In this document: positions 1-64,000 of the stretch, piece after piece
Layout of the letters: the number at the start of each line of letters is the position of its first letter
Position numbering within the stretch: position 1 is the stretch's first letter
Sequence record: NZ_CP088228.1
Reading direction: 5' to 3' (one strand)
DNA: 64,000 bases
From: a plasmid
Notes under the pieces: generated by a model
Database searches by the model: none
What the model was told of the DNA's origin: nothing
What the model saw: the letters and a program-made list of their open reading frames with translations, nothing else
Program-made: the position numbers and the translations under genes

Positions 1-408
1 CACACCGATGGTCAGACGGGTACAGTCATACACGTGCTGGCGCAGCTGCCGGCCGAAATCCTCAAGATCCATGCAGTGCTCCACGCCTGTCAGGTCAAGG
101 AACATCTCGTCGATCGAATACTGTTCCACCCTGGGGGCCAGCTCCTCCAGGCAGTTCATCACGCGCGCCGACATCGAGGCGTAAAGCTCATAATTGCTTG
201 AAAAACAGTATATTTGTTCCGGGTAAAGCTCGTTCTTTATCTGGAACCACGGGGTGCCCATTTTGATCCAGGGCTTCGCCTCGGCGCTGCGTGCGATCAC
301 ATTTCCGTCGTTGTTGCTCAGGACGACGATCGGCTTTCCTTTCAAATCCGGGCGGAAAACGCGTTCGCAGCTGGCATAAAAGCTGTTCACATCGGCCAGG
401 GCAAACAT
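1..408 (-). CDS. umuC: UmuC (Y-family error-prone polymerase subunit), N-terminal portion; gene runs off window start
   Basis: Reverse complement from ATG at 406-408 reads [26 protein letters not shown]..., a canonical UmuC N-terminus; ATGA overlap with umuD stop; frame open to position 1. Confidence 0.85.
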
Positions 409-839
409 CAGTACATCTCCCTCGGGCGGTGGATGATGTGCGTGACGACGCCAAAGATATCCAGATCGTCCGGGTCGGGATAAATCGGCGACCAGGCGGC
501 GTTCATTGGCTGCAGCGTCAGTCGTGGCGTCAGCAGAAGCCGTTTAACCGTAAACTCCCCCTGCACGCTGGCCACAACAATATCGCCGTGCCGGGGCTTC
601 TCTGCACTGTCCACAACCAGCAGATCGCCATTGTAAAGGCTGCCGTCGGACATGCTGTCACCGCTGGCACGGAGATAGTAAGTCGCGCTCGGGTGCCGTA
701 TGCAGTAATCATGGAGATCCAGGTCGGACTCGACATAGTCAGCGGCAGGGCTGGGAAAACCGCAGCTGGCCAGGTCTGCAAACAACGGATGGGCCTGTGG
801 CGGGAGTGCTTTCCCGGTGCTGAAAAACTGCAGTTTCAT
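408..839 (-). CDS. umuD: UmuD (LexA-like S24 peptidase, SOS mutagenesis)
   Basis: 143-aa ORF with S24 peptidase features (...[10 protein letters not shown]...VKRL...); immediately precedes umuC with overlapping stop/start. Confidence 0.85.
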
Positions 840-861
840 CTTTCCTCCTGACGTCTAAATA

Positions 862-881
862 TACTGGTTATGCATACAGTA
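862..881. promoter_or_regulatory. LexA (SOS) box upstream of umuD
   Basis: tactggttatgcatacagta = CTG-N10-CAG palindrome matching SOS-box consensus, 23 bp upstream of umuD start. Confidence 0.75.
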
Positions 882-927
882 TATTTAACAGCGCGAGGAT
901 AATCCAGATCACCTGCTTCATGAACAG

Positions 928-1000
928 GGTGAGTAACCTAAGTTACTCAAAATGCTATTTACCCTCATTGTGAGATTTTTAAATTACTCACAATGAGAAA
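928..1000. promoter_or_regulatory. Inverted-repeat operator/centromere-like sites upstream of parM
   Basis: Two inverted repeats, gagtaacctaagttactc and ctcattgtgag-N15-ctcacaatgag, in the parM leader; candidate ParR-binding/parC-like sites. Confidence 0.4.
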
Positions 1001-1068
1001 ATAAGGCTTTTGTTTTGCCATTTTGCTCTTATAATATGTATCAAATTGAGTTTAATTAACGGAGCATA

Positions 1069-2043
1069 ATGATGAATATTTACTGCGATGATGGTTCAAC
1101 TAATGTTAAGCTGGCATGGTTTGAAGGAAACGAGCTGCAGACCCGGGTTTCAGCTAACTCCTTCCGGCATGGCTGGAAAGTGGCGGAATTCAGTGCCGCA
1201 ACGTTCAACTATCAGGTGGGCACGCTGAAATACACCTGGGACAGCGTCAGCCGGGATGCCATCCCGACGACAAACGTGGAATACCAGTACGGTGATCTCA
1301 ACCTGCTGGCCGTGCATCATGCCCTGCTGAACAGCGGACTTGAGCCGCAGCCGGTGAGCCTGACCGTGACGCTGCCCCTGAGCGAGTATTATGACGGGGA
1401 CTGCCAGCGGAACGAGGAGAACATCCGACGCAAACGGGAAAACCTGATGCGTGAGCTGGTTCTGAATAAGGGCAGGGCATTTACCGTAACGGACGTGAAG
1501 GTAATGCCGGAATCACTGCCGGCGGCGTTCTCCCGTCTCGCCGAGCTGAAGCCCGGACCCGCTGAGACCACACTGATTATCGATCTCGGCGGAACCACGC
1601 TCGATGCCGGCGTGATTGTCGGACAGTTTGATGATATCAGTGCGGTACACGGCAATCCGTCTGTCGGCGTGTCACAGGTCACCCGCGCAGCTGCAGGCGC
1701 GCTGCGGGCTGCAGACAGCGAAACCAGCGCGCTTATTGCTGACACGGTCATCCGCAACCGCAATGATCGTCAGTATCTGCAGCGAGTGATCAACGATGCC
1801 GGAAAAATTGACGATGTTCTGAACAAAATTACAGAGGCAATCACTTCCCTGGGCGCGCGCGTCACCAGTGAGCTGACGGCCTTCAGGAACGTTAACCGGG
1901 TATTCCTGGTCGGGGGAGGGGCATCCCTCATTGAAGAGGCTATCCGTCAGGCCTGGCCTCTGGCTCCTGACCGTATCGAGGTTATCGGCGATCCGCAGCT
2001 GGCGCTGGCCAGAGAGATTGCCCTTTACAATAAAGAGGACTAA
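1069..2043 (+). CDS. parM: ParM/StbA actin-like plasmid segregation ATPase
   Basis: 324 aa; N-terminus IYCDDGSTNVKLAW and overall collinearity with R1 ParM/StbA (DGSTN, VMPES, IIDLGGTTLD motifs). Confidence 0.85.
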   Translation: MMNIYCDDGSTNVKLAWFEGNELQTRVSANSFRHGWKVAEFSAATFNYQVGTLKYTWDSVSRDAIPTTNVEYQYGDLNLLAVHHALLNSGLEPQPVSLTVTLPLSEYYDGDCQRNEENIRRKRENLMRELVLNKGRAFTVTDVKVMPESLPAAFSRLAELKPGPAETTLIIDLGGTTLDAGVIVGQFDDISAVHGNPSVGVSQVTRAAAGALRAADSETSALIADTVIRNRNDRQYLQRVINDAGKIDDVLNKITEAITSLGARVTSELTAFRNVNRVFLVGGGASLIEEAIRQAWPLAPDRIEVIGDPQLALAREIALYNKED

Positions 2044-2045
2044 AC

Positions 2046-2708
2046 GTGCCGGACGGCCAGTATTCTTTCTATCTGCACAGCGACGATCGCACCGACATCG
2101 CGGCGATGGCGACCATCAGCACCATCTCACAGCCCCTGCGTGGTGACTTCATCCGGACCGCCGTCACCGCTGGGGCGGTGATGTACCAGACGGATGCACG
2201 TTTACCGGCGCTGATCCCGGTGTTCTTTGACGGGTATCTGAGCGCCATCCGGCTTTGTGCCGTGATGGCGCTGGTATCCGGCACCTGGTCTTCACTCTCA
2301 GGACTTCCTGATGAGCCTGATGGTGGCGTGGCGGCTCTGGCCATGTCACCGGAGACGGAATACCAGCGCCGGCGTTACACCCTGACGCTTCAGGATGACC
2401 GGAGCAGTGAACGGGTTGAGCGTGTGCTGACGGGCGTGTCATCCCGCCTGCGCGGAGAGCTGCTGAGAAACCTGATTATCACCGGTCTGGCCCTGCATAC
2501 GACCGCACCGGAGCTGCCGCGTCTGCTGGCCAGTATGCCGGTACCGCCCGGCACGGTCAGCGAGCTGCAGGTTCTGGTTCAGCAGATGGCTGGTACGGCT
2601 GACGTGAGTATGGCTGCAGTGCCGGAGAAACCAGCGGAGCCTGCCGCACCGGTATCCGCTGAAGCGACCAGGATAAAGAAAAATATGCGCCGGGCATTCG
2701 GAGACTAG
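2046..2708 (+). CDS. Putative ParR-like partner protein of ParM (hypothetical, Ala-rich)
   Basis: 220-aa ORF 2 bp after parM stop; position suggests the adaptor gene but no recognisable ParR motif. Confidence 0.4.
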   Translation: MPDGQYSFYLHSDDRTDIAAMATISTISQPLRGDFIRTAVTAGAVMYQTDARLPALIPVFFDGYLSAIRLCAVMALVSGTWSSLSGLPDEPDGGVAALAMSPETEYQRRRYTLTLQDDRSSERVERVLTGVSSRLRGELLRNLIITGLALHTTAPELPRLLASMPVPPGTVSELQVLVQQMAGTADVSMAAVPEKPAEPAAPVSAEATRIKKNMRRAFGD

Positions 2709-2711
2709 AGC

Positions 2712-2975
2712 ATGCCAGTGATTAAACAAAAAGCAGAGCAGTGCATTCATAACTTTCTGCGCGCCCGGAACGTGCCTGAATCTCAGTGGCCGGAGCGGGT
2801 AAAAAAGACCGGCAGGGGAATGATACTGGCAGGCGTGGCCGTCGTGGTTCCCGGTGTTCTGGTTGATAATATCTCCCTGCCGGTGACAATTGCGATGCAG
2901 GTCTGCTACGCCTCGCTGATCGGCCTCGGTGTTCTCCTGGCGTTTGACGATAAAAAGCCGAAGAACCGATCCTGA
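2712..2975 (+). CDS. Small hypothetical membrane protein
   Basis: 87-aa ORF with one hydrophobic segment directly after previous stop. Confidence 0.3.
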   Translation: MPVIKQKAEQCIHNFLRARNVPESQWPERVKKTGRGMILAGVAVVVPGVLVDNISLPVTIAMQVCYASLIGLGVLLAFDDKKPKNRS

Positions 2976-3119
2976 GCAGGAACATCATTCAGAATGGTAA
3001 CCAGACAGCCCGGGAGGGACTGATGCAAAAGGTTAAGAGAACGGGGCTGACGCTGGCGGAGGCCAGCGAGCTGTTGAACTGTCAGGACATAAGGGAGATG
3101 AACACAATGAGGAAGACAA

Positions 3120-3500
3120 ATGAAGTGTAATACTGCAATTTTGTTTGTGGCGCTCACACTGGCAATGCCTGGTGCTGTGAATGCCGCAGCCACAGTGGCG
3201 GTTCTTGACCAGATGGCCACGAAAAAGCAAAAGGAACGTGAAGACCAGCTCGAAGCCGTGGAACGTGATGCTTTGGCACAGCCAGATGCATGGAAAGCGT
3301 ATCTACAGGTGTCTGACGCAGTGCCTGCTGATGCTCCCATCATGCTGCAAAACCGCTACCGCAGCCTCGCCATTTCACTGGCACTGAAGGCTGCAATGGC
3401 CTGTTCGTCAGACGCTCTCAAGCTTCTCGAGCGTAACGACGTAATTGAGTTTCGCGTACTCCGATCATCGTTAGTCTCAGCCTGCAAAACAGCTAAATAA
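3120..3500 (+). CDS. Hypothetical secreted protein (signal peptide)
   Basis: 126 aa; N-terminus MKCNTAILFVALTLAMPGAVNAAA is a typical Sec signal; helical charged mature part. Confidence 0.5.
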   Translation: MKCNTAILFVALTLAMPGAVNAAATVAVLDQMATKKQKEREDQLEAVERDALAQPDAWKAYLQVSDAVPADAPIMLQNRYRSLAISLALKAAMACSSDALKLLERNDVIEFRVLRSSLVSACKTAK

Positions 3501-3673
3501 GTTTCGTGCCAGCTGCCCACTTCCAGATTCCAATGTTCGGCTGGCATTCTCTCAATCCTGTAACCCTCTGTCCTGCATTGTCCTCTTCAGGACAAAAAAA
3601 ACGGCAGGGTGACATCTTATCCCTGCCGTCAAAACTAATCGCTTAATTTTTCGGCGATTATAATGTATTGTTT

Positions 3674-3689
3674 TGTGATGTAAATCACA
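3674..3689. promoter_or_regulatory. CRP-like binding site
   Basis: tgtgatgtaaatcaca = TGTGA-N6-TCACA perfect half-sites in AT-rich region upstream of repeat B1. Confidence 0.35.
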
Positions 3690-3743
3690 TTTTTATTTAA
3701 TGTGAAATTTTCCCTTCGCTTTATATCTCCCGTAAGAAATTAC

Positions 3744-3930
3744 CCGCCGTGCCTTCACGCTAACCCGGCCGCTGCGGTCGCAAGGGTTCACGTTGTCTCC
3801 GTCCTCACCCGTTCGCGCCCTGCACGGTGCATTCAGCCCGTGAAGGGCTTGCGCTGCGGCTTCGGCGTCGCCCTGGCGTCCTCCGCTTTACGCCGTGTTT
3901 TTGTGGCGGCACGGCGCAAGAGGGTGCCGG
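3744..3930 (+). repeat. GC-rich ~190-bp leading-region repeat, family B copy 1 (ssi/Frpo-like candidate)
   Basis: Near-identical copies at 4728-4916 and 6470-6652; conserved 10-bp stem/10-nt loop (cacggtgcattcagcccgtg core) plus complementary termini; ends about 18 bp before ORF 3948. Confidence 0.7.
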
Positions 3931-3947
3931 ATGCTGAGGACACAACC

Positions 3948-4415
3948 ATGTTCAGACTGACCTGTATTGAACTCGATAACGGCGAGTTTGCCGTCTATAT
4001 CAATCACCATTACCTGGGGAGTGAAGATGCCAGCGGAGAGCGACTTTCTCTGGGGGAGGTTCTGGAGCAGCTCTCCCTGCTGCCGGGCGTGGAATTACAG
4101 ACCCTGCTGGAACCCGTACCGGAGTGCGATGACTGGTGCTGGAACGACATCGCCGATCGCGTCCTGCCGTCGCGTCCTGCATGTCGTGATGATGTGACGG
4201 TGGCAGGGCTCATCGCCAGGCTGAAGCAGTACCCACCGGATGCACTGTGTATGGGGACGTTCTGGCTGGAAGATGATTTTCTGTCGCTTGATGACAGTCT
4301 GTCGGAGGAAGAAATTGCAGAAGCCATGCGTATCTGCGACCACAGCCACGATGCAGGCATCGGTTTTAACTGGGACACGCTGCAGTTCGCTATCGACCAC
4401 GTGAAGGGGCGCTGA
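3948..4415 (+). CDS. Hypothetical acidic protein (155 aa) downstream of repeat B1
   Basis: ORF with ATG at 3948 (MFRLTCIELDNGEF...); about 21 percent Asp+Glu. Confidence 0.55.
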   Translation: MFRLTCIELDNGEFAVYINHHYLGSEDASGERLSLGEVLEQLSLLPGVELQTLLEPVPECDDWCWNDIADRVLPSRPACRDDVTVAGLIARLKQYPPDALCMGTFWLEDDFLSLDDSLSEEEIAEAMRICDHSHDAGIGFNWDTLQFAIDHVKGR

Positions 4416-4727
4416 AAAAAAGGACACCATCCGGGGAGGGGGTGTCCTGAAGCCATGCAATTCGTTACAGGTGAAAACCCTTAAGATGTTTTCGGCACTG
4501 ATAATCACATAATCACTTCGCACTTTCACCTGCCATATATCCGACTCAAAAAAAAGACGTCTCCGGTTGGGGACGTCCTGAAATCAAAGGCACACATGTC
4601 AGATAATGGCGCGAATCCATTATCAGTGTGCATTCTGCCATACACTCACGGACTCATCAGCTACCAGAACCGGTACCGAAGGATGTCGGTTCCCTCCGCC
4701 TTATTGCCGCCAGCCGGCGGCGTGTTC

Positions 4728-4916
4728 TACGCCGTGCCTTCACGCTAACCCGGCCGCTGTGGTCGCAAGGGTTCACGTTGTCTCCGTCCTCACCCGTTCG
4801 CACCTTTCACGGTGCATTCAGCCCGTGAAAGGCTTGCGCTGCGGCTTGCGGCGTCGCCCCTGCGCCCTCCGCTTTTCGCCGGGTTTTTGTGGCGGCACGG
4901 CGCAACAGGGTGCCGC
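4728..4916 (+). repeat. Family B repeat copy 2
   Basis: Aligns with 3744-3930 and 6470-6652; precedes methyltransferase gene. Confidence 0.7.
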
Positions 4917-4937
4917 ATATCAGAGAGGAGTGTGTCT

Positions 4938-5630
4938 ATGTCCCGTTTTATTCTGGGTGACTGCGTGCAGGTGATGTCCCGTTTTCCGGCGCGTGCCGTC
5001 GATTTTATTCTTACCGATCCACCGTACCTGGTTGGCTATAAGGACCGTACCGGCCGCACCCTGGCCGGGGACAACTCTGCCGAATGGCTCCAGCCCGCCT
5101 GTCATGAAATGTACCGCGTGCTGAAAAATGACAGCCTGATGGTGAGTTTCTATGCCTGGAACCGCGCGGATCTGTTTCTGAATGCGTGGAAAACGGCCGG
5201 TTTCCGGGTGGTTGGCCATATCGTCTTTGCCAAGAGCTACGCCTCAAAATCGACGTTCGTGGGTTACACCCATGAGAGCGCCTACCTGCTGGCGAAGGGA
5301 AGGCCGCAAACCCCGGACCGTCCCATCCCGGACGTGATCCCCTGGAAATACACGGGCAACCGACACCATCCGACGGAGAAGCCGGTGCAGAGCCTGCGGC
5401 CGCTGATTGAATCGCTCACGCGTCCGGGGGCTATTGTCCTTGACCCGTTCGCCGGAAGCGGCTCCACCTGCGTGGCCGCCGCCGAAGCCAGCCGCCGCTA
5501 TATCGGGATCGAGATGCTTGAGCAGTACCACGCCGCCGGCGTTCGACGTCTGGCACAGGTTGAACGGGCAAGAAGGATGCCGGCGGCCAATGACGGCGCG
5601 TTTTACCCCGACTATCCGGAGGCGGCATGA
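4938..5630 (+). CDS. Orphan beta-class N6-adenine (or N4-C) DNA methyltransferase
   Basis: 230 aa; motif IV DPPY (ILTDPPYLVGYKD) precedes motif I FAGSGST, the beta-class order; no adjacent endonuclease. Confidence 0.8.
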   Translation: MSRFILGDCVQVMSRFPARAVDFILTDPPYLVGYKDRTGRTLAGDNSAEWLQPACHEMYRVLKNDSLMVSFYAWNRADLFLNAWKTAGFRVVGHIVFAKSYASKSTFVGYTHESAYLLAKGRPQTPDRPIPDVIPWKYTGNRHHPTEKPVQSLRPLIESLTRPGAIVLDPFAGSGSTCVAAAEASRRYIGIEMLEQYHAAGVRRLAQVERARRMPAANDGAFYPDYPEAA

Positions 5631-5848
5631 ACTACCCGGGCCTTGAAAACCTGCGCGCGGACGTGGCCGCGCTCAGCAATGCCATGTGTGACGTGCGGAT
5701 GCTGCTGAACCGCCTCGAATCGCAGCACCGGCACGACGCGGCAACGCTTACCGAACGTATGGCTGCGCAGACTCTGCGCCGGATCAACACCCTGCTTCTT
5801 GAAGCCTACCGCGAAGCCCTGGTGCTGGACGAAACCTTTCAGGACTGA
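5627..5848 (+). CDS. Small hypothetical protein (73 aa) translationally coupled to methyltransferase
   Basis: ATGA overlap with MTase stop. Confidence 0.45.
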   Translation: MNYPGLENLRADVAALSNAMCDVRMLLNRLESQHRHDAATLTERMAAQTLRRINTLLLEAYREALVLDETFQD

Positions 5849-5903
5849 CTGACCCTGCCGGGCTGATGCCCGGTCTGTAACCCCTTACAAGAGAGAACAA
5901 ACG

Positions 5904-6326
5904 ATGTACGGAACCCGCGAAGAACTTTGTGTACAGCTTGAAAACATGTTCACGTCTGACGAACCCCTGGTCCTGCTGGTCTGGACGGAAGAGGGGATTA
6001 GCGTGGCCTGCCGTGAAGCCCAGCCAGAACCGGACGGGACTGAAATCCGGAATCTGATGAAGGCGATCGGCGAAATGAAAATGACGCAATACCGCCAGGA
6101 GGGGGTAAATAATCTGACTGTCAGCGATCTCCTGGCCCGTCAGCGGGAAGTGGCAAACCGTCAGGTGAGTGTTCCGGCGGTACTCCTGTCCCGCGTCCTG
6201 CGTAACTATGAATGCGAGCTGGAAAACCGGATCGGTATGGCCTGGGAAGCCGGGCGGCAGGAGCCTGAATCCGTCAGGAATGAGCTGAAGGACGTTCACG
6301 CATTACAGGAGACGCTGGCCGCGTAA
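5904..6326 (+). CDS. Hypothetical acidic protein (140 aa)
   Basis: ORF with RBS-like spacing; Glu-rich. Confidence 0.5.
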   Translation: MYGTREELCVQLENMFTSDEPLVLLVWTEEGISVACREAQPEPDGTEIRNLMKAIGEMKMTQYRQEGVNNLTVSDLLARQREVANRQVSVPAVLLSRVLRNYECELENRIGMAWEAGRQEPESVRNELKDVHALQETLAA

Positions 6327-6469
6327 GGGAGAGAGCCGGGGTAACGCCCCGGCAACCGGTGGCCATCCACTGCGAAAAGGATGTCAGTGCCTTCCGCTTT
6401 TATCCGCCGCTGCCCTCCGGGCCACGTCGGGACAATGAAACTCCCCTGAAGCTCCGTGCGGTGACGGCA

Positions 6470-6652
6470 TGCGCCGTGACTTCACTGTAGCCCGGCCGCA
6501 TCGGCCACAAGGGTTCGCTTACGCCTCCGTCCTCACCCGTTCGCACCCTTCACGGTGCATTCAGCCCGTGAAGGCTTTGCGCTGCGGCTTGCGGCGTCGC
6601 CCCTGTGTCCTCCGCTTTTCGCCGGTCTGTCGTGTCGTCACGGCGATGCCGG
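6470..6652 (+). repeat. Family B repeat copy 3
   Basis: Aligns with copies 1 and 2; precedes klcA. Confidence 0.7.
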
Positions 6653-6682
6653 AACCGAGAATATGTTAACCGTGGAGGATCT

Positions 6683-7111
6683 ATGAACCAGACCGTGACC
6701 TGTGATGCTGTTCGTCTTGAGGGTGCGCAGCGCCTGACTTTCCTGCCTGATTTGTTTGGCGGCGATTTTATGACGTCCGAGGCATCCGTGTACGCCTATG
6801 CCCAGCGTTACTGCCCTGAGTATCAGGGGGGATTCTGGCAGTTTTACCGGCTGCCGGAAGGTGGCGGATATATGGCGCCTGACGTGGAGAGCCTGACCCT
6901 GTGCAAACCGGACAACTGGTTTGAGCAGACTGTCAGCGGGGAAGTGGCGGGGATCATTCTCACGGCGCTGGTACTGAATCACCGGAGCTGGCACCACAGC
7001 AACCATGACCATGAAGAGCTGTGCCGCCACTTCTGCCGCCGTTATGAGCAGCTTATGGCATTTGCTGATACCCATCCGGAAAGCGCCACGATCTGGCGTG
7101 CCCTTGACTGA
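6683..7111 (+). CDS. klcA: KlcA/ArdB-family antirestriction protein
   Basis: 142 aa; matches KlcA pattern RL.FLP..FG...M..EA.VYA......YCP.Y.GG.W.FY.L..GG.YMAPD. Confidence 0.8.
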   Translation: MNQTVTCDAVRLEGAQRLTFLPDLFGGDFMTSEASVYAYAQRYCPEYQGGFWQFYRLPEGGGYMAPDVESLTLCKPDNWFEQTVSGEVAGIILTALVLNHRSWHHSNHDHEELCRHFCRRYEQLMAFADTHPESATIWRALD

Positions 7112-7153
7112 CTGACCACGGGCGGCGATGCCGCCCGACTAAAGGAGAAAAAC

Positions 7154-7564
7154 ATGATTGGTACAGCAAAAGAGATCGCCATCGAAATGCTGCGTGATGA
7201 CGATAATGACGGCGAGAAATTTGTATTCGCCAGCTGGAGCCGGAACGATATTCGCGGTCTCTGCATTGACTGGGATCTCAGTGATGAAGAGATCGACGTG
7301 GTGATGGAAAGACTGGAGGCAGAGCTGTATCCCTCCGGATGTGTCCCTCTCATCTACAACATTGTTGAGATGATGGTGGAAGAAAAACGGAAACACCGTA
7401 ATGTCACCATTCCGGCTGCGGCGCTTGCGGTGGTGATGCAGCTTGCAGGGAAGGAAATGGAGCGTATCGCTGTATGCGCGGAGGATGGAGGCGGATCAGC
7501 GGCAGAAACCCTGAAAGAAGAAAATGACGTCATGTTGAGCCTGCGCGCGGCGCTCGATGCCTGA
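7154..7564 (+). CDS. Hypothetical highly acidic protein (136 aa)
   Basis: ORF 43 bp after klcA; about 27 percent Asp+Glu (DDDNDGEKF..., DLSDEEIDVVMERLEAEL). Confidence 0.5.
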   Translation: MIGTAKEIAIEMLRDDDNDGEKFVFASWSRNDIRGLCIDWDLSDEEIDVVMERLEAELYPSGCVPLIYNIVEMMVEEKRKHRNVTIPAAALAVVMQLAGKEMERIAVCAEDGGGSAAETLKEENDVMLSLRAALDA

Positions 7565-7613
7565 CTGAGAAACCGGAGGCATTGCCTCCGGAAACTGAAA
7601 AAAGGAGAACACC

Positions 7614-7811
7614 ATGCAACTGTCACCGGAAACCCGTAACATCCTGCGCCAGTATAAAACGCTCATCAACGAACGACGTCGCGAATCCGGACTCAGCCCC
7701 GTAACCACAGCGAAAGTGCTGGATGAGATCTGCGAATCGGCTACCCGCCAGTGCGCCGTCTATCTTTGCGGCCACTTCATTCTCCAGGGCGGACAGGGGG
7801 ATGGAAAGTAA
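7614..7811 (+). CDS. Small hypothetical protein (65 aa)
   Basis: ORF with upstream aaaggagaa RBS. Confidence 0.4.
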   Translation: MQLSPETRNILRQYKTLINERRRESGLSPVTTAKVLDEICESATRQCAVYLCGHFILQGGQGDGK

Positions 7812-7985
7812 ATAATCCGGGCGGGGCATAGGCGCCGCCTGTTCGCGCGCGAAAACCCTGTCATCCCTTCGGGCTGACGGACGGTAAGGCCAGCGCCTGC
7901 GGCGCCGCCCCCTCCCGCCCGGATGTAAGCCCGGAGAGATGCAGATGAAAGGCATTGTGAGGGCAAATTGTCACGGATACGGTCC

Positions 7986-8025
7986 TGCGTGGCGTGGCGT
8001 GGCGTGGCGTGGCGTGGCGTGGCGG
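7986..8025. repeat. Pentanucleotide tandem repeat (GGCGT)x~8
   Basis: gcgtggcgtggcgtggcgtggcgtggcgtggcg seen directly; immediately upstream of repeat A1. Confidence 0.9.
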
Positions 8026-8073
8026 CTCTGAAACCCGATCAGCAAATCCTCTGAAAACTCCTGAATCCCACTT

Positions 8074-8548
8074 CTGGCCCCCTTCGGCTCCCGGCCCGCG
8101 TGGCGGTCCGGTCGTCGAGCCCCACTCCGCCAGGTCGGCTGCTGACGCACCCGCCGGGCTCCGCCGAACCCGCAAGCGGTTTCGGGCTGACGCTAGGGTC
8201 TGATGGCTGAGGTCAACCCCCTGGCTTGCACCGGCCGGAGGCCGGGCCGCCCTGACCGCGCCGGCGGAGCCGTCGCTTTAAGGCCGCCACGCCGTTCCGA
8301 CGTGTCGGGTGCGTGCATCCTGTTCATCCGGTGAGGCCATCCCCCGTGCGTCCTCACGCGGAGGGCTGCTTGTAGCACCGTCGTGTCGTCATCCGAAGGG
8401 TGAAATGCACGCCGCCAAAACTTTTTGCGTGCCGCAAAAAGTTTTGTCTGCGCCCTTCTCCTGCCGCCCCGCCGTTGCTCCTTTTGCCCTTTGCCGCGAG
8501 AGAACTCACCAGGGAGATGGCCAGCCATCACCACAGGAGAAAACCAGG
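8074..8548 (+). repeat. GC-rich ~0.5-kb leading-region repeat, family A copy 1 (ssi/Frpo-like candidate)
   Basis: Highly similar copies at 13980-14517 and 17288-17827; each ends in caccacaggagaaaaccaggATG; similarity continues ~45 nt into the downstream ORF. Confidence 0.7.
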
Positions 8549-8821
8549 ATGCACACACGAAACGTCAACGTCAAAACCGCCGCTCAAGAATCTTCCAGGA
8601 AGATGGGGGAAGAACAAAACCCTGTTTCTGTCGCACGGGAGTGGGTGGCTCAGGCCACTTCGCTGAAGGCGGGGGTCACCGTCACCCTGTCCGATGCGTC
8701 CCGATACGGCGACGTGCAGGTGGAGATCCGCACCAACGGAACGCTTAACTGGCGCGCCTGGTCGTTTGAACCGGATTTTCTTTTTGAACTGAAACGCAAT
8801 CTGCAATACGTGCAGCTTTAA
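8549..8821 (+). CDS. Hypothetical protein (90 aa) with repeat-encoded N-terminus MHTRNVNVKTAAQES
   Basis: ATG at 8549 preceded by RBS aggagaa; first 15 codons shared with ORFs at 14518 and 17828. Confidence 0.55.
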   Translation: MHTRNVNVKTAAQESSRKMGEEQNPVSVAREWVAQATSLKAGVTVTLSDASRYGDVQVEIRTNGTLNWRAWSFEPDFLFELKRNLQYVQL

Positions 8822-8864
8822 CCGGAGGCCGGATGTCCGGCCTTAACCCAGAGAAGGAGGAAAC

Positions 8865-9230
8865 ATGCAGAACCTTAACACCCGTCCGGCGACCCGTAAG
8901 GTCGGGCAGAGCACCGAAATCGTGAAGCTGCTGCGCATTCAGGCCAGCGACACCCACGTGGTCGAGTTTGACAACGTGGACACCCGATTTAATGACTGCA
9001 ACAACTGGCAGGTGATGGCAGGAGGCAAACGAGTCCTGTTCAGCAACCGCATGTATGAGCGTTTTTCAGATGTGAAATCGGGGATCGTGGCAACGATCAA
9101 CGTTTGTGAAAACAGCGGCAGCGTAACGGATAAAGCGATGCTGGAAGGGGCAAAAGTCATGATGCAGCTTCTTGATGGCTATCCGTCCTTTGGAGCACTG
9201 GCAGCACACCCGAAACGCATTACCGGTTAA
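8865..9230 (+). CDS. Hypothetical protein (121 aa)
   Basis: ORF with RBS gaaggagga; upstream of ParB-like gene. Confidence 0.5.
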   Translation: MQNLNTRPATRKVGQSTEIVKLLRIQASDTHVVEFDNVDTRFNDCNNWQVMAGGKRVLFSNRMYERFSDVKSGIVATINVCENSGSVTDKAMLEGAKVMMQLLDGYPSFGALAAHPKRITG

Positions 9231-9297
9231 CCGGGTGCCGTGACCGGATCGCACTCCGGCCACGGCTAACCACAACTATTACTGAGAGGTAAAAATC

Positions 9298-11310
9298 ATG
9301 GTCGCCACCAATACTACGGCAAAAAAACCAGCCAGGACCACCCGTCAGACAAAATCTGCGGAAAAAATCGCGCAGTCTACCGAGCAGAAGCTCGTCCAGC
9401 TGCTCGCTGATACGCCCGTGCAAATCTTCCCGTACTCCCGCCTGTCACACACTGGCTTAAACACGCGCATCATTCCGCATACCGATCAGGAAGTGGAAGA
9501 GATGGCAGACAGCATTCAGGCAATGGGCATCCTGCAGAACCTGATCGGTGCAGAACTGCCGGACGGTACGATCGGCATTGTCGGCGGGGAAGGTCGCCGC
9601 AGAGGCACAGGCATTCTGGTGATGCGCGGTGTGCTCGATGCGGACACGCCGTTTGTTCCGGTGAAAGTCCTGCCCGTGGAGATGGCTGTGGCGGCCTCGA
9701 TGATCGAGAACGGTCGACGTAAAAACATGCATCCCGCCGAGCAGATTATCGGTTTTCGTACCCTTCAACAGGAAGGTAAAACGGCCTCTCAGATCGGCGC
9801 ACTGATGGGCTACCACCCGCGCCACGTTCAGCGCTGCCTGAAGCTGGCGAATCTTGCCCCCTCCCTGCTGGATGCGCTGGCGCGGGATGCAATCTCCCTT
9901 GAACAGTGTGAAGTCCTGACACTTGCTGATACCCATGAGCGTCAGGAGCAGGTCTGGAAAGAGGCTGTTGAACAGTGGCGCGATCCAGCCGTACAGACTC
10001 TGCGCAGAATGGTGACCGACGACAAGATGGCCATCAGTCACCCGATGTTTGAGTATGTGGGCGAGGAAGCCTATACCGCCGCTGGCGGTACGCTGACCGC
10101 CGACCTGTTCAGCGACAAGGACAGCACCTTTGCCGATGCGGCGCTGGTGAAATCTCTGCTGGCTGGCAAGCTCACCGTGCTCGCCGCTCGCGTTAAGCAG
10201 GAGCAGGGCTGGGGCTGGGCTGAGTTCCGTATGACGGAACTGCGTGCCAGCGGTGAGGACGGTGAACAGTACCGTTTTGCGATGCCGAAAGCTGTCCTGA
10301 CGGAAGAAGAACAGAAGCGCGTCAGTGAGCTGGAAGAACAAATGGAAGCGACTGAAAGCTACGATGACGAATACGCGATTCAGGAGCAGATTGATGATAT
10401 CTACTGCGAGGCGACTTACCGCGAAGCCACGCCGGAATTTCGCGCCGCCCACGGTATCTGGGTGTCATGGGATGGTGACAATTTTCGGGTTCAGCCCGGT
10501 ATCCGCAGGCTGACCGACGAAGACCGGGTAGCTGAAGAACAGGCGCGTCAGGAACGTGAAAGCAATGTGATCAGACACACCACGCCTGACATTCCCGCCG
10601 ACGCTTATCCGGCAACGCTGGTAAAAGCTATGTCAGCCGAACGGACTCTCGCCGTTCAGGCCGAACTGGCGGGGCGTCCCGACGTATCGGTGGCGCTCCT
10701 GACGTGGACACTGTGCCTCAGTATGTTTGACCGCAGCTACGGTAAACGCAGCGAACCGCTGAAAGCCTCCGTGTCCTCGAATCAGTATCACCTTGCATCA
10801 CTGGCTCCATCCGGTGAAGAAGGGAAGGCGCTGACGGCGCTCAAAGCGCAGAAAGAGGCGCTTCAGGCAACGCTGCCCGAAAACTGGCATCTCGATTTCA
10901 CGTGGCTGCTTTCATGGTCAGCGGAGCAGGTGAACACCCTGCTGGGATTCTGTGCCGCGCACGGTATCAACGGTATTCAGGAACGTATGTACAACCATAC
11001 GCAGAAAAGCGAACTGGACGGGCTGGAAGCGGCGCTGGACTTTGACCTGCGCAAATGGTGGCAGCCGGATGCTGAGAGCTACTTCGGCAAGCTCACCATC
11101 GCCCAGATTGGCAAAGCCTACGAAGAAGCCGGACTCAGTGCCCGCGCCGGAGAGATTGTGAAGCTCAAGCGCCGCGATGCGGCGAAGGCCGCCGAGCAGG
11201 ATCTGAATGCTCAGGGCTGGCTGCCTGACTGGATGGTGCGCACATCACCAACCGCTGAGGCTGAAGAAGCCACCGAAACCGACGCTCACACCACTGACCA
11301 CGCTGCTTAA
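9298..11310 (+). CDS. ParB/KorB-like nuclease-domain protein of IncF leading regions (670 aa)
   Basis: N-terminal ParB-like segment (SRLSHTGLNTRIIPH...GILQNLIG...GRRR) and large size typical of the leading-region ParB-like protein that precedes psiB in F-like plasmids. Confidence 0.7.
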   Translation: MVATNTTAKKPARTTRQTKSAEKIAQSTEQKLVQLLADTPVQIFPYSRLSHTGLNTRIIPHTDQEVEEMADSIQAMGILQNLIGAELPDGTIGIVGGEGRRRGTGILVMRGVLDADTPFVPVKVLPVEMAVAASMIENGRRKNMHPAEQIIGFRTLQQEGKTASQIGALMGYHPRHVQRCLKLANLAPSLLDALARDAISLEQCEVLTLADTHERQEQVWKEAVEQWRDPAVQTLRRMVTDDKMAISHPMFEYVGEEAYTAAGGTLTADLFSDKDSTFADAALVKSLLAGKLTVLAARVKQEQGWGWAEFRMTELRASGEDGEQYRFAMPKAVLTEEEQKRVSELEEQMEATESYDDEYAIQEQIDDIYCEATYREATPEFRAAHGIWVSWDGDNFRVQPGIRRLTDEDRVAEEQARQERESNVIRHTTPDIPADAYPATLVKAMSAERTLAVQAELAGRPDVSVALLTWTLCLSMFDRSYGKRSEPLKASVSSNQYHLASLAPSGEEGKALTALKAQKEALQATLPENWHLDFTWLLSWSAEQVNTLLGFCAAHGINGIQERMYNHTQKSELDGLEAALDFDLRKWWQPDAESYFGKLTIAQIGKAYEEAGLSARAGEIVKLKRRDAAKAAEQDLNAQGWLPDWMVRTSPTAEAEEATETDAHTTDHAA

Positions 11311-11347
11311 TACCGGAGGCCGCCGCCTTCGGGCGGCGGGAACAGAC

Positions 11348-11782
11348 ATGACTATGCAATATGACCTGAACCAAATCAACAAACTGACCGCCTCCGACCT
11401 GGAGTTTATCCGTCAGCAGGGCGAGGACGCGCGCCGCGCCCTCAGCGATACCGTGACCGGCCTCCTGTCGACACCAGAAGGATGGCACGTCTGCGCCGAA
11501 TACCGCAGCGAGTTCGGCGGCTTCTTCCCCGTCCAGTGCCGCTTCAGCGCGGACGGCAGCGATGACTGGCATCTGTGCGTGTGCAGCCCCGGCGAAGTCT
11601 CGCCGTACTGGCTTCTGGTACTGCTCTCCTCCGGCGGGGAAGTGGTGCGTACCCTTTACCAGAGTGACACGCTACAGCCTGACCGGATAAGCCAGCTGAT
11701 CGCGCAGCTGGCAGGTATGCGCCGCTTTAACTGCACTGCCCGCACCGTGGCGAACCTGATGAGCGGGGAGGTGACAGCATGA
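11348..11782 (+). CDS. psiB: PsiB, plasmid SOS inhibition protein B
   Basis: 144 aa from ATG 11348; EYRSEFGGFFPVQ...CSPGEVS... matches the PsiB family. Confidence 0.85.
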   Translation: MTMQYDLNQINKLTASDLEFIRQQGEDARRALSDTVTGLLSTPEGWHVCAEYRSEFGGFFPVQCRFSADGSDDWHLCVCSPGEVSPYWLLVLLSSGGEVVRTLYQSDTLQPDRISQLIAQLAGMRRFNCTARTVANLMSGEVTA

Positions 11783-12507
11783 TCCCATCCTCACACGCGC
11801 TCGTTTCCCTGAAGCCCGCCCGTCAGGCTGCAATACAGGCTATCAGCCATGTTGAGTCTGCCCGCGAACGCGGCGCACGACTGCCCGCCATGCCGTATGT
11901 GCGTACCTTTCTGCGTCTTCTCACGGGCAGCGGACGCCTCAACGCCACGGTGGCCAGTAAAATACCTGGCCTGCACTGGGTGCCAAATAACCGTCATTCG
12001 AACCTGAAACAGGTCGAGGAGGCGCTTAACACGATGATCGCCACCAGTGGCGAAGCCTGCCCGCTGCCGCTCACGATTGACGTACAGGCCGAACTGTTTC
12101 CTGAGGTCATGCACACCCGCACGGGTCGACGGCTGCACCGGTCCGGCATTAAGACCACGCGCCAGCTGCGCCGCCAGTCCCGTGAGTACGAACAGCGCTG
12201 GAAACTGCGCCAGAACCTGCTGGAGCAGGCGAAAATTGACCTGAATTTTCAGTCTCCGGAAACCGTCTGCACCTGGTACACCCGGTGGAGCGACGAGTTT
12301 GACGCGGCAGAGCTTGCCGGACCGTTCTGGCGCTGGCAGTCGCGGTTCGCGTCGCTGAAGGAACTTGACTGGCTTCGCATCAGCGGTGAGCCGCTGTATA
12401 CAGTGATGTATGAAATCCCGTTTATTGTCCGGGAAACACCTGAGCATGTTCGTGTCGCTGAACGCTGGCAGGTGCCAAATAAGCTGGCTGACCGGAGCGG
12501 TGTATGA
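11779..12507 (+). CDS. psiA: PsiA, plasmid SOS inhibition protein A
   Basis: 242 aa overlapping psiB stop; size, position and sequence character of PsiA. Confidence 0.75.
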   Translation: MIPSSHALVSLKPARQAAIQAISHVESARERGARLPAMPYVRTFLRLLTGSGRLNATVASKIPGLHWVPNNRHSNLKQVEEALNTMIATSGEACPLPLTIDVQAELFPEVMHTRTGRRLHRSGIKTTRQLRRQSREYEQRWKLRQNLLEQAKIDLNFQSPETVCTWYTRWSDEFDAAELAGPFWRWQSRFASLKELDWLRISGEPLYTVMYEIPFIVRETPEHVRVAERWQVPNKLADRSGV

Positions 12508-12830
12508 AGTGGCGCTATTCCCTGCGCTGGAAATTGCCGCACAAGCCCTGCCCAGGTCTACTGGAGCTGGTTTCAGTTGTCGTGGAGGCAGGGCAGGCGG
12601 CACCTGAGGAGGTGATGGCACGCTGGGTTGCTGGCTCAGGTTACGCTGTTTGCGTGGATTTTCTCGGTCAGAAACAGATCCAGCGCTGGAGCGATGAACG
12701 GAAAGCCGCAGTGAGAAGGCGCAATATGCAGGCACGGATTAATCGTGTTGCCCCTTTGTTTGCCGATGAGTTAATCGAGCGTGAGCTGGCTGCACGTCAG
12801 GCATATTTCAATGGCAAGTCCGCCCGATGA
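12504..12830 (+). CDS. Hypothetical protein (108 aa) coupled to psiA
   Basis: ATGA overlap with psiA stop. Confidence 0.4.
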   Translation: MKWRYSLRWKLPHKPCPGLLELVSVVVEAGQAAPEEVMARWVAGSGYAVCVDFLGQKQIQRWSDERKAAVRRRNMQARINRVAPLFADELIERELAARQAYFNGKSAR

Positions 12831-12885
12831 ATCAGATACAATGTTGTCTGACTGCTCAGACAAAACATATAAGGAAAGCAGAATT

Positions 12886-13260
12886 ATGAGGTACTGGTTG
12901 CTCGTTATCTTCCTGAACGTGCTGTTCTATTTAATCGTTAAGCATGCTGCGCCAGAATGGCATGGTACGCCTGGTTATTATGCAGGCCAGATCATCTGCA
13001 CACTAATAGCTCTGGTCATCACATGGCGTGATCCGCCTGGCTGGTTAGATGAAATCCTGCTCGGCGTAATGAAATACGGAGTTCTGAGTGCCGGGATCAT
13101 CTTCTTTGTCTGGGGCGTCGGGTACAAGCTGGCATTCTGGGGGCAGGGTAATTCTGATGCCGAATTTGTAAGTGCATTTGACGTCATTTTGCCCAATCTT
13201 GCGCTGGTCACGGGCGTAGTGATCGCGGGATGGGGATACCTGAGATATTTCAGGCGATAA
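12886..13260 (+). CDS. Hypothetical small membrane protein (124 aa, 3-4 TM)
   Basis: ATG 12886 with aggaaagcag RBS; hydrophobic segments. Confidence 0.5.
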   Translation: MRYWLLVIFLNVLFYLIVKHAAPEWHGTPGYYAGQIICTLIALVITWRDPPGWLDEILLGVMKYGVLSAGIIFFVWGVGYKLAFWGQGNSDAEFVSAFDVILPNLALVTGVVIAGWGYLRYFRR

Positions 13261-13389
13261 GCAGCATAAAGCGTGGATATACCTGGTAAGAAAGAGCACC
13301 TGCCCGGTATAATCGACGTGGCGCTTGAGGCTTTTTGCCTCATGACGTGAAGGTGGTTTGTTGCCGTGTTGTGTGGCAGAAAGCAGAAA

Positions 13390-13455
13390 GCCCCGTAGTT
13401 AATTTTCATTAACCCACGAGGCCCCCTGTATGTCTCAACAACAACAGTATGGCCT
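13390..13455 (-). ncRNA. sok: Putative Sok-like antisense RNA
   Basis: Inferred from hok/sok family organisation (antisense to hok leader at mok start); not independently visible. Confidence 0.3.
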
Positions 13456-13645
13456 CTTACCGTGCTTAATGCAAGGAGGAGTAAACCATGAAACTGCCGC
13501 GAAACGCCCTTATCTGGTGCGTATTAATCGTGTGTATAACGCTCTTAATATTCACATGCCTGACCCGGAACCGCTTATGCGAACTCCGGCTAAAGGACGG
13601 GGACAGGGAGGTCGCGGCAAGCCTGGCTTACGAATCCAACGGTAA
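13430..13645 (+). CDS. mok: Mok-like overlapping reading frame
   Basis: 71-aa ORF overlapping hok in another frame, as in hok/mok/sok loci. Confidence 0.4.
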
Positions 13646-13649
13646 GTAG
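13488..13649 (+). CDS. hok: Hok/Gef-family type I toxin
   Basis: [53 protein letters not shown], close match to Hok/FlmA/SrnB; RBS aaggagga. Confidence 0.9.
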
Positions 13650-13654
13650 CAACC

Positions 13655-13682
13655 TGGAGGCGGGGGAAACCCCGCCTTTTCA
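13655..13682 (+). terminator. Rho-independent terminator after hok
   Basis: ggaggcgggggaaaccccgccttttc stem-loop plus T-run. Confidence 0.7.
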
Positions 13683-13721
13683 GGGCTGAGTTGCTCGGAC
13701 ATGCCTGAAGCGCCTTTATGA

Positions 13722-13754
13722 AGGGGTTGCCGGTTCGCCGGTAGCCCCTTTTTC
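13722..13754 (+). terminator. Second stem-loop/T-run
   Basis: ggggttgccggttcgccggtagcccctttttcc. Confidence 0.55.
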
Positions 13755-13979
13755 CATCCCGAAGGGTGCAGTCGCATGCATGAACAACCCGGAAGGTCTG
13801 TTCCCCTGCGGGGAACGGGGGAAGGGGGACGCGCCTTCGGCGCTGCCCCTCTGCTCCCTCCGCCTTGCCCTCTCTCCTGCCTGATTTTGCTGAAGTCAGC
13901 GCGCCATGAGTTACCTGCCTGTCTCTGGCTTCGGCCTGGTTTTCCCTGTGCTCTTCATCCCGGGCGTTATATCCGGCGT

Positions 13980-14517
13980 CCTGCTGGTTAACTTTCTCAG
14001 CTGCAGCTCAGTGGCCATAACCCAAAAAACGGGCAGGGCGATGGCCCCCTTCGGCTCCCGGCCAGCGCTGCTGTCCGGTCGTCGAGCCCCACTCCGCCAG
14101 GGCGGCCGCTGCGCACCCGCCGGGCTCCGCCGAACCCGCAAGCGGTTTCGGGCTGACGCTAGGGTCTGATGGCGAAGGTCAGGGGCTGCGGCTTCTCCGG
14201 CCGTGCCGTCCGGAACGCCTTCACCGCGCCGGCTGATGCCGTCGCTTTAATGGCGCCACGCCGTTCCGACGTGTCGGGTGTGTGCATCCTGTTCCCCCGG
14301 TGAAGCCATCCCCCGTGCGTCCTCACGCGGAGGGCTGCTTGTAGCACCGTCGTGTCGTCATCCGAAGGGTGAAATGCACTCCGCCAAAACTTTTTGCGTG
14401 CCGCAAAAACTTTCGTCTGCGCCCTTCTTCTGCCGCCCCGCCGTTGCTCCTTTTGCCCTTTGCCGCGAGAGAACTCACCAGGGAGATGGACAACCATCAC
14501 CACAGGAGAAAACCAGG
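13980..14517 (+). repeat. Family A repeat copy 2
   Basis: Aligns with 8074-8548 and 17288-17827. Confidence 0.7.
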
Positions 14518-14832
14518 ATGTACACACAAAACGTCAACGTCAAAACCGCCGCTCAGGAATCTTCCAGGAAGATAGGGGGAAAAACCGTGTCGTACACGTT
14601 CCTCGTCGCTGAGCAGAAAAAAAACTCAGCGGAGGAACCGGACGTTCTGGAGTTCAGCAGCCTGGCTGAGCTGAAGAAACTGCGCAGAAACTGCCCCGAA
14701 ACGATGCGCTGCACCTATTTCTACGCCCTCAGCAGCGGCGTCGATAAACAGTTCCGCCATATCCATGTGGCTGAAGCAGACCACTTCAAACAGTTTGTGC
14801 GCCTGATCGAGCGCGCAGGTATCGACATTTAA
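14518..14832 (+). CDS. Hypothetical protein (104 aa) with repeat-encoded N-terminus MYTQNVNVKTAAQES
   Basis: ATG 14518 after aggagaaaaccagg; diverges from 8549 ORF after about codon 17. Confidence 0.55.
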   Translation: MYTQNVNVKTAAQESSRKIGGKTVSYTFLVAEQKKNSAEEPDVLEFSSLAELKKLRRNCPETMRCTYFYALSSGVDKQFRHIHVAEADHFKQFVRLIERAGIDI

Positions 14833-14892
14833 ATCCGGTTCACCCCGTGCGGCACCCGCCGCACGGAACCTCATCAGACAGGAGCCAGAAAC

Positions 14893-15099
14893 ATGAGCGT
14901 TAACACCCCGACCGCAAAGGCCTGTTCCGGAAATGGGCATATGTCAGGCCCGGAGCCTAAAACAGCCACTCTCATTGCGATTTATGGCAATGAGGCGAGC
15001 TATTCATGGAACGTTCTGGAGGATCTGAAAGCTGCAGGTGCTTCTTATACCCGCAGAAACATTATCGCCGATATGTTCCGCCGTCTGGGCGTTCAGTAA
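14893..15099 (+). CDS. Small hypothetical protein (68 aa)
   Basis: ORF with RBS aggagcc. Confidence 0.4.
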   Translation: MSVNTPTAKACSGNGHMSGPEPKTATLIAIYGNEASYSWNVLEDLKAAGASYTRRNIIADMFRRLGVQ

Positions 15100-15176
15100 C
15101 CCGGATTTTCCTTCGACCCGATGCGGTGCTGTATAGCAGTTACCGCCCGGAACTAAATCAAACAGGAGCCTGAAAG

Positions 15177-15638
15177 ATGAACGTTAATCCTCCGACCGCT
15201 GCACCAATGGCCTTTTTCGTTCCGTCTCATAACGCCGTTTATGACCGCGCAACACAGCTGGACGGGCAGTGGGTGACTCAGCGTGAAGCGAAAACGCTGG
15301 AATCCCTTCGCCGTCTCTATCCGGATGCTGAGCTGATCTCCGCGACTCTGGTACAGGAAAAGCTGAATGACGGCTATCGCCGTCCCTGGGTGGAAATCAC
15401 CGAGGCCCGGTATATCGACCAGCTGGAAACGTTGCCGCCAGTGGACTGGTGCAGGGGGTATGGCGGGGAGTCGTTCAAATCGATGGAGTTTACGGGCGGG
15501 GATGTGACAGCGATTTTTGTCCGGTATGGCGCGCGTTTCTTTGAGTGCCATGACCTGCACACCCGCCATCACCGTGAGCTGATTGGCGACGTGATCGCAC
15601 GTTTCTGTCTCGATGCGTCGCTGAATTCCGCGCATTAA
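15177..15638 (+). CDS. Hypothetical protein (153 aa)
   Basis: ORF with RBS aggagcc. Confidence 0.5.
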   Translation: MNVNPPTAAPMAFFVPSHNAVYDRATQLDGQWVTQREAKTLESLRRLYPDAELISATLVQEKLNDGYRRPWVEITEARYIDQLETLPPVDWCRGYGGESFKSMEFTGGDVTAIFVRYGARFFECHDLHTRHHRELIGDVIARFCLDASLNSAH

Positions 15639-15721
15639 AAAAGCAGGGTTGCCCCTGCTTTCTCAACGCCGTATCTGGCCGACCAAAACGAGATACGGCA
15701 ATCACAACCAAAGTAAGGAGA

Positions 15722-15928
15722 TTGATCGTGAAATTTGACCCGCAAACTGTCGCACAGGCGAAGGCATTTGTAAATGCCCTCCGCGCCGGAAAACGCGCTC
15801 GCGTACCCGCGCTGCGCTTCTCACAGTGGCAGCCGTTCCTGTCCGTGGTAAATGCCGAAACGGGCTACGCCACCGATGCTGACTGTGGTCTGGCTGTCAG
15901 CGTCTACCCGGCGCTTGGACTGGCTTAA
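15722..15928 (+). CDS. Small hypothetical protein (68 aa)
   Basis: ORF with RBS aaggagat. Confidence 0.4.
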   Translation: MIVKFDPQTVAQAKAFVNALRAGKRARVPALRFSQWQPFLSVVNAETGYATDADCGLAVSVYPALGLA

Positions 15929-15968
15929 CAGGAGACGGCCGCCTGCGGGCGGCCGGTAAGGAGAAACC

Positions 15969-16760
15969 ATGTCACAACTGAGTTTTGAATCCCTGTTCCT
16001 GGCCGACCAGGCTGATCCGCAGCCGCGGGCTTCCGCACCGGCCCGGATGCTGTCGCCAGCTGAGGCGCGTAAAGAATTCGCCAGTGTCTTCCGTCAGATG
16101 GCGAAAAATATGCGCCGTTCCGAAGTGTTCCGCGACTTCATCACCCTCGCAGCCAGCGAGCTGGATATGGCCCGTATTCGCTCGCCGGAGAACATCGAAA
16201 ACAGCCGTCGCATCTGCGAACGGTATAAGCCGGACGATCTGGACGCCATGAAGCAGCTGTTCTGCCTGTTGGTGGAGGGGCTGGCGGGTGAAATTCATGA
16301 TTTCCTCGGCGCTCTGTATATGGAGCAGGAGCTGGGCGCGGACGAAATGGGGCAGTATTTCTCCCCGTCCTGCATCTCCCGCATGATGGCCGGACTACTC
16401 ATGCCCGGCGCTCAGGAGACGATAAAGCGTGAGGGGTGGATGACGCTCGATGAGCCTGCCTGTGGTAGCGCCGGAATGGTCATTGCCTTTGCATACTGGA
16501 TGGCTGAAGCGGGATATAACCCTTCACAACAGCTGTATGCCACCTGCACTGACATCGATCCAATGGTGGCAGATATGGCCTTTATCCAGCTGGCACTGCT
16601 GGGTATACCCGCGAAAGTCGTGACCGGTAATACGCTGACCCTGAAAGCGAACCGAGTGCGTTACACCCCTGTTTATTACTTCAATGACTGGCAGGGCCGT
16701 CTGGCATTTCGCAGTCGTCTGGATGCAATGAAAAAATTTCTGGCCACCGTGGCCGCCTGA
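15969..16760 (+). CDS. HsdM-like gamma-class N6-adenine methyltransferase-related protein lacking catalytic motif IV
   Basis: 263 aa; motif X-like GQYFSPS and motif I LDEPACGSAGMV as in type I HsdM, then YATCTDIDPMVADMAFIQLALLGI; no NPPF/Y-type motif before stop. Confidence 0.6.
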   Translation: MSQLSFESLFLADQADPQPRASAPARMLSPAEARKEFASVFRQMAKNMRRSEVFRDFITLAASELDMARIRSPENIENSRRICERYKPDDLDAMKQLFCLLVEGLAGEIHDFLGALYMEQELGADEMGQYFSPSCISRMMAGLLMPGAQETIKREGWMTLDEPACGSAGMVIAFAYWMAEAGYNPSQQLYATCTDIDPMVADMAFIQLALLGIPAKVVTGNTLTLKANRVRYTPVYYFNDWQGRLAFRSRLDAMKKFLATVAA

Positions 16761-16802
16761 CTGACAGAGCGGCAGGGCAGACCTGCCGCAGGGAGAGAGA
16801 AA

Positions 16803-17138
16803 ATGACAAGCAACACACTGAACGCTGTTCCGGCCACCGTGCTGGAGACGATGGCAGAACGCCTGCAAGGCCAGGCTGAACCGATAAAAATCCGCAGCAA
16901 CGACGATCACGCCGCGCTGGCTGCAGATGTGCTCTGGAAATTTGCCCGTAAAACCGGGCTGAACAGGGAAAGCGAAAGCGTGCAAACTGTCATCACGGAT
17001 TTTCTGGCCAATCTGCTGCACCTGTGCGAACAGTGCGAGCCGGACGGGGCTGGCATCGAGGGATTTAATGCCCTGCTGAACATGGCCATGATGCACTATG
17101 AGCAGGAAAACGGAGGGGACAGCGAAGAACCTGTTTGA
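16803..17138 (+). CDS. Hypothetical protein (111 aa)
   Basis: ORF with RBS gggagagagaaaATG. Confidence 0.45.
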   Translation: MTSNTLNAVPATVLETMAERLQGQAEPIKIRSNDDHAALAADVLWKFARKTGLNRESESVQTVITDFLANLLHLCEQCEPDGAGIEGFNALLNMAMMHYEQENGGDSEEPV

Positions 17139-17287
17139 TCGGGAGTCTGTGCCCTGATGGATACCATCAGGGCAACCGCAAAAAAACGCATCCCCTTCGG
17201 GGAAACGGGGAGGGCGAAAGCGCCTCCGGCGCTCCTGCCGTTCCCCGTTGCTGTGCTTCACTCCTTACCTGCGAGCATAGCCAGCAT

Positions 17288-17827
17288 CCTGCTGGTTAAC
17301 TTTCTCTGCTGCAGCTCAGTGGCCATAACCTGAAAACAGGGCAGGGTGATGGCCCCCTTCGGCTCCCGGCCAGCGCTGCTGTCCGGTCGTCGAGCCCCAC
17401 TCCGCCAGGGCGGCCGCTGCGCACCCGCCAGGCTCCGCCGAACCCCTTCGGGTTTCGGGCCATACGGCTAGGGTCTGATGGCGAAGGTCAAAGGCTGCGG
17501 CTTCTCCGGCCGTGCCGTCCGGAACGCCTTCACCGCGCCGGCTGATGCCGTCGCTTTAAGGCCGCCACGCCGTTCCGACGTGTCGGGTGTGTGCATCCTG
17601 TTCCCCCGGTGAAGCCATCCCCCGTGTGTCCTCACGCGGAGGGCTGCTTGTAGCACCGTCGGGTCGTCATCCAAGGGGTGAAATGCACTCCGCCAAAACT
17701 TTTTGCGTGCCGCAAAAACTTTAGTCTCCGCCCCTTTCCTTCCGCCCTTCGCCGTTGCTCCTTTGCCCTTTGCCGCGAGAGAACTCACCAGGGAGATGGA
17801 CAACCATCACCACAGGAGAAAACCAGG
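17288..17827 (+). repeat. Family A repeat copy 3
   Basis: Aligns with copies 1 and 2. Confidence 0.7.
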
Positions 17828-18121
17828 ATGCACACACGAAACGTCAACGTCAAAACCGCCGCTCAAGAATCTACCGGAAGATGTGATTCAAACCTCACCA
17901 TGTCCCAGTTCACGGATCTGTTTTGCTGGGTCCTGGCCGCATCGGAAGGGGAGCCACAACCGGCAATTTTTACGCCGCCAGAGAATGCCACTGAGCTGAC
18001 GTTAATAAATGACGAATGCCCGGATTATATCTCTGTCTGGTTTGTAGATGGTCGCCCGGTGGCAGCTGCAATGCCGCTGGATAATTTTCATCGCGTTATT
18101 TCTTCATCTCTTACTAAATAA
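17828..18121 (+). CDS. Hypothetical protein (97 aa) with repeat-encoded N-terminus MHTRNVNVKTAAQES
   Basis: ATG 17828; identical first 15 aa to ORF 8549, then unrelated sequence. Confidence 0.55.
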   Translation: MHTRNVNVKTAAQESTGRCDSNLTMSQFTDLFCWVLAASEGEPQPAIFTPPENATELTLINDECPDYISVWFVDGRPVAAAMPLDNFHRVISSSLTK

Positions 18122-18137
18122 TCAGGAGTAAATAAAA

Positions 18138-18959
18138 ATGGTCAGTTTCGCAAGCCGCTATCGTATGCCTACATCGATCCGCAAAGACCGTCCGCTGACG
18201 AATGATGAATTACAGCGCATCGTTCCGAGCGCGTTCTCATCGGATAAACACGATTCACGCTCTGAACGTTATACGTATATCCCGACCATTAACATTCTTG
18301 ATCGCTTACGTGATGAAGGTTTTCAGCCATATTATGCAACTCAGTCACGTACACGTGACCAGGATAAACGCGACTTTACAAAGCATATGCTTCGCCTGCG
18401 CCGTCATGACCAGATTAACGGAAAAGAAGTGCCGGAAATTATTCTGCTGAATAGCCATGATGGTTCAAGCAGCTATAAAATGATCCCCGGCATGTTCCGT
18501 CAGGTTTGCAGTAATGGTCTGGTTGCATGGAAGGATTTTGGTGAAATCCGCGTACCCCACAAAGGGGATATTGTCGGGCAGGTTATTGAAGGCGCTTACA
18601 CGGTGCTGAAAACATTCGACGCGGTTGATGAAAATATAGACCTCATGAAAAGCATTCAGCTCACTTTGCCTGAGCAGCGCCTTTTGGGTGCGACCGCCCT
18701 GGAACTTAAATACGATGGAAAACCAGCGCCGATTACACCGGAGCAAATTATTAACCCTCGCCGTGTGCTCGACAGAGGCCAGGATTTATGGACCACGTTT
18801 AACGTGGTGCAGGAAAATGTGATCCGTGGGGGAATTCGTGGCAGAACGGAAAAAGGGAAGATGACCAGAACGCGGGAAGTCACCGGAATAGATGGTGACA
18901 TCAAATTAAATCAGGTGCTCTGGAAAATGGCGGAGGAGTTTGCAAAACTGAAGGCCTGA
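18138..18959 (+). CDS. DUF932-type conserved leading-region protein (273 aa)
   Basis: Size, position next to oriT/geneX and sequence character of the ~270-aa protein conserved in IncF leading regions. Confidence 0.6.
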   Translation: MVSFASRYRMPTSIRKDRPLTNDELQRIVPSAFSSDKHDSRSERYTYIPTINILDRLRDEGFQPYYATQSRTRDQDKRDFTKHMLRLRRHDQINGKEVPEIILLNSHDGSSSYKMIPGMFRQVCSNGLVAWKDFGEIRVPHKGDIVGQVIEGAYTVLKTFDAVDENIDLMKSIQLTLPEQRLLGATALELKYDGKPAPITPEQIINPRRVLDRGQDLWTTFNVVQENVIRGGIRGRTEKGKMTRTREVTGIDGDIKLNQVLWKMAEEFAKLKA

Positions 18960-18987
18960 AAATTAAGCCGCTCAACAGAGCGGCTTT

Positions 18988-19527
18988 TTACTGTTCGTTG
19001 TTAAGCGATGCTGTTTCAGTAGTTTTTATCTCATGCTCCTTACCCGCAACTGGCGCCAGGCGTTCAGAAAGTAACTTTTTTCTGGCCAACAAAACGCGAT
19101 ATATATTTTTGATATCCTGAGCATACGCCTTGCGCTGCACAATCAGCTTTTTGCTCGGCCCAGTATTATACATCCCCACGCTGTCCCAGTTTTTTCCGTA
19201 TGACCTGAAGTTGTGCGCCAGTACCCATGCACCCGTATAAACGCAGATACATGGATCATTCAGCAGGCGCTCACGGGTAATATTGAAGTTTTTAAGTTTA
19301 CCGTAATGAGAGCTGTTTACCTGCATCCCACAGACATCTTCTGTTCCATTCCTGTTAGATCCATTTATCGCACCCGGCTTAAGTCTGCTCTCTTTAATCG
19401 AAATTGACATAAGCAGCAGTGGATCAATTTGATAATCTTTCCCGGCCTGATCAAAGCACATTTGTGGAGCTGCGCCAGCAGACATGGAAAGGGTCAGCAA
19501 TGCCGCAGGTAGTATCGATATTTTCAT
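18988..19527 (-). CDS. Lytic transglycosylase (F geneX/orf169, R1 gene 19 homologue)
   Basis: 179 aa with signal peptide and SLT catalytic segment KESRLKPGAIN...GMQVNSSH; collinear with F Orf169. Confidence 0.8.
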   Translation of the reverse strand: MKISILPAALLTLSMSAGAAPQMCFDQAGKDYQIDPLLLMSISIKESRLKPGAINGSNRNGTEDVCGMQVNSSHYGKLKNFNITRERLLNDPCICVYTGAWVLAHNFRSYGKNWDSVGMYNTGPSKKLIVQRKAYAQDIKNIYRVLLARKKLLSERLAPVAGKEHEIKTTETASLNNEQ

Positions 19528-19639
19528 GGTTTGGCCTTTTAGCGAAATAAACGGGCTCTGGAGAGGCGCTTTAAAAAATACCCCGGCGGATCGTCGTAAT
19601 CAAGTAAATTCACTACAAACGCGCGTGAGCGCTCTCCCG

Positions 19640-20110
19640 AAGGGATTTAACACCTGTCCGAAATAAACATGCCAGAACGGTAGACGGTATTAACATGCCG
19701 CTCTTTACTAACCCTTTTAAACATCACACCCCACGCAAGACTTCGTCTTGCAGATTTTTTCTTTTAATTCATATATATACCTGTGCTTATTATGCGGAAT
19801 TATGCTGTGTGAACGATAAAGGTGTGTGCATCAGCACACATTGCAGTGCCTGAACCCCACACACTACAGTGCCTAATCAAGCACTGTAGTGTGTGCTAAT
19901 CCAGCACTGCTGAGTGTGGGGATTGTGTGTATTCAATAAATAGAGTAACTTAAAAATGGGTAGTGCCTGATGAACACACATCACAGTGCCTGATGCACAC
20001 ACATGGTGGTGCCTGATGCACACACATGACAGTGCCGGATTAGCACACATCCAAAAGCCAGATTCACGCAAATCCTCAGTAAGTTACAGAACAACGTAAC
20101 TCCGGGAACT
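19640..20110. other. oriT: F-type origin of transfer (oriT) with nick site and TraM-binding repeats
   Basis: Minus strand reads gcaagacgaagtcttgcGTGGGGTGT|GATG, matching F gcaaaaacttgtttttgcGTGGGGTGT|GGTG (nick between + positions 19726/19727); downstream direct/inverted repeats cacacaYNRYRGTGCC x6 (19840-20045) resemble sbm TraM sites. Confidence 0.75.
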
Positions 20111-20171
20111 GACATATAAGTAGCATTGCAGTGCCGCATCAGGCACTGCATGAAATTTTTGAGAAAATATC

Positions 20172-20558
20172 ATGCCAAGAAAGAACATCTACTTTAAAGA
20201 TAAAATTGACAGAGAAATAAATGATATTCTTGAGATTGAGTTACAAAAGGGCGCAACAACGTCTGACATGAACTATTCTTCAATAGTCAACGAATTAGTT
20301 CGACTCGGACTGATGGTATACAAATCAAAGGAAGAGGGCTCAACTTTCGATCTCGATGGTTTCCGACGCGACCTCATTAAGAAAGTCTCTGGCTCACGTG
20401 AAGGTATTATGATTCTCACCGCACTTGTCTCTGATATCTTTGTCACGATGAAGGGGCCAGACTCTGGAGTGAAGCTTGAAGAACTGATAAATGCCAACAT
20501 CAGCTCGATTAACGATGCAGAAGATAAGGCTGAAAAAGACCACTTCCTGACGGATTAA
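20172..20558 (+). CDS. traM: TraM, oriT-binding relaxosome accessory protein
   Basis: 128 aa; N-terminal RHH-like MPRKNIYFKDKIDREINDILE and C-terminal tetramerisation-like region, position next to oriT. Confidence 0.8.
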   Translation: MPRKNIYFKDKIDREINDILEIELQKGATTSDMNYSSIVNELVRLGLMVYKSKEEGSTFDLDGFRRDLIKKVSGSREGIMILTALVSDIFVTMKGPDSGVKLEELINANISSINDAEDKAEKDHFLTD

Positions 20559-20595
20559 TTATTGGTTTCAGGCCGGACTTTTCCGGCCCTGTCGA

Positions 20596-21237
20596 TCACT
20601 GAGGCTCACCCTCATCCCACGGAAGGTCTTCCTTTTCCACCTCCGTGATTTTTTCTTTTAAAAAAACTTCAAATTCCATACACAACACTTTCAGCGCCTG
20701 CGCATCCTCATTCTGGTCAAGCAATCTCTCAGTAAAATATCCAAGCGTATTCATTAACCTGGTGAGTATTTCGTCATTCAGACTACGGTTATGCACCTTC
20801 GCCATTGCCCTGATTTCATCTGCAAGGTTTTCAGGAATTCGCATGCTATATCCGGTTGTTTTCCCCGGAAGCAAAACTCTTTCACCCTCACGCCACATCC
20901 ACAATTGCTCCTGCTTGGGCGAGGATTTAATTTCTTCAGCAACATCAACAGATTCACCATCAAGTAATTGCCCTAACCACTCTTCAAATCTCACCGCCAG
21001 AGCAATGAGCCGTTCACCCTCCGCAGTTTTAATGACAGGCTTGCCGGGCTGATAATTCAGCGACAACAAAAGCCTGGCAATAATTTCCTCATTCACACTT
21101 CTGTTGCCAGCTCTGGCACATATTCTCAGCTCCATAAGCAGATTATCCGGTGCACGCAATCGCCACTCCACCGCCTCACCTGGCTGGAACTTGCGTGGAC
21201 GGCCGCGACCATCCCACATTTTTTCTTTTACTTTCAT
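20596..21237 (-). CDS. Tandem Arc-type ribbon-helix-helix DNA-binding protein (213 aa)
   Basis: Two Arc-like modules (...ARAGNRSVNEEIIARLL... and ...AKVHNRSLNDEILTRLM...); convergent with traM. Confidence 0.6.
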   Translation of the reverse strand: MKVKEKMWDGRGRPRKFQPGEAVEWRLRAPDNLLMELRICARAGNRSVNEEIIARLLLSLNYQPGKPVIKTAEGERLIALAVRFEEWLGQLLDGESVDVAEEIKSSPKQEQLWMWREGERVLLPGKTTGYSMRIPENLADEIRAMAKVHNRSLNDEILTRLMNTLGYFTERLLDQNEDAQALKVLCMEFEVFLKEKITEVEKEDLPWDEGEPQ

Positions 21238-21326
21238 AGCTATAGATCCCGTAGGCCATTTCCGAACTTACTGGTCAACAAAGCCTACCCACTTACACAT
21301 TCGGATAAATCTGAATGGTTCCTAAA

Positions 21327-21358
21327 AGTGTGACATGCGTCACAGTTTTTTTTTTTTA
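21327..21358 (+). terminator. Stem-loop plus T12 run (plus-strand terminator-like)
   Basis: gtgtgacatgcgtcacag followed by tttttttttttt. Confidence 0.45.
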
Positions 21359-21409
21359 GGGTCATGGGACAATTGCGCCCGCGTAAAGGGGTCCGCTTGG
21401 AAAACGGAA

Positions 21410-22736
21410 TCTATGGTCACTCCCGTTTTTGCAACACCGATTTTGACGACAAGTTGGCTTGCTTGAATCTATCCGGCGTCTGAATGGGATTTTATTCCCG
21501 CGCCTTGATGAGTTCCGCGCCTGATGAACCTCCAGAAAATATACGGCTTCAATGAGCCTTTCCGTTTTACAGGTTCCTCAACAGGCCGGTGGGCCGTTAG
21601 TATCATCAATATCAGTATTCGCAAAACCAGATCAGTAATTCTTTAAACCGGTGTATTTCTGCCGTTATGCTACATAAGTTTGCTGTCGTGCCGTTAGGGC
21701 CCAGGCTATTCTGGCCAGCTTGTTTGCCAGAGCACAAGTGACGACAAAGTTGCTTTTCCGGCACAGTAAATCCCTGACCCAATCGGCCAATTTGCCAGAC
21801 TGGTGTTCCAGTTTTTGTATGAATACCCTGGCACATTGAACCAACAAAGTTCGGATCTTTTTATTACCTCGCTTACTAATTCCCAGCAATGTCGTCCTAC
21901 CTCCCGTGCTGTACTGCCGAGGTACAAGCCCTGTTGCCGCCGCAAAGTCACGGCTGCTGGCGTACTGCTTCCCGTCGCCAATCTCAGTTGAAATAGTACT
22001 CGCTGTCAGTGTTCCGACGCAGGGAATGCTCAGCAAGCGCTGTCCAACCTCATCTTCGTCCAACTTTCGTTTCAACTGGGATTCCAAATCTTTAATCTGC
22101 TCAACAAGATAGTGATAATGCTGTTGTAATTTCAGCAATAACTGGCTGAGGTAAAGAGGCAAACTATTATCCTCAAGAATGGTACTCAGTCGGCTAATAA
22201 CGGCAGCTCCTCGGGGAACGCTAATGCCAAATTCCAGCAGAAAAGCATGCATTTGATTGGTTGTTTTTACCTTATCCTGAACCAGGGATTCACGGACACG
22301 ATGCAGAGCCCGCATTGCCTGCTGAGATTCCGTTCTGGGCTGCACAAAACGCATAGACGGACGCGATGCAGCTTCACAAATAGCTTCGGCGTCGACAAAG
22401 TCGTTTTTATTGCTTTTAACGAACGGGCGGACAAATTGTGGTGATATCAGCTTTGGGGAATGCCCCAACTCTTCCAACTTGCGTGCCATAAAGTGAGAAC
22501 CGCCACAGGCTTCCATTGCGATGGTTGTAGCGGGGCATGTCGCCAAAAATTCGATCAACTTTGGCCGGGTAAATTTTTTACGGTAAACAGCCTTCCCGCG
22601 ACGATCCTGGCAATGAATATGGAAAGAGTTTTTACCCAGATCGATACCAATGAGCGCAATGTTTTCCATGATAGTTCTCCGAATGAAAGCCTGTCCTCAG
22701 CATAGTACCGGGAAGGAGGGAGTGACCATCTCATTA
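21410..22736 (-). mobile_element. IS5075/IS4321-like IS110-family element (1327 bp) inserted in transposon IR
   Basis: Exactly 1327 bp between the two IR parts; identical inverted copy at 30494-31820; this family is known to target Tn21-family IRs. Confidence 0.8.
21665..22669 (-). CDS. IS110-family transposase (334 aa)
   Basis: MENIALIGIDLGKNSFHIHCQD... DEDD-type IS110 transposase N-terminus. Confidence 0.85.
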   Translation of the reverse strand: MENIALIGIDLGKNSFHIHCQDRRGKAVYRKKFTRPKLIEFLATCPATTIAMEACGGSHFMARKLEELGHSPKLISPQFVRPFVKSNKNDFVDAEAICEAASRPSMRFVQPRTESQQAMRALHRVRESLVQDKVKTTNQMHAFLLEFGISVPRGAAVISRLSTILEDNSLPLYLSQLLLKLQQHYHYLVEQIKDLESQLKRKLDEDEVGQRLLSIPCVGTLTASTISTEIGDGKQYASSRDFAAATGLVPRQYSTGGRTTLLGISKRGNKKIRTLLVQCARVFIQKLEHQSGKLADWVRDLLCRKSNFVVTCALANKLARIAWALTARQQTYVA

Positions 22737-22747
22737 AATATCCTACG

Positions 22748-25732
22748 CTAAGCCTCTTTTTTGTACAGACTGACATCAACTGTGCGTAACGGTCGATATT
22801 TACCGGATCCCAGCTTAAGATTATTACGCCAGATGTAATCTCCGCTCAGGTTGATATGCTCCCAGCCCAGAGGGGACAGGTGAGAAACCAACGGCTCATT
22901 AATCTGGAGCCCCTTTCGTTTTAGTGATTCGATGGCCCTTTCTATATACACCGTGTTCCACAACGTGATCGCCGCAGTCAACAGCGTCAGCCCGCTGGCG
23001 CGATAGCTTTGATTTTCCAGCCCCCTGTCTCTTATTTCGCCCAACCGGTGCATAAAAACGGCCCGCGCAAGCGCATTGCGGGCTTCACCCTTATTTAAAC
23101 CGGCTTGCACACGACGACGCAGGGCCGGATCGCGAAACCAGTCCAGCATAAACAACGTTCGCTCGATACGGCCAATTTCCCGTAACGCTTTTGCCAGGCC
23201 GTTTTGTTTGGGGTAGCTGGCCAACTTTTTTAACATCAGCGAGGCGGTTACCGTGCCCTGCTTGATCGAGGTCGCCAGGCGCAGTACCTCATTCCAGTGT
23301 GTCTCAATTTCTTTGAGATTCAGACTGGTCGTGGATATGATTGACTGAAGCCCAGAATATTTTTCCGCCTTTCCATGAATGAATAGCCGTTTGTCATGGA
23401 GATCCCGGATCCTTGGTGCAAATGCAAACCCAAGTAGATGCATTAGCGCAAAAACATGTTCAGTGAAACCCGCTGTATCGGTGTAATGCTCCGTAATTTC
23501 CAGGTCGCTTTCGTGATAGAGCAACCCATCCAGCACATGGGTAGAGTCCCTGACCCGGCTGATCACTTTGGTATAAAATGGGCTGTATTGGTCTGATATA
23601 TGTGTATAAACCTGCACGCCGGGTTCCTGACCGTACTTTAAATTCACCTGTCCGGCATAGCGGCCATGACTTCCGACTCGAAAATTCTGGCCGTCGGAGG
23701 ATGACGTTGTACCGTCCCCCCATGATGCTGCCAGTGGGCACTTTTTTTGTGCATTCACTAGTTCGGCAAGCGCGGCTGCATACGTTTCATCCCTGATGTA
23801 CCATGCCTGAATGCTTTCCAGCGACGCTTTTGTGGTTCCCGGGCAGGATTCTGCCATTTTAGTCAGCCCCAGGTTGATACCATCTGCCAGGATGGTGGTC
23901 AGCAACAGCTTTTTGTCTTTTGGTCTGACGTGATTATTTTTGAGGTGAGTAAAGTGGCGGGTAAATCCCGTCCAACTGTCCACTTCATCTAATATCTCGG
24001 TAATTTTTGGGTGCGGCAGCATGCCGTAAACCAGGTCGGCAAACGGTGATACAATCGAAGGAACGCTGTTATCAAGAGGCGTGACCTTCACACCTTTGTC
24101 CGATATATCAACATCAGGCAAATCACCGGCAATCGCCATCGCATTGACCTCTTCCAGTCGCGACGCCAGCAGTGTCATACGGGAGTGAAGGTATTCCTGG
24201 CAGTCTGTCGGAATGGCAAGCTGTAACTGTTTCTCTTTGAGTGATTTTTCAAAATCAGCAGGAGGAATGAGGTAATCGTCAAAATTCCTGTAGCGTCGTG
24301 ATCCTCTAACCCAGATATCACCAGATCGCAATGCGCCTTTCAGCTCATTCAGTACACAGAATTCATAATACCGGCGATCGATACCCGATGGCGTTATTAC
24401 CAACTTTTTCCAGCTCTCAGGGATAAACTTTACTGGCGCTGTTGACGGAACCTTGCGGAGTTGTTTGCGGTACATTTCTCTGACGGTATCCAGCGCATCA
24501 CCGAGTGGCAGTGCTGAAGGGGCTGCACTGAACTGCAATGCAGACAACATACGGGGCGCATATTTACGCAGCGTGCTGTATTTTTCGGTGATCAGATGAA
24601 GCGGATCAAAATTATCCTTTCGGGCCAGAAACTGTGTTTCCTCCAGACTGGTGATAAATTCCGGCCAGGGAAGTACGTCTTCTATCGCCGCCCAGGGATC
24701 TTCTCCTGACTCCCGTGCGTTTAGCAGCGCCTGCCCAACAGTAAGATATTGCCTTAACTTGCTCTGGATGAGTTTTCCTGTTTTCTGAAGCCGTTCGGCT
24801 TGTGTGCGCTTTGCCCTGCTGAACAAGCTACCCAGGATACGTTCGTGTAGTTCGATGATTTCATCGGTAAGCGTTGCCCTTGCTTCTGAGATAATACAAA
24901 CCAGCACGGCATAACGACGTGTGCCGGAGAATTTTGCCAGGTCCCTGCTACTCATTTTCCGGCCTTCGCGAGCCAGTTTCAGCAGTCGGTTCTGGTGAAC
25001 GGAAAGCGTAATACCTTCCGGCAGTGCCAACCCCTCAATGGCATTCAACCGATCAATATGTTGCAGCACGTTTTTACCGTTAATCTTACCCGGGGGCTGA
25101 AGCAGCCAGGCAAGACGGGAAAGTTGCTCATCACCTGATGCAAGCAGATTATCCAGTGCTGTTTTATGTCGTTGTTCCAGTTGCGTCGTCAGTGTAGAAA
25201 ATACGGCTCTGTCTGCAAGTGTTGCGGCTTCAGCAAGGGTTCGCTCCATCACATCAACGGAAGGGAAAATAACGTTGTTGTTGTGCAACCAAGCGAGCAT
25301 CTCTTCAGCAAGAATCAGGCCTTTGTCGGTCCGCATGGCGTGCGGATATAAATGGCGGATGCATGTTTTTTGCAATGACCTGTTGAAAGGCACTAATCCC
25401 AAGTAGCGATAGAGTTCGGCAAGATGCTCCCAACGGGTTTCCTCCCTCGTTGCGTACTCTCGCCATAAATCAGGTTGAAGTTTCAATCTCTCTGCCACTC
25501 TGGACATAACGCCATCGTGAGGGAGACTGTTTTTGTCTGGAGTAAAACCCGGCCCTCGCAGATAACAGAGTAAAACGGCAAAGCCCAGGCGGTTAGCGGG
25601 TCTCCGGTGTTTGTTGATGAGGACCAGATCCTGCTCACTTAAAAAGCACATCCTGGTTAGCAGAATGTCATCATCCGGCACAATCAGTAAGCGTTCTTTT
25701 TCATCACTGCTCAGTATCTGTCGCCGTGGCAT
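22748..25732 (-). CDS. tnpA: Tn3-family transposase TnpA (994 aa)
   Basis: Size and sequence of Tn21/Tn3 TnpA; stop codon lies within inner IR. Confidence 0.9.
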   Translation of the reverse strand: MPRRQILSSDEKERLLIVPDDDILLTRMCFLSEQDLVLINKHRRPANRLGFAVLLCYLRGPGFTPDKNSLPHDGVMSRVAERLKLQPDLWREYATREETRWEHLAELYRYLGLVPFNRSLQKTCIRHLYPHAMRTDKGLILAEEMLAWLHNNNVIFPSVDVMERTLAEAATLADRAVFSTLTTQLEQRHKTALDNLLASGDEQLSRLAWLLQPPGKINGKNVLQHIDRLNAIEGLALPEGITLSVHQNRLLKLAREGRKMSSRDLAKFSGTRRYAVLVCIISEARATLTDEIIELHERILGSLFSRAKRTQAERLQKTGKLIQSKLRQYLTVGQALLNARESGEDPWAAIEDVLPWPEFITSLEETQFLARKDNFDPLHLITEKYSTLRKYAPRMLSALQFSAAPSALPLGDALDTVREMYRKQLRKVPSTAPVKFIPESWKKLVITPSGIDRRYYEFCVLNELKGALRSGDIWVRGSRRYRNFDDYLIPPADFEKSLKEKQLQLAIPTDCQEYLHSRMTLLASRLEEVNAMAIAGDLPDVDISDKGVKVTPLDNSVPSIVSPFADLVYGMLPHPKITEILDEVDSWTGFTRHFTHLKNNHVRPKDKKLLLTTILADGINLGLTKMAESCPGTTKASLESIQAWYIRDETYAAALAELVNAQKKCPLAASWGDGTTSSSDGQNFRVGSHGRYAGQVNLKYGQEPGVQVYTHISDQYSPFYTKVISRVRDSTHVLDGLLYHESDLEITEHYTDTAGFTEHVFALMHLLGFAFAPRIRDLHDKRLFIHGKAEKYSGLQSIISTTSLNLKEIETHWNEVLRLATSIKQGTVTASLMLKKLASYPKQNGLAKALREIGRIERTLFMLDWFRDPALRRRVQAGLNKGEARNALARAVFMHRLGEIRDRGLENQSYRASGLTLLTAAITLWNTVYIERAIESLKRKGLQINEPLVSHLSPLGWEHINLSGDYIWRNNLKLGSGKYRPLRTVDVSLYKKEA

Positions 25733-25786
25733 AAATGCTCTCCCTGCATACGGACGCTGTCCGCTTGGACGTTCAAAATATACGCA

Positions 25787-26410
25787 TCAAGAACATGCTT
25801 TGAGTTTAACAATGCGTATAACCGTTCGTTCTGAAACGCCACACAACCTTGCGGTATCACGGATGCTCTGCCTGTTTTTAACCCGAAGCTCTATGATTTT
25901 TTCATGCAATTGATGATCTGCCTGACGTCCCCGAAATTTACCGGCCACCTTGGCTTTCGCTATCCCTTCCTCTTGGCGCCGGCGACGATCCTGATAGTCT
26001 TTGCGAGCTATGGCGGCCAGCATATCAAGCATCATTCCGTTAATAGCCTTAAGTATTGCAAGGGTAAAGTCATCGCCAGCATGTGTTGCAAGAGCCATAT
26101 GGCTCGTTGGGAGGTCAAGACTGACAACCACAAGGTGTTTTTCCTGGATAAGATGCTTTAGTTTTTGCCAGCCCTCTTCATCCAGGCGCGAAAGGCGATC
26201 AACCTGCTCGATGAGAATAATGTCACCAGGTGCAGCATCATCAAGTAACCGTAAAAGTTCTGGCCGTTGAAGTGATGCCCCGGATACATTTTCGGTGTAC
26301 CAACTGGCCAGCCGAAATCCTTTTTCTTCAACAAAGGCTTTCATCCGATTTTTTGCTCGGAGAGCATCCTGTTCTTTTGTTGATGCGCGGAGGTAACCAT
26401 GAATGTACAT
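25787..26410 (-). CDS. tnpR: Serine recombinase/resolvase TnpR (207 aa)
   Basis: N-terminal catalytic YLRASTKEQ and C-terminal HTH. Confidence 0.85.
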   Translation of the reverse strand: MYIHGYLRASTKEQDALRAKNRMKAFVEEKGFRLASWYTENVSGASLQRPELLRLLDDAAPGDIILIEQVDRLSRLDEEGWQKLKHLIQEKHLVVVSLDLPTSHMALATHAGDDFTLAILKAINGMMLDMLAAIARKDYQDRRRRQEEGIAKAKVAGKFRGRQADHQLHEKIIELRVKNRQSIRDTARLCGVSERTVIRIVKLKACS

Positions 26411-26834
26411 TTTTCACCCATTTATGACGTTTAAGTGATGATCATAATGTACGTGACAGATAGGTGATGATCCAAGGGGAAAATGGCGACACTTTAGGCT
26501 ATGACACTGGGGTATACATTAATGGCACATTTAATCCATGATTGACCCTGTTTCAGTTTCGTTTATAGTAAGACGCTGTTTGCCTTGGCAGACTCCGCGG
26601 CCAGCCTTGAATATCTTCATCTGGTTTATCTGATCCCTGAAGGTGTACACACCGACCATCAAGGAGTAATAAAAACTACCATGCATATGACGCCACCCTG
26701 AGTTTTCCCCTTCTCTGTCGTTCTGAGTAACCCTCAGCGCGCACTCTTTAACATCCCGTCTGCGGATGTGCTTTACCGTATCTAAATTTTTTGCCCTTTA
26801 CGGGCTGACTGTATTCAAAAACTGAGAAACGACT
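26411..26834. other. Probable res region between tnpR and cargo
   Basis: Inferred from Tn21-type organisation (res upstream of tnpR); subsites not individually resolved. Confidence 0.4.
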
Positions 26835-28313
26835 ATGTTGCTGTCCTCGACGCGTAAGGACTGGCTGGGTAACGTCCGTGGAGACGTCCTCGCCGGTATT
26901 GTTGTCGCGCTCGCGCTTATCCCTGAAGCGATCGCCTTTTCCATCATCGCTGGTGTTGACCCGCAAGTTGGGCTCTACTCTGCGTTTTGTATCCCGCTGA
27001 TAATCGCCATCTGTGGTGGTCGTCCAGGGATGATATCTTCGTCAACCGGTGCTATGGCATTGCTGATGGTCACCCTAGTGAAGGACCACGGCTTGCAGTA
27101 TTTACTGGCAGCCACCGTTCTTACAGGTGTGATTCAGCTTATTGCGGGCTATCTGAAGCTTGGAAGCCTGATGCGCTATGTTTCCCGCTCGGTAGTTACC
27201 GGTTTTGTTAATGCGCTGGCGATCCTCATTTTCATGGCGCAGTTGCCGGAGTTGACCAACGTCACCTGGCACGTTTACGCCCTGACGGCGGCCGGTCTAG
27301 GCATTATTTATCTGTTCCCGTACCTCAATAAAACCATCCCCTCGCCGCTGGTCTGCATCGTCGTGCTGACCGGGATCTCCATGTGGCTGCATCTGGACGT
27401 ACGCACTGTCGGCGACATGGGTAAGTTGCCGGACAGCCTGCCAGTATTTCTGTTACCCGATGTACCTCTCAATCTCGATACCCTATTAATCATTCTGCCT
27501 TATTCCGCCGGCCTTGCCGTGGTGGGGCTGCTTGAGTCAATGATGACCGCGACTATTGTGGATGACATGACCGATACACCGAGCGACAAGAACCGGGAAT
27601 GCAAAGCACAGGGTATCGCCAACATTGGCGCCGCATTTATTGGCGGTATGGCTGGGTGCGCGATGATCGGTCAGTCGGTGATCAACGTGAAATCTGGGGG
27701 GCGTGGCCGCCTCTCCGCACTCACTGCGGGCGTTGTCCTGCTTTGTATGGTGGTTTTCCTGCGTGACTGGGTCTCACAAATCCCAATGGCGGCCCTGGTC
27801 GCGGTCATGATCATGGTCTCTATCGGTACCTTCTCCTGGGGGTCGATCGCTAACTTACGCAGCCATCCACTGTCAACCAGTGTCGTCATGCTGGCCACCG
27901 TGGTGGTAGTGGTCGCCACGCATAATCTGGCGTATGGCGTCTTAACCGGCGTTCTGATTGCCTCATTGAACTTTGCCACCAAAGTGGCCCGTTTTATGGC
28001 GGTGTCGTCCGAACTTAAAGCGTCAACGCGGATCTACACCGTAGCCGGTCAGGTGTTCTTTGCTTCTGCCGATCGGTTCATGAGCCACTTCGATTTTCGC
28101 GAAGCGGTGGAGCACGTAGTCATTGACGTCTCACATGCCCATTTCTGGGATATTACGTCGGTCAGCGCACTCGACAGGGTGGTTATTAAGTTCCGCCGTG
28201 AAGGCACGAACGTGGAAATCCGTGGAATGAATCAGGCTACCCGCACAATTGTTGACCGCTTCGGGGTGCATGACAAACCTGAAGAAGTGGAAAAATTAAT
28301 GGGCGGCCATTAA
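26835..28313 (+). CDS. SulP-family anion transporter with C-terminal STAS domain (492 aa)
   Basis: Multiple TM segments, SulP-like N-terminus, C-terminal STAS-like region. Confidence 0.75.
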
Positions 28314-28330
28314 CAGTCAGGAGAACAGAG

Positions 28331-29158
28331 ATGAACAATACCGTTATTGCCTGCGTTGACGGCTCACCGTCTACCCGACCTGTGTGCGAATACGCGGCCT
28401 GGGCCGCCAATCTGCTGGATGCGCCGCTGTCCCTGCTGCACGTACTGGAGAAAGACGTACATCCTGCCGTGTCAGATTTGACCGGAAGTATCGGCATTGA
28501 TAGCCAGGCGCATCTCACCGAAGAGTTGGTGAAAGTTGAAGGAGAGCGTAACCGATTATTAATGGCACAGGGCAAAGCCATACTGGCTAGCTGTGCGAAG
28601 TTGCTGAATGATGCTGGTCATGCTGATGTTCAATTACTGCAAAAACATGGCGCGTTGGATGAAATCCTGGCTGATTTAGGGGATGTTCGCCTGATGGTGC
28701 TGGGCCGCCGTGGAACGCAGAACCCGGTTGGCAGCCACCTGGAAAGCATTATTCGCCTGCAGAAAAAACCGGTACTTATCGTGCCGGAGGCTTATTCTCC
28801 ACCATCCAAAGTTATGTTCGCCTATGATGGCAGCGATGAGAGTCGCAAAAACCTGACGCGCCTGACACTTAGCCCGCTACTCAATGGCCTGGTTTGCCAC
28901 CTCGTGATGGTTAAGGGGGATACACGAGCCTTGCAGGAAGCACAGAGTGTGCTGCAAGCAGCTGGCATCGCGACCGAAAGCCACCTACTGGAAGGTACAT
29001 CCGTTGCTGAGGCGCTCTGCCGTCACGCTAATGAAAACGACATTAACCTGATTGTGATGGGTGCCTATGGCCATTCGCCATTGCGGCGATTCTTTATCGG
29101 CAGCAACACCACCGCCATGTTGGAAAAAACACAAATCCCACTCTTAATGCTGAGGTGA
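28331..29158 (+). CDS. Tandem-domain universal stress protein (UspA family, 275 aa)
   Basis: Two Usp-like halves (...VIACVDGS... and ...VLIVPEAYSPP...GAYGHSPLRRFFIGSNT...). Confidence 0.7.
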   Translation: MNNTVIACVDGSPSTRPVCEYAAWAANLLDAPLSLLHVLEKDVHPAVSDLTGSIGIDSQAHLTEELVKVEGERNRLLMAQGKAILASCAKLLNDAGHADVQLLQKHGALDEILADLGDVRLMVLGRRGTQNPVGSHLESIIRLQKKPVLIVPEAYSPPSKVMFAYDGSDESRKNLTRLTLSPLLNGLVCHLVMVKGDTRALQEAQSVLQAAGIATESHLLEGTSVAEALCRHANENDINLIVMGAYGHSPLRRFFIGSNTTAMLEKTQIPLLMLR

Positions 29159-29162
29159 TTAT

Positions 29163-29186
29163 TGTCCCCGGAAATAACTCCGGGGA
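29163..29186 (+). terminator. Stem-loop after uspA
   Basis: gtccccggaaataactccggggac. Confidence 0.5.
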
Positions 29187-29218
29187 CAAATAAATACATT
29201 CAATTTACTGGAGTGAAC

Positions 29219-29968
29219 ATGAAACATGAAATTGCGGTGAGTGTAATAATCCCCGTTTACAACGCAGAAAAAACCATCAAATCCTTGATCGAAGATATCT
29301 TATTAGAAGACAGGATCAACATTGAAGTTATTATCGTTAACGATGGTTCCTCAGACAACACGTCAACGATAATTAACTCCATAAAGGATGGCAGAGTTCA
29401 AGTTATTGAACAAAATAATAAAGGTGTATACGCGGCCAGAAATAATGGATTAGACAAGCATAAAGGCCAGTGGGTCATGTTTCTGGATGCCGATGACGAT
29501 GTGTCTGAAGGATTCATTTATAACAGGTACATCCAGGCTTCCAGCCATAATGCCGATGTGCTTTTGTCCAATGCCTGGAAGCTTTGGCATGAAAGCGATA
29601 ATAAAAAACCTGTACATACCAACCAACCTTATGATGAAATTTTATCCGGCAATGCGTGGGTAAGTCACGCAGTAAAAGTCAGGGAATGGCCACATTACCT
29701 TTGGTTACAGATAGTTAGATCTGACTATATCAGGAATAACAATCTGTCATTTCATGATGGCCGGAGTCATAAAGATATTTTATGGACGATGGAATTGGCG
29801 TTGGCAAATGGGCGTTTCTACATATCAAAAGATATGGACTACACCTACAAGTACAATAATGAATCCATCACAAATCGCGGTGATTATTTCGACGTCAGAG
29901 CAGAATGCTATATTGATGTAATATCTAAAACCATCGGCCACGCAAAGTCGAAAAAAATAATGATTTGA
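29219..29968 (+). CDS. Family 2 glycosyltransferase (GT2), low-GC
   Basis: VSVIIPVYNAEKTI...IIVNDGSSDNT...DADD GT2 signature; ATG 29219 with ggagtg RBS; local GC much lower than surroundings. Confidence 0.75.
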   Translation: MKHEIAVSVIIPVYNAEKTIKSLIEDILLEDRINIEVIIVNDGSSDNTSTIINSIKDGRVQVIEQNNKGVYAARNNGLDKHKGQWVMFLDADDDVSEGFIYNRYIQASSHNADVLLSNAWKLWHESDNKKPVHTNQPYDEILSGNAWVSHAVKVREWPHYLWLQIVRSDYIRNNNLSFHDGRSHKDILWTMELALANGRFYISKDMDYTYKYNNESITNRGDYFDVRAECYIDVISKTIGHAKSKKIMI

Positions 29969-30493
29969 GCGTATCGCTGTTTAGGCATGCCCTATATGAG
30001 GCCAGACACTTCCTTGGTTTATATAGAAAAAAGGTGAGGGGCAAATAAAAAATAAGGAGGTTATTTGTTAAAAAAATAGCATATAGAGATTTAGTAAAAG
30101 GTGTATATAGCCTTAGTGATATTTTCTTTTTACTAAAAGTTTTCGTAAAAACAAAAAAATTCACTGATGCTAGCCCGAAATTAAAATGGATAATTATATT
30201 TCTATTGGCTTAACATGGGGAATACTTATCTCGCTGCGAATGCCGTAGTTAATCCAGCGATACGTGACTGACGGTGAGTAATTGGTAGCATTATATCTTT
30301 CATTTTACCCTCCCATTACTGGGGATCCCTCAGTAATAGGTGGTCTTTCGTCTCCGCTTCCTTGGTATATGCAAACTTGATACGGGCACGATGAGCTATC
30401 AACATACTCGTGAGGTAGTATTGGTGATTTTTTAGCTATCACCATAGACCCGTGAAGCAATCTGTACGAAAAACAGGCTTAGCGTAGGATATT

Positions 30494-31820
30494 TAATGAG
30501 ATGGTCACTCCCTCCTTCCCGGTACTATGCTGAGGACAGGCTTTCATTCGGAGAACTATCATGGAAAACATTGCGCTCATTGGTATCGATCTGGGTAAAA
30601 ACTCTTTCCATATTCATTGCCAGGATCGTCGCGGGAAGGCTGTTTACCGTAAAAAATTTACCCGGCCAAAGTTGATCGAATTTTTGGCGACATGCCCCGC
30701 TACAACCATCGCAATGGAAGCCTGTGGCGGTTCTCACTTTATGGCACGCAAGTTGGAAGAGTTGGGGCATTCCCCAAAGCTGATATCACCACAATTTGTC
30801 CGCCCGTTCGTTAAAAGCAATAAAAACGACTTTGTCGACGCCGAAGCTATTTGTGAAGCTGCATCGCGTCCGTCTATGCGTTTTGTGCAGCCCAGAACGG
30901 AATCTCAGCAGGCAATGCGGGCTCTGCATCGTGTCCGTGAATCCCTGGTTCAGGATAAGGTAAAAACAACCAATCAAATGCATGCTTTTCTGCTGGAATT
31001 TGGCATTAGCGTTCCCCGAGGAGCTGCCGTTATTAGCCGACTGAGTACCATTCTTGAGGATAATAGTTTGCCTCTTTACCTCAGCCAGTTATTGCTGAAA
31101 TTACAACAGCATTATCACTATCTTGTTGAGCAGATTAAAGATTTGGAATCCCAGTTGAAACGAAAGTTGGACGAAGATGAGGTTGGACAGCGCTTGCTGA
31201 GCATTCCCTGCGTCGGAACACTGACAGCGAGTACTATTTCAACTGAGATTGGCGACGGGAAGCAGTACGCCAGCAGCCGTGACTTTGCGGCGGCAACAGG
31301 GCTTGTACCTCGGCAGTACAGCACGGGAGGTAGGACGACATTGCTGGGAATTAGTAAGCGAGGTAATAAAAAGATCCGAACTTTGTTGGTTCAATGTGCC
31401 AGGGTATTCATACAAAAACTGGAACACCAGTCTGGCAAATTGGCCGATTGGGTCAGGGATTTACTGTGCCGGAAAAGCAACTTTGTCGTCACTTGTGCTC
31501 TGGCAAACAAGCTGGCCAGAATAGCCTGGGCCCTAACGGCACGACAGCAAACTTATGTAGCATAACGGCAGAAATACACCGGTTTAAAGAATTACTGATC
31601 TGGTTTTGCGAATACTGATATTGATGATACTAACGGCCCACCGGCCTGTTGAGGAACCTGTAAAACGGAAAGGCTCATTGAAGCCGTATATTTTCTGGAG
31701 GTTCATCAGGCGCGGAACTCATCAAGGCGCGGGAATAAAATCCCATTCAGACGCCGGATAGATTCAAGCAAGCCAACTTGTCGTCAAAATCGGTGTTGCA
31801 AAAACGGGAGTGACCATAGA
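30494..31820 (+). mobile_element. IS5075/IS4321-like IS110-family element (second, inverted copy)
   Basis: Identical to 21410-22736 in opposite orientation, inserted in the other transposon IR. Confidence 0.8.
30561..31565 (+). CDS. IS110-family transposase (334 aa)
   Basis: Identical protein to 21665-22669. Confidence 0.85.
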   Translation: MENIALIGIDLGKNSFHIHCQDRRGKAVYRKKFTRPKLIEFLATCPATTIAMEACGGSHFMARKLEELGHSPKLISPQFVRPFVKSNKNDFVDAEAICEAASRPSMRFVQPRTESQQAMRALHRVRESLVQDKVKTTNQMHAFLLEFGISVPRGAAVISRLSTILEDNSLPLYLSQLLLKLQQHYHYLVEQIKDLESQLKRKLDEDEVGQRLLSIPCVGTLTASTISTEIGDGKQYASSRDFAAATGLVPRQYSTGGRTTLLGISKRGNKKIRTLLVQCARVFIQKLEHQSGKLADWVRDLLCRKSNFVVTCALANKLARIAWALTARQQTYVA

Positions 31821-31847
31821 TTCCGTTTTCCAAGCGGACCCCAGACA

Positions 31848-32630
31848 ATGAAAGCAAAAAAATTAGCCGCATTAATAGTTACAACATACATTAGCTTTAG
31901 TTCAACGGCACACGCTTCAGCACCTCAGCCGGTATTCAGCCCGGAACAGGAAGCTCGTATCGGCGAAATCGCTGCCGACTATCTGGTATCTCACCCGGAG
32001 ATTCTGGTGACCGTCAGTAATAAGCTGCAGGAACAGCAGGAAACACGTAAGCAGAAGATGTTTGCACTCAACGTCATGGAGAATCAGGCGAACCTTCTGC
32101 ATGATCCGGACACCCCGGCTTACGGGCCTGATACTGCAAAGGTCGCGGTGATTGAATTCTTTGATTACCAGTGCGTGTTCTGCAGCCGCTTCGCGCCGGA
32201 ACTGGAGAAGGTCATGAAAGCGCAGCCGGACGTCCGCTACCTCTTTAAGGAGTGGCCAATATTTGGTGGTCGCTGGGAAGCTTCACTTCAGGCTGCACAG
32301 CAGGGGCTGACGGTCTGGCAACAGAAAGGGCCGCAGGCCTATGTCACCTATCACAATGCCATCTACGCCACCGGCCATAATGAAGGCAAGCTGACGGCAG
32401 AGGATATACTCGCGGCAGCGTCAAAGGCAGGGCTGGCCGCCTCTGTGCCGGGCGACCATACCGCGTCCCTTGAGAAAAACAGTAACCTGGCAGAGGAACT
32501 GGGGCTCACCGGAACGCCGGGGATCGTCGTCATGCCCGTTAGCGGGGCGACTCCCGACACCATCACGGTTTTCCCGGAAGCCGTAACCGCTGACAGACTA
32601 CAGGCCGCGATAAGAAAAGCCTCCCGGTGA
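31848..32630 (+). CDS. DsbA/DsbG-like periplasmic thiol:disulfide oxidoreductase (260 aa)
   Basis: Signal peptide, thioredoxin-fold CXXC (FDYQCVFCSRF). Confidence 0.7.
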   Translation: MKAKKLAALIVTTYISFSSTAHASAPQPVFSPEQEARIGEIAADYLVSHPEILVTVSNKLQEQQETRKQKMFALNVMENQANLLHDPDTPAYGPDTAKVAVIEFFDYQCVFCSRFAPELEKVMKAQPDVRYLFKEWPIFGGRWEASLQAAQQGLTVWQQKGPQAYVTYHNAIYATGHNEGKLTAEDILAAASKAGLAASVPGDHTASLEKNSNLAEELGLTGTPGIVVMPVSGATPDTITVFPEAVTADRLQAAIRKASR

Positions 32631-32766
32631 CAATGACCCTCACTCGTATTTTCAGCGGAATGGCTTCGTGATGCCGTGTTGAGCGCAGTCAAATCATAAG
32701 GGTCAAATTGCAGTTGGACTAAATTTAGGCTATATTAAGTCCTGATTTAACGACAAGGCTCCCACA

Positions 32767-32994
32767 ATGAAAGTTGAAACAATCTCTTTCGTCAAAAAAA
32801 ATGCAGCATCCCTGGACCTCTCGGAACCGATTCTGGTTACCCAGAATGGTGTACCAGCTTACGTTATTGAGTCCTATGACCAGCAACAGGAGCGGGAAAA
32901 TGCCATAGCACTTCTTAAACTGCTGACGCTATCTGAACAGGACAGAGCGGAAGGAAAAGTGCTTACCAGAGGTCAGTTGCTTGAGGGATTGTAA
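32767..32994 (+). CDS. Type II antitoxin (RelB/ParD/Phd-like, 75 aa)
   Basis: Small ORF directly upstream of ParE/RelE-like toxin. Confidence 0.55.
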
Positions 32995-33020
32995 GGACGC
33001 TTTCCGCTTAAGGTGAAAAA

Positions 33021-33356
33021 ATGGAAAAAAAAGTCGTTAAAATTGAATACACGGAAACAGTGAAAATTTGCCTGTCAGAGATCGCATCTCACCTTACACA
33101 TTCAGACGTTGTCCCTGCTCCCGTCCTGGCCGAAATACTGGATCAGTATGAGCAGCGCGTGAGTCTCTACCCCTATGGCTGTCAGAGTTGTCCGGAACTG
33201 CTTAAAATGGGTGTCTCAAAATATCGTGAATGTAATACGGCAAACGGATACCGCGTCATTTACTCTGCAGAAGATTCTGTCGTCACGACACACGCGATAC
33301 TTGCGCACAAACAGGATATTAAGCAACTCTTGTTCAGACGCCTTATCAAGGCCTGA
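33021..33356 (+). CDS. ParE/RelE-family toxin (111 aa)
   Basis: Size, pairing and sequence character of plasmid-stabilisation ParE/RelE proteins. Confidence 0.55.
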   Translation: MEKKVVKIEYTETVKICLSEIASHLTHSDVVPAPVLAEILDQYEQRVSLYPYGCQSCPELLKMGVSKYRECNTANGYRVIYSAEDSVVTTHAILAHKQDIKQLLFRRLIKA

Positions 33357-33458
33357 TAAATAATCAGCATCCCGTATGCAGTCTCTTATTCAAAGTGATG
33401 GCCGGCGGATTTGCCAGCAGGCTGACACTGCTTGCCTGGCCGGCCGCAGGGCCTTTCA

Positions 33459-33692
33459 TTATGAGAGTACGAATCGGAGAACCAGCGTAGCCAGATACAG
33501 CTGACACAGGAGCTGGAACATTCTCCATCCCCATATGACATATCGCCATTTGCGTTTCTCCCTGGCATCGGCTTCTGCAATAGCCGTGTTGGCGCTGTTT
33601 TTTTTCCACCACTCTCTGTACATGCTGCAGAACAACCAGAGCCACAGAGCAAGCAATAATGTCATAATCATTTTTTCAAACACAATGTCCAT
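33459..33692 (-). CDS. Small hypothetical membrane protein
   Basis: Hydrophobic ORF MDIVFEKMIMTLLLALWLWLF...; start uncertain. Confidence 0.3.
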   Translation of the reverse strand: MDIVFEKMIMTLLLALWLWLFCSMYREWWKKNSANTAIAEADAREKRKWRYVIWGWRMFQLLCQLYLATLVLRFVLS

Positions 33693-34123
33693 AACGTTGT
33701 GTCCTGTAATTGCATAGCGTCTCCTTTCTCGGCATTCACAGGAAAGACTAGCATAAAGCATTCAGATAACCGGGGCGAAAGGAAAAGGGACGTGGGAAAG
33801 GACGGGATACTGCGTGGTGGCTAAACGAATGCTGACGTATACACGCCGGACGGGTTCAGGAACCACTCAGGATAAGCACTGACGAGGCATGGCCAAACCA
33901 GCTTCTGGAAAAGGGCTCCGGACAAACAGAGCTTTCCGGCACTATCTGCGTGACAACAGTAAAACCAGTTCATGCAAATAATACGCTGCATCGCGGCAGA
34001 TATCGGGATGCAGCAGGAATGTCAGCACAATCAGGATAATCTCCAGGATCATCATCTTTTTCATTTGTCTTTCAGCAGTCCGGGATCACGGAGACCGGTA
34101 TGATCTGCCAGGTCCGGCAGACG

Positions 34124-34891
34124 CTATTTTTCCGACATTTGCATTTTATCGCGGAAAGTCAGATAGCCTACCAGACTGAGAATGGCTAGCAAAAACAGAA
34201 TACTTGTACCCGTCGCGCCCAGACCAATCCCCCCGTTCCCGGGAGGCTGCGACAGCAAATCACCGCAGGAAGCCCCGAAGGGGCGCGTCAGAATATAGGC
34301 AATCCAGAAACAGAGCACGTTGTTTGCCCTGAACAGATAAAAAGCCGCCGCCGTCAGCCCAATCAGAGCGCCGAACAGTGCTGCGGCATTCAGATAGCCA
34401 AGATCCATGCCTTCCGCCAGCCAGTCACCCGCGGCGGTACCCAGAGAAAAGGTAAAAAGTATGGCCACCCAGTAGAACATCTCGCGTTTACGGGTGGTGA
34501 TACTATGAATTGACAGGGTTTTCTCTTCGTTATGCCAGAGTACGAAAGTCAGGATCAGCAGCGAACCAAACACCCCACTGGATAAAGAAAGAGGTACGCT
34601 GAAATGGTCTGTCAGGTTGTCCGTCAGCAGCGTGCCGAACACACTGATGAGCAGTACCGTCAGCCAGTAAAGCGCCGGCACATAGCGCGTCGCGCGCATC
34701 TGGAATACAAGGACAACCACAAATAAAAAACAGGTCAGCAGGGTGGTGTAAGTCAAGCCCCAGCCGAGATCCATGTTTAAATAATCGGCGAAGGTTTAAC
34801 CTACGGTGGTGGACATCATTTTGATGAGCCAGAAGAAAAAGGTGACTTCCGGCACCTTACTGAGCCCTGTGGTTCTGGAGTGAGTCATCAT
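34124..34891 (-). pseudogene. Membrane protein gene interrupted by in-frame TAA (possible pseudogene)
   Basis: ATGATG at 34891 opens a frame encoding 31 aa, TAA at 34796-34798, then the same frame continues through ATG 34774 for 216 aa of polytopic membrane protein. Confidence 0.5.
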
Positions 34892-35133
34892 TTTGCAGCC
34901 CTGTTCAGCAGTGTGATGAGTTCACTCTACGGACGCCAGATTAGCTCTACCTTAGGAAAGCAGCTTATCTTCTTGGATATGACGATCTCCTGACACAGGC
35001 CTGACGTGTAGCCAGCCAGGGATGACCGCATCGCTCAGGGTTCACAGCAGCAGGAGAAGGATTACGGACCGGTAAGAGGAGGCTCAGGGAGATGGCCACT
35101 CAGGATAATAACGGAGTGAACGGGCGCCCGGAT

Positions 35134-35418
35134 TTATCTGTTCCAGAGCAGATCCAGTATTGCGAGACCTTCGCCCTCATGAAAAAGTGACAGGACAGCC
35201 TTCACTATCATGACGGTAATAATTAATACCAGCAACGGATTCATGTGCATATGGTCACCTGCCAGACGGTCCCTGAGCTGACACAATGTATCAGAAAAGA
35301 GATCCCCCGATCGGCCAGTAAGCACAACGGGATAATCAGAGTCACATTTTGTCTTCATCGTAAATGCGATGACACCCGTCCGTACTGAACCCGGCAGGTT
35401 TATGATGGACGGCTCCAT
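35134..35418 (-). CDS. Small ORF downstream of mcr (possible wbuC-like cupin remnant)
   Basis: 94-aa ORF; identity not established. Confidence 0.3.
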   Translation of the reverse strand: MEPSIINLPGSVRTGVIAFTMKTKCDSDYPVVLTGRSGDLFSDTLCQLRDRLAGDHMHMNPLLVLIITVMIVKAVLSLFHEGEGLAILDLLWNR

Positions 35419-35622
35419 CCGTCAGGATAATGCAGACGGCAGGCATCCGGTATGACGCCAGGTACAGAGATACTACGGGCCCGCGCGCTGGCCGAGAGGC
35501 AACCGGTCATTCTGCCGCCCGAAGGTACCAGAAACGGGGATCCGTTTTGTAAGGTTTATCCACAGGAACCGGGGATAAGGGTGTGGGTAAGCGCGGCGAT
35601 GTATGTCAGACAGGTCGACTCA

Positions 35623-35652
35623 GGTAAAAAAATGCCTGCTTCGGGAGCAGGC
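35623..35652 (-). terminator. Rho-independent terminator of mcr gene
   Basis: Minus strand gcctgctcccgaagcaggcattttttt. Confidence 0.65.
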
Positions 35653-35744
35653 AAACAGGCGCTGACGGCATGCACGCCGTCAGCAAAATTTTATAATTTC
35701 CGGCAGCAGGCTGTTTGTTTCCGGAAATCGACCGAGTATGTAGG

Positions 35745-37364
35745 CTATCCACGACATTCGCGGAACAGGTCGCTTTCCGGAAGATAGGCCCCGGTGGTGA
35801 TGTCCCAGAGCCCCAGTACGGACGCGAAAAGGTTATCGTGGGAATATGTCCTGTTAACGGCATTATGCTGCAGACACGCGGCGTTAATATTTTTAGCAGC
35901 AATGAAGCCTGGCGACATCCAGAGCTGCATCGGGATGTGCGTCTGCTGATCCGGTGCCAGTTTGTAGGGGGTACCGTGCAGATACAGTCCGCTCTCTCCC
36001 AGAGATTCGCCGTGATCGGACACATACAGCAGTACGGTGTTGTACTGTTCGCTGTATTGCTTAAGCTTTTCAATCATCTGCGCTAACACATAGTCGGTGT
36101 GGCGAATGGTATTGTCGTAGGTATTAACCAGCTGTTCCTGCGTGCAGTTTTCGATATCGCTGCGCGCACATTCCGGCATGAAGTGACGATGCTCTGCCGG
36201 ATAACGCTGGTAATAGGTCGGTCCATGGCTGCCAATCATATGGAAGGCGATCAGCTTGTCTCCGGCCATTTTGCCGATTTCGGTATCCAGGTTTTCCAGC
36301 ATAACATCGTCATAGCAGGTTTTACCGTCACACAGTTTTTTACTGATACCGGGATTAATTTCGACAGTCGGGATACGGCTGCATACGCCTTTACACCCGC
36401 CATCGTTTTCTTTCCACAACAGCGAAACCCCCGTTTTCTGCACGATGTCGAGGACATTTTCACTGCCGGCAGCCTTTTTACCATCGTAATCCGTCCGGTT
36501 CATATCCGAGAACATACAGGGCACCGAGACTGCGGTCGCCGTGCCACAGGAACGCATATTCCTGAACGAAATAACGCCATCGATTTTGCTGGTAAAGGCA
36601 TTTGTGTCACGCGGGTAGCCGTTCATGGAGAAATTCTGGCTCCGTGCCGTTTCGCCAATTACCAGGAACATCAGCGTGGGTTTACCATTCCGGGTAACGC
36701 GCCTTGCATCATCCCCCAGCGTCCGGAAAGGCATTTTCGTCGTAAAATAGGTATCCTTCACGTAATGGAAAGTGCTGTACGCATAGTTTGCCGGGATAAT
36801 TTCTTTGTTCAGCGTCGGGTTATTGCGCCCGACAGAAGCATAATCCTGGTAATACAGAGCGGCAACACCTGCAATCAGGATCAGCGAAGCGAGCATGGAA
36901 AGCAGCCGGTGGGCAACCCCTTTGTACCATTTGTCTGCATATTCAATTTTAATCAAAAACAACAGGATAGCCGGAAGAATGCCCATGAAGACCAGCCACA
37001 GCACCAGTGAGCCATTCAGGTAGGCATGCGCTTCCTGTGGGTTTGTTTCCAGTATATTTTCGATCATGGACTGATCAAACATCACTTTATATTTCAGTGT
37101 GGCGTAACTCACCACCGAACCGGTGACCAGCAACAGGGCAAAGAAGGGTTTGAGCAGGTAGCGAACCGAGAAGGGCATAAACACAAAGTTAAGCGCTGCA
37201 ACCAGCACAAACGGAATGGAGATGACGAACCCCGCCCTCACATGTTCAAGACGGCTCAGGATATCGTAGAAATGCAGCAACACCGGCCAGTTAAGTAAGA
37301 ATGCAAAAACGAGTGCCAGAAGTAAAACCAAGGGGATTACCCTCATCCTGAAAAGTACGGGCAT
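35745..37364 (-). CDS. mcr-10: MCR-9/MCR-10-lineage phosphoethanolamine-lipid A transferase (539 aa); xerC adjacency fits the mcr-10 context
   Basis: N-terminus MPVLFRMRVIPLVLLLALVFAFLLNWPVLLHFYDILSRLEHV and full-length EptA/MCR architecture (5 TM + sulfatase domain with conserved Thr/His/Cys); tyrosine recombinase gene immediately upstream. Confidence 0.7.
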   Translation of the reverse strand: MPVLFRMRVIPLVLLLALVFAFLLNWPVLLHFYDILSRLEHVRAGFVISIPFVLVAALNFVFMPFSVRYLLKPFFALLLVTGSVVSYATLKYKVMFDQSMIENILETNPQEAHAYLNGSLVLWLVFMGILPAILLFLIKIEYADKWYKGVAHRLLSMLASLILIAGVAALYYQDYASVGRNNPTLNKEIIPANYAYSTFHYVKDTYFTTKMPFRTLGDDARRVTRNGKPTLMFLVIGETARSQNFSMNGYPRDTNAFTSKIDGVISFRNMRSCGTATAVSVPCMFSDMNRTDYDGKKAAGSENVLDIVQKTGVSLLWKENDGGCKGVCSRIPTVEINPGISKKLCDGKTCYDDVMLENLDTEIGKMAGDKLIAFHMIGSHGPTYYQRYPAEHRHFMPECARSDIENCTQEQLVNTYDNTIRHTDYVLAQMIEKLKQYSEQYNTVLLYVSDHGESLGESGLYLHGTPYKLAPDQQTHIPMQLWMSPGFIAAKNINAACLQHNAVNRTYSHDNLFASVLGLWDITTGAYLPESDLFRECRG

Positions 37365-37700
37365 TACGATCTCCATCAATAATATGTCCCCGCCCGGGGT
37401 CACAGGTTGCACCAGAAAAAGGGCAACAGGTTATCAGACCCGGCGGTTCCTAAGCGAAACTATTTTTTAATGACTAGTACCCAATCAGTGAGTTATCTCT
37501 GGTACCCGGCCTGAGTCGCCGGTAGCGGTATTGGGATACAAAGCGGAGCAGCCAGCTGGCCGTTTACCGAAGGGAAAAGATGAAGACGTCCTTCAGACTG
37601 CGCAACAGGGGAAGCAGCGTAGTCCGGAGTTCCGCCTCCTCTGTTCAGACAGTACCGGATATGACAGCAGCACGGCTGCCACCGGCATTACTGTTACGGT

Positions 37701-37717
37701 TTCTTGTTAAGTTATTA
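37701..37717. other. Perfect palindrome ttaagttattaacttaa between xerC-like gene and mcr
   Basis: Seen directly 14 bp from recombinase stop codon. Confidence 0.4.
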
Positions 37718-37730
37718 ACTTAATATGATA

Positions 37731-38807
37731 TTAAATGTCAGTCAGATTCAGGCGATCGCGGGCCGTGCGCAGGCGCGCTTCGCCGCGGCGATCGTACTGC
37801 TGGGTGGTGGTGACGCTGGCATGCCCCATCGCGTCCTTTACCGTGATGAGATCCTCGCCATTATCGAGCATGGCGGTGGCAAAAGTTCGCCTTAAATCGT
37901 GCGGGGCACATTTTGTAACCCCCGCCTGGCGCTGGCGGACCTGCAGGACGTGATACACCGCCTGGTCGGTCAGCCGGTCGTTCGTCAGGGTGTCAAAGCG
38001 GCGGATACGGGTGAACAACGGCCCGTCTTTTTCTCCCCGCACGTCATCGATCCACGTCCTTAGCCGCTGCCAGGTGCCCGCCGGCATATAGGCCAACCGC
38101 TCCTTGTTTCCCTTACCCAGCACCCGGAGCGCCCGCTCATCTGTGACAACGTCACGCAAATCCAGCCCTACCGCCTCTGACCGGCGCAGGCCGCAGCCGA
38201 GAATGACGGCCAGCATTGCCGCATCGCGTACCCCGATGCTGGAGTCATCGGCCTCGCAGGCACCAAACAGCGCCCGTATCTCCTCCGGCGGCAGGGCCCG
38301 GCCGCGCGGCAGGCGGCTGCCCCTAAGGTTACGCACCGCCCGGATGTGCTGGAAGCTCTCGACGTCCATGAGTTTCAGCATCCAGGCTTCCTTCGCCACC
38401 CCCTTGAGTGCCGAAAGATAGGTGTTGACGGTCGCCGTGGCCCGGCCGGTGTCGCGCAGGAGCTCGGTCACGGCCATAACGTGATGACGGCGCAGGCTGC
38501 CCCAGCTGCAGGACTCCAGGGACGCGGCGCCGAGCATGCCGGCAACAATACCGAGGAACGAGGCCATGGTCTGCCGGCTGCGGGGGGAATTGAGGGAAAG
38601 CAGGTAGGCCCGGGCGGGACCGACCGGGCTTTCAGTACCAACCAGCGCCGGCAGGAAATCCACATCAAGCGGAATGACCGCCGGTGGCGGGAGCTGCTCG
38701 GGTTCATCGTCAGGCATCAGTGTCATCCGGGGCTCCGTCCGGGCCGGAAAGCGTCCGGCGCGCTGCGTGAAAAATCGGGGAAAAGTATACGCCAGAGCGT
38801 ACCGCAT
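37731..38807 (-). CDS. xerC: XerC/XerD-family tyrosine site-specific recombinase
   Basis: C-terminal HDLRRTFATAMLDNGEDLITVKDAMGHASVTTTQQY catalytic region; N-terminal extent uncertain. Confidence 0.8.
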   Translation of the reverse strand: MRYALAYTFPRFFTQRAGRFPARTEPRMTLMPDDEPEQLPPPAVIPLDVDFLPALVGTESPVGPARAYLLSLNSPRSRQTMASFLGIVAGMLGAASLESCSWGSLRRHHVMAVTELLRDTGRATATVNTYLSALKGVAKEAWMLKLMDVESFQHIRAVRNLRGSRLPRGRALPPEEIRALFGACEADDSSIGVRDAAMLAVILGCGLRRSEAVGLDLRDVVTDERALRVLGKGNKERLAYMPAGTWQRLRTWIDDVRGEKDGPLFTRIRRFDTLTNDRLTDQAVYHVLQVRQRQAGVTKCAPHDLRRTFATAMLDNGEDLITVKDAMGHASVTTTQQYDRRGEARLRTARDRLNLTDI

Positions 38808-39031
38808 AGAGTCTACTTTCTCAAACGTACATTTTAATAAGTAGATAAAGCAGCTATCTCGCCTTGATACTGGTGGTATTGCTCTTTACGAAACCTAGTC
38901 CGTTCCCTTAGCGGAAATGCTTATAGTTCCTTTGGATTGCTCGGCGCTGTGCTGGCTTTAGCCGTAACGAATATGACGAATGACGTCTTTTTCAAAGTGG
39001 GCCAGATAACCCTGATTGGCCTTTCCGCTAA

Positions 39032-40227
<1,196 letters not shown>

Positions 40228-40486
40228 CTTGATGACTCGAAGATAATGACTGATATGATTTCAAAGAAGAAACGACAAATTTTGGTTGTCAATGGTGGCG
40301 TTTACGACCGGGAAATTTGCCAGAAGTAGCGTTGTCCTTGCCCTTGAAATGGAGGGGGAGAATCCCCTCCATCACCCCTTCAACAGGTATTGGCGCAAGC
40401 AGGAATCGAGTTTGAAGGGAGCTGCATTGCAAATTGTTTTGCGAAGCATCGCCAGTAAGATGGTACTCGAATTGTGCTTCATAACA

Positions 40487-41176
40487 TTAAAGCAGGGCCT
40501 GCCCTGCAAAATGACCAATCCCCATAGACAAAAGCATAGCCATGGTACTCCAGAACGTAATTCTTATGATCGCCCTGACAGGAGAGGCTTTACTCAAAAC
40601 CGAAGATATATAGCCAAGGACCGCCAGTGAAAAAAGGGTGGAAAGGATTATCAACAAAAAAGCCAGTTTCAGAGGGGAGAGCCATGCCACGATTAAGGGT
40701 AACACCGCACCAGCGGAAAAACTCAGGGCAGAAAAGACAGCTGCCTGTAGGGGCTGTGCAGAATTTATATCCGTCAACCCCAGTTCTTCACGGGCATGAG
40801 CATCCAGGGCATCTTTGACCATAAGTTGCTCCGCAACCTGCCGGGCAAGCTCTGGCTCCAGTCCACGTTGCATATAAAGTGAAGTCAGTTCCCGCACCTC
40901 TCCCTGATAATCAGTTTCCAGCTCCCTTTTTTCCTGGGCAAGTGCTGCGTTTTCGGTATCCGCCTGAGATGAGACGGAAACATATTCCCCTGTAGCCATT
41001 GACATAGCTCCGGCAACCAGTCCTGCAACACCTGCAAGTAAAACACCGGAAGGACTGCTATTTGCAGATGCAACCCCAAGAACAAGGCTCGCTGTCGAAA
41101 CAATTCCGTCATTTGCCCCCAGTACAGCTGCCCTCAGCCATCCCACTTTTTCGATACTATGTCGTTCAAGATGCAT
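40487..41176 (-). CDS. VIT1/CCC1-family (DUF125) iron/manganese transporter
   Basis: 229 aa; N-terminal ...GANDGIVSTASLVLGVA... and C-terminal TM bundle typical of VIT family. Confidence 0.6.
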   Translation of the reverse strand: MHLERHSIEKVGWLRAAVLGANDGIVSTASLVLGVASANSSPSGVLLAGVAGLVAGAMSMATGEYVSVSSQADTENAALAQEKRELETDYQGEVRELTSLYMQRGLEPELARQVAEQLMVKDALDAHAREELGLTDINSAQPLQAAVFSALSFSAGAVLPLIVAWLSPLKLAFLLIILSTLFSLAVLGYISSVLSKASPVRAIIRITFWSTMAMLLSMGIGHFAGQALL

Positions 41177-41310
41177 ATATTTTTTCCTTCAAATACGCAT
41201 ACTCATCGGAATTACGGATAAATAGAAAATGCATTGACGGATAAATGCGCGGTTATAGTCTGTTTTAGCCAACCATTACAGGGCATCTTATCCATCATAA
41301 ACCTACAGCA

Positions 41311-41892
41311 CTATTCGGTAACGGGATTTTTCCTTTGGCTACGAACGGTGAGGAAGATATGCAGCAACCCCATCGCACCATGTGCCCAGAAATAGGTTTC
41401 AATAAATACAGTCAGAAACTTATGCACATGCAGGACGGTTTCTGTCAGCACAGGTGACGTGCCAAGAGCAGTATTGAGAGCAAACCAGAATCCACCACAT
41501 AATGCAACGCCCAATAGTGCAAGTACACCAAGCCCCTGAACCAGAGCAGCAATCCCACCAGCATGAGCTTCAGGAAGACGGAATGATATCAGCATTTTGA
41601 TATCTTCAACCACACCTCGAAAATCAAGGACCACCCAGGCAAAATAGTAACGAAATCCTCGTTGTGTCAGCATCCATGCAAGCATGACAAACCCAAGGAC
41701 AATCAGTGATAACCCAGTGATAACATGGAACCATGTTACGAACCCAGTGAGAGTATAGTCACTAAGCGCATCGCTTTCGGTAAGGTTTGAATTAATAATC
41801 TGCAATAAAATCAATACAGCTACGATGATATGCAGCACCCGTAGAAATGGTGTGTTTTTGTGAGGAAGAGCATTACGTAAATTTTCGTTCAT
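41311..41892 (-). CDS. Cytochrome b561-family membrane protein
   Basis: 193 aa, 4 TM with conserved His positions; CybB-like. Confidence 0.55.
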   Translation of the reverse strand: MNENLRNALPHKNTPFLRVLHIIVAVLILLQIINSNLTESDALSDYTLTGFVTWFHVITGLSLIVLGFVMLAWMLTQRGFRYYFAWVVLDFRGVVEDIKMLISFRLPEAHAGGIAALVQGLGVLALLGVALCGGFWFALNTALGTSPVLTETVLHVHKFLTVFIETYFWAHGAMGLLHIFLTVRSQRKNPVTE

Positions 41893-42680
41893 AATTTAGC
41901 CACTTTTTTAAGGTTGGTTGACCACTCAATATTATGCCTTTTTATTAATGATAACCTTAACTTCTCAAAACCAAGATGCACTCAGTAATATCCAAACCAT
42001 GTTCAAAGGCCCAGTACTCGACAGGTAAATTCAGGTTCCTGAGTGGTTCTTATCGTCGCCAGATAGCCACGAAACAACGCAATGCTGTACAGAATGCTTA
42101 TATCTGAACGCTTGAAATTCCAAAAGCGACGTGGATCGTACGGCACTTAATCCGACGACCGATGAAGAGTGCAGCCATGACAAAATCCATTCACCAAGCC
42201 ACATTAGGTGACGTCGGAAATGATCTTCTTACGGCAAAGCACATGGCTTAGAATCCCTGTTCCAGCCTCGAAGAGGATACTGATGATTTATTTGCCGGAA
42301 AAAAGCATCTTAATGAGGGTCTCATACCGATGATGAAGACATTACGGGCATCAGTGTGTTAATCAACGGGGAGCAGGTCATCATGACCAACAAACAAAAC
42401 ACAGACTGACGCGTGACCACCAAATATAATTTGGCCCCCTGAATCCACCCCGCGCAACACCAATAGGTACTTAACTTATGTTGAGGCAACAAACTAAAAT
42501 ATGTAGCATTGATAATGCATGTTTGTTACCCCAACATTTTTATATGTATTTTGCAGATAAGATAACGTTGTGAAATTTCCTCACCAGTGCATAGCTATCT
42601 GCTTGATTACAGGCACGTGTATCATGTCAGTTCAGGGATATCTTTCCAGCATATCTACCTTCACCGAATAATTCCCGGTC

Positions 42681-43055
42681 TCAGTCAACACCTAGTTTAT
42701 TGTGGTATTTTCTCATCAGACTGCCTAGTTTCTGTGCTGCAATTTTCCCGGCGTCAAGACCTTCCTTCTCAGCGGTACTTTCAACGGCAGTTACCTCATC
42801 AATTAGAAGTGACATGCCTGCAACATACGTTTCCCTGTCATACCCTTCTACAGGGCTGTTCAGGATGGACTCTGCTGTTGCTTTCAGTTCCCGCATATCT
42901 TTCCTGAAGGATGTAACGTCCTCCTCCTTAAGTGCTGCGCGGTAGCTTTTATTCATCATCTTCATGGCATGTTCAACACCGTCAGAACCAGCCATTACAC
43001 AGGGGGATAAAAGAAGGGTGGCTCCTATCACAACAGTACGCATAATTTTTCTCAT
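42681..43055 (-). CDS. Cytochrome b562-like periplasmic protein
   Basis: Signal peptide MRKIMRTVVIGATLLLSPCVMA then four-helix-bundle-like sequence; start chosen at Met34 of longer ORF. Confidence 0.5.
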   Translation of the reverse strand: MRKIMRTVVIGATLLLSPCVMAGSDGVEHAMKMMNKSYRAALKEEDVTSFRKDMRELKATAESILNSPVEGYDRETYVAGMSLLIDEVTAVESTAEKEGLDAGKIAAQKLGSLMRKYHNKLGVD

Positions 43056-43172
43056 AATAGCCTCCATATTGTTTACTCTCGTTTTCACAGTCAGAAGGGG
43101 TAATATTGCGCAAAAAAATAACCCCTTCCCAATCTTCTCAAAAAACAGCAGCATTCATATTATTTTTCAGGA

Positions 43173-44111
43173 TTATTTGCCCCCGCAACCAGGACTATTA
43201 TCACCTTTAAAATAAGGGTCAACATGTGTCATAACATTTAAAACATGATGATTATCTAAAACTGATTTCCTGGCCAAAACAGCAATGTCATGTCCTACTT
43301 TCACTGATAAATCACCATCAATTTCCAGATGAACATCAACCACAACAAGGTCCCCCATTTTTCTGGTCTTGAGGTCATGGATGCCTTCGACCCCAGGCGT
43401 GGACAATAATGTTGTTTTTATACTATTTTCAGTTTCAATATCCACGGCCCTGTCCATCAAGTCATGAAGCGAATCTGACATAAATGAATATCCCATTCTG
43501 GTCACAATCAGTCCCACAACCAGTGCAGCTACCGGATCAAGCAATTTAAACCCTGATAAACTACCAATAATACCAATAGCCACCACCAAAGATGAGGCGG
43601 CATCAGAGCGGGCATGCCAGGCATTGGCAACCAGCATAGTGGATTTTACTCGGGTTGCTACTGCCAGCATATAGCGAAAAAGAAGCTCTTTGATAACCAG
43701 TGCGGCTAAGGCCACCCACAGAGCAACAATATGTACCTGAGGAATATCATCTGGTTGTTGCATTTTATTTGCTGCTGACCATAACATCCCGATGCCAACA
43801 ATGAATAAAATTGTCCCCAGAATTAATGATGCACCATTTTCATAACGATGATGCCCGTAGTGATGGTCATCATCGGGATTTTTTTTACTTTTATGATTAG
43901 CAATAAGCACCACAAAGTCTGAAACTAAATCAGACAGAGAATGGATACCATCCGCAATAAGCCCCTGAGATCCGGAAAATACGCCAGTAATCACTTGCCC
44001 GGATGTCAGAAAACAATTAACAAGCACACTAACCCATGTGCTTTTACGGGCCGCGAGGAAACGCTCATGAGAACTAATATCAATATCATCCGTAAGTTTG
44101 TTTACCTGCAC
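43173..44111 (-). CDS. Cation diffusion facilitator (CDF) metal efflux transporter
   Basis: 312 aa; His-rich loop HKSKKNPDDDHHYGHHRYEN and 6-TM CDF layout. Confidence 0.75.
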   Translation of the reverse strand: MQVNKLTDDIDISSHERFLAARKSTWVSVLVNCFLTSGQVITGVFSGSQGLIADGIHSLSDLVSDFVVLIANHKSKKNPDDDHHYGHHRYENGASLILGTILFIVGIGMLWSAANKMQQPDDIPQVHIVALWVALAALVIKELLFRYMLAVATRVKSTMLVANAWHARSDAASSLVVAIGIIGSLSGFKLLDPVAALVVGLIVTRMGYSFMSDSLHDLMDRAVDIETENSIKTTLLSTPGVEGIHDLKTRKMGDLVVVDVHLEIDGDLSVKVGHDIAVLARKSVLDNHHVLNVMTHVDPYFKGDNSPGCGGK

Positions 44112-44342
44112 CTGAAACTCCTAATAACAGCATCTACAGTTAATACTAAGCAGCCAATACTACCCGGCCAAGTTCAGTTTTGGTATATGAAATTTTGAGG
44201 TACTGTGGTGAAAATATAAAAATGGTGAGATTTATTCCTGTAAAGACCGCGCCATGGTGGCGATAACATCTATTTATCATAACGCCTGAACATTAATTTA
44301 TTCTGAACAGAAGAGAGAAGAAAAGTTGACAGTTATCACAAC

Positions 44343-45399
44343 GGCTTTGTTGAATAAATCAGATTTCGGGTAAGTCTCCCCCGTAGCGGGTTGTGTTTTC
44401 AGGCAATACGCACGCTTTCAGGCATACCTGCTTTCGTCATTTTGTTCAGCGCTCGTACCAGGGCCATAGCCTCCGCAACCTGACCATCGTAGTCACGCAG
44501 CATCAGTGAACCCCCGAACAGCTGTTTTACCCGGTACATTGCCGTTTCCGCTATCGAGCGACGGTTGTAATCTGTTGTCCATTTCCACCGCGCATTACTC
44601 CCGGTCATTCGCTGATTAGCCACTGCACGGTTACGGTCTGCATATTCACCGGGCCAGTAACCCGCACCTTTTCGGGGAGGGATAAGCGCGCTGATTTTCT
44701 TACGCCGCAGTTCATCGTGACATAGCCGGGTATCGTAAGCGCCATCGGCGGCGGCTGACCTGATTTTCCGGTGGGTTTGCCGGATTAACCCGGGGAAGGC
44801 CTCTGAGTCCGTAACGTTGTTCAGCGACAGGTCAGCGCAGATGATTTCATGTGTTTTACTGTCAACGGCGAGATGCAGCTTACGCCAGATACGGCGGCGT
44901 TCCTGGCCATGCTTTTTGACTTTCCACTTTCCTTCACCGAAGACCTTCAGCCCGGTAGAATCAATTACCAGGTGTGCGATTTCACCCCGGGTGGGCATTT
45001 TGAAACTGACGTTAACCGACTTTGCCCGCCTGCTGACACAGCTGTAATCCGGGCAGCGTAGCGGAACGTTCATCAGTGTAAAAATGGAATCAATAAAGCC
45101 CTGCGCAGCGCGCAGGGTCAGCCTGAACACGCGTTTAATGACCAGCACAGTCGTGATGGCAAGGTCAGAATAGCGCTGAGGTCTGCCTCGTGAAGAAGGT
45201 GTTGCTGACTCATACCAGGCCTGAATAGCTTCATCATCCAGCCAGAAAGTTATGGAGCCACGGTTGATGAGGGCTTTATTGTAGGTGGGCCAGTTGGTGA
45301 TTTTGAACTTTTGCTTTGCCACGGAACGGTCTGCGTTGTCGGGAAGATGCGTGATCTGATCCTTCAACTCAGCAAAAGTTCGATTTATTCAACAAAGCC
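44343..45399 (-). mobile_element. IS903-like element (IS5 family, 1057 bp)
   Basis: 18-bp IRs ggctttgttgaataaatc at 44343 and inverted at 45382-45399. Confidence 0.85.
44399..45367 (-). CDS. IS903-group transposase (322 aa)
   Basis: MKDQITHLPDNADRSVAKQKFKITNWPTYNKALINRGS... typical of IS903/IS102. Confidence 0.85.
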   Translation of the reverse strand: MKDQITHLPDNADRSVAKQKFKITNWPTYNKALINRGSITFWLDDEAIQAWYESATPSSRGRPQRYSDLAITTVLVIKRVFRLTLRAAQGFIDSIFTLMNVPLRCPDYSCVSRRAKSVNVSFKMPTRGEIAHLVIDSTGLKVFGEGKWKVKKHGQERRRIWRKLHLAVDSKTHEIICADLSLNNVTDSEAFPGLIRQTHRKIRSAAADGAYDTRLCHDELRRKKISALIPPRKGAGYWPGEYADRNRAVANQRMTGSNARWKWTTDYNRRSIAETAMYRVKQLFGGSLMLRDYDGQVAEAMALVRALNKMTKAGMPESVRIA

Positions 45400-45539
45400 C
45401 CGCTTCGGCTTTGTCTTTTTTATTCCCGGTCAGCACCACACTGCCGCCCGCTTCCAGTACCATGCGTGCCACGGCGAGACCCATGCCGCTGGTGCCGCCG
45501 ACGACAAGCAGTTTTTTACCTTTGAAAAATGTATTCATT
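45400..45539 (-). pseudogene. 5' fragment of short-chain dehydrogenase gene truncated by IS903
   Basis: MNTFFKGKKLLVVGGTSGMGLAVARMVLEAGG... (Rossmann GxxxGxG) ends at IS903 IR. Confidence 0.6.
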
Positions 45540-45603
45540 TTCAGACTCCATTACTGGTGGGTAAGACGTTGCCGGCAGCGTGAAACTGCCGGCGGTTGAC
45601 GGA

Positions 45604-46305
45604 TTAAATGCTGCAGCCATCCGTTCCGCAGGTCTGACCCGCTGTGGCTGAAAATTCGGTTTGCTGTTCATCCCAGACCTGACGCAGGGCATTCAAAAAG
45701 TTGTCTGCCCCCTGAGCCCCGCTGATGGCGTATTTCTCGTTCATCACAAAAACCGGAACGCCGCTGAGGCCAATAGACTGTGCGTGGGCTTCATCGTCGG
45801 AAACGGTGGCGCGAAAATCGTCATTTTCCAGAGCGGCTTCGGCGTCAGCTTTCTCCATACCGGCTTCTACGGCCATTGCAACGAGCTGCTGACGGTCAAA
45901 GAGAGAGCGACCTTCGGTGATACTGCCGTGATAAAAACGTTCTTCCACCGCGTCCGCAATTCCGGCCTTACGCGCGGCAACCAGCAGGGTGTGTGCATCT
46001 TCTGTATCACCAAACATCATGCCGTCAAAGTTGTAGATCAGACCTTCAGATTTACCGGCGGTGCCCACCTGATTCATCATCAGCTCCGCTGAATGCTGAC
46101 TGCCCAGTTTTTTAACGATGGCATCCTTAAAAGGCATAGCGGGAGTACCACCGGCCAGACGGTAGCTGTGATGGCGGATCACCACCTGATCGCGAAATTC
46201 AAAGCGATTCAGACCCTGTTCAAATCTTTTCTTAGCAATCCAGCACCACGGGCAGACCAAATCTGACCAGATATCGATGGTGAGGGTGGGTTTCAGCGTT
46301 TGCAT
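45604..46305 (-). CDS. DsbA-family (FrnE-like) thiol oxidoreductase
   Basis: 233 aa; CPWC active site (DIWSDLVCPWCWIAKKRFE). Confidence 0.7.
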   Translation of the reverse strand: MQTLKPTLTIDIWSDLVCPWCWIAKKRFEQGLNRFEFRDQVVIRHHSYRLAGGTPAMPFKDAIVKKLGSQHSAELMMNQVGTAGKSEGLIYNFDGMMFGDTEDAHTLLVAARKAGIADAVEERFYHGSITEGRSLFDRQQLVAMAVEAGMEKADAEAALENDDFRATVSDDEAHAQSIGLSGVPVFVMNEKYAISGAQGADNFLNALRQVWDEQQTEFSATAGQTCGTDGCSI

Positions 46306-46370
46306 AATGATTCCTCAAAGACCTTGGGCGGTCGGGTCTCACTTATCAGAGAACCGCGACCGTATGGGAT

Positions 46371-47477
46371 TTATTGCGCCTGCCAGACCGGGTAATCGGT
46401 ATAGCCTTTTTCCGGGGAACCACTGACGCCGTAGTAGGTGGCGCGGTCACTTTCTGCCAGTGGCCAGCCGTTTTGCATTCTTTCAACCAGATCCGGGTTA
46501 GCGATGTAGGGCACACCAAATGCCACCAGATCCAGCTCATCATCTTCCAGAGCCTGCTCTGCGATATCACGGGTGAAACCGCCGGCAGCGATGATGGTGC
46601 CTTTAAACGTGTTGCGAAAACGGCGGCGGAATCCTTCCGGAAGTGGCGCTTTGGTGTACACCGGCTGATAGTAAAGGTGTACGTAAGCCAGCTCCCGCTG
46701 ACCGAGCGCGTCGGTGATGGCTGACCAGGTTTGCTCTTCACCTTCATACGGCGCGAGGTCATAAATGCGGCCGAACGGTGACAGGCGCACGGCAACGTGG
46801 CTGTTACCCACGGCTTCCGCCACGGCGTCAATGGTCTCCAGCAGGAAACGCTGACGATTTTCCACCGAGCCGCCGTATTCGTCAGTGCGGGTGTTCAGTT
46901 CGCTACTGAGGAACTGGTCAAAGATGAATCCGTTTGCAGCCATGATTTCCACACCGTCAAAGCCGGCTTCCATCGCCAGGCGTGCGGAGTGCACGAAGTC
47001 TGCAGTGATGCGTTTCACTTCATGCGTTTCCAGCGCGCGTGGCTGGCTTGGTACAACCGGGCCCGGTTCTCCGGATTCGGTCAGCGCAAAAACGGTGGTA
47101 TTGACCGCCTGAACGGTGCCCGCTGAAACCGGCGCTATGTGGCCTGGCTGAAGAGAGACGTGAGACATACGGCCGACGTGCCAGAGCTGCGCGAAAATAC
47201 GGCCACCTTTGGCGTGAACCGCTTGTGTCACCTTACGCCAGCCCTGGACGTGTTCGTCGTTGTAGATACCAGGGGTATAGAGGTAACCCCGGCCTTCTTC
47301 TGAAACCGGCATCCCTTCGGTGATGAGCAGGCCAGCAGAAGCACGATGTGCATAGTACAAAGCCACGACCTCATCCGGCACGTCATTCATGGTGCGGGTG
47401 CGGGTCATCGGTGCCATGACTACACGGTTTTTTAACGCCAGGCCAGACAGATTGTAGGGGGTGAAAAGCTTACTCAT
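46371..47477 (-). CDS. Old Yellow Enzyme family NADH:flavin oxidoreductase / alkene reductase
   Basis: MSKLFTPYNLSGLALKNRVVMAPMTRTR... OYE N-terminus; start at Met17 of longer ORF. Confidence 0.8.
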   Translation of the reverse strand: MSKLFTPYNLSGLALKNRVVMAPMTRTRTMNDVPDEVVALYYAHRASAGLLITEGMPVSEEGRGYLYTPGIYNDEHVQGWRKVTQAVHAKGGRIFAQLWHVGRMSHVSLQPGHIAPVSAGTVQAVNTTVFALTESGEPGPVVPSQPRALETHEVKRITADFVHSARLAMEAGFDGVEIMAANGFIFDQFLSSELNTRTDEYGGSVENRQRFLLETIDAVAEAVGNSHVAVRLSPFGRIYDLAPYEGEEQTWSAITDALGQRELAYVHLYYQPVYTKAPLPEGFRRRFRNTFKGTIIAAGGFTRDIAEQALEDDELDLVAFGVPYIANPDLVERMQNGWPLAESDRATYYGVSGSPEKGYTDYPVWQAQ

Positions 47478-47689
47478 CGTATACCTCACAGAAACAAAAA
47501 GGAGTATCCCGGCAGGGATTTGCACAACCCGGAAGTATCATCGACCGGACGTCGCGCACTGGAGTTGCATAAACATCTGATGGATGGCAATATACCAACC
47601 ATCTAGTAGGTAGGTCAACGGGTGTGCCGTATTTTTTTGTCATAACGCAGCCATTTCTGAATTGTCACTCATTTTGCGAGGTCATCACC

Positions 47690-48019
47690 ATGCGTACATT
47701 AACAGCTTATAACGAAGATAATTTCCGCCAGATAGAGCAGTACAAAGGAATATCGGTGGTACGTTTCTCTGCACCCTGGTGTCCGCCCTGTCAGGCCAGC
47801 GAAGAAATGTTCAGTCAGTTTGCAGACCGGCTCGATGGAGATATTCAGGTGGGGAAAGTCAATGTAGATCAGGCGCCGGTGCTGACAACCAAATACGAGA
47901 TCTGGGGGCTGCCGTCTGTGCTGATATTTCATGAAGGGCAATTAGTTAAACGCATACCGGGTGTGAAACCTGCATCGGTATATGCTCAGGCGATTGCGGA
48001 CATAAAAAAAGGGCAGTAA
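47690..48019 (+). CDS. Thioredoxin-like protein with atypical WCPPC active site
   Basis: 109 aa; FSAPWCPPCQ in place of canonical WCGPC. Confidence 0.7.
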   Translation: MRTLTAYNEDNFRQIEQYKGISVVRFSAPWCPPCQASEEMFSQFADRLDGDIQVGKVNVDQAPVLTTKYEIWGLPSVLIFHEGQLVKRIPGVKPASVYAQAIADIKKGQ

Positions 48020-48048
48020 TGCCCTTTTAACGTGGAATTTATTAATGC

Positions 48049-48387
48049 TTAACCGCGTGCCTGACCGACGGCATCCAGAGTGCGGGCTGAATAAATGACC
48101 GCCGCGCCAGCGTTGAGGTTAATCGCCACGCCCAGCGCTTCAGCAATTTCAGCGTCGGTTGCACCGGCTTTCACAGCGGCGTCGGCGTGAAAAGCAATAC
48201 AGCCGTCGCAGCGGGTTGTGACTGCGCACGCCAGGGCAATGAGTTCACGCACTTTTGCGCCCAAAAGGTCAGTTTTGTTACCTGCGTTGCCCAGGGCAAC
48301 CACGCCTTTCATGGTCTCGGGGGTCAGTTTGCCCAACTCGCCTAAACGTTGCATTAACTCTGAGCGATAGTTGTTCCAGTCCAGCAT
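48049..48387 (-). CDS. Carboxymuconolactone decarboxylase/AhpD-like family protein
   Basis: 112 aa with CxxC-like TRCDGCIAFH motif typical of AhpD/CMD. Confidence 0.6.
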   Translation of the reverse strand: MLDWNNYRSELMQRLGELGKLTPETMKGVVALGNAGNKTDLLGAKVRELIALACAVTTRCDGCIAFHADAAVKAGATDAEIAEALGVAINLNAGAAVIYSARTLDAVGQARG

Positions 48388-48391
48388 AGTG

Positions 48392-48973
48392 TCATTCTCC
48401 TGAATGAGGGGTATTAAGAAGCAGTTTTATATACTTAAGGCTGTTGGCGAAGACTTCGGGTCTGGCCGTTGCATGCGCCACTACGCTTGAGCCTTCACAG
48501 ACATTAATGATCATCAAAGCAATATCTGATGGTTCGGCATGGGATGAAAACTCACCTGACTCCATGCCCGCCCTGACGACTTTTGTGAGCCACTCGATTT
48601 GCATATCGAAATAAAGTGATGTCTGTACAGTAATTGCCTGAGGCAGATTGGCGGTCTCTGCTGACAACGCACAACACAGTGGCAGTAGTGAAGCTTTATG
48701 GCTTTGCGCGAAGATATCGATGTAGGCCGCAATTCTTTTCTCCGCGCTTTTCTCAGTAGCCTCTATCTGCTCAAATACGCGTTGCGTATCAGAGAACGCC
48801 TGTATTACCACCTGCTCACCCAGAATATCTTTGGTCGGGAAATGGTGATGAATACTGGCCTTGGTGATACCCACTATTTTTGATAAATCAGCATAGCTGA
48901 ATGCTGAATACCCTTTTTCGCGCATCAGGTGTTCTGCTTCGCTGAGCAGCCGTTCCCGTGTCATGGTTGTCAT
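48392..48973 (-). CDS. TetR-family transcriptional regulator
   Basis: N-terminal HTH ...GYSAFSYADLSKIVGITKASIHHHFPTKD... Confidence 0.8.
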   Translation of the reverse strand: MTTMTRERLLSEAEHLMREKGYSAFSYADLSKIVGITKASIHHHFPTKDILGEQVVIQAFSDTQRVFEQIEATEKSAEKRIAAYIDIFAQSHKASLLPLCCALSAETANLPQAITVQTSLYFDMQIEWLTKVVRAGMESGEFSSHAEPSDIALMIINVCEGSSVVAHATARPEVFANSLKYIKLLLNTPHSGE

Positions 48974-49114
48974 AATTACTCCATATAATCTACTAGTTGA
49001 TAGATTATATTGTTGCTATTTTTCCGTAGCAAGTTGTATCACTGACTCAGTATCGTGCAGAGCTGAACGTCACTGCCATCCTGCATTCTGAATGGCAGCA
49101 TTACATCTCTGACA

Positions 49115-49672
49115 TCACGCCAGGCGTGTAATCATTTCAACCGGATTAGCCAGAGTATCGTGGATTGGCGAATTCTTTTGCATTTCGCTGACCAGCGCTT
49201 CTAACTCCTCGCGACTGGCGGTCTTGCTCGTAAGGTGAACATCGACGCGAATAGATTTCGCACCTTTACGCACGTTGCTGTCCAGCCCAAGGAAGCCGTT
49301 GAGGTTGATATCGAAATTAAGATCCAGCTCGATACCGTCCAGGTCGATCCCTTTTTCAGCAGCCATCATGGTGAGGGTGGCGGTATAACAGCCAGCCAGC
49401 GCCTGCATGATGTATTCAGTCGGGCTCATGCCGGTATCGGTGCCGAGTAAACCTGCGGGTTCATCACCGATATTAGAAAATTTCCCCACGCGGCTGGTAT
49501 CGATAACGCCGTTCTGGATTGTGGCGCCGGTCTCTGTGCGAACGGTTAATCCGCCGCTGGAACGGGCTTTCATCTGGAAAGTCAGGTTACCCAGGCCAGG
49601 CTGGCTGCGAACTGCTTCACGGGTATTGTGGATCGCAGCTGCGTCTGCAGAAGGTTTAACGGTAGTAGACAT
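49115..49672 (-). CDS. OsmC/Ohr-family peroxiredoxin-like protein
   Basis: 185 aa from Met20 of longer ORF; OsmC-like conserved Cys pair region. Confidence 0.6.
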   Translation of the reverse strand: MSTTVKPSADAAAIHNTREAVRSQPGLGNLTFQMKARSSGGLTVRTETGATIQNGVIDTSRVGKFSNIGDEPAGLLGTDTGMSPTEYIMQALAGCYTATLTMMAAEKGIDLDGIELDLNFDINLNGFLGLDSNVRKGAKSIRVDVHLTSKTASREELEALVSEMQKNSPIHDTLANPVEMITRLA

Positions 49673-49856
49673 AATGGCTCCTGTAATTTCTTGATAAAAG
49701 TTATAGCTGGTGTAATCAGTGCCAACCATCTAGTTGGTAGGTTAATATCGCGAACCTCTTTTGTCTACTCTTTTATAAAAAATAGGGGGAAAAGAACCCA
49801 GAAGGCTGTTTTATTTCATAATAACCATTTGATTTTTTTATAATCTTCCCAGCCGC

Positions 49857-50441
49857 TCACTCTTGCAGCAATCCAGCCTTTACCCGAAGGATAGTCTGGC
49901 GGGTGGTATTAAATTCCCGGGCAATAGCACTGATACTGATGCCAGCATTTAGGCGCTCTGTCACTGTTTGCTTTTGTTCCTCGCTCAGGATGGGAGGGCG
50001 ACCGAAGCGTTTTCCAGCCGCTTTTGCCCTCGCAATACCTGAATGCGTTCGCTCAAGCAGCAAATCCCGCTCAAACTCCGCTACAGCAGAAATTACCTGC
50101 ATAGTCATTTTTCCGGCCGGACTGGTCAAGTCAACGCCTCCGAGTGCGAGACAATGAACGCGAATATCTAAAGCCGCCAGTTGCTCTACTGTTTTTCGGA
50201 TATCCATCGCATTACGACCCAGACGGTCAAGTTTGGTGACAATCAGTACATCCCCATTTTCCATGCGATCTAGCAACCGGATAAATCCGGGGCGTTCGCT
50301 GGCAGCAACCGAGCCACTGATATGCTCCTCAATAAGTCGTTGGGATCTGATGGCAAAACCCGCCGCTTCAATTTCACGACGCTGGTTTTCTGTGGTCTGT
50401 TCCAGAGTTGAGACCCTGCAGTAGGCAAAAACACGTGACAT
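49857..50441 (-). CDS. tnpR: Serine recombinase (Tn3-family resolvase)
   Basis: [15 protein letters not shown] catalytic N-terminus, C-terminal HTH. Confidence 0.85.
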
Positions 50442-50444
50442 GGG

Positions 50445-50600
50445 AAACTTTCCGTACGAAATAGGTGTCCGAATTATAACGTGTGTCCGAAATTAATTTC
50501 ACTAAGTTTCGGACATGTGCTGTAAGCGGTGTACGAAACCGACCGGTTTCGGACGTTTAAGTCACATGCACGTTAACTGTCGGTATTCATCGCCTCACTA
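50445..50600. other. res site upstream of resolvase
   Basis: Repeated TGTCCGAA / TTTCGGACA inverted half-sites (gtgtccgaattataacgtgtgtccgaaa...tttcggaca...ggtttcggacg). Confidence 0.65.
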
Positions 50601-50603
50601 GTA

Positions 50604-50972
50604 CTACTCTGCTAGTTCATCATGTTCTTCGAGAGCATATTCAAAATCGGCAACAAGCAAGAAATTTTCTATCCTATAAGCCTGATTTAACTTAATTCGT
50701 TGGTATCTTTCGTTCAATAATCGCCATGCTGTTTTCCGTAGTACCATCGGTACGGATTCATCTTTTAAAGTACGCATGAGCACAGAACAGGTTGTCAGAA
50801 AAGCAGCGTCCTTACGTTTTCGGTAATACGCATCAGTCGAACAAACCGCAATGATCTCGATTGATTCAGGGTGATGACAGATAGCATTAACCGTAGTTTG
50901 TTCATGTATCTGTACCTTGAGTTCAGCCTGAATTTTTGATTGATGATACATAGCCTTGAGATAGCTAAACAT
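50604..50972 (-). CDS. Hypothetical protein (122 aa)
   Basis: ORF between res and 38-bp IR. Confidence 0.4.
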   Translation of the reverse strand: MFSYLKAMYHQSKIQAELKVQIHEQTTVNAICHHPESIEIIAVCSTDAYYRKRKDAAFLTTCSVLMRTLKDESVPMVLRKTAWRLLNERYQRIKLNQAYRIENFLLVADFEYALEEHDELAE

Positions 50973-51078
50973 GATTTCCCCATCAAACAGTAAGTCGTGT
51001 CAATTCCTAGAGTTAACACATTTCTGATCATGACTCACACGTTACGTTCAGTCGGTAGCCATCTGTGCAAAAAATGCG

Positions 51079-51116
51079 CTTAGCGTAGGATAATTTCCTT
51101 TTTCCAAGCGGACCCC
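51079..51116 (-). repeat. Intact 38-bp Tn21-family terminal inverted repeat
   Basis: Minus strand GGGGTCCGCTTGGAAAAAGGAAATTATCCTACGCTAAG, same family as IS-interrupted IRs at 21388/31842; inner side faces res/resolvase. Confidence 0.8.
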
Positions 51117-51672
51117 TAAGTGAACTGCAGTTGCCATGTTTTACGGCAGTGAGAGCAGAGATAGCGCTGATGTCCGGCAGTGCTTTTGCCGTTACGCACC
51201 ACCCCGTCAGTAGCTGAACAGGAGGGACAGCTGATAGAAACAGAAGCCACTGGAGCACCTCAAAAACACCATCATACACTAAATCAGTAAGTTGGCAGCA
51301 TCACCGGCGATTGTTACTCGTTTTGGACAAGTCAGCCTGAAGGAAAATCAGCGACGAACCGGCACTGATTATTTGCATCCTGAACGTCTGTCCTTACCTC
51401 TGACATTGCGACCATCCTTAAAGCCCGCTTTACGCAACATCAGACGTTAGTAAGTCATTCTCAATATTGCTCTAATCAAAGTGAATCCCCAGATCTGATG
51501 CAATTTATGCAAATCAAATGCTCCAGAAGACGGCTGGCAGACTATCAACAGGATATCTGTATGGCCACTCTTGCACTCTGCATTCCGATTGACGCCGCAT
51601 CGTAAGTTGAAGTTTGCTAATCTTTGAGATGTAGTACCCTCTATACAGTGCGGATTTTAATTAATGGAATAA

Positions 51673-53676
51673 ATGATTATGAGTGAAAATGATACAATCC
51701 AAAAGAAGTCTAAAAGCCAGATTAACAAAGCGGTATTCTTTACATCTGCTTTGTTAATTTTCCTTCTTGTCGCCTTTGCCGCTGTATTCCCGGATGTCGC
51801 CGACAAAAATTTTAAACTACTTCAGCAACAAATCTTCACGAATGCCAGCTGGTTCTACATCCTTGCAGTGGCCCTGATTCTACTGAGTGTCTCGTTCCTG
51901 GGACTCTCACGCTACGGTGATATCAAACTGGGTCCGGACCATGCGCAGCCTGATTTTAGCTATCACTCCTGGTTTGCGATGCTTTTCTCGGCAGGGATGG
52001 GGATCGGCCTGATGTTCTTTGGCGTTGCTGAACCTGTGATGCATTATCTTTCACCTCCTGTCGGCACTCCAGAGACCGTTGCGGCAGCGAAGGAAGCAAT
52101 GCGCCTGACGTTCTTCCACTGGGGCCTGCACGCATGGGCAATCTATGCCATTGTGGCACTGATCCTGGCCTTTTTCAGTTACCGTCACGGTCTGCCTTTA
52201 ACGCTGCGTTCCGCACTTTATCCCATTATTGGCGAGCGCATATACGGACCTGTAGGCCATGCGGTTGATATTTTCGCCGTTATTGGCACCGTCTTTGGCG
52301 TTGCGACATCGCTGGGGTACGGTGTTTTGCAGGTGAATGCTGGTTTGAATCATCTTTTCGGGGTGCCTATTAATGAAACGGTGCAGGTGATTCTAATCGT
52401 TGTCATCACTGGTTTAGCGACGATTTCGGTGGTGTCCGGCCTGGACAAGGGAATACGTATACTGTCTGAGCTCAACCTGGGCCTGGCAGTGCTGCTGCTG
52501 GCGCTGGTCCTGTGTCTGGGACCAACCGTGCTTCTGCTGAAGTCATTTGTGGAAAATACGGGCGGTTATCTTTCTGAACTGGTGAGTAAAACTTTTAACC
52601 TTTATGCGTATGAACCTAAGTCGAGCAACTGGCTGGGGGGCTGGACATTACTGTACTGGGGATGGTGGCTTTCATGGTCGCCGTTTGTGGGGATGTTCAT
52701 CGCAAGAGTCTCGCGCGGTCGAACCATTCGCGAGTTTGTCACCGGCGTGCTGTTTGTTCCCGCCGGCTTCACGCTCATGTGGATGACGGTGTTTGGTAAC
52801 AGCGCAATCTATCTCATTATGCACCAGGGGGCGGCTGATCTCGCCAATACCGTTCAGCAGGATGTCGCGCTGGCCCTGTTTAATTTCCTGGAGCATTTCC
52901 CGTTTTCTTCCGTGCTGTCATTTATTGCAATGGCGATGGTCATTGTCTTCTTTGTCACCTCGGCTGACTCCGGGGCAATGGTTGTTGATACGCTGGCATC
53001 GGGTGGCGTCGCTAACACGCCTGTATGGCAGCGAATTTTCTGGGCCTCGCTCATAGGGATTGTGGCAATCGCACTGCTGATTGCGGGGGGACTGAGCGCG
53101 CTGCAAACCGTGACAATAGCGAGCGCATTACCTTTCTCAGTGATTTTACTGATATCCATATACGGATTATTAAAAGCCCTGCGTCGGGATTTGACCAAGC
53201 GTGAAAGCCTGAGCATGGCGACTATTGCTCCGACTGCAGCGCGTAACCCGATTCCATGGCAGAGACGCTTGCGCAATATCGCTTATCTGCCAAAGCGCTC
53301 TCTTGTGATACGCTTTATGGGCGACGTTATCCAGCCCGCCATGACGCTGGTTCAGGAAGAACTGAATAAACAGGGAACGATAAGCCATATAAGTGATACT
53401 GATGACGAACGAATTCGGCTTGAAGTCGATTTGGGCAATGAGCTGAACTTTATTTATGAAGTGAGACTTCGTGGCTATAACTCACCGGCTTTCGCCATGG
53501 CTGCAATGGACAATGACGAGCAGCAGGTTGAGCAACATCGATATTATCGCGCTGAGGTCTATCTGAAAGAAGGCGGTCAAAACTATGATGTGATGGGCTG
53601 GAATCAGGAACAGCTGATTAATGACATACTGGACCAGTACGAAAAACACCTGCACTTCCTGCACCTCGTTCGTTAA
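51673..53676 (+). CDS. BCCT-family (BetT-like) betaine/choline transporter (667 aa)
   Basis: 12-TM BCCT layout with WTLLYWGWWLSWSPFVGMFIARVSRGRTIREF signature region. Confidence 0.8.
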   Translation: MIMSENDTIQKKSKSQINKAVFFTSALLIFLLVAFAAVFPDVADKNFKLLQQQIFTNASWFYILAVALILLSVSFLGLSRYGDIKLGPDHAQPDFSYHSWFAMLFSAGMGIGLMFFGVAEPVMHYLSPPVGTPETVAAAKEAMRLTFFHWGLHAWAIYAIVALILAFFSYRHGLPLTLRSALYPIIGERIYGPVGHAVDIFAVIGTVFGVATSLGYGVLQVNAGLNHLFGVPINETVQVILIVVITGLATISVVSGLDKGIRILSELNLGLAVLLLALVLCLGPTVLLLKSFVENTGGYLSELVSKTFNLYAYEPKSSNWLGGWTLLYWGWWLSWSPFVGMFIARVSRGRTIREFVTGVLFVPAGFTLMWMTVFGNSAIYLIMHQGAADLANTVQQDVALALFNFLEHFPFSSVLSFIAMAMVIVFFVTSADSGAMVVDTLASGGVANTPVWQRIFWASLIGIVAIALLIAGGLSALQTVTIASALPFSVILLISIYGLLKALRRDLTKRESLSMATIAPTAARNPIPWQRRLRNIAYLPKRSLVIRFMGDVIQPAMTLVQEELNKQGTISHISDTDDERIRLEVDLGNELNFIYEVRLRGYNSPAFAMAAMDNDEQQVEQHRYYRAEVYLKEGGQNYDVMGWNQEQLINDILDQYEKHLHFLHLVR

Positions 53677-53739
53677 TACAAAAATGCCGTCCTGCCGGGC
53701 GGCATTTATTTTCCCGAACTTAATACAAGGATATGCTGA

Positions 53740-56200
<2,461 letters not shown>

Positions 56201-57023
56201 TTAGCATACATGTTGATGTATCGGCCAGAGGTAGCCGCTCTCTGCCCTTCAGGATCAATAACTGTCTTATTTACCTTGTCCTCAATTCCGAACAGAAATT
56301 TTCACTTATGGTCAGTGCTGAATCCTTTGGTGAACTCAGGTTGTTCAGGTATCCGGATGGAACCCTTTTTAACACTTTCTACCGCAGCAACGGTGATCCA
56401 CTTGAAGGTGTGATGAAAACGCTCTGGGAAATGGAGATGGAAATTACCGATACACCAGTGGTGCGGTTTGAACATCGCTGAGCAAAATTAAGGTGACCCC
56501 GGATGGGGTCGCTGTTAAATTGCTTTGTTGTTAATAATTAATTTGAATTGCGATATTTACAGCAATAATCCACTCATCACAACAATTCACTCTTTTTTGT
56601 GCTTATCCTGCAATAATCTCTCTCTTCCTCTCCTGAGATCCGAAAAGATGTTGTTCCGGATCTTCCGGAACAGCCCCGGCGCGCAGCGGCCTAAAAACAC
56701 AATATGTGCTACGCCATAGGCTGATTTTTCTTCTATATATAGTGTTTACCCCCTTCCCTGCGACCCTTCGTGCAGGGGCAGATATTGCCGCTTTGTTTAT
56801 TCCCTCACCGTGTTACACTTCCGGAAAGTTGTTATATGACGGAAAGTCGGATCTGCCGGAAACGGGTATCCGGTAATTTAATGGCGTGGTTATATGGCTG
56901 CTTATTATCTTTCTGGTGATATTCATGGCAGGAAAAATAAGCAGGGGAATATTCAGGTGGGTGACTGATGCAGTCCTGTGCGCAGTCAGTTGTGCTGCAC
57001 ATAATAATTACTCTGAGTGACTA

Positions 57024-57332
57024 TTGCGTATGAATACATCATCACATGAAAGCGAGCGCGTCCCGGTTTCACTTGAAACCGTCTGGCGGGCGCTGACCGC
57101 CCTCGGTCATCAGCGGCTCTGGCTCCGCCCTCCGGATGAGCGGAGCGTGAACACTTGGCTGATCGTCACCTGGGACGGCCTGACGGTGGCTGAGCGAATC
57201 AGAAATTCCGGAACGTGGTGGCTGGCCGGGGATGCGAATGCCATCTACACCAATCCGGAACGGATCGTCCCGGACGGGCTGGAAGAGCTCACCTTGCTCT
57301 CTGTGCAGCGGCGAATGAAGGACGGATTCTGA
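57024..57332 (+). CDS. Hypothetical protein (102 aa)
   Basis: ORF only. Confidence 0.35.
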   Translation: MRMNTSSHESERVPVSLETVWRALTALGHQRLWLRPPDERSVNTWLIVTWDGLTVAERIRNSGTWWLAGDANAIYTNPERIVPDGLEELTLLSVQRRMKDGF

Positions 57333-57381
57333 GAACGTCATGAGATAACTGGTGGCGGGATTTCTCAGTAGAGGAAGGGTT

Positions 57382-57711
57382 ATGTGTGATTTATGCAGGG
57401 CGGACGGAAATTACTTTCACTCGGCTGAATGCGTATATGACCAGCTGGTCAGTGAGTACCCCGTTATGTGGCTGCGGGACTCGACCCGGATTGGCGCCTG
57501 CTACACGCTCCGTGAGCTGCTGTCGCCGGAAGGGATGGTGCTGGCCATACAGAACGCGCCTCCCGTGACGGGATGGCGGCTGCGTATGTGGTATAACGAG
57601 GCCACAGATGAAGAGATCGACCCGCTGCGCGGGGACTGTACCGAGCTGCCCTCCAGGACGTACGCCCTGTTGGCCTTTGAGCCGTTCCGTGAAGGCGCTA
57701 CGTCAGTATGA
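57382..57711 (+). CDS. Hypothetical protein (109 aa)
   Basis: ORF from MCDLCRADGNYF... Confidence 0.35.
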   Translation: MCDLCRADGNYFHSAECVYDQLVSEYPVMWLRDSTRIGACYTLRELLSPEGMVLAIQNAPPVTGWRLRMWYNEATDEEIDPLRGDCTELPSRTYALLAFEPFREGATSV

Positions 57712-57759
57712 CCGACGGGATTTTTCATTTACAGAACCATACAGAAGGGTACTGGCATT

Positions 57760-58578
57760 ATGGGAAGCATGAAAGACCAGATGATGGATATTGAATCTGA
57801 ACGATTTGATAAATGGCTTGCGGAAAATTCTCCGGATGTTGTACCCGGCTCAGAAGAATGGGAACAGGCCGCTAACCTTTATTACTGGGAACAGGAGTAT
57901 CTCGCCGATCAGGCTCAGTGGGATCATGAACACGGGCTGTTTGTGGCTTCCCTGAACAATGTTCATCAGCGTTACCTTCACGCCAGGCAGGAGTTGAAGG
58001 GGCTGTATACCCTGCTCGATACAGAGCAGCCTGAACTGGTGTACAGGATGTCTTTCGTCCATGCCGTGACGGTCATGGAGGCGTACCTGATGTACTGCGC
58101 CAGGGCTCTGCTGGAAGAGGATTTTCCGCTTACACGGTTCAGGGATGAGTTTTATATGAAGTCCGATAAAATCAAAAATCCGGTAAAACATGCTGCCCGT
58201 GAAATGGCTCTTTCTATGTTCCGGCCTGCGGCGCAGAATTTTGTTTCCCGGATGACGTTTCATAACGTAAAAACCATTGAGCGCTATTTCGGGACTGTGC
58301 TTCATATACCGCCCGTCTGGCCAACTGAGCCGCTGGGTATCATCGCAGACTGGCGAAACGATCTGGTACACCGCAACGGTGTGGATGTGCATGATGTGCA
58401 ACGAGTGATATCAGCGCCGCAGCTGCAAAGCGCCCTGCAGAAAGTGTCGGATCTGATAGAGGCTGCAGATCATTCCCTGCGTCTGGAAGTGGACTATTTT
58501 GGTAACTCGCGTACCGAAGAAAACCGGGAAATCATTGCGGAAGCACTGCGCATATCCCCGGGCGGAGAATCATCCTGA
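57760..58578 (+). CDS. Hypothetical protein (272 aa)
   Basis: ORF with RBS; stop overlaps resD start. Confidence 0.5.
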   Translation: MGSMKDQMMDIESERFDKWLAENSPDVVPGSEEWEQAANLYYWEQEYLADQAQWDHEHGLFVASLNNVHQRYLHARQELKGLYTLLDTEQPELVYRMSFVHAVTVMEAYLMYCARALLEEDFPLTRFRDEFYMKSDKIKNPVKHAAREMALSMFRPAAQNFVSRMTFHNVKTIERYFGTVLHIPPVWPTEPLGIIADWRNDLVHRNGVDVHDVQRVISAPQLQSALQKVSDLIEAADHSLRLEVDYFGNSRTEENREIIAEALRISPGGESS

Positions 58579-59351
58579 TGACCGGACTCGTTACCCTGGG
58601 AGGGTATTCGACCACAGGGGCTCAGTTACCTGTTTCTATCGACTATCCGGCGGCGCTGGCCCTGCGTCAGATGGCTCTGGTTCAGGACGAACTGCCGAAA
58701 TACCTGCTGGCCCCGGAAGTGAGTGCCCTGCTCCACTATGTGCCCGACCTTCACCGCAAGATGCTTCTTGCTACCCTGTGGAACACCGGCGCCCGTATTA
58801 ACGAAGCACTGGCCCTGACCCGGAGTGATTTTTCCCTGGCACCGCCCTATCCGTTCGTGCAGCTGGCCACACTCAAACAAAGGGCTGAAAAAGCCGCCAG
58901 AACGGCTGGCCGTGCGCCCGTCGGCAGTCAGACTCACCGGCTGGTACCGCTTTCTGATGCGAATTATGTCGGTCAACTGGAGATGATGGTGGCCACGCTG
59001 AAAATTCCTCTTGAACGACGTAATAAGCGAAGCGGCAGAACCGAGAAGGCACGCATCTGGGAGATCACCGACCGGACGGTCCGCACCTGGCTCAGCGAAG
59101 CAGTTGAAGCCGCAGCGGCCGACGGGGTGACGTTCTCCGTGCCGGTGACCCCGCACACGTTCCGTCATTCCTACGCGATGCACATGCTGTATGCCGGTAT
59201 ACCACTGAAGGTGCTGCAGAGTTTGATGGGGCATAAGAGCATCAGTTCGACTGAGGTGTATACGAAGGTGTTTGCGCTCGATGTCGCGGCACGGCACCGG
59301 GTGCAGTTCCAGATGCCGGGCGATGAGGCGGTAGCGTTGCTAAAAAAATAG
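58578..59351 (+). CDS. resD: ResD-like tyrosine recombinase (F plasmid multimer resolution)
   Basis: 257 aa; C-terminal HTFRHSYAMHMLYAGIPLKVLQSLMGHKSISSTEVY; overall match to F ResD. Confidence 0.8.
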   Translation: MTGLVTLGGYSTTGAQLPVSIDYPAALALRQMALVQDELPKYLLAPEVSALLHYVPDLHRKMLLATLWNTGARINEALALTRSDFSLAPPYPFVQLATLKQRAEKAARTAGRAPVGSQTHRLVPLSDANYVGQLEMMVATLKIPLERRNKRSGRTEKARIWEITDRTVRTWLSEAVEAAAADGVTFSVPVTPHTFRHSYAMHMLYAGIPLKVLQSLMGHKSISSTEVYTKVFALDVAARHRVQFQMPGDEAVALLKK

Positions 59352-59410
59352 ATGATTAAGATAGCAAGATAGTAATTTATTATCTTGCTATCTTATTAAG
59401 TTATTAAATT
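59352..59410. repeat. Short direct/inverted repeats flanking partition operon
   Basis: gatagcaagatag / atcttgctatctt motifs. Confidence 0.5.
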
Positions 59411-59411
59411 A

Positions 59412-59717
59412 TTATTTTAATCTAGATTTTTCAATGAGTTGAGATATTTCTTCTCGCGATAAATTTTCTAACGCCATCACTGCAGCTCTAACTACATCTG
59501 ATCTATTGACTCTCCTGTTCCCTGATAACATCTCTTCCCTTATGACATTATCAATTGAGCTAAGATTCTCTTCAGCAAGAGAGATGCTGACTGGTTTTGC
59601 TTTACTAGTCGCAGGTTTATTACTTGGTTCGTCAAGATTTTTTGCAGTAAGGCCAGCTGAACCTCCATTTATAAACGAAGCTTCATCCTTTGGCGGCGTA
59701 TGTGCTCTATTTCTCAC
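59412..59717 (-). CDS. ParG-like RHH centromere-binding protein (101 aa)
   Basis: Small basic protein with C-terminal RHH-like SDVVRAAVMALENL, downstream of small ParA. Confidence 0.55.
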   Translation of the reverse strand: MRNRAHTPPKDEASFINGGSAGLTAKNLDEPSNKPATSKAKPVSISLAEENLSSIDNVIREEMLSGNRRVNRSDVVRAAVMALENLSREEISQLIEKSRLK

Positions 59718-60349
59718 AGAATGATCTCCTTAACCAGAGCTTCAATTTCTTCTTGGGCTTTGATGTTCTGTGTTTCAAAAATAGTCATTGATTCGGCCCA
59801 GGCATCCCTGTGAGCTTTTCTGTCACATACGCGAGCATTAGACAGATTCATTTCCGGAAAGTCTTTGAGAACATCCGCCGCCTGATTAGCTTCATTAACG
59901 AACATGTTAGTTGGTGTCATATTCAACACTAAATACCCACGTACAGACTCGTTGAAATCTTTAGCAGCAGTAAAAACAGAGCATGTATGAGGTACAACAT
60001 CCAAATCCATTTGGGACGGTCGTAAAGGGGAAATAAACACATCTGCAGCCATTAATCCACTTCGCATCTCTGCACTGTCACGGCCAGCACAATCGGCGAT
60101 TACAAAGTCATAAGATTTTTCATGCTCTTTAAGCATGGCTTTGATGTTGCCGGACGCTCCAGTCACAGGCATATGAGGCAAGTTCTCTGGTCGATTGTTA
60201 TACCAGGTCAGCACTGATTTTTGATCGTCGGCATCTACAATGAGAACTCGCTTTCCTAATGCCATAAGATATGCAGCGATGGAAACTGCGAGCGTACTTT
60301 TACCTACTCCACCTTTTTGACTACCAAGAACAATGATCATATTCCGCAC
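59714..60349 (-). CDS. ParA/ParF-type (type Ib) partition ATPase (211 aa)
   Basis: Deviant Walker A GSQKGGVGKST and MinD/ParA fold. Confidence 0.8.
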   Translation of the reverse strand: MRNMIIVLGSQKGGVGKSTLAVSIAAYLMALGKRVLIVDADDQKSVLTWYNNRPENLPHMPVTGASGNIKAMLKEHEKSYDFVIADCAGRDSAEMRSGLMAADVFISPLRPSQMDLDVVPHTCSVFTAAKDFNESVRGYLVLNMTPTNMFVNEANQAADVLKDFPEMNLSNARVCDRKAHRDAWAESMTIFETQNIKAQEEIEALVKEIIL

Positions 60350-60560
60350 ACCTTGTTTGTTATCTTATTAAGATAATAGGATAGCAAACATTAATTTTCA
60401 ATATGCGCTGGAGTTGATATTTTGTTATCATGCTAACTTAATATGTTAGCAACTACATTAAATTCAATTGATTAGAATGTAACACTACCATCTTGCGATA
60501 TTAATAAGATATTACGATAACAAGATGCTATCTTGTTATCGTAATCGCACTTTTGAGTGA
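60350..60560. repeat. Centromere/operator-like repeats upstream of partition operon
   Basis: Repeated ttatcttattaagataata, gatgctatcttgttatcg, ttgttatcgtaatcg motifs. Confidence 0.5.
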
Positions 60561-60572
60561 AGGAGTAAAGCA

Positions 60573-61931
60573 ATGGACCTGGTGTGGAAAAAAAATCCAA
60601 GGGGAAGGCTTGAAAGGAAACTGAATCTGGCAGAGAGAGAGGCATTGCTGCATGTGTTCAGCAACGGTCGAAAACCCGCTCAGGCTGATTTACGTATAGC
60701 AAATTCTGTGCTTGAAGAAATGGACCGCCGTAAGTTGTGGTTAAAATGCGATTGCGTCGAACATGACCCGAACATTGAAGGTCCTTTTAACTGCGAGGTT
60801 AACGTTGCCAGGTTACGCCACGTCAAGACGACAAGACAGCATGATGAACAGTGCCCTTTGTTCAGGCTAAAGAAAAGTAAGGACGCTGATAACACTATCA
60901 CTGAAGGAAAAACCAGCCCACTAAATCCGGTTGGCGGTAATGACTGGCTACCTGACAAGAAGAAAGACACCAAAATCACCGCTGTGGAAGGGCCGGTAGT
61001 GCCCCGTAAGCGTCGACGCAAAACTCTTAAACCCATTCCGGCTCTAGGCCGAAAATTGCTGACTCTCATTCAGGCAGCTGGCCTGAACCAACTTGAACTA
61101 GTACCTGAATATAAAAGTCCGGGGTTAGTCGGTTCGGTCAAAAGAATAAAAGAAGTTCTGGATGAACATACAATGGGCAATGGAACACAGCTTAATATGC
61201 TGTTCAGTTGCGCGCCCTGGCTGTCCCTCGAACGGATTAACGACATGCTGACTCAGCTGGAAGTCTCACTGCAGACTGATAGCAGTGATAAGGAGTCATG
61301 CGTGTATATCATTGGTATTGCGACCGATGCCAGTCGGGAAGAAGTAACCTTTAGCGTTCGGAGTAATACTTTTATCCATAGGCCTGAAGCCCGAGTCAGT
61401 ATCAATGGCGAAAGCACCTACAACACTGGCAGTCGGGCCCCATACTGGGCAATTCTGGAATACCGCAGAGGTAGGGATGGCAAGGTTTACTGCCATGAGG
61501 GCTATGCGCATGCTGCGTATACGCTTGATAATCCTGTGCCTGTGGATAGCAACAAAGAACGCGACACACTGAAGGTAATAATAAACGCCAGCAGCTATGC
61601 TGGCCGTCAGGAAAATCATCCGGATGCTATCAGCCTCAGCAAGCCACTTTTCACGTCTAAAAGCACTAAAAATGGGGTGGAGGAGGTCATTCATCCTGAC
61701 TTCATACTGAATGTAGTTCCGAGCAAAGAAAACATCGTTACCACTTTGATCATCGAAACAATGGGCTCTGAATCCGAGGAGTATGTCGAGCGTAAACTGC
61801 AAACACATAGCTGGATGGAGCAGGAAGGTGTGCTCTTAACTGATCCTCCGGGTTGGCCAGAACCTTCAGACAGGACATTTAACAGCTTCCTGCTCAAACA
61901 CATTTTTAGTGCAGGGAAAATGCACAATTAG
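60573..61931 (+). CDS. Large hypothetical protein (452 aa) with N-terminal Cys cluster
   Basis: ORF with RBS gaaggagt; CDC...C...C cluster (KCDCVEHDP...FNCEV...DEQCP); no family recognised. Confidence 0.55.
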   Translation: MDLVWKKNPRGRLERKLNLAEREALLHVFSNGRKPAQADLRIANSVLEEMDRRKLWLKCDCVEHDPNIEGPFNCEVNVARLRHVKTTRQHDEQCPLFRLKKSKDADNTITEGKTSPLNPVGGNDWLPDKKKDTKITAVEGPVVPRKRRRKTLKPIPALGRKLLTLIQAAGLNQLELVPEYKSPGLVGSVKRIKEVLDEHTMGNGTQLNMLFSCAPWLSLERINDMLTQLEVSLQTDSSDKESCVYIIGIATDASREEVTFSVRSNTFIHRPEARVSINGESTYNTGSRAPYWAILEYRRGRDGKVYCHEGYAHAAYTLDNPVPVDSNKERDTLKVIINASSYAGRQENHPDAISLSKPLFTSKSTKNGVEEVIHPDFILNVVPSKENIVTTLIIETMGSESEEYVERKLQTHSWMEQEGVLLTDPPGWPEPSDRTFNSFLLKHIFSAGKMHN

Positions 61932-61974
61932 TTCAGGCAGCGGTTTTGAATTCAAATAGTGACAATGCACCCTC

Positions 61975-62225
61975 AGCCAGAAGTGGAAAGGACGCACTTA
62001 AGTGTGACAAACGACACTCAGGGCTGAGGGGATATGTGACAAGCTGCACTGAACTAAATGTGACAAATTGCCCTCATTAAGTGTATTTAAAGCACAAAAT
62101 CGGAACCATGTAGTTCCAGAAAACCAGTCAGGGCAAAGGAAGACAAACTATTCTGTGACAAATCACCCTGAGAGCTTTAACTCTAGTGTGACAAACCACC
62201 CTGCTAATTGTGACAAATCACCCTC
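61975..62225. repeat. RepFIA iterons (incC-like direct repeats)
   Basis: Five copies of tgtgacaaaYYRCCCTSA (gtgacaaacgacactca, tgtgacaagctgcactga, tgtgacaaattgccctca, tgtgacaaatcaccctga, gtgacaaaccaccctgc/tgtgacaaatcaccctca). Confidence 0.8.
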
Positions 62226-62230
62226 AAAAC

Positions 62231-63300
<1,070 letters not shown>

Positions 63301-63429
63301 TAACCATTAGACTCCGAGCGTAAGCAGAATTTATCCGTGCAGTTCCCTGGTGCTTCCTCGCTCACTCGCGGGCTTCGCCCTGTCGTTCGGCTGCGGCGAG
63401 CACTACTGGCTCTCTCTGAAAAGCGAAAT

Positions 63430-64000
63430 TTAACCGATCCTCGCTATGGGGATATCTTTCCAGCGTGTGGTATACGCAGGGGAGAGCATATCGCGTTTCA
63501 TCTGCCATGCAGGCGCAATCCCTCGTCCTGCAAACCAGATCTGTCCCAGTCCGGAATGATTAATGCCATCAAGAACCTTCATCAGCTCAGCGCTGTGAGG
63601 ACGTGGCGGACGTTCGTCGAACAGCTGCAGCTGCGAAACGCCGGAGCCGGTGAAGTCATTCAGCATCACACCGGCTTTGGCATACCGGTGGCCATCCTTC
63701 CAGATACGCTCCAGAGCCGTTGTGGCGGCCGCAATAATGTCCCGGGTGTCCTGGGTGGGGGTAAGCAGTTTCTCCGTGGCCACGTTGCCATAGTAAGGCT
63801 CTTTAACGGCGAACGGAGACGTTTTGATGAAAACGGAAATATGCCGGCAATACTGGTGTTCTTTACGCAGCTTTTCTGAGGCCCGCTCTGCGTACTGACA
63901 GACAGCCTGGCGGAGCGAATCGTACTCCGTGATTTTCTCTCCAAAACTGCGGCTGCAGACAATCTGCTGTTTCACTGGCGGGGCTTCCTCAAGTGACATA
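63430..64000 (-). CDS. umuC: UmuC C-terminal portion; gene continues beyond window end
   Basis: ...VCSRSFGEKITEY...CRHISVFIKTSPFAVKEPYYGN...QLQLFDE...WQMKRDMLSPAYTTRW matches UmuC C-terminal region; stop at 63430. Confidence 0.8.
   Translation of the reverse strand, partial: MSLEEAPPVKQQIVCSRSFGEKITEYDSLRQAVCQYAERASEKLRKEHQYCRHISVFIKTSPFAVKEPYYGNVATEKLLTPTQDTRDIIAAATTALERIWKDGHRYAKAGVMLNDFTGSGVSQLQLFDERPPRPHSAELMKVLDGINHSGLGQIWFAGRGIAPAWQMKRDMLSPAYTTRWKDIPIARIG

Follow-up and report, generated by a model that had tools for sequence, protein, structure and literature searches.

The insertion sequences IS4321 and IS5075 target the terminal inverted repeats (IRs) of Tn21-type transposons and are regarded as inactivating the transposon that carries them (PMC5034289, PMC5955447, PMC5001619). 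In Tn6317/Tn6256 and Tn6362 a 1327-bp IS occupies a fixed position and orientation within the 38-bp IR, and among the Tn21-subgroup elements described in the same studies both IRs are struck in several cases, target site duplications (TSDs) are often missing and the IS is seen as a block to transposition (PMC5034289, PMC5955447). Tra-deleted mcr-10 plasmids of the pEk72-1 type (NZ_CP088230.1) carry oriT-traM-Arc followed by dsbA, phd/relE, mcr-10.1 and xerC, and Nigerian Enterobacter plasmids carry truncated tra cassettes beside dsbA (PMC10940312), an arrangement that we liken to the one described here. In clinical plasmids, successive short flank deletions have been ascribed to intramolecular transposition of a Tn3-family element (PMC5142620); over two steps, Tn1331-delta::IS26 removed from either side a short piece of flanking DNA along with one copy of the TSD (He et al. 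2016, PMC5142620).

The window, by which we mean the whole 64,000-nucleotide stretch analysed (NZ_CP088228.1), belongs to an F-like Enterobacter mcr-10.1 plasmid of ~64 kb. Its two ends fall 293 bp apart within one gene of a relative, as for a closed circle, and ~0.3 kb of the replicon apparently lies outside it. A 10,455-bp Tn3-family transposon of the Tn21 subgroup (21388-31842) is located between oriT-traM-Arc and dsbA (Table 1). Like the pEk72-1 type, the plasmid has no functional tra operon, but the pEk72-1 type keeps a 1,385-bp traA'::'traI scar at this place and has no transposon there. The left backbone is closely shared with the tra-bearing p11A14071_B_KPC, to which the lytic transglycosylase is identical (179/179 amino acids) and the Arc-family protein nearly so (212/213). 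A putative oriT region (19528-20171) contains repeats and a nic-like motif that we take to resemble the F nic site. The original prediction placed the transposon directly against traM, but the Arc-family gene and a 150-bp spacer intervene. On the other side it was accurate, as the DsbA-family gene (260 aa) has its ATG 5 bp from the right IR, and the flanks, GTAAA and AGACA, differ as it had stated, so that a 5-bp TSD is absent.

Table 1. Features of the transposon and its flanks, in window positions
Feature	Position	Strand	Basis or remark
Lytic transglycosylase gene, leading region (left backbone)	18988..19527	-	IagB/TrbN-type matches
Putative F-like nic-type motif CTTGCGTGGGGTGTG	19722..19740	-	sequence read
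traM, relaxosome protein, intact	20172..20558	+	PRK13713; 128/128 aa identical to relatives
Arc/ribbon-helix-helix DNA-binding-family gene, 213 aa	20596..21237	-	divergent from lost traA promoter region
Left flank GTAAA	21383..21387		in relatives 46 bp upstream of traA ATG
Outer 22 bp of 38-bp IR, tnpA end	21388..21409	+	sequence
IS4321 copy 1, 1327 bp (transposase 21665-22669)	21410..22736	-	sequence comparison
Inner 16 bp of IR, tnpA end	22737..22752	+	sequence
tnpA, Tn3-family transposase, 994 aa	22748..25732	-	NF033527, 1208 bits (cut-off 500)
tnpR, serine resolvase, 207 aa	25787..26410	-	PF00239 match
Presumed res region, between tnpR and sulP	26411..26834		Tn21-subgroup organisation
SulP-family anion transporter, passenger gene	26835..28313	+	sequence match
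Universal stress protein, passenger gene	28331..29158	+	PF00582
Glycosyltransferase pseudogene	29219..30210	+	frameshift near 29953-29956
Inner 16 bp of IR, passenger end	30478..30493	-	sequence
IS4321 copy 2, 1327 bp (transposase 30561-31565)	30494..31820	+	sequence comparison
Outer 22 bp of IR, passenger end	31821..31842	-	sequence
Right flank AGACA	31843..31847		in relatives 23 bp past traI stop codon
DsbA-family gene, 260 aa	31848..32630	+	260/260 aa as in pEk72-1; next gene after traI in intact relatives

Without its IS copies the transposon is a unit of ~7.8 kb with the order IR-tnpA-tnpR-res-sulP-usp-pseudo-glycosyltransferase-IR, in which res is presumed. The tnpR gene, with its Resolvase-domain product, lies upstream of tnpA and is read in the same direction, and the predicted Tn21-family membership is borne out by the 38-bp IRs and the TnpA family match. 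Compared with the Tn21-subgroup elements described above, however, the TnpA is a different one (57% identity to the Tn1696 type), the passengers are sulP, usp and a glycosyltransferase gene, and there is no resistance gene. The last passenger is frameshifted, since an intact 331-aa homologue is spread over two frames of the window in tblastn. A literature search found no published Tn number or name for this transposon, and an Rfam scan of the window returned sok as its sole match.

The inverted arms of the transposon (21388-22772 and 30458-31842) measure 1385 nt each and are identical over the first 1368 nt from the outer ends. As predicted, both 38-bp IRs are split at one position by identical, inverted 1327-bp elements of the IS110 family, which are exact reverse complements and each encode a 334-aa transposase (NF033542, 341 bits). 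Both copies stand after base 22 of the IR, in equal orientation relative to it and with no TSD of the IS. The prediction of an IR-targeting IS110-family element holds, and its label IS5075-like can be made more exact: the copies match the RefSeq-annotated IS4321 at 1327/1327 positions and the RefSeq-annotated IS5075 at 1241/1327, and are therefore IS4321. In silico removal of the IS copies restores two IRs, GGGGTCCGCTTGGAAAACGGAA/AATATCCTACGCTAAG, which are identical to each other (38/38) and fit the ~38-bp Tn21-subgroup type GGGG...ACGCTAAG; they agree at 30 of 38 positions with what we take to be the IR of Tn21 itself. The length of 1327 bp and the IS110-family DEDD transposase fit the IS1111 group of this family. 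The copies contain the 12-bp subterminal repeat ATGGTCACTCCC, and their inferred circle junction, AGATAATGAG, agrees with that reported (PMC5001619).

In the intact relative pNDM-MCR10 the lytic transglycosylase, traM and Arc genes are followed by traA to traI and then dsbA, and the 31-kb operon stands where the window has the transposon; the window junctions bracket 31,183 bp of this plasmid. When 19 tra-operon proteins of an intact relative (TraA to TraI) were compared with the whole window by tblastn, none matched, whereas the flank controls in the query set, TraM and DsbA, were the only two to do so. The original prediction that the operon is missing from its usual place, with oriT and traM retained, is thus supported, and the window, apparently all but ~0.3 kb of the replicon, holds no tra genes elsewhere. 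The comparison with relatives nevertheless redefines the missing segment, which had been given as traJ through finO: the backbone has neither gene at these positions, and what is missing is traA-traI, with dsbA following traI. Judged from its gene content, with the operon gone from its normal place and oriT and traM remaining, the plasmid cannot transfer itself, in line with the earlier proposal, as TraI, TraD and the pilus and mating-pair genes are absent from the window. With relaxase and coupling protein gone, mobilisation would depend on a helper that supplies a cognate TraI, and such putative mobilisation by a matching relaxase is at best something that could occur. A lack of self-transfer is consistent with reports in which conjugation of mcr-10 plasmids failed (PMC10940312).

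The nearest relative of the window is a 72,193-bp contig (JARXZG010000003.1 of GCA_030845095.1; L032/L041), hereafter the sister, which differs from it by two mismatches over 10,792 bp to the left and two over 10,789 bp to the right, and is 100% identical over the first 803 bp left of the element. The sister has the same transposon between Arc and dsbA, with a core 99.97% identical to that of the window but in the opposite orientation. It carries no IS4321; both IRs are uninterrupted (38/38 to the reconstituted window IR at the tnpA end, 37/38 at the other) and are bordered by a TSD, TATCA/TATCA. The sister transposon sits inside a 1,385-bp traA'::'traI deletion scar, of which it keeps flanks of 994 bp and 396 bp that are both gone from the window. 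When joined, these flanks reproduce the pEk72-1 scar at 100% identity and with the same traA'/'traI junction. The scar is common to many Enterobacter contigs. Among the matches listed, contigs with the exact Arc allele of the window (23 contigs) have either an Arc-dsbA gap of ~1.5 kb or the transposon between the two genes at 10/10 places, and a full tra operon at none of them. We note that the window itself has no trace of the scar, whose former presence there rests on the relationship with the sister.

From the observed structure, the junction positions, the state of the sister and the identity of the scar we infer the most likely order of events and mechanism. Probably, tra loss came first, followed by insertion into the scar at TATCA, flank deletions made by TnpA, and finally entry of IS4321 into both IRs. 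An ancestor would have lost ~29.9 kb, from inside traA to inside traI, with no mobile element at the junction, and the 1,385-bp scar would have remained, with Arc on one side and dsbA on the other. The transposon would then have entered this scar with duplication of TATCA, a state preserved in the sister. In the window lineage, its own TnpA most likely drove intramolecular replicative transposition onto the targets GTAAA and AGACA, by which both TSD copies were lost along with the scar flanks of 994 bp and 396 bp. The inverted core relative to the sister could reflect one event in inversion mode and a subsequent one in deletion mode or, alternatively, two deletion-mode events and a later flip by recombination of the inverted IS4321 copies. 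IS4321, a seeker of Tn21-type IRs, would have entered last, and further TnpA-driven movement is expected to have stopped. Tn1331-delta::IS26 offers a precedent, although transposon and plasmid differ, there is no IS4321 capping and the orientation is unchanged (PMC5142620). Searches of PLSDB, GTDB representative genomes and JGI metagenomes found neither window junction, nor, with the junction searches, any intermediate of the stepwise model, and the sister-type junction was not found in PLSDB. The plasmids are mosaic, and the left flank of the window resembles the tra-bearing p11A14071_B_KPC (99.4%) more than it does pEk72-1 (97.6-99.0%), so recombination could mislead the inferred history. 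Target immunity of Tn3-family elements should also make intramolecular events rare, which counts against the proposed history.

An unlikely alternative is that a scar-bearing, transposon-free ancestor acquired the transposon independently, by a second insertion at GTAAA or AGACA, and lost the 1,385-bp scar in one adjacent deletion. This route needs as many TnpA events as the preferred one, and the transposon is common among plasmids of Enterobacterales; however, it calls for two separate insertions within 1.4 kb in plasmids that are ~4 mismatches apart in 21.6 kb. Still more doubtful is the original model, in which the transposon entered an intact tra plasmid and itself deleted the whole ~31-kb traA-traI segment, via intramolecular transposition or two-copy recombination. 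Although the two junctions coincide exactly with the limits of the operon in pNDM-MCR10, and adjacent deletions by Tn3-family elements are documented (PMC5142620), the nearest relative already has the transposon-free scar, with the transposon inserted into it. The operon is, moreover, absent at every place among the matches listed with the same Arc allele, and the model would require the sister scar, which is the pEk72-1 scar, to be unrelated to the history of the window. The claim that insertion was accompanied by tra deletion is therefore probably wrong: since an older scar holds the IS-free, TATCA-flanked transposon of the sister, tra loss was most likely earlier and not transposon-linked, and the transposon-linked loss in the window would amount to only 1,385 bp.

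It has also to be considered that IS4321 made the junctions, through its recombinase or by homologous exchange between IS4321 copies of different Tn21-family elements, with no part for TnpA. IS4321 does act as portable homology, and in three copies of the transposon remodelled in this way (L015, L016 and L017) the outer IR halves are of foreign origin. In the window, by contrast, both 22-bp outer halves are the transposon's own and directly abut backbone DNA, so that the junctions look TnpA-made, and exchange between inverted IS copies can turn the core around but cannot delete flanks. We therefore rejected this highly improbable origin. Hardly credible at all is an assembly artefact in which collapsed repeats (transposon or IS copies) hide further DNA: short reads are hard to assemble across several IS copies and identical inverted repeats of 1.3 kb, but on both sides the window is colinear with its relatives down to the single base, and the spacing of its ends fits a closed circle.

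Under the preferred stepwise history, a transposon can remove the scar left by an earlier deletion and so be mistaken for its cause, which bears on the attribution of tra loss in mcr-10 plasmids. All parts are of known kinds, and the case is one of ordinary plasmid decay. We regard it as very unlikely that the IS4321-capped transposon is still active, whether TnpA used the split IRs for the flank deletions or the inverted IS4321 pair flips the 7.8-kb core beside dsbA.

The same transposon is present in further plasmids (NZ_CP058870.1 and NZ_CP134363.1 among them), and in four copies compared base by base (L005, L006, L008 and L009) the core is identical at no fewer than 7754 of 7757 positions. 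The copies occupy different insertion sites; some have IS5075 in place of IS4321 and some have hybrid outer IR halves. The missing TSD in the window is secondary, because other copies have one (TATCA in the sister, TTATT and TTTCG elsewhere, TCATA in a 97% variant). These TSD-bearing copies carry IS4321 together with IS5075, IS5075 twice, or no IS, differing combinations that mark IS entry as a late and independent event. The whole 10,455-bp unit is found at ~100% identity in NZ_CP056752.1, NZ_MN842294.1 and CP026282.1. Its recurrence in this form at several TSD-less sites is an observation that would fit continued activity of the capped transposon.

The backbone of the window is that of an F-like Enterobacter plasmid with mcr-10.1. 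Because the two ends (1 and 64000) map 293 bp apart in umuC of the relative p11A14071_B_KPC, the window probably represents a nearly complete circular plasmid of ~64.3 kb, short by about 0.3 kb. The group II intron of p11A14071_B_KPC is missing from the window. In pNDM-MCR10, a relative with an intact operon, the order is lytic transglycosylase, oriT, traM, Arc, traA...traD, traI, dsbA, phd/relE and onward to mcr-10 and xerC. A tblastn search of the whole window used 19 proteins of the intact relative's tra operon (traA to traI), with TraM and DsbA as flank controls; the controls alone were matched (0/19 for the operon), which speaks against tra genes elsewhere in the window. The left junction of the element lies 46 bp upstream of the traA ATG in the coordinates of the relative and the right junction 23 bp past the traI stop, 5 bp ahead of the dsbA ATG, exactly the distance from the IR originally noted for a dsbA-like start codon. 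The absent stretch comprises 31,183 bp with 32 annotated genes, as measured on pNDM-MCR10. It had been described as traJ through finO, neither of which is annotated in the pNDM-MCR10-type backbone; the absent operon is rather traA to traI. Nor does the element abut traM, since traM is followed by a divergent Arc-family gene of 213 aa and the element starts 150 bp past this gene. At the right junction, the transposon end has taken the place of the DNA that precedes the dsbA ATG, among it the GAGAA stretch of relatives, a replacement that may alter the translation start signals and promoter of dsbA. IS4321 copy 2 reads in the direction of dsbA.

The element is bordered by a 1385-nt inverted repeat, the arms of which are identical over the first 1368 nt from the outer ends; in each arm, a 1327-bp IS separates the outer 22 bp of the IR from its inner 16 bp. 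The IS has no copies in the window beyond these two, each of which encodes a 334-aa IS110-family transposase. Both are the same as the RefSeq-annotated IS4321 at every base, whereas identity to the RefSeq-annotated IS5075 is 93.5% (1241/1327); by sequence identity, the IR-borne IS is therefore IS4321 itself and not just an IS5075-like element. The IS ends and the implied junction AGATAATGAG agree with the published ends and circle junction of IS4321/IS5075 (PMC5001619). Excision of the IS in silico yields two identical 38-bp IRs, GGGGTCCGCTTGGAAAACGGAAAATATCCTACGCTAAG. The element is a Tn21-subgroup transposon with an IS in both IRs, as originally proposed. The flanks differ, with GTAAA on one side and AGACA on the other, and the element therefore indeed lacks a 5-bp TSD.

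Features of the element and of the surrounding plasmid (window coordinates)
Feature	Position	Strand	Details
Element	21388-31842		bordered by the inverted repeat
IS4321 copy 1	21410-22736	minus	exact reverse complement of copy 2
IS4321 copy 2	30494-31820	plus	exact reverse complement of copy 1
tnpA	between IRs		994 aa; NF033527, 1208 bits; 57% identical to Tn1696-type TnpA
tnpR	between IRs	same direction as tnpA	serine resolvase gene
SulP transporter gene	between IRs
Universal stress protein gene	between IRs
Glycosyltransferase gene	between IRs		frameshifted
Replaced sequence upstream of dsbA	31821-31850
MCR-10.1 protein	35745-37364	minus	539/539 identical
mcr-10.1 region	35745-38726	minus	usual xerC-type tyrosine recombinase neighbour, then IS5-family copy
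Solitary Tn21-type IR	51079-51116	minus	GGGGTCCGCTTGGAAAAAGGAAATTATCCTACGCTAAG
Leading-region repeats	8075-8615, 13969-14585, 17277-17883		three copies of 540-610 bp, 89-93% identical
sok RNA	13319-13490
IS5-family pair	39027-40227, 55005-56205		inverted, 1.2 kb, 99.7% identical

The nearest relative around the site is the sister contig JARXZG010000003.1 (GCA_030845095.1), found by exact-protein look-up with DsbA and then Arc. Left of the site, it has 2 mismatches to the window in 10,792 bp, the directly adjoining 803 bp being 100% identical; right of the site, 10,789 bp again contain 2 mismatches. The same transposon is present between Arc and dsbA, with a core 99.97% identical to that of the window but in the opposite orientation. 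Both of its IRs are without IS4321, and the unbroken 38-bp sequence is identical at the tnpA end and carries 1 mismatch at the other. The passenger-end IR of the sister contig (L032, 1798-1835) has G-to-T at position 20, near the IS4321 target position. A perfect TATCA/TATCA duplication borders this copy, with 994 bp of additional DNA on one side and 396 bp on the other. Removal of the transposon and one TATCA from these flanks rebuilds a 1,385-bp sequence that matches, with 100% identity and the same internal junction, the traA'::'traI scar of the tra-deleted mcr-10 relative pEk72-1, a junction without a mobile element. The scar is widespread: among 23 contigs read with the exact Arc allele of the window, Arc and dsbA are ~1.5 kb apart, or parted by this transposon only, in 10/10 places listed, and a full tra operon is found at none of the ten.

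With the transposon sitting inside an older, mobile-element-free scar in the sister contig, and with the scar recurring, the simplest history places tra loss before the transposon, which probably did not cause it, contrary to the original prediction. We infer that an old loss of ~29.9 kb of tra, independent of the transposon, would have been followed by simple insertion into the traA'::'traI scar. In the lineage of the window, local rearrangement would later have removed just the remaining 1,385 bp, and IS4321 would have entered both IRs, probably last. That the transposon was acquired a second time, independently, within these same 1.4 kb appears improbable. Direct deletion of 31 kb of tra by the transposon itself, as first envisaged, is rather less probable still, as it requires the scar of the sister contig to be unrelated to the history of the window.

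Both backbone junctions are the exact tips of the transposon's own IRs, which points to TnpA, rather than IS4321, as their maker. In three other copies of the transposon (L015, L016 and L017), in which flanks were swapped via IS4321 homology, the IR has a foreign outer half of 22 bp, GGGGTCGTCTCAG..., whereas both outer halves in the window belong to the transposon, making IS4321 an unlikely source of the junctions. The hybrid IRs of these copies combine the transposon's inner half, IS4321 and an outer half of Tn1696/Tn21 type, and IS4321 thereby constitutes portable homology for exchange among Tn21-family elements. An assembly artefact is also unlikely.

For the TnpA-mediated rearrangement, two routes each fit the junctions base for base. 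In the first, inversion-mode intramolecular transposition to GTAAA would join Arc to the tnpA-end IR and generate a second inverted copy, after which a deletion-mode event would carry the passenger end to AGACA. In the second, two deletion-mode events, one per side, would resemble what has been described for Tn1331-delta::IS26, in which one flank deletion followed another (PMC5142620); following IS4321 entry, recombination between the inverted 1327-bp copies would flip the core, tracelessly because the two IRs are identical. Entry of IS4321 was probably the final step, since the sister copy has none and since TSD-bearing copies differ in IS combination: TTATT borders a copy with IS4321 and IS5075, TTTCG one with two IS5075 and TCATA a 97% variant with two IS4321. 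In a further copy (L005, NZ_CP056752.1, 1-16457), the IS4321-capped transposon lies between mirror-image nucleotidyltransferase/DUF86/cupin segments with flanks GGCAA/TTGCC, an arrangement that is palindromic, or may be an assembly hairpin.

In this plasmid family, tra beside dsbA has repeatedly been lost or truncated, from several causes, with a clean scar in pEk72-1, IS5 adjoining traI fragments in p11894_1 and IS903B after traG in p11A14071_B_KPC. Truncated tra cassettes beside dsbA have been reported from Nigeria, where mcr-10 plasmids failed to conjugate (PMC10940312). The transposon itself has copies of near-100% identity on many Enterobacterales plasmids, and IS4321 in both IRs, as here, was already described for Tn6317/Tn6256 and Tn6362. 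All parts are thus of known kind, namely the transposon, the IS4321-hit IRs, TnpA-type adjacent deletions and tra-less mcr-10 plasmids. Junction searches of PLSDB, GTDB representative genomes and JGI metagenomes recovered neither the proposed intermediates nor the exact junctions of the window, which, unmatched in these collections, are merely a new instance. The useful outcome is that the transposon would have erased an older deletion scar and hence looks guilty of the tra loss.

The solitary third IR matches that of the transposon at 36/38 positions, is without IS4321 and faces a resolvase/OsmC/TetR remnant. Its mismatches, at positions 18 and 24, lie either side of the IS4321 insertion point and might account for its having been spared. 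The leading region carries three repeat copies, and a sok RNA is also present in the window. The inverted IS5-family pair could invert the intervening 15 kb.

Follow-up and report, generated by a model that had tools for sequence, protein, structure and literature searches.

The mcr-10.1 unit

The window analysed here, that is the whole stretch of 64,000 nucleotides from plasmid record NZ_CP088228.1, contains on its (-) strand a coding sequence for a 539-aa phosphoethanolamine--lipid A transferase (35745..37364), assigned to mcr-10.1 on its identity to the gene of pMCR10_090065, its score with the NF033862 model and its motifs. By comparison, 1620/1620 nt and 539/539 aa match the pMCR10_090065 allele (WP_023332837.1). 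An earlier note on this DNA had spoken of a transferase of the MCR-9/10 type; alignment to references confirmed the lineage and gave the allele as exactly MCR-10.1, at 100% nucleotide and amino acid identity. The start proposed there for the region, 35134, belongs to an unrelated 94-aa open reading frame and not to mcr-10. The protein scored 1316.9 bits with the NCBIfam MCR-10 model NF033862, above its cutoff of 1250, and fell below the cutoff of the MCR-9 family (1110 versus 1240 bits). GETAR (residue 237), HMIGSHGP (375) and SDHGES (449) were all found, as expected of the catalytic domain, and domains PF08019 and PF00884 are recorded for a protein identical to the mcr-10.1 product. We assume for these motifs the roles known from MCR-1 and EptA (nucleophile threonine, metal binding). 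In the literature, cloned mcr-10 raised the colistin MIC 4-fold, and many carriers are susceptible.

The gene does have a terminator of its own, as had been claimed: a terminator scan and folding located an intrinsic terminator at 35633..35653 (-), made of the stem-loop GCCTGCTCCCGAAGCAGGC followed by T7, with a fold energy of -15.5 kcal/mol (z = -2.2). A second hairpin lies nearby, at 35661-35684, and no Rfam family was matched in the mcr-10 locus. Together with 154 nt upstream, gene and terminator form a conserved “mcr-10 unit” (35629..37518, (-)), which is common to a chromosomal variant of Enterobacter asburiae that is 91% identical to mcr-10. That variant shares only 35629-37518 with the window (90% nucleotide identity) and has no recombinase gene beside it, which argues that mcr-10 is independent of the recombinase described below. 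It is located in a genomic island, and this is not an obvious native locus. Among 5.8 billion proteins, nothing was found at 84%-90% identity that could be a closer progenitor of mcr-10. MCR-9 and the chromosomal MCR-B of Buttiauxella belong to the same clade as the mcr-10.1 protein (79-84% amino acid identity over the full length) and have the same two-domain architecture, PF08019 plus PF00884, but nucleotide homology to them is limited to 35746-37378, stopping at both ends of the coding sequence, and the flanks and the recombinase are not shared. Chromosomal synteny with Buttiauxella was rejected on these grounds, the coding sequence alone being homologous and the recombinase absent nearby.

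The recombinase gene and its neighbourhood

mcr-10.1 lies directly downstream of a gene for a Xer-like tyrosine recombinase of 331 aa (37731..38726, (-)), identical to WP_032676104.1 and published as “xerC”; its longest open reading frame extends to 38807. The match to Pfam PF00589 (E = 1.2e-31) covers model positions 3-167 of 172, and R181, K205, H276, R279, H302 and Y311 stand in the expected motifs, as in a tyrosine recombinase. The best relative of solved structure is XerD, at 79 bits. The protein scored far below the equivalog cutoffs for XerC (TIGR02224, 148.4 bits for 335) and XerD (TIGR02225, 130.7 for 330), and identity as an orthologue of either was rejected. Placing mcr-10 downstream of a XerC/D-family recombinase was thus right as to position and to the Xer-like type of enzyme, but not if XerC or XerD itself is meant (148 versus 335 bits). 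It is not an integron integrase either (TIGR02249, 71 bits for a cutoff of 265; ~28% identity to IntI1). A separate tyrosine recombinase, of 257 aa, is also encoded in the window.

The pairing of xerC and mcr-10.1 in the window is an already known locus. It has been described since 2020 (PMC7067168; PMC9431528), in dozens of papers, and PMC9431528 reports a conserved region xerC-mcr-10.1-orf336-orf177. The published context invoked in the earlier note is indeed found: recombinase and mcr-10.1 are identical to those of the pMCR10_090065 locus (Wang et al. 2020, PMC7067168), and the genes follow one another in the same order and at the same distances.

On the recombinase side, an ISKpn26 copy (IS5 family; 39033..40227, (-)), recognised with the NCBIfam IS5-family transposase model and annotated also in L003 and L005, begins at a distance of 306 nt from the recombinase ATG, on its upstream side; ISKpn26 also lies upstream of the recombinase in pSL12517-mcr10.1 and pEC27-2. 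A second, inverted copy at 55005-56205 makes with it a 1201-nt inverted repeat of 100% identity. On the other side, an IS110-family element ends at 31842. The statement that no IS directly flanks the gene therefore holds for its immediate neighbours, but not beyond them. Between the IS110-family element and mcr-10 lie dsbA and then a Phd/YefM-RelE toxin-antitoxin pair (31848..33356, (+), named after the annotation of a 99.9%-identical stretch of pEk72-1), and a gene for a DUF347 membrane protein, named “orf768” in published work (34124..34891, (-); PF03988, E = 5e-47), which differs from that of pEk72-1 by a nonsense change at 34798. DUF347 homologues adjoin mcr-like genes only in Aeromonas and in Buttiauxella sp. 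B2. The window keeps the full downstream stretch (orf336, orf177, DUF347 gene, toxin-antitoxin pair, dsbA), unlike most mcr-10 plasmids, where it has been lost through ISEc36 or IS26, and combines it with the distal flank of type A defined below. None of the PLSDB records spans more than 92% of 35000-39200.

The recombinase belongs to the plasmid backbone

Four mcr-free plasmids (L004, L005, L006 and L046) show the order traI - dsbA - (hypothetical gene and YafO) - recombinase, and their homology to the window is confined to 31842-32621 and 37702-39032. The dsbA gene of the window is 91% identical to that of the mcr-free plasmids, this homology stopping at 32621; with the toxin-antitoxin pair, it constitutes the left side of a variable slot between dsbA and the recombinase. 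More widely, of the 5,000 plasmid records with the best scores, 1,681 code for a protein that shares 60% identity or more with the recombinase, and in just 42 of these 1,681 is the identity at least 99%. By this comparison, the recombinase gene forms part of the backbone of F-type plasmids in Enterobacter, many of them mcr-free. An “empty site” could not be reconstructed, as neither this recombinase allele nor the sequence at 33360-35744 occurs in any mcr-free plasmid among the matches listed.

A single 34-bp candidate site upstream of the recombinase

A candidate core recombination site, TCTACTTTCTCAA-ACGTACAT-TTTAATAAGTAGA, was located at 38812..38845, 85 nt upstream of the recombinase ATG, on the basis of its conservation, its single copy and the breakpoints described below. 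Its 34 bp form a 13-8-13 inverted repeat, with arms complementary at 10 of 13 positions. The comparison established that it is present upstream of the recombinase in all family members examined, and that both arms are kept in all relatives examined, including an IncC plasmid with a recombinase of 62.6% identity; most of the variation falls on two positions of the spacer. The site occurs once in the window, where the best other match (16/24) is at or below the null level (16-17), and once in every locus examined. In plasmid records at large, it was found at 2,187 places in 2,159 records, IncC plasmids included, or about one per plasmid. One core site per plasmid near the recombinase gene, with inverted arms and a short spacer, is the arrangement of a multimer-resolution system, and the native role of recombinase and site would most likely be plasmid maintenance of this kind. 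Literature searches (mcr-10 with xerC, circular intermediates, attL; reviews aside) returned no experiments on excision or multimer resolution by this recombinase family.

The site overlaps a 32-bp “attL” proposed in PMC9769640. The 9-bp “IR-2” of the same work is found at 2416 in LR890193.1, ~370 bp inside the point (2046) where homology to the mcr-free plasmid we compared it with ends, and for this reason we did not rely on it.

No pair of sites brackets mcr-10

Papers on mcr-10 propose XerC-mediated integration (PMC7067168, PMC9431528, PMC9769640). According to the common reading of this literature, and to the earlier note, recombinase and mcr-10 would excise together as a circle and integrate through two flanking sites, the palindrome examined below or a dif-like site being one of them. 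The constant adjacency of the two genes and the published proposals speak for it, as does the 34-bp site, which forms one boundary of the block and resembles an attachment site. A second site is what such a cassette lacks. The 34-bp site is single in the 64-kb window and in each locus examined, its next matches being at chance level, and mcr-10 does not lie between two recombination sites as the cargo of a cassette, IMEX or pdif module would. Scans for dif, cer, psi and pdif (6-8 nt spacers, both strands, 64 kb) gave nothing above shuffled sequence: the best dif match was 15/22, the same as in shuffles, and those to cer, psi and pdif were isolated (16-18/22), far from the mcr-10 locus. Direct and inverted repeats bracketing 34700-39100 were short pairs of chance level only. 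Moreover, on the downstream side, the shared block has been truncated by IS at differing places (35273, 35528 and others), and recombinase and site stand at a fixed backbone position in thousands of plasmids devoid of mcr-10. We consider an excisable cassette very unlikely; neither the dif-like sites nor the discrete Xer module that had been suspected here were recovered.

The palindrome next to the recombinase stop codon

The 17-bp perfect palindrome TTAAGTTATTAACTTAA (37707..37723, located by sequence) is present as had been noted, at a distance of 7 nt, not 14, from the recombinase stop codon (37731-37733). The proposal that it is a recombination or terminator site found no support. Perfect palindromes of such size are not rare, with 6 in the window for ~2 expected from Markov shuffles. 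On the recombinase-sense RNA it gives a weak hairpin (-2.5 kcal/mol, z = 0) devoid of a U-tract, and a role as terminator was rejected. A part in the mcr-10 promoter was rejected too, the palindrome being 342 nt upstream of the ATG and not included in the unit that the E. asburiae variant has in common with the window. As it stands between recombinase and mcr-10, recombination there would split the pair, a further point against excision of a cassette. The position is palindromic in an mcr-10.2 plasmid but not in the closest mcr-free relatives, whose homology to the window ends beside it, at 37702. On its downstream side, the conserved recombinase module extends as far as the palindrome.

To judge from its sequence, it appears to belong to a family of AT-rich repeats that also occurs around the par locus. 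The 26 nt at 37702-37727 match 22/26 positions at 59391-59416 and 20/26 at 60420-60445, in repeat arrays flanking the ParA/101-aa locus, and in 5,000 random regions of matched composition, no match to these arrays was as good as 22/26. The parA promoter contains another perfect 17-bp palindrome built in the same way, TTATCTTATTAAGATAA (60360-60376), and similarity to the par arrays is also seen in the corresponding sequence of mcr-free relatives (18/22). We tentatively suggest, while leaning somewhat against it, that the palindrome is a protein-binding element, or the relic of one, related to the centromere or operator repeats of this small ParA-type partition locus, and not a recombination or termination signal. 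All these repeats are AT-rich and a null model of this kind is perhaps oversimplified, the palindromic form is not kept in relatives, and the par locus is missing from some mcr-10 plasmids. The palindrome is not needed to explain plasmid exchange.

Breakpoints of five flank types fall in the 34-bp site

Comparison of mcr-10 loci revealed that the mcr-10-type proximal arm and spacer of the 34-bp site are joined, at the site, to distal flanks of five unrelated types (A to E), each carrying its own distal-arm variant. Flanks A, B, C and E are found natively in mcr-free plasmids, where each of them adjoins a site copy of its own. In the window the distal flank is backbone DNA of type A (38846..39032), 100% identical to mcr-free plasmids p12379_2 and p704SK10_1 and ended by ISKpn26. 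Between the window and L004 or L006, identity changes at the site, from ~88% towards the recombinase to 100% in the distal direction, and the same step was found at the site between pEk72-1 and L046. The crossover interval of the A and B hybrids is 38827-38841. Because all mcr-10.1 loci share one ancestor, the five junctions count as five events, and not as many. Breakpoints at the site, together with the jump in identity, point to recombinase-mediated exchange between plasmids at a single site, and not to excision of a cassette. A spread of mcr-10 linked to the recombinase, as the earlier note had supposed, is in this sense plausible.

Homologous recombination stopping at the last shared bases is a possible source of such junctions, but it would not explain that five of them fall inside the same ~15 bp. 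More broadly, the recombinase might be uninvolved, and the pair moved by ISEc36, IS26, ISKpn26 and IS903B, together with homologous recombination among related F-type plasmids. The block is bounded by IS in most plasmids, ISKpn26 being here 306 nt from the recombinase, the left part of the window is 100% identical to the pEk72-1 backbone, suggesting vertical descent and IS traffic, and the activity of the recombinase is itself a prediction from sequence. This remains an unlikely account, since all five distal flanks join the block inside one 34-bp interval in which no IS ends, and the distal-arm variants travel with their flanks. Homologous exchange at 88% identity should also scatter breakpoints over the gene, whereas a sharp step from ~88% to 100% was found at the site in two backbones.

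Discussion

The mcr-10.1 locus of the window adds in itself nothing new, its context being a textbook one. How the gene spreads is another matter, as surveillance papers repeat that mcr-10 is mobilised by XerC with no defined sites. We think it probable that the known mcr-10.1 unit sits in a variable slot downstream of a backbone recombinase, and has spread by single-site plasmid exchange followed by a second event. The unit, with its promoter region, gene and terminator (35629-37518), would have come to occupy this slot in a backbone of the order seen in relatives, traI - dsbA - toxin/antitoxin - recombinase. We infer that the recombinase would cut the 34-bp site, and that exchange would proceed in two steps: two plasmids present in one cell would be fused by recombination between their sites, and a second event elsewhere, IS-mediated or homologous, would separate them again, leaving the recombinase gene and all that lies downstream, mcr-10 included, on a new plasmid arm. 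Such an exchange would account for the constant linkage of mcr-10 to the recombinase and to no other gene.

These comparisons suggest that the “XerC” enzyme is an ordinary backbone recombinase, that the window plasmid contains no excisable cassette, and that movement may go from backbone to backbone via one conserved 34-bp site, then a further, unrelated event. Should this be confirmed, the site could act as a general hot spot of plasmid mosaicism in Enterobacterales, including IncC plasmids. Going further, and here doubt slightly outweighs confidence, the “xerC” of mcr-10 plasmids may represent a large uncharacterised system, a Xer-like recombinase and a conserved 34-bp 13-8-13 site, each occurring in single copy in ~3% of sequenced plasmids (IncC, F-types of Enterobacter, Klebsiella and E. 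coli, others), with a presumed maintenance role and a fixed crossover point by which whole plasmid arms would be swapped between unrelated backbones.

Among known systems, IMEX elements (blaIMI/NMC-A, Enterobacter) and the pdif modules of Acinetobacter also associate a resistance gene with a Xer-like tyrosine recombinase, and the analogy has been drawn in the mcr-10 literature (PMC7067168). They are bounded by dif-like 11-6-11 sites and use the host XerC/XerD, whereas the system of the window has a 13-8-13 site with other arms, a plasmid-encoded recombinase and no dif-like site. In the Tn21 and Tn3 families, sharp switches of identity at the recombination site produce two-lineage mosaics, as at the 34-bp site. 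Formation of such hybrids at res is established knowledge; it involves serine resolvases and a three-subsite res, and not, as in the window, a tyrosine recombinase and a single inverted-repeat core. Cre, ResD and Rsd have no close sequence relationship to the window recombinase. Their systems nevertheless resemble it in organisation: Cre/loxP of P1, ResD/rfsF of F and Rsd/crs of Salmonella virulence plasmids all consist of one recombinase gene and one nearby core site per plasmid, in a backbone position beside maintenance genes, and loxP has the same 13-8-13 build as the 34-bp site.

The mcr-10.1 gene and its neighbourhood

The phosphoethanolamine transferase gene (539 aa, 35745-37364, - strand), taken as MCR-9/10-type in the earlier note, could be assigned to an allele by alignment. 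It is mcr-10.1, without a single nucleotide or amino-acid difference (100% identity) from the copy on the mcr-10.1 reference plasmid pMCR10_090065. Its product scored 1316.9 bits against the curated MCR-10 family model (cutoff 1250), and fell below the MCR-9, MCR-13 and MCR-3 family cutoffs. The terminator ascribed to the gene was found on the same strand (intrinsic, 35633-35653), and so was the neighbouring tyrosine recombinase gene, located upstream (37731-38726) after a gap of 366 nt. G+C content is 50% for mcr-10 and 65% for the recombinase gene. The recombinase-mcr-10 block is present at 97-100% identity in at least 44 plasmid records of PLSDB, and the recombinase stood directly upstream of exact MCR-10.1 in all ten of the best-covered public contigs. 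The recombinase-mcr-10.1 block, 99.8% identical to that of Enterobacter plasmids, also turns up on a contig labelled as a Geobacteraceae metagenome-assembled genome (DAINBV010000097.1), almost certainly a piece of plasmid assigned to the wrong bin. Downstream of mcr-10, the gene of a DUF347 membrane protein (34124-34891, - strand) is interrupted by a nonsense change at 34798 (A in the window, C in another mcr-10 plasmid, pEk72-1; coding-strand GAA becomes TAA), so that only a 216-aa ORF with an internal ATG start remains.

Does mcr-10 depend on the recombinase? A variant 91% identical to MCR-10 (MBL5839266.1) is encoded in a P4-like chromosomal island on a 683-kb Enterobacter asburiae contig (GCA_016771715.1, JAENNA010000002.1, 8847-10753). 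Homology of this locus with the window is limited to 35629-37518, a stretch made up of the gene, its terminator and 154 nt of preceding sequence, and no recombinase adjoins the variant. mcr-10 is thus independent of the recombinase. The similarity of the variant is below that of the named MCR-10 alleles compared here, and it may represent a separate lineage within the mcr-9/10 clade. Chromosomal Buttiauxella genes (79-84% amino-acid identity) share only the coding sequence with mcr-10, and likewise the coding sequence alone is common to the mcr-9 locus and that of mcr-10. A search for a progenitor closer than these relatives found none.

The recombinase and its place in the plasmid backbone

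The product of 37731-38726 (- strand; longest ORF to 38807) is identical to WP_032676104.1, the protein called XerC in the mcr-10 literature. Its catalytic tyrosine-recombinase domain is complete, and the closest solved tyrosine recombinase is XerD (79 bits). The Xer reading did not hold at the level of family models: XerC was ruled out (148 bits against an equivalog cutoff of 335), as was XerD (131 bits against 330).

In four mcr-free plasmids (p12379_2, FDAARGOS_523 unnamed2, p704SK10_1 and OW849361.1), the gene order of Enterobacter IncFIB/IncFII plasmids is traI, dsbA, a hypothetical gene with a YafO toxin gene, and the recombinase. In the mcr-10 lineage the same place reads dsbA, Phd/RelE, a hypothetical gene, the DUF347 protein, mcr-10 and the recombinase. 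Homology between the two arrangements is confined to dsbA (31842-32621, ~91%) and to 37702-39032 (~88%), the latter comprising the recombinase and its flanks. Judged from these alignments, the recombinase is a gene of the plasmid backbone. A recombinase at least 60% identical is encoded by 1,681 of the 5,000 best-scoring plasmid records, and one at least 99% identical by 42 of them; those of IncC plasmids share 62.6% identity with it.

A single 34-bp candidate crossover site

The dif-like sites proposed earlier were not recovered: when the whole window was screened for dif, cer, psi and pdif, the best matches were no better than in shuffled sequence. A different candidate (38812-38845) precedes the recombinase ATG by 85 nt. 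It is an imperfect inverted repeat, TCTACTTTCTCAA-ACGTACAT-TTTAATAAGTAGA, with 13-bp arms complementary at 10 of 13 positions around an 8-bp spacer, and it overlaps the published 'attL'. The site was kept in all relatives examined, an IncC plasmid included, with both arms retained and variation concentrated at two spacer positions. Of 72,556 plasmid records, 2,159 contain it, with 2,187 occurrences in all, or about one per plasmid; the 64-kb window has a single copy. In the IncC plasmid pSNE3-1928 it is found at 3665-3698; the 62.6%-identical recombinase lies 1.2 kb downstream, after two small ORFs, and both arms are identical to those of mcr-free Enterobacter plasmids, which suggests that the site-recombinase system belongs to the IncC backbone.

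Sequence identity changes abruptly at this site. Compared with p12379_2 and p704SK10_1, the window is ~88% identical on the recombinase side and 100% on the distal side, and the same step separates pEk72-1 from the mcr-free OW849361.1. The two substitutions marking the mcr-10 lineage, at 38820 (arm) and 38826 (spacer), narrow the crossover to 38827-38841 in each of the two hybrids. Among public mcr-10.1 loci, five unrelated distal flanks are joined to one and the same block of proximal arm, spacer, recombinase and mcr-10, and the distal-arm variant differs with the flank (TCTACTT, TCTGCTT or TTTACTT). Four of the five flanks are native to mcr-free plasmids, each adjoining a site copy of its own; the native site of the IncFIIK backbone is a relic, with no annotated recombinase beside it. 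The type-A flank carried by the window (38846-39032) is truncated by ISKpn26. Conservation, the once-per-plasmid count, the identity steps and the five flanks together point to the 34-bp site as the crossover site.

How, then, would mcr-10 spread? The idea of a cassette excised between two sites is unsupported because no second site is present, and we consider it very improbable. Exchange at a single site is the probable route. Recombinase and site would form a plasmid-maintenance system of the multimer-resolution type. Where two plasmids share a cell, their sites would occasionally recombine and so fuse the two, and a second event at another place, driven by IS elements or by homology, would leave the recombinase gene and all that lies downstream on a new arm. 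The pattern is observed by comparison, and the enzymatic steps are what we infer from it. Such an arm exchange would explain why the recombinase is the single constant neighbour of mcr-10, why the upstream junction is always at one place, and why the downstream ends of the shared block (35273, 35528 and others) are ragged and bounded by IS elements. Movement purely by IS elements or homologous recombination appears unlikely.

The palindrome and the par locus

Between the two genes, the perfect 17-bp palindrome reported earlier does exist (37707-37723), at 7 nt rather than 14 nt from the recombinase stop codon. A role as recombination or terminator site was not supported. The hairpin is weak and devoid of a U-tract. 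Six such perfect palindromes are present in the window against ~2 expected, and the equivalent sequence of the nearest mcr-free relatives, TTAACTTGTTATCTTAA, is not palindromic. In an mcr-10.2 plasmid the palindrome is unchanged while adjoining bases differ, which is not significant at ~3% divergence. Since homology stops at 37702, the conserved recombinase module has its downstream limit at the palindrome.

AT-rich repeat arrays (59352-59425 and 60350-60565), with ATCTTG(C/T)TATC motifs in inverted pairs, flank a locus encoding ParA (211 aa) and a 101-aa protein. Its layout looks like that of a small partition locus with putative centromere-like sites at either end. The 26 nt around the palindrome match these arrays, 22 kb away, at 22 and 20 of 26 positions; a score of 22 was not attained by any of 5,000 random regions of matched composition. 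Equivalent stretches of the mcr-free relatives likewise resemble the arrays, and a second perfect 17-bp palindrome, built in the same way, TTATCTTATTAAGATAA, lies in the parA promoter (60360-60376). The recombinase-side palindrome may be a protein-binding element, or the relic of a centromere-like array.

Plasmid surroundings

The window comes from an F-type plasmid and carries RepE (IncFIA) at 62231-62986 and a ParB-like leading-region gene. A sok antitoxin RNA was found at 13319-13490 (+ strand; Rfam RF01794, 97.8 bits), and a hok/sok post-segregational killing locus is therefore present. Over 19930-21387 the window matches the traM region of pEk72-1 at 100% identity. Where pEk72-1 has 1.4 kb of traI-remnant DNA, the window has an IS110/Tn3 assembly: two IS110-family copies (21388-22772 and 30458-31842; 1385 bp each, 100% identical, inverted) enclose a Tn3-family transposase region. 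Two ISKpn26 copies (39027-40227 and 55005-56205; 1201 bp each), also inverted and 100% identical, enclose 14.8 kb including genes for a BetT-like transporter, cytochrome b562 and cation efflux; inversion between them is possible. Near RepE, a further tyrosine recombinase unrelated to the first (257 aa, PF00589, 58578-59351, + strand) directly adjoins the par locus and may be the resolvase of the plasmid, of the F ResD kind.

Comparison with published mcr-10 loci

This resistance locus is ordinary and already known, and was rightly recognised in the earlier note. A literature search on mcr-10 and the recombinase found no experiment on excision or recombination. The first description of mcr-10 noted the adjoining 'XerC-type' recombinase and proposed that it mobilises the gene (PMC7067168), so that the finding is a rediscovery. 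In 2022, xerC-mcr-10.1-orf336-orf177 was reported as conserved between varying IS elements (PMC9431528), and a 32-bp 'attL' was proposed upstream of xerC (PMC9769640). To these accounts the present analysis adds a view of the recombinase and of its one 34-bp site that is sharper and can be tested.
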